Assembly (NCBI GenBank): GCA_038851755.1
Contig: JAWCKR010000012.1
Coordinates: 21,544-41,260, forward strand
DNA length: 19,717 nt
Reading direction: 5' to 3'
Source of the DNA: Candidatus Hadarchaeales archaeon
GTDB lineage: Archaea > Hadarchaeota > Hadarchaeia > Hadarchaeales > WYZ-LMO6
The position numbers and the translations under genes were made by a program. Shown here in pieces: positions 1-19,717 of the stretch (within the stretch, counting starts at the first letter, position 1; every line of letters starts with the position of its first letter). The notes under the pieces are model-generated. The model searched no databases. It had not been told where the DNA came from and saw only the letters and a list, made by a program, of their open reading frames with translations.

Positions 1-882
1 TTCCCTCCCCAGAATACTCCTGCCCACCCCGGTAAGCACGGCGGGACAACCCTCCAGCCCGTACCTTTCCGTCACCCGCCTCATCTTCTCAGCTACCTTC
101 CTGACCTGCTCCCGGTGCAGGGACCTGGCGCACCTCCTGAGGAAGCCCTCCCCCACCTCCTCAGGGTCCGAGCAGAAGGTCCTGGCCAGCCTCCTCCTGC
201 AGCTCTCCGGGTCCTTCCCCCTCCCATCCGGGGTCTCGGAGGTGTACTCCTCCGGACGGAGCTTCCCCAGCAGGATGTAAACATCCCCCATCACCGCGAA
301 GTTCTCCGCCGCCACTCCCGCTCCCTCCACCTCCCCCAGCACGCAGGGGACCGGGGTACGCACCACTCCCGTGTACACCAGCTCCCCCCTCCTCAGGCGC
401 TGGAAGTCCGTACTCCCCAAGTTGGCCACCTTCCCGTCCACCAGGGGGACGAGGTCGGTGGTGGTGCTCCCAACGTCCACCAGGAGGGAGTCGGGGAACT
501 CCTCCGCCACGACGAGCCCGCTCGCTACCCAGTTGGAAGCTGCCACGGAAAGGGGATTGGAAAGGACCTCCCGCATCCCCACCAGCTCTCCCCCGAGGGT
601 GAGGAAAAGAGCTTTTCCCCTCCACACCTTCCACACCTCCCCTGCCAGCTCCTTCACCCCTTCCTCCCTCGTCCCGAACACGTCGGCCAGTTCCCCCGTC
701 ATCACCGCCCCCACCCTTTCCGGCCCCCACCCCTTCAGCTCCTTCAGGAGGCTGTTCAGTCCCTCACGTTCCTTCCAGAGGGGCAGGTACCGGAGGAGGG
801 AGGCTTCCACCCCCTCTTCCCTGAGGAGCACGGCCTTGGTGTGGGCCCCGCCCAGGTCGAGACCGAGGGAGAGCATCCTCAT
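1..882 (-). CDS. mfnF: MfnF-like methanofuran biosynthesis protein (hydantoinase A-like, H4MPT-linked C1 family); 3' end runs off the window
   Basis: Not in the ORF track because there is no stop in the window. Hand translation from ATG 882 (alternative 876) gives MRMLSLGLDLGGAHTK...YLPLWK...VMTGELADVF...DVGSTTTDLVP...GELVYTGVVRTP, typical of the MJ0840 family. Lies near mfnB and mfnD. Confidence 0.85.
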   Translation of the reverse strand, partial: MRMLSLGLDLGGAHTKAVLLREEGVEASLLRYLPLWKEREGLNSLLKELKGWGPERVGAVMTGELADVFGTREEGVKELAGEVWKVWRGKALFLTLGGELVGMREVLSNPLSVAASNWVASGLVVAEEFPDSLLVDVGSTTTDLVPLVDGKVANLGSTDFQRLRRGELVYTGVVRTPVPCVLGEVEGAGVAAENFAVMGDVYILLGKLRPEEYTSETPDGRGKDPESCRRRLARTFCSDPEEVGEGFLRRCARSLHREQVRKVAEKMRRVTERYGLEGCPAVLTGVGRSILGRE

Positions 883-953
883 AGGTCTGAAGGGGAGGTA
901 TAAGGGGCCACGCTCGTGGTAAAGCTAATACTACGGGGAAGAAAAGTTCCTCG

Positions 954-1244
954 ATGCTGTCGGAGCTTCCGACGGACCTGAAGAAGCTGAAGAAGGGTGA
1001 GCTGGACAGGGAAATCCTCAGGGCGGGGATGATAGCGGAGCTGGATGCCATCAACCTCTACGAGCAGATGGCGGCCATGGCGACCAGCGACCTGGTGAGG
1101 AAACTGCTGCTCGACATAGCCAGGGAAGAGAAGACGCACCTGGGGGAGTTCCAGGCCCTGCTGCTGGAGGAGGACAGGGAGCAGGTGGAGGAGCTGAAGA
1201 AGGGTAAGGAGGAAGTGGAGGAGCTCAGGTCCTCCAGGCGCTGA
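954..1244 (+). CDS. Encapsulated-ferritin (EncFtn/Flp)-like ferritin-family protein
   Basis: REILRAGMIAELDAINLYEQMA...LLDIAREEKTHLGEFQALL resembles the two-helix ferritin-like domain of the Pyrococcus furiosus encapsulin fusion; E..Y and EExH ferroxidase residues are present. Confidence 0.8.
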   Translation: MLSELPTDLKKLKKGELDREILRAGMIAELDAINLYEQMAAMATSDLVRKLLLDIAREEKTHLGEFQALLLEEDREQVEELKKGKEEVEELRSSRR

Positions 1245-1248
1245 GACC

Positions 1249-2292
1249 TCACCCTCCCGCCAGTTCCCTTACCCTCGCCCCAGTTTCCTCCATCCTCCGG
1301 AGAGCCTCGACCCTATTCCTTCCCCACCCCACCACCACCATCCTGCAGCCCTCCCCCGTGGACACGGGGGGGGTGAGGAGACCCTCCAGCTCCACCATTT
1401 TCCCCGCCCTTTCCGGAGGGAGGGGTGGGGCCTCCAGGATCCTCACGCAGGCCTCTCCCCGCAGCACCGCTTTTCTCCCTCCCTCCACCAGCATCTCCGC
1501 CAGGTTTCCCCTCAGGATCTTCGCCAGGGCGAGGAAGGAAGTGGTGGGGCGGGGGTTGAACTCTATGAAGCAGGGTTCCTTCCCCACCACCAGATCCGCC
1601 CCGCAGAGCCCCCAGGCCCCCAGCAGCCTGGCTCCTTCCCTGGCCAGCTCCCCGCACTTCCGGGAGAGGGGGGAGGGCAGCCTCAGTGGCACGTCGCTCC
1701 CCAGGTAGCGGATGCTCCCCTCGAGGGAGAGCACCTGCCGGTTGAGGGAGAGGACGGTGATCTCCTCCCCGGCCAGTAGGCAGCAGCTCGCGTGGATTCC
1801 CTCCACGTACCGCTGGAAGAACTCCCCCCCCTTCCTCCTCCTCCCGAACCTGATTCCCTCTCCCCCCGCCCCCCACCTGGGCTTCACCAGCCACTTCCCC
1901 GAGGTGGGGGGGGTGAGCCTGGAGGGGGGAAGGTTGATCTTCCCCTTCAGCGTGAGGTAGGTGAGCCATTTGTCCCCCGCCCTTTCGGCGCACCCCCGGC
2001 TCGCGCCCAGCACCCTCACTCCCCTCCTCTCGAGCCGGCCCGTGAGTTCCACCAGCTCCCTGGGAGGGGCGATCACGAGGGCGGCTTCCGGGAGGGGCGA
2101 GGGAAAAGAGCCCTCCACCCTCCCGGGCAGGAACCCCCTGAGCCACCGAAGGTTGGGATGGAGGAGGGAGACGGGCGTGAAACCGGCTTCCTCGAACTGC
2201 AGGGCCATGGTCCTGAGGAGGGCAAAACCCTCGGGGAGGAGGGAGGGAGATCTCCCGGAGGATGAGGCGAACTCCAGCAGGAGGATCTTCAT
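1249..2292 (-). CDS. mfnD: ATP-grasp tyramine--L-glutamate ligase (MfnD-like)
   Basis: MKILLLEFA...EGFALL N-terminus; ATP-grasp motifs DKWLTY, VKPRWGAGGEG, QRYVEG, LSLNRQ, IEFNPRPTTS; ATGA overlap with mfnB. Confidence 0.75.
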   Translation of the reverse strand: MKILLLEFASSSGRSPSLLPEGFALLRTMALQFEEAGFTPVSLLHPNLRWLRGFLPGRVEGSFPSPLPEAALVIAPPRELVELTGRLERRGVRVLGASRGCAERAGDKWLTYLTLKGKINLPPSRLTPPTSGKWLVKPRWGAGGEGIRFGRRRKGGEFFQRYVEGIHASCCLLAGEEITVLSLNRQVLSLEGSIRYLGSDVPLRLPSPLSRKCGELAREGARLLGAWGLCGADLVVGKEPCFIEFNPRPTTSFLALAKILRGNLAEMLVEGGRKAVLRGEACVRILEAPPLPPERAGKMVELEGLLTPPVSTGEGCRMVVVGWGRNRVEALRRMEETGARVRELAGG

Positions 2293-3014
2293 CGCCTTGA
2301 GACTTCGAGGAGCGGACCCCCCAGCAATCCCTTCAGTTTTCTGACCAGCTCCCTTGAGATCCTTCCCCCCCTGCCGGAGGGACAGGCTGCACCCCTGACC
2401 CCCACCACGTCCGCCAGCCCCTTCAGCTCCACGATTTCCTCCTCACGCAGGGAACCGGAAAGGGCCACCAGCAACCCGAAGGAATGCGCCCTCTCCGAGA
2501 ACTCCTCGAGCTGGGAGAGGGAGAGGAAGGAGGTGAGGGGTTTGCCGTCCTTCACCGCCGTATCCAGCATGGCCACTCTGGCCCCGGCCTTGGCTGCCAG
2601 CTCCGGCAGCAGGAGGGGGTCTAACGTGCCAGCCCTTTCGAAGTCCCCGTAGGCGCAGGCCACCACCCCTCCTTTCCCCAGGAAGCTGGAGGCCCCGACC
2701 ACGGCCTTCAGGAGGGAGAGGGCCTCCTCCTCCGTCCTGGGGCCCTTGAGCCCGACCTTCACGAGGTTGGCTCCGGCCTGTAGGGCTCCGAAGGCGGCCA
2801 GACAGGCACTGCCGGGAAGGTAGGGAAAATCCCCTATGGCGGCGCTCACGGGTATGGAGGGTGGGAGGAGCCTCCTCACCTCTGAGATCACCCAGGGAAA
2901 GCCGGCCCCCAGGGAACCCTCCAGGGGGTTCTTTACGTCCACGATGTCCGCTCCCCCCTCCACCGCCTCCACCGCCTCCCTTCCGTTCGTCACGCTCACG
3001 AGCAGGAGGGTCAT
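2289..3014 (-). CDS. mfnB: (5-formylfuran-3-yl)methyl phosphate synthase (DUF556/MJ1099 family)
   Basis: LLVSV..GGADIVDVKNPLEGSLGA, VSAAIGD, VKVGL, MLDTAVKDGK, VGVRGAAC motifs. Confidence 0.93.
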   Translation of the reverse strand: MTLLLVSVTNGREAVEAVEGGADIVDVKNPLEGSLGAGFPWVISEVRRLLPPSIPVSAAIGDFPYLPGSACLAAFGALQAGANLVKVGLKGPRTEEEALSLLKAVVGASSFLGKGGVVACAYGDFERAGTLDPLLLPELAAKAGARVAMLDTAVKDGKPLTSFLSLSQLEEFSERAHSFGLLVALSGSLREEEIVELKGLADVVGVRGAACPSGRGGRISRELVRKLKGLLGGPLLEVSRR

Positions 3015-3041
3015 GCTCCCACATTAGAGGGTGGACTCCCC

Positions 3042-3053
3042 TATAAACGGTTC
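3042..3053 (-). promoter_or_regulatory. Archaeal BRE/TATA promoter for mfnB-mfnD (probably leaderless)
   Basis: Minus strand reads GAACCG-TTTATA about 28 nt upstream of ATG 3014 in otherwise GC-rich DNA. Confidence 0.5.
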
Positions 3054-3118
3054 AGGGATGGTCCGCGCTCCGCGGTTGGGCCGCGGCCAGGTTCCGGTGG
3101 GGACTCCAGCACTGAGAA

Positions 3119-4636
3119 CTAGAAGAGCTCCCCCTCCTGCACGTAGCTCCTGCCCGTCCTCAGGGCTATCTCCGCCTTCTGCAGCTCCCTCCCCAAGTAG
3201 GCGGCGTGGGAGGGCTCCTCCACCACACCCTCCTTCAGGATCCTCCTGCAGAGGCCCTCCGCGCTCTTCCCCCTGAACACCAGCTCCGCCTTCCCGCCCC
3301 GATGGAGCACGGCCCTTATTTCGCCCCCTTCCACCCTTATCCTGAAGAAGCTCCCCCCCTCCAGCTTGGTCGCTTCCCGGGGAGGTTCCTCCTCCAGGAT
3401 GCTGGCACGGGTCTCCTGGGAGGGGTCGTAGGGTTCTTCCTTCCTCCTCTTCTCCTTCAGGAGGAGGAGGTCCAGTCCCAGGTCCTTGGGCACGGAGCCC
3501 CTCTCGCGGGCCAGGAGCATCATGTCCCTCGCCCTCCTCAGCTCCCCCACGCTCCCCCTGGTTTTGTCGCTGGCTTCCACGGTCAGGAAGAGGCTCACCC
3601 CGGCCTCCATCCCCATCCCGGCCAGGAGGGCCATCATCCCGGGGGAGTCAGCATCGCACAGCTCCACCACGTTTCCCACCCCCATCAGAAGGGGAAGGCC
3701 GGGTCTTTCCTCCCCTATCTCCCCCAGGACCCTCAGGGAGTTCAGGAGTCCCAGGTTGAGGGGCTCGAGCAGGGGATCCGCCACCACCTTCCCGAACCCC
3801 CTTTCCTTGGCCTCCTCCACCAGCCTCAGCAGCTCCCTCTTCCTCCTCTCCCTTTCCACGCGCGGGGGGATGAGCACCACGGCCAGATCCGTCCTCTCAA
3901 ACTTCCTCAGGGAGGAGCGGTCCAGGCTCACGATGAGGTCCGCACCCTCCTCGGCCGCGCGGGCCATCTCCTTTAGGTTGAGGGTGTCGATGCTGACCGG
4001 AACCCCGAATTCCCGCTTGAGGAGGGAGACCAGCTCCCCCGCCCTTTCCGGGAACTCTCTCCCGGCCACCATCCCCACATCCAGGATCTCCGCTCCCTCC
4101 TCCAGGTATCTCCTGGCCCTCTCCACCACCTCCTCGTCCGTGAGGAGGGGGGCATCGGGGATTTCCGCCATCACCCTCGGGGGGAACCCCCCGCCTACTC
4201 CGAGCCTGCCCAGCAGGAAGGCCCCCTCCCCCATCCTCCTCCTCGCCCTCTCCTCCACCTCCCTCAGGAGCCTCTCCGCCCTCCTCCTCGTCTCTTCCTT
4301 CAGGAGCTCGCAGGCGGGCACCTCCTTGGAGAGCTCCACCTCCCCCAGACGCTCCAGGACCGGGGGGAGATCAGCCGCGTGCTTGGGCCCCCTGTAGGTG
4401 GGGACCCCCACCCTCTTCTCCACCTCGGAGGGATCGAACCTCACCAGACCCGGGAGGAGGATGAGGTCGTAGCCCTTCACCTCCCTTTTCTCCAGCTCCC
4501 TCACCGCCAGCGCGGGCGTGAGGAAGGTGGCGACGGGGACGGGGGCCATCACCACCTCGGTCTCCACCCCCTCCACCCTGGAGTACTTCTTCACCAGGGG
4601 AAAGGCCAGCTTCCCGGTGAGGAGGAGGACCTTCAT
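3119..4636 (-). CDS. Dihydropteroate synthase-like protein (MJ0107 type, with C-terminal DUF4346), methanopterin-linked
   Basis: MKVLLLTGKLA...PVATFLTP N-terminus; pterin-binding barrel motifs MAEIPDAP, ILDVG, VSIDT, ADPLL, GVGNVVELCDADSPG; C-terminal HAAYLGRELQKAEIAL..GRSYVQE. Confidence 0.85.
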   Translation of the reverse strand: MKVLLLTGKLAFPLVKKYSRVEGVETEVVMAPVPVATFLTPALAVRELEKREVKGYDLILLPGLVRFDPSEVEKRVGVPTYRGPKHAADLPPVLERLGEVELSKEVPACELLKEETRRRAERLLREVEERARRRMGEGAFLLGRLGVGGGFPPRVMAEIPDAPLLTDEEVVERARRYLEEGAEILDVGMVAGREFPERAGELVSLLKREFGVPVSIDTLNLKEMARAAEEGADLIVSLDRSSLRKFERTDLAVVLIPPRVERERRKRELLRLVEEAKERGFGKVVADPLLEPLNLGLLNSLRVLGEIGEERPGLPLLMGVGNVVELCDADSPGMMALLAGMGMEAGVSLFLTVEASDKTRGSVGELRRARDMMLLARERGSVPKDLGLDLLLLKEKRRKEEPYDPSQETRASILEEEPPREATKLEGGSFFRIRVEGGEIRAVLHRGGKAELVFRGKSAEGLCRRILKEGVVEEPSHAAYLGRELQKAEIALRTGRSYVQEGELF

Positions 4637-5277
4637 GACCTCATCCTCTCCTCCATGGCCTCCAGCAGCTCCTTTGCCGTTTCAGCTTCTCTGGAGGAGG
4701 GAGAGAGGCGGAGGCACCCCTCGACCTGCCTTCTCAGTTCCTCCATCATCCTCCTCACCTTCAGTCCTCTCCTCCTGGCGACCAGGATCCTGCTGGCCAC
4801 CACGGCCGCCTCGAGCAGGAAGAATTCTGACCTCAGGAAGGGTTTCACGTGGGGGGAGAGTACCTCCGCCTTCCTCACCTCACAGGTAAGCCTGAAGGCC
4901 TGGGAGGTCCCTAGCTCGTCCTCCACTCCCTCCTCCTTCACCCTCTTCACCCTCAGCTCCGCGTATCCCCTCATCCCTTTCACCCTGGGGGCCCTCACCG
5001 TTGAGGAAGGCAGGAACTCCAGCCTTGGGGGAGGGAGGAGGTCCTTGAGGGCCAGCCTCACCAGCAGGTCCACATCGTCCGTCACGTTGAGCACTCCCTC
5101 GCCCTCCCTCCTGAGATTGGAAAGGGAGACGGAGGGGTGAAAGAGCCTCATCTCCACCTCTTCCCCCTTCAGCCAGGCGCCCACCGTGGCGGCATGGGGT
5201 GAGGAATCGGGGTTTAGGGTGGAGAGGATCACCTCCCCGGGAGACTCCCCCAGACCCAGCTCCCTCGGAGAACCCAT
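4633..5277 (-). CDS. DUF447 family protein (split-barrel, H4MPT biosynthesis-associated)
   Basis: EVILSTLNPDSSPHAATVG, SLSNL...GVLNVTDD, LLEAAVVASR; ATGA overlap with the DHPS-like gene; GGAGGAG upstream of ATG 5277. Confidence 0.75.
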   Translation of the reverse strand: MGSPRELGLGESPGEVILSTLNPDSSPHAATVGAWLKGEEVEMRLFHPSVSLSNLRREGEGVLNVTDDVDLLVRLALKDLLPPPRLEFLPSSTVRAPRVKGMRGYAELRVKRVKEEGVEDELGTSQAFRLTCEVRKAEVLSPHVKPFLRSEFFLLEAAVVASRILVARRRGLKVRRMMEELRRQVEGCLRLSPSSREAETAKELLEAMEERMRS

Positions 5278-5327
5278 CAACAAGGCTCCTCCTCTCCCTA
5301 TTTATCCCAGGGTCTTGCTCCGCGGTG

Positions 5328-6290
5328 CTAGGGTCTCACACCCTCCAGCAGGAGGACCAGCATCCAGGAGGAGGCGGTGAGATCGGCCGTGGTCCCGGGA
5401 TTCACGTCCTCCCTCTTGAACTCCTCGTCCAGCTCCCTCACCATCCTCCTCCCCCTTTCCGTCAGCACTCCGCCCTCCTCCAGCACCCTCCTGGCTCTGC
5501 GTGAGGCCTCCTCCGCCTTTTCCCTTCCCCTGGTGCGTGCCACGAAGGTGTCGGGGCGGAAGGCCAGGAGCTCCAGGAAGGTCTGGACGGTGGCGGTGTT
5601 GACCTGGTTCGTCTGCTTGTAGATTCGGGTGAGGGTGGGGTAACCGAACTCGAAGGTCACGGAGTAGTCCGTCACCCACTCCCTGGCCACATCGTCCCAT
5701 CCCGAGCAGATCCTCATGGCTTCGTAGGCCGAAATCCCCCTCCTCCTCAGCTCCTCCAGGGAACGCGGGTCGTTCACATCCAGGTCTTCCAGCCTCCCCA
5801 GCCCGGCAGGCTCGGCGAGGAGGACGGTACGGTAGAGCCCCACAGCGTCCTCGGGGGTGGTGGCCTTGAGGAGCTCGGAGAGGCGCCGGCGGAGGGGTCC
5901 TTCCCTCACCCCGCCCTCCTCTGCCAGCACCCATCCGGCAGCCGCCGTCAGGGGCGCGAGCAGGAGGATCGTTCCCAGGTTGGTATTCCCATCCCTCTGC
6001 CACCTCCTGGTCTCCCTCATGGCCTCTTCCATGATCCCCCCCAGCCCCACCTCCTCCTTCCGCAGCTCTCCTTTGCCCACCGAGAAGCCCCTGCGGGCGG
6101 CGAGGAGCATGGCGGGGCCTATCGCGATGGTGCTGGCCACGAACTGCTCGAAGGTGGCGTCGGGGAAGTCTGAGGTGCGGTGCACGTTTCCGGGCTTGGG
6201 ATGGCCGCACACCTCCAGGGCGGAGGAGAGCTGGGCCATCCTGGCCAGGTCCTCAGGGGTGAGCATCTCCGATTTCTCTCTTCCCCCCAT
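5328..6290 (-). CDS. citG: CitG-family triphosphoribosyl-dephospho-CoA synthase-like protein
   Basis: LEV...PKPGNVHR..DF, NTNLGTILLLAPL, PDTFVAR, NPGTTADL motifs. Alternative start at ATG 6266. Confidence 0.85.
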   Translation of the reverse strand: MGGREKSEMLTPEDLARMAQLSSALEVCGHPKPGNVHRTSDFPDATFEQFVASTIAIGPAMLLAARRGFSVGKGELRKEEVGLGGIMEEAMRETRRWQRDGNTNLGTILLLAPLTAAAGWVLAEEGGVREGPLRRRLSELLKATTPEDAVGLYRTVLLAEPAGLGRLEDLDVNDPRSLEELRRRGISAYEAMRICSGWDDVAREWVTDYSVTFEFGYPTLTRIYKQTNQVNTATVQTFLELLAFRPDTFVARTRGREKAEEASRRARRVLEEGGVLTERGRRMVRELDEEFKREDVNPGTTADLTASSWMLVLLLEGVRP

Positions 6291-6316
6291 AAAAGGGGTC
6301 CCCTTGGGGGATGGGC

Positions 6317-6577
6317 TCAGAGCCTCTTGAGGACCTCCGGGAGCTTTGAAAGTTCGGACTTGCTGAGCCTGTAGTAGGTCCTCCTCCCCTCATTCCTGCT
6401 GGAGACCAGACCGCACTTCTTCATCAGCCTCAGGTGGTGGGAGATCAGCGGCTGTTCTTTCCTGAGTTCCCTCACCAGCTCGCACACGCACTTTTCCCCC
6501 TCACCCAGAAGGAGGAAGATCCTGTACCTGGTCTCGTCGCTTAAACATTTCAGCACCCTGAGTTCTCGGGTACCCAT
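6317..6577 (-). CDS. arsR: ArsR/SmtB family As(III)-responsive repressor
   Basis: LKCLSDETRYRI...KCVCEL...QPLISHHL...GRRTYY; CVC metal-binding site; directly downstream of acr3. Confidence 0.9.
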   Translation of the reverse strand: MGTRELRVLKCLSDETRYRIFLLLGEGEKCVCELVRELRKEQPLISHHLRLMKKCGLVSSRNEGRRTYYRLSKSELSKLPEVLKRL

Positions 6578-6592
6578 CTTAGTTCCTCCCCC

Positions 6593-7630
6593 TCAGCCGA
6601 AAAAACCTCTTGTTTTCCTGCAAAGGAACACCAGGAAGAGCATGAGGGGTACCTCCGTCAGCACCCCCACCACCGTGGCCAGGGCAGCCCCAGATTCCAC
6701 CCCGAAGAGGGAGATGGCCACGGCGATGGCCACCTCAAAGTGGTTGCTCCCCGCTATGATGGCGGCTGGGGCGGCGTCTTCGTATCCCAAGTGGATGATC
6801 CTGGCTACCGCATAGGTGACGCCGAAGACCAGGAGGATGTTGGCGAAGATTCCGGCGGTGATCATCCCTATGATGCCCGGTATCTCGGTGATGAGGTGCC
6901 CCTGGTAGGCGAAGAGGATCACCAGGGTGATGAGGAGGGCGGCGATGGCCATCCTGCCGAGCGCCGGCACCAGCCTTCTGCTGAACCACTCCTCCCCCTT
7001 CCGCTCCAGGACCTCTCTCCTGGTGTAGTACCCCGCGACCAGGGGGGTGCAGATGTAGACCATCACCGAGAAGGCTATGGTTTCCCAGGGCACCCTTATC
7101 CCCGAGACTCCCAGCAGGAAGGTGGCGAGGGGGGCGTAGAGGAAGACCATGGTGAGGGAGTTGATGGCGGTCATCACCAGCGTGTGTCCCATGTTTCCCC
7201 TCGCCAGGTAGCTCCACACCAGCACCATGGCCGTGCAGGGGGCCACCCCCAGCAGGATCATTCCGGCCCTGTACTGCTCGACCTGTTCGGGGGAAAGAAA
7301 GTCTGAGAAGACTCCCGCGAGGAAGAGCCAGGCGAAGAAGGTCATGGTGAAGGGCTTGACGGCCCAGTTCATGAAGAGGGTGAGCCCTATGGGCCTGGGG
7401 GAGCGGCTGGCCCTTTTGATCTCCTCGAAGCTTATCTGGACCATGATGGGGTAAATCATGGCGAAGAGGCAGGCCGCGATGGGGATGGAGACGTGGGCCA
7501 CCTCCACCTTCGCCAGGGCGTCGGAGATTTCCGGGAAGGTCCGGCCCAGAAAGATTCCGGTGAGGATGCAGAGGGCCACCCACACCGAGAGGTACTTTTC
7601 CCAGAGACCCAGTCCCCTTTTCACCGCCAT
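6593..7630 (-). CDS. acr3: Acr3 family arsenite efflux transporter
   Basis: WEKYLSVWV, MIYPIM, NWAVKPF, GVAPCTAMVLVW, SNHFEVAIAVA, GVLTEVP. The start is placed at ATG 7630, not at the ORF-track 7927. Confidence 0.93.
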   Translation of the reverse strand: MAVKRGLGLWEKYLSVWVALCILTGIFLGRTFPEISDALAKVEVAHVSIPIAACLFAMIYPIMVQISFEEIKRASRSPRPIGLTLFMNWAVKPFTMTFFAWLFLAGVFSDFLSPEQVEQYRAGMILLGVAPCTAMVLVWSYLARGNMGHTLVMTAINSLTMVFLYAPLATFLLGVSGIRVPWETIAFSVMVYICTPLVAGYYTRREVLERKGEEWFSRRLVPALGRMAIAALLITLVILFAYQGHLITEIPGIIGMITAGIFANILLVFGVTYAVARIIHLGYEDAAPAAIIAGSNHFEVAIAVAISLFGVESGAALATVVGVLTEVPLMLFLVFLCRKTRGFFG

Positions 7631-7676
7631 CTTTTTCGCCTGAAAGTCGGGAGTCTGGTGCCTGGGCATCGTTGTC

Positions 7677-7698
7677 ATCAATATAGATTTATATAAAA
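7677..7698 (-). promoter_or_regulatory. Putative ArsR operator overlapping the acr3 TATA box
   Basis: ATCAA-TATAGA-TTTAT (7677-7692) is one mismatch from the ATCAA-N6-TTGAT ArsR-type palindrome and overlaps minus-strand TTTTATAT (7691-7698). Confidence 0.5.
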
Positions 7699-7748
7699 GT
7701 TTTTTGGTGAAAGCTACCATTATATTCCAGGGGAGACCAGAGAGCTGG

Positions 7749-8648
7749 ATGGTGGAGGTAAGGATAAGGGAGGAGAAGTGCACAGGGTGTGCAAGGTGTG
7801 TGGAGGTCTGTCCCGCCGGGGTCTTCGGGCTCGAGGAGGAGAGGGGAAGGAAGGTCGCGAGGGTGGTGAGGGGGGAGGAGTGCTGTGCCTGTAGGGCATG
7901 CGAGCTGAAGTGCCCGGAGGGGGCCATCGAGGTGGAGGGATACCAGCTCCTGAAGGTGGATCCTCCCCCCGACTATCCTCCCGAGGAAGGGAGATACCTC
8001 AGGGGCAACGACTATTCCCCGGTCGCGGTCTGTGCCATCTTGGACACCTACGACTTCAGGATGCCGCCAGAACTCCTGAGGCTCGTGGAGGTGGGCGTGG
8101 AAGCGGGTGCTGCCCTGGCGGGAACCCTCCAGACCGAGAACATAGGGATAGAGAAGCTGGTGGCCAACGTGGTGGCAAACCCCAACCTGCGCTACCTGGT
8201 GCTGTGCTGGAGGGAGTCACAGGGCCACCTACCTGCCCACTCCCTCCTACAGCTGGTGGAGAAAGGCGTGGCCAACGACAAGCGCAGGACCATCCTGGGG
8301 TCTAGAGCCCCGGCCCCCTACCTTCCCAACCTCCCCCTCCGCTCCATCGAGAGATTCAGGAAGCAAATCACCATTGTGAACCTGATCTCCGAGGAAGAAC
8401 CTAGGAGGGGAATGGATCCTGAGAACGTGAAGAAGGCCGTTTGGGCCTGCCTTCAGGAGAAGCCCGTGGAGTTCATGGGGTACACCCTCTGGGATCCTGG
8501 GGCCTGGCCCGAACCACCCATCTGCGAGAAGCTCTCCATGAGGGTGAGGGAGCCCTGGAGGCCTGAGCTCACCAAGGAGGAAGCCGATGCCTTGGAGCGC
8601 ATCAGGAGGGCGGCGGAGAGGATTGGGAGGTCTCGTCGCTCTGGGTAG
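7749..8648 (+). CDS. 2x[4Fe-4S] ferredoxin fused to a soluble MtrA-like corrinoid protein
   Basis: Two CxxCxxCxxxCP motifs followed by YPPEEGRY..GN..SPVAV, AGAALAGTLQTENIGIEKLVANVVANPNLRYLVLC..ESQGH (MtrA Co-ligand His kept). No C-terminal TM helix. TTATAT about 23 nt upstream of ATG 7749. Confidence 0.85.
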   Translation: MVEVRIREEKCTGCARCVEVCPAGVFGLEEERGRKVARVVRGEECCACRACELKCPEGAIEVEGYQLLKVDPPPDYPPEEGRYLRGNDYSPVAVCAILDTYDFRMPPELLRLVEVGVEAGAALAGTLQTENIGIEKLVANVVANPNLRYLVLCWRESQGHLPAHSLLQLVEKGVANDKRRTILGSRAPAPYLPNLPLRSIERFRKQITIVNLISEEEPRRGMDPENVKKAVWACLQEKPVEFMGYTLWDPGAWPEPPICEKLSMRVREPWRPELTKEEADALERIRRAAERIGRSRRSG

Positions 8649-9222
8649 CTTCCCCCTGCTCCGCTGGAGGGGGGGACTTTTCTTCCCTCACTTCCTTCCC
8701 CAGGAGAAGGGTGAGGAGGGTCTGCTGGTCGATCTCCGCCCTGGTCCTCCACCCCACGTACAGAATCCCCTGTTCATCCTCCGAGAGGTAGCCCATCCTG
8801 ATGAACCTCTCAAGCGTGGGCTCCACCCTGAACTTGGGGAACTTCTCCTCCAGGATGCTCTCCACCTCCCTGAAGGGTGCCTTCCCTCCCTTGGCCAGCA
8901 GGTGGGCCAGGGTCACGGTGAGCATGGCCATGTCGTCTATCCTCCAGCCGAAGGTCCTGGCCTCCGTGAGGGTGGGATGGCCCTTCAGGGTGAGGAAGTA
9001 CCTGTCCCCCTCAGGCTCACCCCCCTCGCTCACCTTCTTGATGGTCAACCCCAGCTTCCCCACCTCCTCCTCCAGCACCTTCAGCACCTGCTCGTACTCC
9101 CTCCCCAGCGCCCTCTTCAGCTCCCAGCCCCTGGCCCCTGGCTGGGCGTGGTGCCTGAAAAAGAGGAGCTGGGCGGCCCTGGCCAGCTTCTCCCTCAGCT
9201 CAGCCTCTCCTCTCTCTTCCAC
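8602..9222 (-). CDS. Kite-like (ScpB/Nse1-Nse3 type, tandem winged-helix) SMC partner
   Basis: Third gene of the SMC operon; C-terminal LERFIRMGYL...LYVGWRTRAEI resembles the second winged helix of kite proteins. Confidence 0.55.
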   Translation of the reverse strand: MEERGEAELREKLARAAQLLFFRHHAQPGARGWELKRALGREYEQVLKVLEEEVGKLGLTIKKVSEGGEPEGDRYFLTLKGHPTLTEARTFGWRIDDMAMLTVTLAHLLAKGGKAPFREVESILEEKFPKFRVEPTLERFIRMGYLSEDEQGILYVGWRTRAEIDQQTLLTLLLGKEVREEKSPPPAEQGEATQSDETSQSSPPPS

Positions 9223-9991
9223 GTTTCTTCCTCCATTTCTCCCTCGAGATGGAAACGGGAACGGACATGCTCTCCTCCCTGCGCTGTGGGGAGGAATAGG
9301 CGAAGAGGATCATGTCGTCCTCCAGAGGCTTCAGCTCCATCCCCGCGTATCCGTAGCTCACCAGGAAGCTCACCAGCCAGGCCTTCCTCACCGTTTCCTC
9401 GAAGGTGGGTGCGGAGACGAACTTCCAGTACGAGACGCCCCCATCTTCAGACACCTTCTTCAGTTCCTCCCACAGTTCGGTGAGCAGCCTGTGGAACTCC
9501 TCCCTGCTCACGATACCCATTCTGGAGAGCTCCTCCAGCGGGAGTTCACCCCTGCCTTCCCCACCAACCTCCAGCTCCCTCCTCCTCTCCTCCAGGGGGG
9601 GAAGGTTGGTCCAGTACTCCTTCGCCTCCGAGAGGGCCGGAGGGGAGAGGGCCTCCAGCTCCACCAGCGGGTGCCAGGCCTTCGCCAGCACCTCCGCCAG
9701 GTCCCTCGGGGACATCACCTGTACCTTCAGGGAGATCAGGAGGGGATCCAGGTACAGGAGGGAGGAACGGTGCTTGATCCACTCCCCCTGCTGGAGGACC
9801 ACGTCGGCTAGGCCCACCAGCGCCTGCAGGTCCAGGTAGAGGTCCTGGAGGTCCCTGAGCCTGGGGAGCAGTTCCCTCAGCCTCCTCAGGAACTCACCCA
9901 CCTGCACCTCGAAGGGGTCAAGCTCGTGCTTCCTCACGCTCTCGCAGAGGTCTATCACCCTCAGCAGGAGCTCCTTCCTCTCCTTACGCAC
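9200..9991 (-). CDS. ScpA-like kleisin
   Basis: Overlaps the SMC stop; N-terminal ELDPFEVQV..FL..L and C-terminal FEETVRKAWLVSFLVSYG...L.P kleisin-like segments. Confidence 0.6.
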   Translation of the reverse strand: MRKERKELLLRVIDLCESVRKHELDPFEVQVGEFLRRLRELLPRLRDLQDLYLDLQALVGLADVVLQQGEWIKHRSSLLYLDPLLISLKVQVMSPRDLAEVLAKAWHPLVELEALSPPALSEAKEYWTNLPPLEERRRELEVGGEGRGELPLEELSRMGIVSREEFHRLLTELWEELKKVSEDGGVSYWKFVSAPTFEETVRKAWLVSFLVSYGYAGMELKPLEDDMILFAYSSPQRREESMSVPVSISREKWRKKRGRERRG

Positions 9992-11849
9992 TCGTCACCA
10001 CCCTCACCTGGGAGGTTCCCCCCACGTTCTGGACCATCACGATGTTGGGCACCTCCTCCACCCCCAGCAGGTACCCTGGCGTGATCACCAGGTACTGGAC
10101 CCTCTCACCTTTCGTGGCCTCTATGATGGAACGGAAGATGGCCTCCCGGTTGCGGGGATCCAGGTGGGTCTCGAACTCGTCTATGGCCCTGAGGGGTGAT
10201 TTGATCTGCTTCTGGAGGGCGAGCAGGAAGAACATGATGGCCGTGGTCCTCTCGCCCCCGCTCTGGGTGTAGGCGTCGAGCAGCTGTGGGGAAGTACCCC
10301 TGAAGCCCACGTAAAGCTCCAGCCCGGCCCCCTCTATGTCCTCGGGGTTCACCAGCTTCAGATCCCCTCTGGCGTTCACCCTCTCCAGGAGCTTCACGTA
10401 TTCTTCCCTCACCTGGCCCAGGAGCTTCTCCACCTCCCTCCTCCAGCGCCTCTTCCTCTCCTCCACCTCCTCCAGAGCCTTCTTCCTGTTTTCCTCGGCC
10501 ACCCTCGCCCTCTCCCTGAGTTCCTCCATGGTGGCCCGGTAGTTCAGGTACATCTGCTCCACCTCCGGCGAGACCTCCCCCAGCGTGCTCAGGTGAGCCC
10601 CCACCACCTTCAGCTCCTCCAGCACCTCCTGGGGCTTCCTCTTCGTCTCCACCCTCTCTCCCGCACCTTCCGCTTCCTTCCTGAGAACCTCCAGCTCCCT
10701 CCTGGCCCTCCTGATCTCGCCCGAGAGGGAGTCCATCTCCCGGCGCAGGAGGTCCTGCCTCAACTCCAGCAGGGCTTCCCTCACCCTGGTTTCCACGTAT
10801 GCCTTCCTCTTTTCCGAGAGCTCCCCCTTGAGCCTGGCTATCCTTCCCCTCGTCTCCCCTATCTTGGCCTCCACCCTCTCCCGGTCGTAGCTCGGCAGGG
10901 AAAGGTCCCCGCCAAGGCCTGACAGCCTCCCCGCCAGGGAGAGGTACACCTCCCCCTCGGCTTTCAGCCTCTCCCCGGCGATCAGCTCCTCGTAGGAGGC
11001 CTCCAGCTCGAACTCCAGCCTGCCCACCTCTCCTTCAAGCTCCCCCCCTTTCCTCCTCTCCCTCTCCGCCTCCGTCCTCAGCTCCGTGAGCTGGTTCTGG
11101 AGCTCCTCCATTTCCGCCTCCAGCTCCCCAAGCTCCTCCTCCTTCCTGAGGTACCTGGACCAGCGGTACTCAGCCTCCAGCTCCACCTTCCTCCTCTCCA
11201 GCTCCCTTTTCCTCTTCAGCCTCTGGTACTCCCCCTCCCAGTACCTGAGGGTCTCCTCCGCCTTCTCCAGCAGCCTCTTCACGGCTTCCTCCTCGCTCAG
11301 GGTGTGGGAGAGCTTCTGCATGGCGCTCAGGATGTTCTCCCTGTACTCGTGCAAACCCACCGCTTCCTCCACCAGCTTGAGCCTCTCCCTCATGTCGATG
11401 GCCCCGAAGGTGTCCACCATGTTCTGGTGCATGATGATGAGCATGTTGTCTGGGTTCAGGGAAAGGTGCCTCAGGAACCTCAGCAACTCACCCTTGGTGG
11501 TGCCACGGGAGTTTATCTCGTGCCAGTAGGTCCCGTCCCTGCTGAGGTAGCGGGAGAGCACCACCGTGTCCGAGTTGAAGCCCGGAAGGGGTCTTTTCCC
11601 ATCCTGGGGGGAGTTGTCGAAGACCACGCTGACCCTGGCCAGGTCCTTCCCCCTCTGGATGAGGTCGCTGAGCCTCCTGGACCTTTCCGTGTAGGTCTGG
11701 CCCAGGGCCACGGAGAGCCCCAGCAGGATGGAGGACTTTCCTGCCCCGTTGGGACCGCACACCAGGTTCAGTCCCTGCTTGAGGGGGATTCGGCTGTAGG
11801 AGTGGCTCATGAAGTTCTCCAGGATGAGCTCCAGGATCGTACCCACCAC
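9984..11849 (-). CDS. Short SMC-family ATPase, Smc5/6-related (coalescin/ClsN-like size)
   Basis: LENFMSH, Walker A GPNGAGKS, Q-loop MHQN, coiled coils, signature QSGGER, Walker B PLRAIDEF, LDPRN, QYLVITP. Confidence 0.85.
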   Translation of the reverse strand: MVGTILELILENFMSHSYSRIPLKQGLNLVCGPNGAGKSSILLGLSVALGQTYTERSRRLSDLIQRGKDLARVSVVFDNSPQDGKRPLPGFNSDTVVLSRYLSRDGTYWHEINSRGTTKGELLRFLRHLSLNPDNMLIIMHQNMVDTFGAIDMRERLKLVEEAVGLHEYRENILSAMQKLSHTLSEEEAVKRLLEKAEETLRYWEGEYQRLKRKRELERRKVELEAEYRWSRYLRKEEELGELEAEMEELQNQLTELRTEAERERRKGGELEGEVGRLEFELEASYEELIAGERLKAEGEVYLSLAGRLSGLGGDLSLPSYDRERVEAKIGETRGRIARLKGELSEKRKAYVETRVREALLELRQDLLRREMDSLSGEIRRARRELEVLRKEAEGAGERVETKRKPQEVLEELKVVGAHLSTLGEVSPEVEQMYLNYRATMEELRERARVAEENRKKALEEVEERKRRWRREVEKLLGQVREEYVKLLERVNARGDLKLVNPEDIEGAGLELYVGFRGTSPQLLDAYTQSGGERTTAIMFFLLALQKQIKSPLRAIDEFETHLDPRNREAIFRSIIEATKGERVQYLVITPGYLLGVEEVPNIVMVQNVGGTSQVRVVTSA

Positions 11850-11941
11850 CTCCAGCAGTATGCTCCTCCCCCTTTCTTAAAAGGTGGGTAGGGTCCCCGT
11901 GGGAGATTAAAGCCCTGGGGAGGAATATCTCGGGTATCGGT

Positions 11942-12646
11942 ATGGTCCTGGCGGTGAAGGTCTTCGAGGTGAAGGAGAGAATGGAGCTTCCGCTCATGGC
12001 CCGCAAGCTCAGGGACTTCAAGGAGGAGGAGCCGCGCGAGAGCGGGGGTAAGAAAGTGAGCCTCAGGACCGAGATCCTGGATTTGAAGATGGAGGGTGGC
12101 GGGCTCACGGGAATCTTCAGCAAGGACTTCATCCTCAGCAGGTACTACCGCCGGGGGCTGGTGGAGGTGCCCGTCACCGAGGAGGTGCCTTTCTGGATAA
12201 GGTCCCTCAAGGGCAGGACCTTCCTCACGGTGCTGGCCCCCTCGAAGGCCAGGGGTGTGAGGAAGCTCCTGACCAACTACGTGGCAAACAAGCTGAGCGA
12301 GATCCTTTTCCTCAAAACGGGGGCCATCGTGGAAGGCAGAATCACGCACGAGACCCTGAGGGACCTCCACGAGTCCAACCCCCAGGCCACCAAGCTCATC
12401 TGGTTCGACGACATCGACATCCCCAATGTGGGCAAGGTGGCCCTGGCGGGATCGGCCCTCGCGGACAGCAGGCTTTACCGTGAATACCTGGAGCACGGGA
12501 AGATCTGGTACGCGGTGTTCGAGTTCCGCAAGTACAACATGGTGGTGGGCATCACCAGGAACTGCGTGGTGACCACCTTCAGCAGGGTGGAGCTCAAGGA
12601 CTTCTTAGATTGCGTGTTCGGGGAGGTCCTACCCCTTATCTCTTGA
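11942..12646 (+). CDS. Hypothetical protein divergent from the SMC operon
   Basis: 234-aa ORF with host-like codon usage and globular alpha/beta composition; family not recognised. Confidence 0.75.
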   Translation: MVLAVKVFEVKERMELPLMARKLRDFKEEEPRESGGKKVSLRTEILDLKMEGGGLTGIFSKDFILSRYYRRGLVEVPVTEEVPFWIRSLKGRTFLTVLAPSKARGVRKLLTNYVANKLSEILFLKTGAIVEGRITHETLRDLHESNPQATKLIWFDDIDIPNVGKVALAGSALADSRLYREYLEHGKIWYAVFEFRKYNMVVGITRNCVVTTFSRVELKDFLDCVFGEVLPLIS

Positions 12647-12836
12647 GCCCTTCTTTTTCTTGCCCAGCTCCCTGCCCAGCTCCTTGCCGGAGGCCATGAC
12701 CTCCGACTCCAGGAGGAGATCCACCATCTTTTTCTGTTTCTTCGGTATGCTCTCCCAAAGTGGTGTGGGGGGAGAGGACTTTTTTGGTTTTCGGGGAGGA
12801 AAGAAGAGAAAAGGGGAGAGGGGGTAGAATTAAGGG

Positions 12837-12909
12837 GCCCCGGTAGCTCAGCTGGTAGAGCAATCGCCTTGTAAGCGATGGGTCGTGGGTTCAAATCCCA
12901 CCCGGGGCT
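12837..12909 (+). tRNA. tRNA-Thr(TGT), no intron, CCA not encoded
   Basis: Acceptor stem GCCCCGG/CCGGGGC, D-arm GCTC..GAGC, anticodon arm ATCGC-CTTGTAA-GCGAT, T-arm GTGGG-TTCAAAT-CCCAC. Confidence 0.96.
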
Positions 12910-13174
12910 CTTAAAGGTGGTCTTCTTATTTTCGCTGAGTCAGATAGCGGTAGGAATTTTGAGGAAAATCGGGAAAGAAGGAGTCAAGAGAGTACGGAGG
13001 CTCCCTTGGAGTATGTATATAGAGGCAGGTGTTTTCCGGCCTATTAAGTTTCCAGCCAAGGCAGTATAAGCTGGCAGACCGAAATTTAGTGTCTAAGTGA
13101 TAGCACATTTGTGCAAGGTTGAGATAGGAAAACTTCCTTTTTAGGCACGGGACTCAACCGATTTTTCTGGAGGG

Positions 13175-13186
13175 GAAAGTTTTTAT
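13175..13186 (+). promoter_or_regulatory. BRE/TATA promoter of the acr operon
   Basis: GAAAG-TTTTTAT about 23 nt upstream of ATG 13209; this favours 13209 over 13185 as the start codon. Confidence 0.5.
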
Positions 13187-13208
13187 GGGAAGAGGAAAAG
13201 ACTTCCTA

Positions 13209-15035
13209 ATGTCTTCCTCGGAGAGGAAGGGGGAAAAGGCCTTCCAGGAAAGAGGACAGATAGAGGCCAGAGAGAGGGAATATGTAAGGGAACTTTACGC
13301 GGTTTCCGCGAGGTTCCTCCCGCTTGAGAAGGAAAGGGTGCTCTACGCCAGCCTTAAGGAAACCTTCGGCTCCGACCCCTTCGCCCTCCAGGACTCCCAG
13401 ATGTACAAGAGGGGGGGCTACAGGCAGTCCAGGCGCAAGCAGGAGTTCGCCAAGCTGGGGAGGCAGGTGGCCGTGGAGAGGGGTCTCCCCGCCTACAACA
13501 GGGCGGTGGGCCTGCCCATAGGCCAGAGGCAGCTGGAGCCCATCCTGATAGCCGGAACGAACATCATGGTGGAGCAGGACGACACCCACCACCTGAACAA
13601 CGTGGCCATCCAGCAGATGCTGGACGACATAAAGCGCACCGTCATCGTGAACCTGGACATCGCCCACCGCATGCTCACCGTGAGGGCGGGCAAGGAGGTC
13701 ACCCCCGAGACCATCAACCTCTACCTGGAGACCCTCCAGCACACCATGTGCGGTGGGGCCGTGGCCCAGGAGCACATGTCCGAGATCAACCCCCTCCTGG
13801 TCAAGGACGCCTACGCCAAGGTCATCACGGGCTCCGACGAGGTGAAGGACGCCCTGGACAGGCGCTTCCTCATAGACATAGACCAGCTCTTCCACCCCAC
13901 CAGGGCCGAGAAGCTCAAGGCGGCCATAGGGGAGGCCATCTGGATCGTCCTCCGCATCCCCACCCTGGCCGTCCGCATGGCGGACGGGGACGAGGCCGCC
14001 AGGTGGGCGGCTATGCAGAACACCATGGCCTTCATCGCCTCCTACGGTCTCTCGGGAGAGCACATCATCTCCGACCTGGCCTACTCCTTCAAGCACGCCA
14101 GGGTGGTCAGGATGGGCGGCAAGATGTGGTACCAGAGGATGAGGGGGACGAACGAGCCGGGGGGCTTCCCCGACGGCTACATCTGCGACTTCATGCAGGC
14201 GGAGAGGGACCTCCCCGCCCGCAGGTTCCTGGAGGTGGCCCAGGAGGACGAGGAGGAGGCCAAGAGGTACCTGAGGGTTCTGAACGAGGGAACGGGGGGA
14301 ATAGCGGCCGTGATAGACAACTCCCTCTGGCTGGGCTTCTACATGAGCGGGGGAATAGGCTTCTCCAACACCGTGGCCTCGGCCGCCTTGGCAGGCAACG
14401 TGATAGAATCCTTCTCGGATGAGCTGGTGGAGCTCATTCACAGGTACACGATGGGTGTGAGGAAGTCTCCACCCAAGTGGGATACGGTGAAGTTCATGGT
14501 GAACACCATCATCCAGTACACCATGGAGAGCTACGAGAAGTTCCCCACCCTGGCCGAGTTCCACTGGGGAGGGGCCCACAGGGTCTCCGTGATAGGCTCC
14601 ATAGCTGCCTCCACGGCTGGTATTCTCACCGGGAGCTCCACCATGGGGCTCATGGCGGCCCACTACTCTATAGCCCACGTGATGAGGGAGGGCTGGCTCA
14701 GGACGGGGTGGGCGGGACAGGAGATTCAGGACCACATAGGCCTTCCCTACCTGTGCAGCTTCAGACCTGAGGAGGGAAACCTGACGGAGCTGCGGGGGCT
14801 GAACTACCCCATGCAGTCCTACAGCGCCGCCCACGGGGCCATCAGGGCGGCGGCCGTCTACTCGGCCATGCTGGGGAGGGGAAGTGCCTGGTGTCTCAGC
14901 CCCATCGTGAAGGTGGCCTTCGCCGATCCCCACCTGGTGTTCGACTTCAAGAATCCCAGGATGTGCATCGCCAAGGCGGGGATAAGGCAGTTCATGCCGG
15001 CCGGGGAGAGGGACCCGGTGCTTCCGCCCCACTGA
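13209..15035 (+). CDS. acrA: Alkyl-coenzyme M reductase alpha subunit (divergent McrA), copy 1
   Basis: McrA motifs RGLPAYN, GQRQL, KEVTPETINLYLE, GGAVAQEHM, RWAAMQ, KHA, NEPGG, WLGFYMSGGIGF, ELRGLNYP, VAFADP, FMPAGER, with non-canonical active-site residues. Confidence 0.93.
   Translation: MSSSERKGEKAFQERGQIEAREREYVRELYAVSARFLPLEKERVLYASLKETFGSDPFALQDSQMYKRGGYRQSRRKQEFAKLGRQVAVERGLPAYNRAVGLPIGQRQLEPILIAGTNIMVEQDDTHHLNNVAIQQMLDDIKRTVIVNLDIAHRMLTVRAGKEVTPETINLYLETLQHTMCGGAVAQEHMSEINPLLVKDAYAKVITGSDEVKDALDRRFLIDIDQLFHPTRAEKLKAAIGEAIWIVLRIPTLAVRMADGDEAARWAAMQNTMAFIASYGLSGEHIISDLAYSFKHARVVRMGGKMWYQRMRGTNEPGGFPDGYICDFMQAERDLPARRFLEVAQEDEEEAKRYLRVLNEGTGGIAAVIDNSLWLGFYMSGGIGFSNTVASAALAGNVIESFSDELVELIHRYTMGVRKSPPKWDTVKFMVNTIIQYTMESYEKFPTLAEFHWGGAHRVSVIGSIAASTAGILTGSSTMGLMAAHYSIAHVMREGWLRTGWAGQEIQDHIGLPYLCSFRPEEGNLTELRGLNYPMQSYSAAHGAIRAAAVYSAMLGRGSAWCLSPIVKVAFADPHLVFDFKNPRMCIAKAGIRQFMPAGERDPVLPPH
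13362..13488 (+). repeat. 127-nt exact direct repeat, copy 1 (inside acrA1)
   Basis: Identical base for base to 19591-19717; the preceding base differs (a versus c). Confidence 0.95.
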
Positions 15036-15044
15036 GGTGAAGGC

Positions 15045-15656
15045 ATGAGGAAGATTCCGAAGTTGGAGGAGTGGTATCCTGCCTTCGCAGAGGAGTTCGA
15101 AAAGACCAAGCTTTCCACGGTGATGGAGAGGGTGACCACGGAGGAACCTCCCCTCCCCAAGGCTTCCCAGCCCCGCCCGGATGGCTGGTGGAGGGAGTAT
15201 CCGCACTCCCTCTGGATAGTGGACAGGGGAAAGGAGCCTACTGCTTACGAGCTTCTTCACGACTTCATCATAGGGAAGGCCATGACCAGCCCCCTCGCCA
15301 TTTCGATAGGGAGCACCCCGCCTTCTAGGCTCATCCTCTTCGAGGTGAAGCACCCCACCAGGGGGGTGGAGTATGCGAGGATTTTCCTGAACCCCACGGA
15401 TGTGATGGAGGGCTACGCGGAGGAGGAGCCCGATGTGGTGGTGAGGATAGGGTACTACGATTTGGTGGCCGTGCTATGCGGTGAGCTCCCTCCCTTCAAC
15501 CCACTCTACGAAGGAAGGGTGGAGATAATAGGGAATACGGTGGCAGCCATAGACCTTTTATGCGATGTGCTGGAAGCTACTAATGGCAGAGAGGCCCCCG
15601 CTGGGAGCCCGACTCCCATTCCGCGGCCGGTGATGTGGCCTCTCGGACACCCGTAG
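15045..15656 (+). CDS. Protein with a C-terminal SCP2-like lipid-binding domain
   Basis: EEPDVVVRIGYYDLVAVLCGELPPFNPLYEGRVEIIGN fits the SCP2 pattern (PDvti..s..df..l..G.l.p..a...G.l.i.G); GAGGTG RBS; sits between acrA and acrB. Confidence 0.65.
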   Translation: MRKIPKLEEWYPAFAEEFEKTKLSTVMERVTTEEPPLPKASQPRPDGWWREYPHSLWIVDRGKEPTAYELLHDFIIGKAMTSPLAISIGSTPPSRLILFEVKHPTRGVEYARIFLNPTDVMEGYAEEEPDVVVRIGYYDLVAVLCGELPPFNPLYEGRVEIIGNTVAAIDLLCDVLEATNGREAPAGSPTPIPRPVMWPLGHP

Positions 15657-15664
15657 GTGGAAGG

Positions 15665-17041
15665 ATGAAGGTCGAGACGAGGAAGGGAACGGTGGACCTG
15701 TACGACGACCTGGGCAACTGTGTGGGCAGTGAAATCCCCCTGAAGGCGCTCTCTCCCCTCTACAATCCATACATGCGGGAAGTCCTGGACCTCTTCAAGA
15801 GGCTCGCCGTCATAGACCTGGGCAAGCTGGAGAACCTGATGAAGAAGGGAATGGCGGGCTGGGAGACGGCGGTGGGACAGGACGAGAACAAGATGCCCTG
15901 GTACGGCAGGGATCTCCCCTTGGTGGATAAGGCCAAGGAGATCACGGAGAGGATAAGGGAGAAGGTGGAAAAGCACGGGGATGGAGAGCAGCTGGTGGAG
16001 GGGGCAGGAAGGTACATCATAGTGAAGGTTCCGCGCCGGATGATGGAAATCTCGGCTAGCAGGGACCCGGCCATAACCTGGACGGCGGTCGCCCTGTGTC
16101 AGGCCGTGGCTGAGACCTTCAACATGACTCCCGAGACGGACCCGGACGGGTGCAACATGCTCAAGGGGGCGGTCTTCGGAAGATACCCGCAGTCCCCCGA
16201 GTTTTCTCCTGGTGGTCCTGTATCCACCTTCCTGAAGCAGAGCAACACCGTCGATGGGCTGGGCTCAGGCTTCAAGGCCATCATGGTCAATCATCTGGTG
16301 GCTCTCTGTAACAAGAGGACCATGGACGGGGTGGCTCTGGCCACCATCTTGGAGCAGGCGGCCCAGTGGGAGATGGGGAACGCCCTGGGATGGTTTGAGA
16401 GGTACCAGCTCCTCGGTTCGGCCTACCAGGGGTTCAACGCCCACAACCTGGTGCTCGATTTGGTGAAGGAGAATAGGGAGGGGACGATAGGGGATGTGGC
16501 ATACAGCGTGGTGCGCAGGGCGCTGGAGGATGGTGTGATCAAGGTGAAGAGAACCCTCCCCTCCGGCTACAAAGTCTACTCCACGAGTGACTACTCCCTA
16601 TGGAACGCTTACACCTGTGCGGCCGTGCTCGCCGCCGTCATCGTGAACGTGGGGGCCAGCAGGGCGGCCCAGAGCGTTTCCACCGTGGTGGGGTATTTCG
16701 GTGACCTCCTCCTGATGGAGACAGGGGGCCTCCCCGATCCCGACGCGGGGAGGGTGGAGGGGACGGGACAGGGCTTTGCCTTCTACACCCACTCCATCTA
16801 TGGAGGTGCGGGTCCGGGGGCCTACACCCTCGATCACGTGATCCCAAGGCACGGTTCGGGTTTCGTGGGTCCGTGCATCGTGGCCGGCATGTGTTTGGAC
16901 TCTGGCACCCAGCTCTTCTCCCCCGAGATGACCTCGGCCAGCTACTTCAAGATAAGGGAGAAGCTGCCCCTCCTCCATGACCCCCTCAGGAAGGTGGCGG
17001 AGGCGGCGGAGAGGATAAAGCCGGAGGTGGGGAGGGAGTAA
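15665..17041 (+). CDS. acrB: Alkyl-coenzyme M reductase beta subunit
   Basis: VDLYDD.G, LSPLYNP, GAVFGRYPQ, GLGSGFKAIMVNH, EQAAQWEMGNA.G.FER..LLG.AYQG.NA, FYTHSIYGGAGPG; GGTGGA RBS before ATG 15665. Confidence 0.95.
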   Translation: MKVETRKGTVDLYDDLGNCVGSEIPLKALSPLYNPYMREVLDLFKRLAVIDLGKLENLMKKGMAGWETAVGQDENKMPWYGRDLPLVDKAKEITERIREKVEKHGDGEQLVEGAGRYIIVKVPRRMMEISASRDPAITWTAVALCQAVAETFNMTPETDPDGCNMLKGAVFGRYPQSPEFSPGGPVSTFLKQSNTVDGLGSGFKAIMVNHLVALCNKRTMDGVALATILEQAAQWEMGNALGWFERYQLLGSAYQGFNAHNLVLDLVKENREGTIGDVAYSVVRRALEDGVIKVKRTLPSGYKVYSTSDYSLWNAYTCAAVLAAVIVNVGASRAAQSVSTVVGYFGDLLLMETGGLPDPDAGRVEGTGQGFAFYTHSIYGGAGPGAYTLDHVIPRHGSGFVGPCIVAGMCLDSGTQLFSPEMTSASYFKIREKLPLLHDPLRKVAEAAERIKPEVGRE

Positions 17042-17042
17042 G

Positions 17043-17834
17043 ATGGCGGCGGGCAAGGTGAAGTACGAGCCGCAGATTTACCCTGGAAAGGATGAGACGT
17101 CGGAGAGGAGACGGAAGCTCTGGGACAAGAAGAGGAAGCTGGCGAAGTACCGTGAGATCTCCGACGATGATATCACCCGCCTGCTGGGGCACAGGGCGGT
17201 AGGGGCCCTCTATCCCAGCGTGCACCCGCCTCTGGAGGAACTCATCGAGCCCTACGACCCCATCAAGAACATCGTGGTCCCCACTCCCGGGGCCAGAGCC
17301 GGGGACAGGATAAGGTTCGTGCAGTTCGCGGACAGCTTCTGGCATCCACCCATCGCACCCTACGGCAGGCTGAGGCTCTACTTCAACAGGCTGAGGGGGA
17401 TAGACGTGGTGGCCTACAGCGGGAGGTGCATCCTGGAGATGAGGGAGAGGGACCTGGAGGCGGCGATGAAGATGCTGCTGGAGACAGAAATCTTCAACCC
17501 CGCCAGGACGGCCCTGAAGGGTATAACCATCCACGGTCACTCCCTGAGGCTGGACGAGGACGGGCTGATGTTCGACGCCAGGAGGAGGTACATCTTGGAC
17601 AAGTCAAGCGGGGAGGTGGTGTACATCAAGGACCAGATGGGGAGGGTGCTGGACAACCCAGTGCCTGTGGGCAGACCCCTCTCCGAGGAGGAGTGCAGGA
17701 AGCTGGACCTGGCCTATACCTGGGACACTCATCCCTTCAAATCGAGGACTGAGGTTTTGGAGATTATCTCCAGGGCAGCCAAGCTGAGGGTATTGGCGGG
17801 TTTCAATCCAGAACTCCTGACGGAAGAAATGTGA
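17043..17834 (+). CDS. acrG: Alkyl-coenzyme M reductase gamma subunit
   Basis: YEPQIYPG, LLGHR...YPSVHPPLEE, GARAGDRIRFVQFADS, SGR..LE.RERDLE, HGHSLRLDEDGLMFD. Confidence 0.95.
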   Translation: MAAGKVKYEPQIYPGKDETSERRRKLWDKKRKLAKYREISDDDITRLLGHRAVGALYPSVHPPLEELIEPYDPIKNIVVPTPGARAGDRIRFVQFADSFWHPPIAPYGRLRLYFNRLRGIDVVAYSGRCILEMRERDLEAAMKMLLETEIFNPARTALKGITIHGHSLRLDEDGLMFDARRRYILDKSSGEVVYIKDQMGRVLDNPVPVGRPLSEEECRKLDLAYTWDTHPFKSRTEVLEIISRAAKLRVLAGFNPELLTEEM

Positions 17835-17843
17835 GGTGGGTTT

Positions 17844-19415
17844 TTGAGCAAGCATCTAGAGGGGGTCAGCAAGGTTCTGAGCCCGGAGGCTTTTGAGGAT
17901 TTCAAGAAGAGAGTCACAGGCACGGTTTTGGAGATAAGGGAAAAACAAGCTGAGTACTACCGGGACACCTATCCTCCCGGTTACGAACACATAGCCCCCG
18001 ATGGCATGGCCACCGAGCCTTGGATCCTGAACTGGGTGAGGGAGCGTGGTGGAATAACCATGGAGGAGTACGACAAGCTGATTTACGAGGAATTTGTGGA
18101 ATGGGCTTACCGCGTTATCCATGCCATAGGGGTTTGCAAGCGTGCGGTGGCGGAGAAGCCCCCGGTTTCGGAACTCATCAAGGCCAAGTGGCTGTGCCAC
18201 CTCAGCCATCCCCCCGCTTATATGGTGAGACCAGATCTTGGTTTCTCTACCACCCAGATGCTCTATGGTAAGTACGCAACCACCATGTGGTGCCATGTGG
18301 ACTGGTGGAGGGGAGAGTTCGTTTGGTTCCAAGGATATCACAACGAGGATGGAGTGCCGGTCCAGCACTGGATCATAGGCATGACCAGGGAAATCGTGCA
18401 GCACTTCGACGAGGAGGACAGGCAGAAGCTCCTCACGCCCAGCGACTTCATGGCGGTTCCTCCCGATGTCACGATGCCCCTCGACCGCAGGCACCTGCGC
18501 ACAGGTATAAAGCTCAGGGAGATCCCCAAGAAGTCCCCCTACGATCTGGTGGAGTGGCTCAGGATGGCCAGGGACATCATCAAGGACCTGAGGGAAGAAA
18601 TTTTCCCCAAGTGGGCTCATGCCACTCTCTATATCTCCACTTCACCAGGCAACATGGGAATAGGTTCCCAGCACACTTTCTGGACCTCGCATTTCTGGGC
18701 GCTGGTCTGGATGGCCATGAACGCCACCAGGCTGATCGGCATACCCATCATGTTCTACACCTACGAACCCCTCCCCCCCATCCTCAACACCCTCCTGGCC
18801 CTTCCCGCCGAACTCTGGGTGAGGAGGTTGGAGGAACTCTTCACCACGGGGCCGAAGGGTCTGGTTTGCGATGCCGTCAACAAGGTCATCACTCCTGAGA
18901 AGAAGACCCCCATGCTCCACCAGATGAGAGAGCTCTACCTCAAAGGGAAGGCGTTCAAGGGGATGGCTCTCCCCTACGATGAGGGCATACCTCCGCCCAA
19001 GGCCTTCTTCACCGCCCTTCCCGCGCCCGTTTACAGGGAGGTGAACATAAGGGATGTGTTCGCCAACCCAGACAAGCTACCCAAGGAGTACTGGGAGCTG
19101 CTGGAGTCCGAAGGAGGAGTGGACAGGAAGACGGGTAGGATTCCACCCTACAACGAAGTTCCCAGGCTGAAGTACCTCTTCGACCCCACCATAGAGTGGC
19201 TGAAGCCCAGCGACTTTCCCCCCATAGACTGGAAGGAAGGTCAGGTCTGGCCAGTGGACATGACGAGGGAAAAGATGCAGATAATGGTGGAGGAGGGCTA
19301 CGACGGCTCGGGGGAGAATCTCCTGCACTACAGTTGTCTAGCAGACAAGAAGATGGGCCAAGAGGGGAAGCTGGTTCTTCTGGGCACCACACCCTACAAG
19401 CTGCCCGTAGAGTAA
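17844..19415 (+). CDS. Uncharacterised 523-aa Trp/Pro/Met-rich protein in the acr operon
   Basis: TTG start 9 nt after the acrG stop with a GAGGTG RBS; long clean ORF; family not recognised. Confidence 0.8.
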   Translation: MSKHLEGVSKVLSPEAFEDFKKRVTGTVLEIREKQAEYYRDTYPPGYEHIAPDGMATEPWILNWVRERGGITMEEYDKLIYEEFVEWAYRVIHAIGVCKRAVAEKPPVSELIKAKWLCHLSHPPAYMVRPDLGFSTTQMLYGKYATTMWCHVDWWRGEFVWFQGYHNEDGVPVQHWIIGMTREIVQHFDEEDRQKLLTPSDFMAVPPDVTMPLDRRHLRTGIKLREIPKKSPYDLVEWLRMARDIIKDLREEIFPKWAHATLYISTSPGNMGIGSQHTFWTSHFWALVWMAMNATRLIGIPIMFYTYEPLPPILNTLLALPAELWVRRLEELFTTGPKGLVCDAVNKVITPEKKTPMLHQMRELYLKGKAFKGMALPYDEGIPPPKAFFTALPAPVYREVNIRDVFANPDKLPKEYWELLESEGGVDRKTGRIPPYNEVPRLKYLFDPTIEWLKPSDFPPIDWKEGQVWPVDMTREKMQIMVEEGYDGSGENLLHYSCLADKKMGQEGKLVLLGTTPYKLPVE

Positions 19416-19445
19416 CCTTTTTATTTACTTCTTTCCCATTCTCCT
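19416..19445 (+). promoter_or_regulatory. Pyrimidine/T-rich tract: possible terminator and/or TATA box for acrA2
   Basis: CCTTTTTATTTACTTCTTTCCC follows the stop; TTTTTAT lies about 26 nt upstream of GTG 19450, similar to the acrA1 promoter. Confidence 0.4.
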
Positions 19446-19449
19446 AAAC

Positions 19450-19717
19450 GTGGAGAGAAAGAGAGGGCTGGACGAAAGGGCAGGCCAGCTCGAAGCTAGG
19501 GAGAGGGAATATATCCGAGAATTGTACGCTCTTTCCAAGAAGTACCTCGAGGTGGAGAAGGAGAGACCTCTGTACTCGATTATGCAGCGCACCTTCGGCT
19601 CCGACCCCTTCGCCCTCCAGGACTCCCAGATGTACAAGAGGGGGGGCTACAGGCAGTCCAGGCGCAAGCAGGAGTTCGCCAAGCTGGGGAGGCAGGTGGC
19701 CGTGGAGAGGGGTCTCC
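19450..19717 (+). CDS. acrA: Second ACR alpha subunit, 5' part (runs off the window)
   Basis: Not in the ORF track. Hand translation MERKRGLDERAGQLEAREREYIRELYALSKKYLEVEKERPLYSIMQRTFGSDPFALQDSQMYKRGGYRQSRRKQEFAKLGRQVAVERGL is paralogous to the acrA1 N-terminus. Confidence 0.9.
   Translation, partial: MERKRGLDERAGQLEAREREYIRELYALSKKYLEVEKERPLYSIMQRTFGSDPFALQDSQMYKRGGYRQSRRKQEFAKLGRQVAVERGL
19591..19717 (+). repeat. 127-nt exact direct repeat, copy 2 (inside acrA2, at the window end)
   Basis: Identical to 13362-13488. Confidence 0.95.

Follow-up and report, generated by a model that had tools for sequence, protein, structure and literature searches.

The enzymes closest to the one described here come from Ca. 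Cerberiarchaeum oleivorans and Ca. Melinoarchaeum fermentans (Ca. Cerberiarchaeaceae, GTDB WYZ-LMO6), which share clade, operon order, and genomic pathways with our locus. Hexadecyl-CoM was detected in cultures of a hexadecane-degrading Hadarchaeon (PMC10811742) and in the Ca. Melinoarchaeum culture (PMC11297162). The acrA, acrB, acrG, and acrA genes of the latter are genes 1, 3, 4, and 6 of one contig (Supplementary Data 4, PMC11297162), hence in the same order as in the window, i.e., the whole 19,717-nucleotide stretch of Hadarchaeales DNA analyzed here. That table is restricted to KO-annotated genes, and acrABG transcript levels in the published cultures are given as FPKM 179 to 852. Melinoarchaeum is reported to have three acrA copies (PMC11297162), compared to the two seen in the window genome.

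Further removed are the Mcr-like enzymes of the uncultured Bathyarchaeota BA2 and BA1, respectively 77% and 71% identical to the window's alpha subunit AcrA1 and with the same motifs, and the alkyl-CoM reductases (ACRs) of Ca. Methanoliparum and Ca. Methanolliviera (VUT24756.1, RZN64248.1; 62 to 64% identity). The Methanoliparia genes are ordered acrB-acrG-acrA, unlike those of the window, and their host produces methane and has a canonical MCR as well (PMC9118554). Among ACRs, a solved structure exists only for the Ca. Ethanoperedens thermophilum ethyl-CoM reductase (PDB 7B1S). This enzyme is likewise an MCR homologue activating a multi-carbon alkane, but it is more distant (384 bits, with a match only from AcrA1 residue 124 on). 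It differs from AcrA1 in having Met as the Ni ligand and in keeping Gln400; its ethanotroph-specific loops form a 33 Angstrom gas tunnel, which longer-chain ACRs are argued to lack (PMC9118554). Canonical MCRs (Methanothermobacter marburgensis MCR I, 5A0Y/3POT; M. formicicus, 5N28) belong to the same fold family, have the same three subunits, and are about 42 to 44% identical to AcrA1.

The acrA1 gene and its operon

The acrA1 gene (positions 13185 to 15035, + strand) is an intact open reading frame of 616 codons from the ATG at 13185. An alternative start at 13209 (Met9) gives the 608-aa form found in the public protein collection (P0130); with a GGAGG about 10 nt upstream of the ATG at 13185, both starts are possible. 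The product has both McrA Pfam domains (MCR_alpha_N, 323 bits; MCR_alpha, 79.6 bits), and beta and gamma genes lie in the same operon. Against the NCBI McrA equivalog TIGR03256 it scores 514.6, under the curated cut-off of 767.75, and thus falls outside the canonical equivalog.

Directly 3′ of acrA1 lies the gene for X, a 203-aa protein of predicted SCP2 fold (15045 to 15656, + strand), followed on the same strand by acrB (beta subunit; 15635 to 17041), acrG (gamma subunit; 17043 to 17834), and the gene for Y, a 523-aa protein of an uncharacterized family (17844 to 19415). With the GTG at 15635 as its start, acrB overlaps X; translation more probably begins at the ATG at 15665. AcrB matches Pfam MCR_beta_N and MCR_beta and scores 405.8 against TIGR03257, under the cut-off of 516.25, while AcrG scores 304.5 bits against Pfam MCR_gamma and 280.9 against TIGR03259, over the cut-off of 172.1. 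At 19450 to 19717 (+ strand) begins a second alpha-subunit gene, acrA2, which runs off the contig and continues on another contig of the assembly (C20), a contiguous arrangement being seen in other contigs. The two alpha products are 84% identical over 294 aa, with nearly identical active-site motifs, and contrast in number with the single beta and single gamma genes of the genome. The order acrA-X-acrB-acrG-Y-acrA2-X2 is common to the Hadarchaeal relatives. A promoter scan, being of the sigma-70 type, was set aside as irrelevant for an archaeon.

In a maximum-likelihood tree of 50 rows, which included rows labelled “Syntropharchaeia archaeon” and none named Ethanoperedens or Syntrophoarchaeum, AcrA1 belonged to a Hadarchaeales clade of 5 rows, to one of 15 rows shared with the Bathyarchaeota BA1/BA2 and Methanoliparia ACRs, and to an ACR clade of 34 rows, each with an SH-aLRT of 100 and with the canonical MCRs apart. 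In this phylogeny, which the initial annotation had proposed as a check, the protein does not group with canonical MCRs. Its closest named relatives are Hadarchaeales AcrA proteins, and the proteins in its 90% cluster carry the names Hadarchaeales or Hadesarchaea. AcrA1 is 90.5% identical over 326 aa to the AcrA of “Hadesarchaea archaeon isolate S4B3_HD70”; for the proteins encoded on that contig, identities are 90% (AcrA), 85% (X), 84% (AcrB), 94% (AcrG), and 82% (Y), while those to a WYZ-LMO6 contig are 88 to 97%. The S4B3_HD70 locus has a G+C content of 52.9%, i.e., 53% versus 62% for the window genome, indicating a different species. From the _HD70 naming pattern and a G+C content of 52%, we infer that S4B3_HD70 is the Ca. 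Cerberiarchaeum oleivorans of the hexadecane culture in PMC10811742.

Active-site residues across the clade

Residues were numbered after M. marburgensis through a 45-sequence MAFFT alignment anchored at H257, R271, Q400, G445, C452, and M480; the motif positions that follow are on the + strand. AcrA1 keeps the Ni-ligand Gln147 (Q195, in QEHM; 13767 to 13769), His257 (H304, in KHA), Arg271 (R318), Phe330 (F393), Gly445 (G511), and Asp450 (D516), and AcrB carries the HSIYGG tyrosine within FYTHSIYGG, so that the Ni-ligand Gln and beta Tyr367 are common to canonical MCR and the window enzyme. Around these retained residues, the remodelling read by eye in the initial annotation was recovered in full. 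GFTQY is replaced by GFSNT(V) (GFSNT, 14358 to 14372), with loss of Tyr333 and one inserted residue; HFGGSQR by HWGGAHR (14562 to 14582; F396W, S399A, Q400H); RLGFYGYDLQDQCG by RTGWAGQEIQDHIG (14700 to 14741; L441T, F443W, Y444A, Y446Q, D447E, Q451H, C452I); NYPNYAMNVGH by NYPMQSYSAAH (14802 to 14834; N477M, Y478Q, A479S, M480Y, N481S, V482A, G483A); and RRAR by QRMR (R270Q). All of the conserved canonical set around CoM and CoB (Tyr333, Phe443, Tyr444, Gln400, Asn481, and Val482) is thereby replaced, and the differences from canonical MCR come to about 20 substitutions across four active-site motifs.

The other two features noted earlier also stand. The N-terminal extension measures 51 residues ahead of the canonical-residue-5 column versus 3 to 9 in canonical rows (about 45 aa longer), and the acidic segment corresponds to an insertion of about 15 aa, RRFLEVAQEDEEEAK, at residues 346 to 360. 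The latter lies within the clade-specific stretch RRFLEVAQEDEEEAKRYL (14220 to 14273), part of which (residues 345 to 356) is in predicted contact with X. Additional to the earlier list are P268W and the deletion of one residue from the loop that corresponds to positions 239 to 246 (YGL-SGEH; 14043 to 14063).

The 27 clade members in the alignment represent four archaeal groups, and the same changes recur across them, whereas none of the 7 canonical MCR rows has them. This is more than chance: the remodelling characterizes the clade as a whole and not acrA1 alone. The YGL-SGE deletion occurs in 27 of 27 clade rows plus 9 more distant ACR-type rows, against none of the 7 canonical rows, and a single-residue deletion in this loop was taken as a mark of the putative long-chain ACR subgroup (the Hadarchaea/Methanoliparia clade of PMC10811742). 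Methanoliparia ACRs share the GFSNT, HWGGAH, RTGWAGQE, and NYP..S[YF]SA motifs, the loop deletion, and the insertions, differing at R270, where they have Gly or Ser and AcrA1 has Gln. This residue-level signature, common to the Hadarchaeales, Bathyarchaeia, Methanoliparia, and Helarchaeota enzymes, adds to the published picture; the active-site residues, like the two extra genes X and Y, are not discussed in the main texts of PMC10811742 and PMC11297162.

Some residues of AcrA1 are smaller than their canonical counterparts (Y333T, Y444A, Y446Q, N481S, V482A) and others bulkier (F396W, F443W, M480Y, P268W). As the substitutions go both ways in size, the widened pocket put forward in the initial annotation stays a reading of the sequence rather than a demonstration, and how the changed residues, loop deletion, and insertions would admit a long chain can only be inferred. 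An AlphaFold2-based proposal for related ACRs is that the single deletion in loop 239 to 246 creates an open cleft (PMC9118554), an idea that differs from a widened pocket, and AcrA1 has the same deletion. A literature search on the pocket of the Methanoliparum alkyl-coenzyme M reductase found nothing on that subject.

Substrate, host genome, and alternative readings

Taken as a whole, acrA1 very probably encodes the alpha subunit of AcrABG, an F430-dependent enzyme that most likely activates long-chain n-alkanes (about C16) by the reverse of the MCR reaction; the host is a thermophilic member of the Hadarchaeales in Ca. Cerberiarchaeaceae (GTDB WYZ-LMO6). Archaeal enzymes of this type, acting on oil-type long-chain alkanes, have been described before, and AcrA1 is the catalytic subunit. 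The suggestion that the gene specifies a long-chain alkyl-CoM reductase rather than a methane enzyme is supported by homology (tree, sub-cut-off score, and hexadecyl-CoM in relatives), and the long-chain substrate in particular would follow from the close cultured relatives, not from the reading of the active site. The finding confirms the published picture of one Hadarchaeota family with MCR-derived enzymes activating petroleum-range alkanes without oxygen.

Most likely, AcrABG would convert a long-chain n-alkane and CoM-S-S-CoB to alkyl-S-CoM and HS-CoB, the alkyl group would then be transformed to acyl-CoA, and the latter would enter beta-oxidation and the Wood-Ljungdahl pathway. The window genome, which is 93% complete, a limit within which gene absences are to be read, has the gene complement looked for in an ACR host: beta-oxidation genes (8 Acyl-CoA_dh matches and 2 strong 3HCDH matches) and Wood-Ljungdahl genes are present, and Mtr (MtrE), a feature of canonical MCR hosts, was not found. 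It encodes CdhC, Mch, McrC, McrD, and component A2, and a search for a canonical mcrA was negative. YcaO and Mmp10 were not found either within the 93% recovered, suggesting that the conserved Gly445 and Arg271 of AcrA1 are probably not modified as they are in methanogens. Of 20 sequencing runs listed, 7 contained half or more of the words sampled from the operon, and all seven carry hot-spring metagenome labels. The four runs compared, which come from a single study and of which two are labelled metatranscriptomic, consist of contigs, whose depth cannot rank gene expression.

A preference for short- or mid-chain alkanes (C2 to C12), as in Ca. Syntrophoarchaeum, Ca. Ethanoperedens, and Ca. Alkanophaga, seems unlikely to us. 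Substrate range is not readable from sequence, the monophyly of the long-chain Acrs is called still open (PMC10811742), the wider clade includes Bathyarchaeia and Helarchaeota that are uncultured, and the two alpha paralogues, with one beta and one gamma subunit between them, could serve different chain lengths. Against this, the active-site motifs of both paralogues are nearly identical, and growth on hexadecane with formation of hexadecyl-CoM is reported for the nearest cultured relatives, which are about 90% identical and share the operon. The ethane enzyme 7B1S, moreover, is the second most distant of 18 solved matches, at 384 bits versus 463 for the best canonical MCR. That the enzyme is mainly reductive, or acts on other long alkyl substrates such as the alkyl-benzenes and alkyl-cyclohexanes described for Ca. 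Methanoliparum, is less probable still: the Methanoliparia ACRs belong to the same 15-row clade and have a wide apparent substrate range (PMC9118554), yet n-alkanes were the growth substrates of the Hadarchaeal cultures, and in the available portions of PMC10811742 and PMC11297162 hexadecyl-CoM is the only alkyl-CoM reported.

Least credible of all is a divergent but genuine methane-forming or methane-oxidizing MCR. Retention of Gln147, His257, Arg271, Gly445, and Asp450, together with beta Tyr367 and Phe361, and the presence of McrC, McrD, and component A2 would fit such an enzyme. However, the tree position far from canonical MCRs, the score under the equivalog cut-off, the replacement of the entire conserved CoM/CoB set, the failure to find MtrE in the 93% complete genome, and the abundance of beta-oxidation genes all argue against it, and Ca. 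Melinoarchaeum is described as degrading alkanes to CO2, H2, and acetate, the methane coming from partner methanogens (PMC11297162). Long-chain n-alkane activation accordingly remains the preferred reading.

Proteins X and Y as candidate accessory proteins

The route by which a C16 alkane gets to the buried nickel site has been described as an open question, with “hydrocarbon-carrier proteins” as one possibility (PMC9118554). X is about 22 kDa in size, and its predicted structure (pLDDT 79.7) gave 43 Foldseek matches in the PDB at E ≤ 0.001, headed by SCP2 proteins, the best being 6ovp_B (E = 3.7e-07; probability, 1.00; target TM-score, 0.61); further SCP2-domain chains listed had target TM-scores of about 0.5 to 0.7, consistent with an alpha/beta SCP2 fold. 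With the Pfam SCP2 profile (PF02036), X scores 13.3 bits against a gathering cut-off of 21.3, a threshold exceeded by its homologues from Methanolliviera (24.6 bits) and BA2 (35 bits). A 335-aa SCP2-domain protein encoded on C20 was considered as kin of X and discarded (BLASTP, no similarity; E = 2.7).

In all related loci of this lineage that were tested, X is directly 3′ of acrA, and within the phylum it is confined to the ACR-bearing lineage. Outside Hadarchaeales, a homologue of X is behind acrA in Methanolliviera and elsewhere in the genome in Ca. Methanoliparum (M. thermophilum); in BA2, X and Y homologues adjoin acrA, X being upstream and divergently oriented, in a 17.8-kb locus that lacks acrB and acrG. 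The three Methanoliparia loci examined showed no homologue of Y. The loci compared for X and Y came from Hadarchaeales, Methanoliparia, and Bathyarchaeota. Co-folding of AcrA (alpha alone) with X predicted a contact at the clade-specific insertions with a score of 0.78, compared to 0.00 for the best control; the predicted site comprises AcrA residues 40 to 51, 345 to 356, and 413 to 445. AcrA1/AcrA2 divergence is not concentrated at this predicted interface, where 32 of 40 residues are identical versus 214 of 253 elsewhere (Fisher p = 0.49).

X may be a new, unrecognized partner of AcrA; in the literature searched on sterol carriers with alkyl-CoM, on MCR and alkane, and on the lineage names, no mention of an SCP2-like partner of alkyl-CoM reductase was found. 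As a tentative model, which we hold to be possible without favoring it, long-chain ACRs would have a dedicated SCP2-fold partner encoded behind each acrA copy, docking on the alpha subunit via the N-terminal extension and acidic insertion and delivering the alkane or taking the alkyl-CoM, while Y may act in the conversion of alkyl-CoM to acyl-CoA. More prosaically, X may be an assembly or stabilizing factor of the enzyme. The conserved SCP2-like gene behind acrA and the confidently predicted contact make X a concrete, cheaply testable carrier candidate.

The Y family was found only in ACR-bearing Hadarchaeales and BA2, with 36 clusters among 5.8 billion proteins and 6 to 7 copies per genome. 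Y had no match among Pfam or NCBIfam profiles, and its model (pLDDT 94.1) retrieved nothing from the PDB with Foldseek at E ≤ 0.001 (best, 0.35). A search for language-model look-alikes gave only noise (best score, 0.76). In a wide VIA-align search the top 8 rows were all SCP2 proteins (102 to 113 aligned residues), at Z scores of only 3.6 to 5.0, where the guidance regards values under 8 as possibly due to chance; the predicted likeness to SCP2 is a lead only. Recoding at an in-frame TGA, flagged in some Y paralogues, was dismissed; on C20, the match (to 4971) extends one codon beyond the stop of the open reading frame (4968). The neighborhoods of other Y paralogues, on contigs C25, C16, C14, and C5, have no consistent theme. 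Two of these four contigs encode an enoyl-CoA hydratase and an acyl-CoA dehydrogenase at a distance of a few kb from the paralogue. The family is a candidate for the steps after alkyl-CoM.

Gene row and assignment of acrA1

The window (19.7 kb, G+C 62%) carries a row of plus-strand genes from acrA1 (13185-15035), the alpha subunit gene of an alkyl-CoM reductase (ACR), through X (203 aa; 15045-15656), the beta and gamma subunit genes acrB (15635/15665-17041) and acrG (17043-17834), and Y (523 aa; 17844-19415) to a second alpha subunit gene, acrA2, of which the opening 89 codons are included (19450 to the window end). The window ends where its contig, C12, ends; the remainder of acrA2 forms the start of contig C20 of the same genome (1.25 Mb, 26 contigs, 93% complete), with a second X copy, X2, behind it (892-1479). 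On other contigs the row acrA1-X-acrB-acrG-Y-acrA2-X2 is unbroken, and by tblastn acrB and acrG are each present only once in the genome. AcrA2 is 84% identical to AcrA1 (across 294 aa) and X2 55% identical to X1; the acrA-X pair thus looks like a duplicated two-gene module. A tRNA-Thr(UGU) gene (12837-12910, plus strand) lies 275 nt 5′ of acrA1 on the same strand. The 715-aa ORF antisense to acrA1 (13206-15353, minus strand) was rejected as a gene, being a by-product of the high G+C.

Neither AcrA1 nor AcrB reaches its NCBI equivalog cut-off for methane-type (canonical) MCR. Among solved structures, AcrA1 scored higher with canonical MCRs (463 bits) than with 7B1S (384 bits), the ethane enzyme. 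Its top matches in 5.8 billion proteins were clusters 90% and 88% identical, the named members of which are Hadarchaeales or Hadesarchaea MAGs, followed by Bathyarchaeota BA2 (77%) and BA1 (71%), the Methanoliparia ACRs (62%), and Helarchaeota (56-62%); identity to canonical MCRs is ~42%. A 50-row maximum-likelihood tree (LG+G4, SH-aLRT) included the nine full-length representatives, at 50% identity, of the exhaustive protein search. AcrA1 belongs there to successively wider clades of 5, 15, and 34 rows, all supported at 100. It stood apart from the canonical MCRs, so the placement among them that the initial annotation had set against its own reading was not seen. These data show that the acrA1 product is an ACR; the features on which that reading drew are real and the reading was correct. 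Enzyme class, host lineage, and substrate are already in print, and what is added here is a residue signature that runs through the clade, along with a candidate for a partner protein that can be tested.

As to substrate, PMC10811742 describes a Hadarchaeon that degrades hexadecane, carries a single Acr operon, and yielded hexadecyl-CoM in extracts of its cultures; the paper terms the Hadarchaea/Methanoliparia clade “putative long-chain alkane Acrs.” PMC11297162 describes the same for “Ca. Melinoarchaeum fermentans,” with 13C-labelled hexadecyl-CoM and acr FPKM of 179-852; in its Supplementary Data 4, one contig has acrA, acrB, acrG, and acrA as genes 1, 3, 4, and 6, and genes 2 and 5, which are not listed, occupy the positions of X and Y. 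The same gene row as in the window is found in “Hadesarchaea archaeon isolate S4B3_HD70” (locus G+C 52.9%), with identities of 90% for AcrA, 85% for X, 84% for AcrB, 94% for AcrG, and 82% for Y. Judging by the naming pattern, both this name and the G+C are compatible with the culture MAG that PMC10811742 describes. Long-chain alkane use by the window's ACR would follow from these close relatives.

Active-site signature of the clade

Residues were numbered via a 45-sequence alignment in which the row P0063 has Q147, H257, and R270/R271 at their published positions and later motifs one position lower. All motif changes listed in the initial annotation are present in acrA1, as are the N-terminal extension and the acidic insertion (~15 residues). 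AcrA1 retains Gln147, His257, Arg271, Phe330, Gly445, and Asp450, and the beta subunit Phe361 and Tyr367. Tyr333 is lost, with a one-residue insertion there, and one residue is deleted from loop 239-246; the substitutions are P268W, R270Q, F396W, S399A, Q400H, L441T, F443W, Y444A, Y446Q, D447E, Q451H, C452I, N477M, Y478Q, A479S, M480Y, N481S, V482A, and G483A. YcaO and Mmp10 (methan_mark_10) were not found in the genome, which is 93% complete, so that thioglycine and 5-methylarginine are probably absent though Gly445 and Arg271 are kept.

The changes are not peculiar to acrA1 and are common to its clade, examined in 27 aligned Hadarchaeales, Bathyarchaeia, Methanoliparia, and Helarchaeota/Hodarchaeota sequences. 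Trp396, Trp443, Gln446, and the loop deletion occur in 27/27, Ala444 and His400 in 26/27 each, and Tyr333 is absent from all 23 rows, out of the 27, listed for the 326-337 block; all 7 canonical rows keep the textbook motifs. The review PMC9118554 gives Ile, His, or Glu at position 400 in MCR homologues and notes that, in AlphaFold2 models of the enzymes from Methanoliparia and Syntrophoarchaeum, a single deletion in loop 239-246 opens a cleft of 15-17 Angstrom; AcrA1 has both His400 and this deletion. How the window's ACR would accommodate long chains is inference; the simple widened pocket proposed at the outset is not established because several positions turn bulkier.

The SCP2-fold protein X and protein Y

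Protein X is, as modelled (pLDDT 79.7), an SCP2-fold protein. Foldseek returned 43 PDB matches at E ≤ 0.001 with SCP2 proteins on top; among the further matches listed are a mosquito SCP2 whose structure contains a C16 fatty acid and the alkylsulfatase SCP2 domain. The Methanolliviera and BA2 homologues pass the Pfam SCP2 cut-off, with X itself below it. No link between SCP2 and ACRs was found in the literature searched; X and Y may be listed as hypothetical in the supplements of PMC10811742.

In metagenome loci retrieved with X, acrA ended 10-25 nt 5′ of X in 8/8 (6 contigs). With AcrA as the query, X stood right behind acrA in the WYZ-LMO6 MAG (both copies), a third Hadarchaeon, S4B3_HD70, locus L015, and Methanolliviera; in BA2 it lies upstream in divergent orientation, and in M. 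thermophilum elsewhere in the genome rather than at the acrA locus. Among 66 genomes of the phylum, six matched the AcrA N-domain, seven X, and seven Y, the X/Y genomes being those six plus one (92% complete) with no acrA match; these counts come from only two lineages and are not independent. Of 301 sampled Bathyarchaeia, BA2 alone matched X strongly (218.8 bits), and weak generic SCP2 matches (19-31 bits) came from ten more; the two other McrA-matching genomes, one in the canonical range (472 bits) and one fragmentary, had no strong X. In BA2 (locus L012, 2690-14305), the flanks of acrA carry two SCP2-domain genes and a Y homologue as well as a FAD-binding/CCG (HdrD-like) pair and genes for a B12-binding radical SAM protein and a double ABC ATPase; acrB and acrG were not found within 8 kb. 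On metagenome contig L028 (1-770), the acrA preceding X aligns only piecewise, in more than one reading frame and with gaps; it may have suffered a frameshift or degradation, or the assembly may be wrong there.

Co-folding supports predicted binding of X to AcrA, with a median of 0.78 over three runs against 0.00 for the best of 3 controls. Of 157 solved complexes, 116 reach this mark, as do 2 of 215 mismatched pairs; these rates apply only roughly, the alignments here being self-made. The runs share at least 84% of contacts, with partner pLDDT of at least 82. On the AcrA side, the predicted interface takes in residues 40-51 of the N-terminal extension and 345-356 of the acidic insertion, together with 413-445, 481-484, and 561-567; X contributes its N-terminal arm, residues 149-173, and its C-terminal tail, an invariant RPxxWPxGHP. 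Since the co-fold contained alpha but not beta, gamma, or alpha′, this surface may lie buried within the actual hexamer. Between AcrA1 and AcrA2 the predicted interface is no more diverged than the remaining protein.

Protein Y belongs to a lineage-restricted family (490-530 aa, no Pfam match) with just 36 clusters in a large protein collection. No family match was obtained for Y, and its model, though confident (pLDDT 94.1), revealed no clear structural relative or known fold. The window's genome has seven matches, one a fragment, with paralogues at C25:984-2540, C16:30972-32393, C14:1852-3405, C20:3496-4971, and C5:4543-5991; six genomes of the window's family have 5-8 matches each and G011 has one. 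Y adjoins acrA in BA2 as well.

Genome context

Beside acrA2-X2 (C20, 1481-7587) lie an ADP-forming acyl/acetyl-CoA synthetase-type gene, a further Y copy, a 335-aa protein whose SCP2 domain is C-terminal, and an aldehyde:ferredoxin oxidoreductase of the tungsten type; PMC10811742 names Aor as a candidate for steps after alkyl-CoM. The genome has eight acyl-CoA dehydrogenase and two strong 3-hydroxyacyl-CoA dehydrogenase matches and encodes CdhC, Mch, McrC, McrD, and component A2, the last three grouped on contig C2. MtrE was not found in this 93% complete genome. A 2x[4Fe-4S] ferredoxin domain fused to an MtrA-like domain is encoded at 7704-8648 (plus strand).

The minus-strand cluster at 1-6290 resembles methanofuran and tetrahydromethanopterin cofactor biosynthesis (Hydantoinase_A-like, ATP-grasp, MfnB-type 4-HFC-P synthase, pterin-binding DUF6513/DUF4346, DUF447, and CitG-like proteins). 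Also on the minus strand, 6593-7927 and 8602-11849 hold an SBF/ACR3-type transporter and a 621-aa SMC/Rad50-like ATPase, downstream of which are two small genes without Pfam matches, possibly partners of the ATPase.

Follow-up and report, generated by a model that had tools for sequence, protein, structure and literature searches.

We describe here a protein family, hereafter called X, that is previously undescribed, has no recognisable fold and is found almost only in archaea that possess an alkyl-coenzyme M reductase (ACR). The observed distribution strongly supports that X tracks the multi-carbon ACR and not the methane-type reductase (MCR). The archaeal anaerobic oxidation of alkanes, from ethane to wax, begins with ACR, and for the missing step after it X is a concrete candidate. 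The association with ACR extends across the Hadarchaeota, the Bathyarchaeia, the Methanoliparia and further Halobacteriota, and to the Helarchaeota as far as record names tell, and X genes are repeatedly found between acr genes and genes for aldehyde:ferredoxin oxidoreductase (AOR) or acyl-CoA synthetase.

The family member X523 is encoded in a window of 19,717 nucleotides (the whole stretch of DNA that was analysed, from a Candidatus Hadarchaeales archaeon), in which it closes a tightly packed unit with the order acrA, orf203, acrB, acrG and X523. The relevant features are:

13185..15035, + strand: acrA1, alkyl-coenzyme M reductase alpha subunit, 616 aa (Pfam MCR_alpha_N 1.8e-96, MCR_alpha 3.7e-22)
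15045..15656, + strand: orf203, protein with a predicted SCP2 fold, an N-terminal extension of ~60 aa and a conserved C-terminal RPxMWPxGHP tail
15665..17041, + strand: acrB, beta subunit (Pfam MCR_beta 2.8e-96, MCR_beta_N 3.6e-29)
17043..17834, + strand: acrG, gamma subunit, 263 aa (Pfam MCR_gamma 5.9e-91)
17833..17838, + strand: GAGGTG, ribosome-binding site (RBS) for X523; shares bases with the stop codon of acrG and precedes the TTG by 5 nt (read off the sequence itself)
17844..19415, + strand: X523, 523 aa, TTG start, member of the new ACR-linked family and last gene of the acr unit
18024..19037, + strand: core of X523, residues 61-398, common to the shorter relatives (hhalign)
19041..19412, + strand: C-terminal region of X523, residues ~400-523, found in the full-length family only, with 24 of the 32 invariant residues
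19416..19449, + strand: 34 nt between X523 and acrA2, including a T-rich tract and the element TTTTTATTTA
19450..19717, + strand: acrA2, N-terminal part of a further alpha subunit, truncated where the contig ends (Pfam MCR_alpha_N 1.1e-4)

The successive gaps along the unit are 9, 8 (counted from ATG 15665), 1 and 9 nt. The longest acrB reading frame begins with a GTG at 15635 and overlaps orf203; the ATG at 15665, 8 nt past the orf203 stop and just behind a GGTGGA, is the likely start. The alpha subunit encoded by acrA1 is 77% identical to that of the Bathyarchaeota genome BA2 and 63% identical to those of Methanoliparia genomes.

X523 is a genuine gene, and the purifying selection on it is strong. 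The high G+C content of the window and its many long spurious open reading frames on both strands would suit a chance frame, but that explanation is refuted by a dN/dS of about 0.05 (0.046-0.063 against three orthologues), by 36 homologues down to 33% identity, by a structural model (AF2) with a pLDDT of 94 and by the conservation of start and RBS. For two more distant orthologues pN was 0.11 and 0.24, with pS saturated. The TTG start is supported by the homologues, which begin at the same position: an M-S-(S/K)-H-L-E start stands at the equivalent position in the alignment. The GAGGTG element fits the archaeal anti-Shine-Dalgarno sequence well. A frame for 523 aa (17844-19415), 9 nt beyond the end of acrG at 17834 and with an RBS (17833-17838), was the starting point of the preliminary description, and it is confirmed here. 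The spacing and the RBS, together with bridging contigs of ambiguous library type, point to a putative co-transcription of acrG and X523. The contigs in question (2.7-2.8 kb, word depth ~1,500) bridge the acrB 3' end, acrG and X523 and come from two runs that are labelled metatranscriptomic but are probably DNA. A third run (RNA, another study) gave pieces that are 90-95% alike on acrA, acrB, acrG, X523 and acrA2 at a depth of 2.8-19, and a fourth contained nothing matching the acr-X523 unit; assembled contigs cannot prove a transcript or its level, and these matches thus carry no conclusion on transcription.

Among 5.8 billion clusters we found 36 homologues of X523 at 33-95% identity, 28 of which cover at least 84% of the query. 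In an alignment of 34 family members 32 columns are invariant; 24 of these lie from residue 421 onwards, in the C-terminal region that also holds the EEGYDGSG...HYSxLAD block. Homology of X523 extends over the whole length, this region included, which places it in the full-length family. Shorter relatives of about 375-455 aa, found in the Helarchaeota, the Syntropharchaeia and other Halobacteriota, share the core (full-length family against core-only relatives in hhalign: probability 100, E 2e-39, 291 aligned columns, residues 61-398) and lack the C-terminal region. The 1.25-Mb genome studied here carries six full copies of X and one fragment, and five other genomes of the same taxonomic family have 5-8 matches each. 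A search for longer, fused forms of X returned none, which weighs little.

A richness in Trp, Tyr, Met and Pro, three Cys/His motifs and one aromatic hydrophobic stretch had been noticed earlier, and all are present in X523: W accounts for 3.6%, Y for 4.6%, M for 4.0% and P for 8.6% of the residues, there are 5 Cys and 15 His, the motifs are WLCHLSH (residues 116-122), MWCHVDW (147-153) and LHYSC (494-498), and the stretch is FWTSHFWALVWMAM (278-291). What did not hold up is the suggestion of metal binding by the Cys/His clusters: their Cys and His residues vary across the 34-sequence alignment and none falls in the 32 invariant columns, which rules these motifs out as a metal site. A membrane anchor is ruled out as well, by a maximal 19-residue Kyte-Doolittle mean of 1.45 and by the AF2 model, in which the hydrophobic stretch forms a helix (281-292) of a globular structure that is confident throughout. 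The polar residues that are invariant in the family are R90, T146, E158, E421, R441, D447, E451, Q467, D472, E476, K477 and E484; in the 34-row alignment every Cys and His position varies, and neither a cofactor motif nor a catalytic one was found.

The structure prediction and Foldseek comparison proposed in the preliminary description gave a confident model (pLDDT 94.3, pTM 0.92) and no match in the PDB. A fold match was taken as E<=0.001 or a meaningful TM-score, and the PDB and a viral-structure library were covered; the best PDB entry reached E 0.49 (probability 0.05, TMq 0.10), and the best viral entry E 1.1. The predicted shape of X523 is unlike any solved structure in the PDB. At the sequence level, X523 matched no family in Pfam or NCBIfam at E<=1 and nothing in the PDB below E 1.2; the family profile likewise had no PDB match, Pfam had none for any of the 34 family members or 10 distant relatives, and look-ups in the ESM Atlas gave no usable match.

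Phylogenetic profiling against ACR-bearing genomes showed that X co-occurs with ACR-type AcrA in the Hadarchaeota, the Bathyarchaeia and the Halobacteriota. X-type genes are present in 7 of 66 Hadarchaeota genomes, from two separate taxonomic families, and AcrA is present in the same seven. The single X-positive genome among the 401 Bathyarchaeia sampled is the sole one with an ACR-type (77%-identical) AcrA, and three others with alpha-subunit matches of at most 471 bits have no X. For the Halobacteriota we took a best AcrA match of at least 574 bits as ACR-type, the next best in any other genome being 481 bits; all 11 such genomes are among the 14, out of 401 sampled, that contain X or a core-only relative. 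X was found in three of the 224 Halobacteriota genomes with only lower, MCR-level matches and in none of the other 221. Two of these three (G283 and G393) have acrB-acrG adjoining X-like genes, and a Methanoliparia genome (G066, completeness not given) is X-positive with an alpha match at MCR level only. Within one whole class of 96 genomes, X-like genes occur in both genomes with a 688-bit AcrA, in none of eight with 472-481-bit matches only and in none of 86 without any match. The counts for full-length X together with an ACR-type reductase are 7 of 7 in the Hadarchaeota, 1 of 1 in the Bathyarchaeia and 3 of 4 in genomes of the Methanoliparia type, and the ACR-lacking genomes searched gave no match. 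The named putative exceptions are core-only: two 'Hodarchaeota' records and one bacterial 'Deferrimicrobium' MAG record, of 17 named matches. Neither the profiles nor the neighbourhoods disclosed homologues with a known function that are widespread in ACR-lacking organisms. X is also a candidate marker for telling genomes with an alkane-type reductase from those with a methane-type one.

The co-occurrence bears on the possibility that X523 has nothing to do with alkane activation and serves a lineage-restricted function (e.g. lipid or fatty-acid handling, or stress) while being carried along with horizontally transferred acr islands. The one bacterial and two Hodarchaeota matches would fit such a function, as would the diverse neighbours of the core-only relatives and the surroundings of three paralogues in this genome (C25, C14 and C5). 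The latter have no recognisable alkane-related neighbour and lie near genes for GTP cyclohydrolase III, DUF2341 proteins, a pectinacetylesterase-like hydrolase and an AIR-synthase-like protein. We nevertheless regard an unrelated function as improbable, given that X accompanies ACR-type genes in no fewer than six separate lineages and is missing from the ACR-lacking relatives of these, that X523 is under strong purifying selection, and that acr, AOR and acyl-CoA synthetase neighbourhoods recur across phyla.

Those neighbourhoods are of several kinds. X-like genes lie 0.2-1.3 kb from acrA or acrBG in nine of the ten Halobacteriota genomes with core-only relatives, and in BA2 the distance of X to acrA is 0.65 kb. 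Tandem arrays of X-like genes follow acrB-acrG in two loci, with six copies in L129 and, in L130, four complete ones followed by part of a fifth where the examined sequence ends. A gene for AOR comes after the 490-aa paralogue in four Hadarchaeota loci and in this genome (contig C20), and after the Methanoliparia homologue in three loci; it is also present in L121. In L014 and L015 an AMP-binding ligase is encoded directly upstream, whilst L126 and L118 have one nearby. A gene resembling the alpha subunit of ADP-forming acyl-CoA synthetase is found near X in C20, L010, L020, L121 and L122; of 80 metagenome loci, 7 have one. These 80 loci, of core-only (Helarchaeota-type) relatives and 778 kb in all, have no acr gene in their flanks, within 10 kb, and their gene content is diverse. 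Judged by eye from their N-termini, some of the genes concerned are putatively activase-, glycyl-radical- or enoyl-CoA hydratase-like, an impression that we do not count as evidence.

The gene between acrA and acrB deserves separate mention. Its product, orf203, stays below the Pfam threshold for SCP2 (E 0.11, 13.3 bits, cut-off 21.3). Its AF2 model (pLDDT 81), on the other hand, has 40 Foldseek matches in the PDB at E<=0.001, headed by SCP2 proteins (TMt 0.59-0.69); SCP2 proteins and the C-terminal domain of the alkylsulfatase SdsA1 are matched at E 9e-7 to 1e-5, with probability 1.0. By its predicted structure, orf203 has the SCP2 alpha/beta fold. Homologues of orf203 come after acrA in the Hadarchaeota, in BA2 and in four Halobacteriota loci, and a Pfam-significant SCP2 gene stands directly downstream of the X paralogue in L014. 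The small reading frames upstream of the 490-aa paralogues compare with orf203 at a probability of 2.9% (hhalign, A5 against A4), and Pfam SCP2 matches one of nine, at E 0.075. SCP2 domains are found in systems that deal with long alkyl chains, such as SdsA1 (PDB 2cfu) and UbiJ-SCP2, and the analogy suggests orf203 as a candidate partner that would present a hydrophobic chain, as in SdsA1. Unlike those systems, X523 itself has neither an SCP2 nor a metallo-beta-lactamase fold. A complex prediction for X523 and orf203 (median score 0.25, mark 0.32) speaks neither for nor against binding.

The preliminary description had offered X523 as an alkyl-CoM-processing enzyme, an ACR assembly factor or an extra subunit. 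Its link to ACR is strongly supported by the profiles and neighbourhoods, but no single one of these roles is singled out. Tentatively, and at a little short of an even chance, we favour a place for X523 directly downstream of ACR, where it would bind or process alkyl-CoM or a long-chain product. X523 would then be a soluble protein that binds or converts the alkyl-CoM thioether, or its long-chain product, and, together with SCP2-fold alkyl-chain carriers, passes the product on to downstream enzymes; AOR would make the fatty acid, and AMP- or ADP-forming acyl-CoA synthetases the acyl-CoA. The operon position, the ACR profile, the adjacency to acr and to AOR, acyl-CoA synthetase and SCP2 genes, and the expansion of paralogues argue for this, as does the presence of mcrC and mcrD elsewhere in the genome. 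It is disfavoured by the lack of a cofactor or catalytic motif, since oxidation from the thioether carbon to the aldehyde normally needs a redox cofactor, and by the fact that the acr-adjoining relatives in the Halobacteriota lack residues 400-523, where conservation is highest. The 80 metagenome loci, with no acr and diverse neighbours, the contexts of C25, C14 and C5, the Hodarchaeota and Deferrimicrobium exceptions and the MCR-level alpha match of G066 count in the same direction. Contact with alkyl-CoM, catalysis rather than a carrier or adaptor role, and the chemistry of X523 are what we infer here. We think it unlikely that X is itself the enzyme that opens the alkyl-CoM thioether, with a new fold, releasing CoM and feeding a C1-oxygenated chain to AOR and acyl-CoA synthetases with the help of SCP2-fold carriers; the expansion of paralogues would then represent chain-length specialisation.

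In L121 and L122 a gene of the YcaO family, which is known for a McrA modification, separates acrA from the X-like gene; this would instead suggest enzyme maturation. X523 might be an accessory of ACR without chemistry of its own: a further subunit, a factor for assembly, maturation or activation, or a gate for alkane entry and alkyl-CoM exit. The position of X523 at the close of the acrABG unit, 9 nt from acrG, the X-like genes that abut acr in nine of ten Halobacteriota genomes with core-only relatives, the want of an invariant Cys/His or cofactor motif and the specificity for ACR-type over MCR-type genomes all agree with this. We hold it to be less probable than a downstream role. Most X copies in this genome are away from acr, several of them beside AOR or acyl-CoA synthetase genes; it is unusual for an assembly factor to have six to seven paralogues for two or three ACRs, or to form tandem arrays of up to six; mcrC and mcrD are present in the genome already; and the Helarchaeota-type relatives have no acr within 10 kb in 80 loci. 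If X were indeed a subunit or maturation factor, it would be a missing part that heterologous production of ACR requires.

Methanogenesis marker proteins (Mmp) are conserved genes defined by their co-occurrence with MCR. Family X resembles them in being recognised by phylogenetic profile and neighbourhood and not by biochemistry; it differs in that its profile is ACR-specific (221 Halobacteriota at MCR level are without X) and in that neither NCBIfam nor Pfam has a model for it. Another comparison is with McrC and McrD (PF04609, PF02505), which X523 resembles in looking non-catalytic, in being encoded with reductase subunits and in a presence that tracks the enzyme. Unlike these, X goes with reductases of the ACR type only, is far larger and occurs in multiple copies, and X523 has no sequence match or PDB fold match to them. 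Moreover, the genome carries both mcrC (MCR_C match at C2:48949-49734, 338.6 bits) and mcrD (MCR_D match at C2:49908-50207) on another contig, so X523 is no stand-in for either. The earlier opinion that it is not McrC, McrD, component A2 or a known MCR-modifying enzyme holds, in view of these genes and of the lack of a Pfam or NCBIfam match, the domains of ABC ATPases, YcaO, radical SAM enzymes and SAM methyltransferases included.

Two candidates for the conversion of alkyl-CoM have been put forward: a tungsten AOR, proposed for Ca. Ethanoperedens, and MtaA or corrinoid methyltransferases, proposed for Ca. Syntrophoarchaeum (PMC10811742, PMC10322722). Both proposals concern the step for which X is considered here, and AOR genes adjoin X paralogues in the Hadarchaeota, the Methanoliparia and L121. 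AOR acts on aldehydes, however, and leaves the opening of the thioether unexplained, and X is a different, unannotated protein. X is not mentioned in the passages of PMC10811742 and PMC10322722 considered here. No description of X523, or of a link between SCP2 and alkyl-CoM, turned up in openly searchable main texts; supplementary expression tables (e.g. those of PMC11297162 and PMC10322722) may list the gene.

Finally, the acr unit is followed by a second alpha-subunit gene. The acrA2 fragment is 82% identical to acrA1, and contig C20 of the same genome begins with a matching acrA C-terminus. General knowledge of archaeal signals would allow the 34-nt spacer in front of acrA2 to be read, from sequence features alone, as a possible operon terminator and, through TTTTTATTTA, a possible TATA-like promoter element for acrA2; promoter calls were made by eye, as a strict archaeal TATA pattern has no match near the acr operon. 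The identical gene order, including the trailing acrA2, is found in four other Hadarchaeota records (L010-L013), and in L010 acrA2 is complete and has another orf203-like gene behind it, without acrBG.

The protein family of X523 (X) very probably belongs to the alkane metabolism that depends on alkyl-coenzyme M reductase (ACR). The source genome comprises 1.25 Mb at 93% completeness; the window, part of its contig C12, carries the following genes:

13185-19717, + strand: acrA (616 aa), 203-aa ORF, acrB, acrG, 523-aa ORF and the start of a second acrA (acrA2), in this order
15045-15656, + strand: the 203-aa ORF, orf203
17844-19415, + strand: the 523-aa ORF, X523

The intergenic gaps from acrA to X523 are 9, 8, 1 and 9 nt (the 8 applies if acrB starts with the ATG at 15665), and 34 nt separate X523 from acrA2, whose 3' part is lost at the contig end. 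The strong ribosome-binding site in the preliminary description, with X523 starting 9 nt after acrG, corresponds to GAGGTG, 5 nt 5' of the TTG start, a start position common to the homologues. The gene order from acrA to acrA2 is kept in all four records of the X523 ortholog (L010-L013). A tRNA-Thr(UGU) gene (12837-12910) is found on the same strand, 275 nt 5' of acrA, and the AT-richer stretch between the two probably holds the acr promoter.

X523 is a real gene, given its low dN/dS (0.046-0.063 versus three orthologs), its homologues and a confident AlphaFold2 model (pLDDT 94.3, pTM 0.92, no disordered segment; 34-sequence alignment). The closest named relatives of the source genome are Hadesarchaea/Hadarchaeota MAGs, with 94-95% protein identity for X523. 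Among 5.8 billion protein clusters, a word-seeded search recovered 36 homologues (33-95% identity), each of them nameless or labelled "hypothetical"; phmmer, run exhaustively against 1.84 billion representatives, gave only 61 matches at E<=0.001.

Identical genome sets were searched twice, with the X family profile and with the AcrA of the window. The distinction between ACR-type and MCR-level matches is the score against this AcrA, a split by which divergent ACRs (e.g. ethane-type) are not recognisable. The outcome is given as counts without statistics, because related genomes are not independent.

Occurrence of X and of shorter, X-like relatives
Hadarchaeota, full set of 66: X in 7, AcrA in the same 7 (six in one family, plus the sole positive among 46 genomes of another)
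Bathyarchaeia, 401 sampled: X in 1, the ACR-bearing Bathyarchaeota genome BA2, the sole one with a 77%-identical AcrA
Halobacteriota, 401 sampled: X or X-like in 14 (4 strong, Methanoliparia-type; 10 weak, core-only type)
One complete class, 96 genomes: X-like in 2/2 with a 688-bit AcrA, 0/8 with only 472-481 bits, 0/86 without AcrA match

Three Bathyarchaeia genomes with AcrA matches of at most 471 bits do not carry X. In the Halobacteriota, AcrA matches occur in 235 genomes, nearly all on a plateau of 42-45% identity and <=484 bits, and all 11 genomes with a 574-903-bit AcrA belong to the 14 carriers. In two of the remaining three carriers, acrB-acrG immediately precedes the X-like genes; the third is a Methanoliparia genome whose AcrA match only reaches the plateau.

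The full-length family could be divided into two clades in a quick tree: one of ~520-540 aa that includes X523, and one of ~490 aa, to which the BA2 protein belongs as well as P0043 (from Ca. Methanoliparum) and P0041, the last two with 577-579 aa. A larger, more distant set of 375-455 aa shares only the region of X523 residues 61-398 (hhalign: probability 100, E 2e-39), the C-terminus being another one; of the 44 matches to these core-only relatives, 17 are named records (12 Helarchaeota, 2 Hodarchaeota, 1 Promethearchaeota, 1 Syntropharchaeia and 1 bacterial Deferrimicrobium MAG). A search for longer, fused forms returned none, which is weak evidence.

No family in Pfam or NCBIfam matches X523, nor does Pfam match any of 34 family members or 10 distant relatives, and no PDB chain was found by sequence or by profile. 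The proposed structure prediction and Foldseek search left the fold unrecognised at the sensitivity of the search (best E 0.49 with TM 0.10 in the PDB; best E 1.1 among viral models). X is thus a new protein family, lacking both a database model and a recognisable fold, for which we infer the function. Our literature search, which covered the main texts of freely readable papers, found none describing the X523 protein; it may already be listed, as a hypothetical protein, in the expression tables of culture papers.

The abundance of Trp, Tyr, Met and Pro and the motifs listed earlier are all present in the ORF. The Cys and His residues of the clusters WLCHLSH, MWCHVDW and LHYSC are variable across the family, and none of the 32 invariant positions in the 34-sequence alignment is a Cys or His; a Cys/His metal site is therefore unsupported. 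The aromatic hydrophobic stretch exists, as a buried helix and not as a membrane span. Five members carry an additional Cys-rich C-terminal tail that X523 lacks: CGCSP(K/Q/H)C(G/S) in P0009, P0014, P0023 and P0024, and CKCSRPH in P0017.

Besides X523, ACR has another companion without annotation, the SCP2-fold gene orf203. Its similarity to Pfam SCP2 is weak (E 0.11). At E 9e-7 to 2e-4, its model (pLDDT 81) resembles SCP2 proteins, UbiJ-SCP2 and the C-terminal domain with which the alkylsulfatase SdsA1 binds alkyl chains. A homologue comes after acrA in Hadarchaeota, in BA2 and at four Halobacteriota loci (sites, besides the window: L010, L013, L020, L022, L118, L119, L123, L124, L132 and L133). 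The alignment of 12 sequences has 32 invariant columns and an invariant tail RxxxWxxGxP, in most RPxMWPxGHP.

In L010, another orf203-like gene comes after acrA2, and then, in reverse orientation, an ADP-forming acyl-CoA synthetase alpha-like gene (Pfam). Source contig C20 begins with the matching acrA C-terminus (C20:1-1479, L133); next come orf203b, the same synthetase gene, an ORF of 156 aa, a 490-aa X paralog and a tungsten-type aldehyde:ferredoxin oxidoreductase (AOR). In a genome of the same genus, assembled in four contigs, a single contig carries both acrA2 and the 490-aa paralog, 2.6 kb apart. The 490-aa clade has a small ORF upstream in 8/8 loci with upstream DNA (L019-L026) and an AOR downstream in L019, L020, L031 and L032; in BA2 an orf203-like gene stands between its member and acrA, which are 0.65 kb apart. 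Also in BA2, genes for an FAD_binding_4 oxidase and a CCG/4Fe-4S (HdrD-like) protein (L022:6636-9286) lie directly 5' of the small ORF and the paralog, 2.7-5.3 kb from acrA. An AOR is likewise downstream of the Methanoliparia homologues in L029, L030 and L126, the last also with an AMP-binding ligase, and such a ligase directly precedes two other Hadarchaeota paralogs (L014 and L015), one of them followed by a Pfam-significant SCP2 gene. The L126 row (Methanoliparia-type G076) reads unknown / X / AOR / 273-aa unknown / ligase, on a 26.8-kb contig that also carries acrBGA; its first gene (7202-8365; 388 aa) has no Pfam match and ends 5 nt 5' of X.

We tentatively favour a role after ACR, since the AOR, ligase and SCP2 neighbourhoods recur even far from acr genes, and since the expansion of X resembles that of substrate-handling enzymes: at least six full-length copies and one fragment in the source genome, and 5-8 matches, fragments among them, in each of five other genomes of the same family. 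The existence of mcrC and mcrD homologues elsewhere points the same way; the two adjoin on contig C2 (48949-50207; L138-L141), away from the acr genes, so X523 is no substitute for them, in line with its earlier distinction from McrC and McrD. As a soluble protein, X would take the amphiphilic alkyl-CoM or a derived product from ACR, might then open the thioether or hand the chain on, and would act beside SCP2-fold carriers, supplying AOR and acyl-CoA synthetases. Against this count the lack of any cofactor or catalytic signature found in X, and the absence of its most conserved region (EEGYDGSG...HYSxLAD; from residue 421 onwards there are 24 of the 32 invariant residues) from those Halobacteriota relatives that adjoin acr genes.

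The main rival, an accessory, maturation or gating protein bound to ACR, seems somewhat less likely to us; it draws on the position of X523 within the acr operon and on a YcaO-family gene that separates the X-like gene from acrA in L121 (7252-8415; Pfam 2e-89) and L122 (6989-8158). In 9/10 Halobacteriota genomes with core-only genes, these are at a distance of 0.2-1.3 kb to acrA or acrBG: two are divergent from acrBGA at ~200 nt, one is 374 nt 5' of acrA, and in L123 and L124 an unannotated ~182-aa gene intervenes. Tandem arrays start 0.9 kb after acrG, with six copies in L129; in L130 four are complete and a fifth, where the examined stretch ends, is partial. The copies are 44-49% identical to P0082, and L127 holds two identical tandem copies. 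Linkage to acr is opposed by the 80 metagenome loci of Helarchaeota-type relatives, with varied neighbours and no acr gene in the flanks, and by three source-genome paralogs with unrelated neighbours.

Several X paralogs and acrA copies are situated at contig ends (C14:3-179, C16:30972-32393, the C12 end and the C20 start), and the repeated genes probably break the assembly; the copy number in the source genome is thus a minimum. A single acrB and a single acrG turned up there. acrA2 (window 19450-19717; C20:1-1479) is 82-84% identical to acrA1 and has its own orf203-like gene and no acrB or acrG downstream, as also in L010 and L020. This layout agrees with PMC11297162, which describes a third acrA, outside an operon, in cultured hot-spring Hadarchaeota.

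Follow-up and report, generated by a model that had tools for sequence, protein, structure and literature searches.

Two alkyl-coenzyme M reductase alpha genes around one beta/gamma pair in Hadarchaeota, with a 900-nt core probably kept identical by gene conversion

The Acr locus of this member of the Hadarchaeota, most likely a species of Ca. Melinoarchaeum, carries two genes for the alpha subunit of alkyl-coenzyme M reductase around a single beta/gamma pair, in the order acrA1-orf203-acrB-acrG-orf523-acrA2-orf203′. The window, the whole stretch of 19,717 nt that was analysed (G000:C12:21544-41260), ends on the last base of contig C12 and cuts through acrA2; the remaining part of the locus lies on contig C20, joined to C12 through the assembly graph and the layout of relatives. 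With a probability of about 0.85, acrA2 is a complete, functional second alpha gene that the assembly cut at a 900-nt repeat, and recurrent gene conversion keeps this repeat identical between the two alpha genes. The boundaries of the converted tract would be conserved across species, with conversion sparing the first 47-59 residues and a further patch that follows the active-site loop.

That two alpha genes flank one beta/gamma pair was proposed in the original prediction, and the genome, which is 93% complete with 0.04% contamination, bears it out. Profile searches return one match to MCR_beta, one to MCR_gamma and two to the N-terminal alpha domain, corresponding to one acrB, one acrG and two alpha N-termini, so that acrA2 has no acrB or acrG of its own. 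The same gene order is found in all six family genomes that were compared, which span two genera; in each, an acrA2-type start follows orf523 and a single MCR_beta match is present. The features of the locus within the window are collected in Table 1.

Table 1. Features of the Acr locus in the window, with coordinates counted from its first base
Feature	Coordinates	Strand	Evidence
acrA1, alkyl-coenzyme M reductase alpha subunit	13185..15035	+	Pfam MCR_alpha_N E 1.8e-96, MCR_alpha E 3.7e-22
Repeat copy 1: 900-nt core, covering codons 60-359 of acrA1 and with them most of the N-terminal domain	13362..14261	+	
orf203, 203 aa, SCP2-fold (predicted), directly after acrA1	15045..15656	+	
acrB, sole beta subunit gene in the genome	15635..17041	+	Pfam MCR_beta E 2.8e-96, MCR_beta_N E 3.6e-29
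acrG, sole gamma subunit gene in the genome	17043..17834	+	Pfam MCR_gamma E 5.9e-91
orf523, 523 aa, conserved, without known family, between acrG and acrA2	17844..19415	+	
TATA-like T-rich element, possible internal promoter, in the 34-nt spacer before acrA2	19418..19427	+	Read from sequence
acrA2, first 89 codons, cut by the contig end (ORF 19450-19716)	19450..19717	+	
Repeat copy 2, offset by 6229 nt downstream from copy 1; its visible part is the opening 127 nt of the 900-nt core	19591..19717	+	

Results

Assignment of the alpha genes to Acr

Against TIGR03256, the profile of canonical McrA, acrA1 scores 514.6 bits, below the cut-off of 767.75. It is 62-64% identical to the Acr alpha of the Ca. 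Methanoliparia type and 76% identical to the alpha of Bathyarchaeota BA2. A similarity search places the best relatives of the locus in Hadesarchaea, Bathyarchaeota BA2 and the Ca. Methanoliparum/Methanolliviera loci, and the nearest named relatives are Hadesarchaea MAGs, whose acrA is 88-95% identical. On these sequence grounds the alpha genes are assigned to the alkane-activating Acr, outside the McrA equivalog and grouping with those of cultured long-chain alkane oxidisers. Hexadecyl-CoM has been found in related cultures, in the available text of both reports without attribution to either alpha (PMC11297162; PMC10811742). The true start of acrA1 is probably the ATG at 13209; in the related genome G003 a stop codon lies 5′ of the second Met of acrA1, and the sequences of the relatives agree from this second Met onward.

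The start of acrA2 and the switch to identity

The window closes with a stretch of 127 bases (19591-19717) that all agree with 13362-13488; to the left of this stretch the match does not continue. The 47 codons that precede it (19450-19590) agree with acrA1 at 80 of 141 bases in an ungapped comparison and at 27 of 45 residues; at this flank identity, 127 consecutive matches would arise by chance with a probability of ~5e-32. The original prediction had described acrA2 as a paralogue with its own N-terminus that changes abruptly to 100% identity. This switch is real, but the 127-nt extent of the identity is set by the contig end.

The two types of N-terminus share 60% of their residues, and each type is 80-98% conserved across genomes. 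The start of acrA2 is 90% identical to that of the full-length acrA2 of WYZ-LMO6. The visible open reading frame (19450-19716) matches MCR_alpha_N (PF02745) with an E-value of 1.1e-4 and 22 bits, a score that falls below the cut-off of 27 because only ~45 residues of the domain (profile positions 8-51) are present.

Upstream of acrA2, the T-rich element TTTTTATTTA at 19418-19427 stands ~27 nt before the GTG start. In four of four aligned genomes the GTG is conserved, and so is an A/T-rich element at a similar distance from it. Such a spacing between element and start fits a leaderless transcript in archaea, and acrA2 may have its own promoter and a leaderless or short-leader mRNA. A sigma-70 promoter/terminator scan of 12600-19717, a model not applicable to archaea, returned nothing above shuffled expectation.

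Extent of the repeat in independent contigs

Logan contigs (k=31) from four public runs, X1 to X4, were aligned to positions 13000-19717 of the window. X1 possibly represents the source sample; X2 and X3 come from the same study. In X1 and X2, a single contig of exactly 900 nt corresponds to 13362-14261 with 0 differing letters, and in X3 the core contig extends from 13362 to 14605. The contig with the acrA1 flank stops at 13391, and in X1-X3 the contig that carries acrB, acrG, orf523 and the start of acrA2 stops at 19620. Each of these stops lies 30 nt into the core, so both flanks run into one node.

The depth of the core contig is 15.9, 13 and 11.7 in X1, X2 and X3, ~1.5-2 times that of the flanks (~10.5 and 10.0 in X1, 7.3-9.8 and 5.9-7.5 in X2, 6.3 and 4.5-5.9 in X3), where contig depth is not copy number and Logan contigs can hide rare or popped variants. 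These data are consistent with two copies of a 900-nt block, exact or nearly so. The middle 662 nt of the core are assembled once per genome, and identity there rests on the Logan contigs and their depth.

The largest k-mer used by SPAdes is 127, and a contig end like that of C12 is what a de Bruijn assembler leaves at a repeat. Short-read assemblers cannot bridge a repeat of 900 nt, and therefore C12 stops 127 nt into copy 2 while the 3′ part of acrA2 opens C20. In X3, contigs that share blocks with acrA1 continue into C20-type sequence at 14847 and 15039. In X1, a joint from 15039 to 18399 has no more than 21 nt on one of its sides and was disregarded.

Run X4 carries a metatranscriptomic label but was rated probably DNA. 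Its contigs cover acrA, orf203, the 5′ part of acrB and the start of acrA2 at depths of hundreds to thousands, and nothing is seen at 16584-19047; the nature of the run is uncertain, and filtering can remove contigs.

The remainder of acrA2 and the locus in relatives

Only three alpha pieces were found in the genome by tblastn: acrA1, the 89-codon start at the end of C12, and C20:1-879. The last of these, taken as the 3′ part of acrA2 (C20:1-882), covers residues 323-616 at 83.7% identity. The first 111 nt of C20 equal positions 14151-14261 of the window, the end of the core, an overlap of 111 nt and not 127. Beyond 14261, the fragment is, relative to acrA1, a mosaic of identical blocks and strongly diverged patches. 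It contains the C-terminal helical alpha domain (PF02249, E 4.9e-23, 82.5 bits; L001:1-879) and is followed by orf203′, which encodes 195 aa and is 55% identical to orf203. Over residues 360-500, the fragment agrees with WYZ-LMO6 acrA2 at 133 of 140 positions and with acrA1 at 104 of 140. By this measure the C20 fragment is the acrA2 orthologue, and it probably belongs to the same gene as the start at the end of C12. No single read or contig of this genome spans acrA2, and the C12-C20 join comes from graph topology and relatives.

Relatives were drawn from a scan of species-representative genomes, which gave 11 loci, together with a family search and further contigs. In WYZ-LMO6 (Hadesarchaea), contig L002 begins within acrA1 and runs from its 3′ part through orf203, acrB, acrG and orf523 to a full acrA2 and orf203′. 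This acrA2 (L002:5288-7096) encodes 603 aa with both Pfam domains, the N-terminal alpha domain scoring 326.6 bits; the start of acrA1 is found on a different contig, L012, at its end. In S4B3_HD70 (L007), S1_Bin_384 (L011), G003 (L013, 5574 nt) and G005 (L016, 4640 nt), the cassette forms a contig whose two ends fall within or beside an alpha gene. In L009, from another assembly, an acrA2 N-terminus is followed by 458 nt of core at 99.3% identity, and the fragment is mis-joined to foreign DNA.

G003 presents a different arrangement. On its 460-kb contig, the C12-type upstream gene is accompanied by an alpha gene composed of an acrA1 N-terminus, the core and an acrA2 C-part, followed by orf203′ and C20-type genes; the cassette forms a separate contig, the first 127 nt of which equal the chromosomal alpha gene. 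With C12-type and C20-type genes on one contig, C12 and C20 are therefore neighbours. As the G003 layout shows, one graph can be traversed along different paths by different assemblers. If every edge is to be used once, the one linear path available is upstream-core-cassette-core-downstream, and two full alpha genes result from it.

The outgroup loci L003, L004, L005 and L008 have the order acrB-acrG-acrA, with an orf203 homologue next in L003 and L004. From this order, acrA2-orf203′ occupies the ancestral place. The unit of duplication is acrA together with orf203, and the acrA1-orf203 pair is the duplicated module, inserted upstream.

Site patterns pointing to region-limited gene conversion

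The two acrA copies of this genome were compared with the two of WYZ-LMO6. Sites were classed as orthology-type where orthologues agree and paralogues differ, and as concerted-type where the copies within a genome agree and the genomes differ. The C-terminal 861 columns contain 53 orthology-type, 32 concerted-type and 2 cross-type sites. The two main types are segregated along the gene, forming 15 runs, and 0 of 100000 shuffles gave this value. Orthology-type sites cluster at 13221-13360 (33-38 sites) and 14262-14681 (53 sites), and concerted-type sites at 13370-13487, 14201-14222 and 14693-15029. The switch points, 13362 and ~14261, are the same in both genomes. In S1, two N-terminal fragments are near-identical after 13362 except for a 10-nt patch within 13521-13580.

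Across the 300 codons of the core, 46 synonymous and 13 non-synonymous changes separate this genome from WYZ-LMO6 (dS 0.27, dN 0.019), while dS within the genome is 0, the copies being identical wherever both are visible. At the 3′ end, dS within a genome is 0.139 here and 0.045 in WYZ-LMO6, compared with 0.42-0.49 between the genomes. The substitution pattern indicates that region-limited gene conversion homogenises the acrA core and partly the 3′ end too. The original prediction had proposed that recombination between the direct repeats could excise or amplify the 6.2-kb cassette and swap N-termini; the concerted sites and dS values support recombination in the form of gene conversion, but excision or amplification is not supported.

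In the mid region, acrA2 orthologues differ by dN 0.025 and dS 0.351, and the paralogues differ by dN 0.209. Such values indicate that the regions escaping conversion, including those specific to acrA2, are under purifying selection in each lineage. Differences between acrA1 and acrA2 that are fixed across the compared genomes comprise 5 N-terminal and 18 C-part residues, 16 of the latter at 394-433 (counting from the Met at 13209).

When aligned with solved McrA chains, the two alphas each show ~48 additional residues at the N-terminus, and this extension makes up most of the diverged N-terminal part. Both alpha copies are identical in the loop aligned to the active-site loop of McrA (GGVGFTQY in the solved chain), and the patch at 394-433 begins a few residues beyond it. 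Another loop, the counterpart of McrA 239-246, falls within the shared core and has a deletion of one residue; judged by sequence position, the two alphas are therefore not distinguished by that loop. An AlphaFold-based model has been put forward in which this deletion would open a cleft that admits long alkanes (PMC9118554).

Neighbouring genes

The product of orf203 reaches E 0.11 and 13.3 bits against Pfam SCP2 (PF02036), under the cut-off of 21.3, and has only nine homologues at E <= 1e-5. Its protein-language (atlas) feature score is 0.94, with SCP2 clusters among the matches. A Foldseek search of its AlphaFold model (pLDDT 76.3) against the PDB gave 40 matches at E <= 0.001, with SCP2 proteins at the top (E 2.4e-7, TMt 0.6-0.7). 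Among the matches listed, almost all are SCP2, UbiJ-SCP2 or alkylsulfatase SCP2-like domains (TMt 0.55-0.71), and one SCP2-type match was solved with a C16 fatty acid bound. Feature score, model and fold matches together point to an SCP2 lipid-carrier fold over residues ~65-180.

A 2022 structural review names hydrocarbon-carrier proteins as a possible delivery route of long alkanes to Acr (PMC9118554). Our literature search found no paper linking SCP2 or a sterol carrier to alkyl-coenzyme M reductase. A complex prediction for AcrA1 (7-row alignment) and orf203 (11-row alignment) scored 0.01, with the mark at 0.32, and speaks neither for nor against binding.

For orf523, searches of Pfam, NCBIfam and the atlas gave no match, and its model (pLDDT 93.8) has no PDB fold match at E <= 0.001. 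The protein has 36 homologues, and paralogues are encoded on C25, C16, C14, C20 and C5.

Discussion

The case for acrA2 as a second alpha gene depends on what is made of a contig that ends within it. Read as a pure assembly artefact, the terminal 127 nt would be a k-mer overlap or chimeric end, with no second gene that shares acrA1 sequence. The identity does measure exactly 127 nt at a contig end, the length of the top SPAdes k-mer, and the G003 cassette contig likewise opens with an overlap of exactly 127 nt. Yet in three runs, independently assembled k=31 contigs lead from the flank specific to acrA2 into the same 900-nt core, the contiguous full-length acrA2 of WYZ-LMO6 has the same switch point, and L009 carries the acrA2 N-terminus well into the core, all of which makes an artefact very improbable. 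We give as little credence to acrA2 being a pseudogene or truncated remnant that arose when the gene was duplicated in part, a view suggested by the 89 codons that are all the window shows and by their Pfam score under the cut-off. The truncation point is the contig end and not a stop codon, the GTG start and the spacer element are conserved, and the orthologue in WYZ-LMO6 is of full length with both domains; the low dN relative to dS in the paralogue-specific regions also argues for a gene under purifying selection. The faintest probability of all goes to a second N-terminus contributed by a co-assembled strain or another organism. This is a metagenome-assembled genome, and L009 shows that a fragment can be mis-joined to foreign DNA; but the acrA2 start is contiguous with orf523, acrG and acrB in all six family genomes, from different assemblies and two genera. 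In addition, the divergence between the two N-termini is far beyond that of strains, each type is conserved on its own, and contamination is very low. The objections that the original prediction had set against itself, namely a truncated pseudogene, an acrB/acrG set belonging to acrA2 and a co-assembled strain, are thus all at odds with what was found.

A further alternative accepts the repeat and lets it recombine, so that the population or the true genome would hold a deleted form (acrA1N-core-acrA2C) and an excised or amplified 6.2-kb cassette. An exact direct repeat of 900 nt is a good substrate for homologous recombination and is available here, and in the assembly of G003 the deleted form lies on the 460-kb contig with the cassette apart. 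However, both structures yield one and the same de Bruijn graph, and the G003 layout may be simply the path chosen by the assembler. In X1-X3 the cassette is about as deep as the flanks, evidence against amplification within the limit that contig depth is not copy number. Losing the sole acrB and acrG would, moreover, abolish alkane activation. A joint specific to a circle cannot exist, as it reads the same as the tandem form. Taken together, we regard a recombined form as improbable, if a little less so than an artefact or a pseudogene.

With acrA2 as a complete second alpha gene, both alphas would form complexes with the only AcrB and AcrG available. Either conversion itself or selection on its products would homogenise the parts that face the partner subunits and F430, leaving the peripheral parts free to specialise, and each alpha may work with its own SCP2-fold partner. 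It is also conceivable, although we think it rather unlikely, that the organism makes two Acr forms, or mixed alpha1-alpha2 enzymes, from one beta/gamma pair, with the alpha variant and its carrier setting which alkanes or alkyl-CoM are handled; the original prediction had put forward interchangeable or mixed-alpha complexes that would differ in chain-length range. Conversion would then keep a core of 300 residues facing partner and cofactor identical, while selection would hold at least ~23 paralogue-specific residues in the Acr N-terminal extension and the helices after the active-site loop.

Several known systems resemble this locus in part. Methanobacteriales and Methanococcales possess the MCR isoenzymes I and II (mcr/mrt), with two alphas that each have their own beta/gamma genes in separate operons. 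These are likewise two alphas of one reductase in an organism, whereas the alphas described here share one beta/gamma pair. Ca. Syntrophoarchaeum and Ca. Alkanophaga contain several Acr alpha paralogues in whole acrABG sets, which are deeply diverged and have been discussed in terms of substrate range; they do not consist of two alphas around one beta/gamma pair with an identical core.

The closest match in layout is the acr locus of Ca. Melinoarchaeum, from hot-spring Hadarchaeota, and the two-alpha layout is thus already published. Both MAGs were reported with three acrA copies, two of them in a continuous operon with acrB and acrG and the third outside it (PMC11297162, Nat Commun 2024). A third copy is counted there, while the third piece here, on C20, is the repeat-split 3′ part of acrA2, and the published third copy may be a fragment of the same kind. 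The available text of PMC11297162 is without mention of an identical core, gene conversion or an SCP2-fold neighbour. Ca. Cerberiarchaeum was described as having "a single complete Acr operon" (PMC10811742); the cassette contig of S4B3_HD70, taken as this or a close organism, has alpha fragments at both ends.

The closest match in evolutionary behaviour is found in the mtr operon of Methanococcales and Methanomicrobiales, where mtrA-1 and mtrA-2 were reported to undergo domain-limited, long-lasting gene conversion (PMC4632066, G3 2015). As with acrA, two paralogues of the same subunit sit in one operon of a multi-subunit C1/CoM enzyme, one domain being homogenised and the other part distinct. 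The mtr enzyme is a methyltransferase and not a reductase, and the distinct part there was gained by domain fusion. In acrA, by contrast, the parts that differ comprise an N-terminal extension together with patches inside the gene, and the tract under conversion is an exact match along its 900 nt. Our literature search found no statement of concerted evolution for acrA. The acrA1/acrA2 pair is a new example of a known evolutionary pattern, in an already published two-alpha layout.

These results bear on how acrA is read in this clade. Copy numbers and trees of acrA from its short-read MAGs are not trustworthy, since one and the same locus appears as "three copies" or as a "single operon", and turns up in G003 as a chimeric acrA1N-acrA2C gene and in L009 fused to foreign DNA. 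Because of gene conversion, parts of acrA carry different histories, which trees of the whole gene mix.

The substrate recognition of long-chain Acr is described as an open riddle in a 2022 review (PMC9118554), and two alphas on one beta/gamma pair, with defined paralogue-specific residues, provide a target for this question. The gene with a predicted SCP2 fold that follows each acrA is a candidate for the proposed hydrocarbon carrier. If true, an alpha variant paired with an SCP2-fold carrier would constitute the hydrocarbon-carrier delivery route raised in that review.

Assembly context of the alpha genes

The alpha gene on the chromosomal contig of G003, a congeneric genome in four contigs, joins the acrA1 N-terminus and the core, the 900-nt repeat common to acrA1 and acrA2, to the acrA2 C-terminal part, and so has a hybrid structure. 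The acrB and acrG genes of this genome lie apart from it, on their own 5.6-kb contig (L013, G003:C4). This layout represents either the assembler's route through the repeat or a genuine deletion or circle form.

The acrA2 start also occurs at positions 1-564 of L009 (JAWAPV010000028.1), which belongs to a Bathyarchaeia-labelled MAG. The opening sequence corresponds to the 5′ end of Hadarchaeota acrA2, with 99.6% identity to the window, and reads 458 nt into the acrA core before changing to unrelated DNA, for which no match was found in the G000 genome containing the window. L009 is probably a chimeric contig, and could cause a false assignment of Acr to this MAG.

Contigs from the public run X4, which is labelled metatranscriptomic but whose content was rated as probably DNA, cover window positions 13224-16583 and 19272-19717. 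They carry the acrA, orf203, acrB 5′ part and acrA2 start of a related strain at depths of hundreds to thousands; none was placed over acrG and orf523.

Start of acrA1 and upstream ORF

Translation of acrA1 probably begins with the ATG at 13209 rather than at 13185 (window 13185-13211), because a stop codon in G003 lies between the equivalents of these two positions and sequence agreement among the relatives begins only at the second Met. The 234-aa ORF upstream is conserved in G003, where a counterpart with 89.7% identity occupies the equivalent position, and its sole lead is a weak, below-cut-off match to MtrA (E 0.07, 13.2 bits).

Coordinates of genes discussed in this section
Feature	Location	Description
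234-aa ORF	window 11942-12646	upstream of acrA1
orf203	window 15045-15656	SCP2-fold protein gene after acrA1
orf523	window 17844-19415	family member within the acr operon
orf203′	G000:C20:892-1479 (L001)	SCP2-fold protein gene after acrA2
G003 alpha gene	G003:C1:5059-6903 (L014)	hybrid of acrA1 and acrA2 parts

Protein families accompanying the acr genes

The orf523 family comprises 36 known homologues and has no match in Pfam or NCBIfam. The predicted orf523 structure is highly confident (pLDDT 93.8, pTM 0.92), and a fold search of the model against the PDB returned zero matches at E ≤ 0.001. About six family genes occur in the 1.25-Mb G000 genome, with paralogues on contigs C25, C16, C14, C20 and C5, and another member adjoins acrA in Bathyarchaeota BA2 (L006). 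Like acrA, the family breaks contigs in the G000 assembly. C16 breaks off at its 3′ end within a paralogue, the final 59 codons of which apparently lie at the beginning of C14, and C14:1-186 is 100% identical over 186 nt to the internal segment C14:3227-3412; together, these features suggest gene conversion or exact repeats in this family also. The orf523 protein could have a role in steps after alkyl-CoM formation.

The orf203 family is very small (nine homologues), and its members adjoin acr genes in Hadarchaeota, Bathyarchaeota BA1/BA2 and Ca. Methanolliviera loci. The N-terminal part of these SCP2-fold proteins encoded after acrA is conserved, with invariant RP.GWW, EEEPD and GHP motifs. 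A literature search found no paper connecting SCP2 with Acr. The orf203-family proteins are candidate carriers of hydrocarbon or alkyl-CoM.
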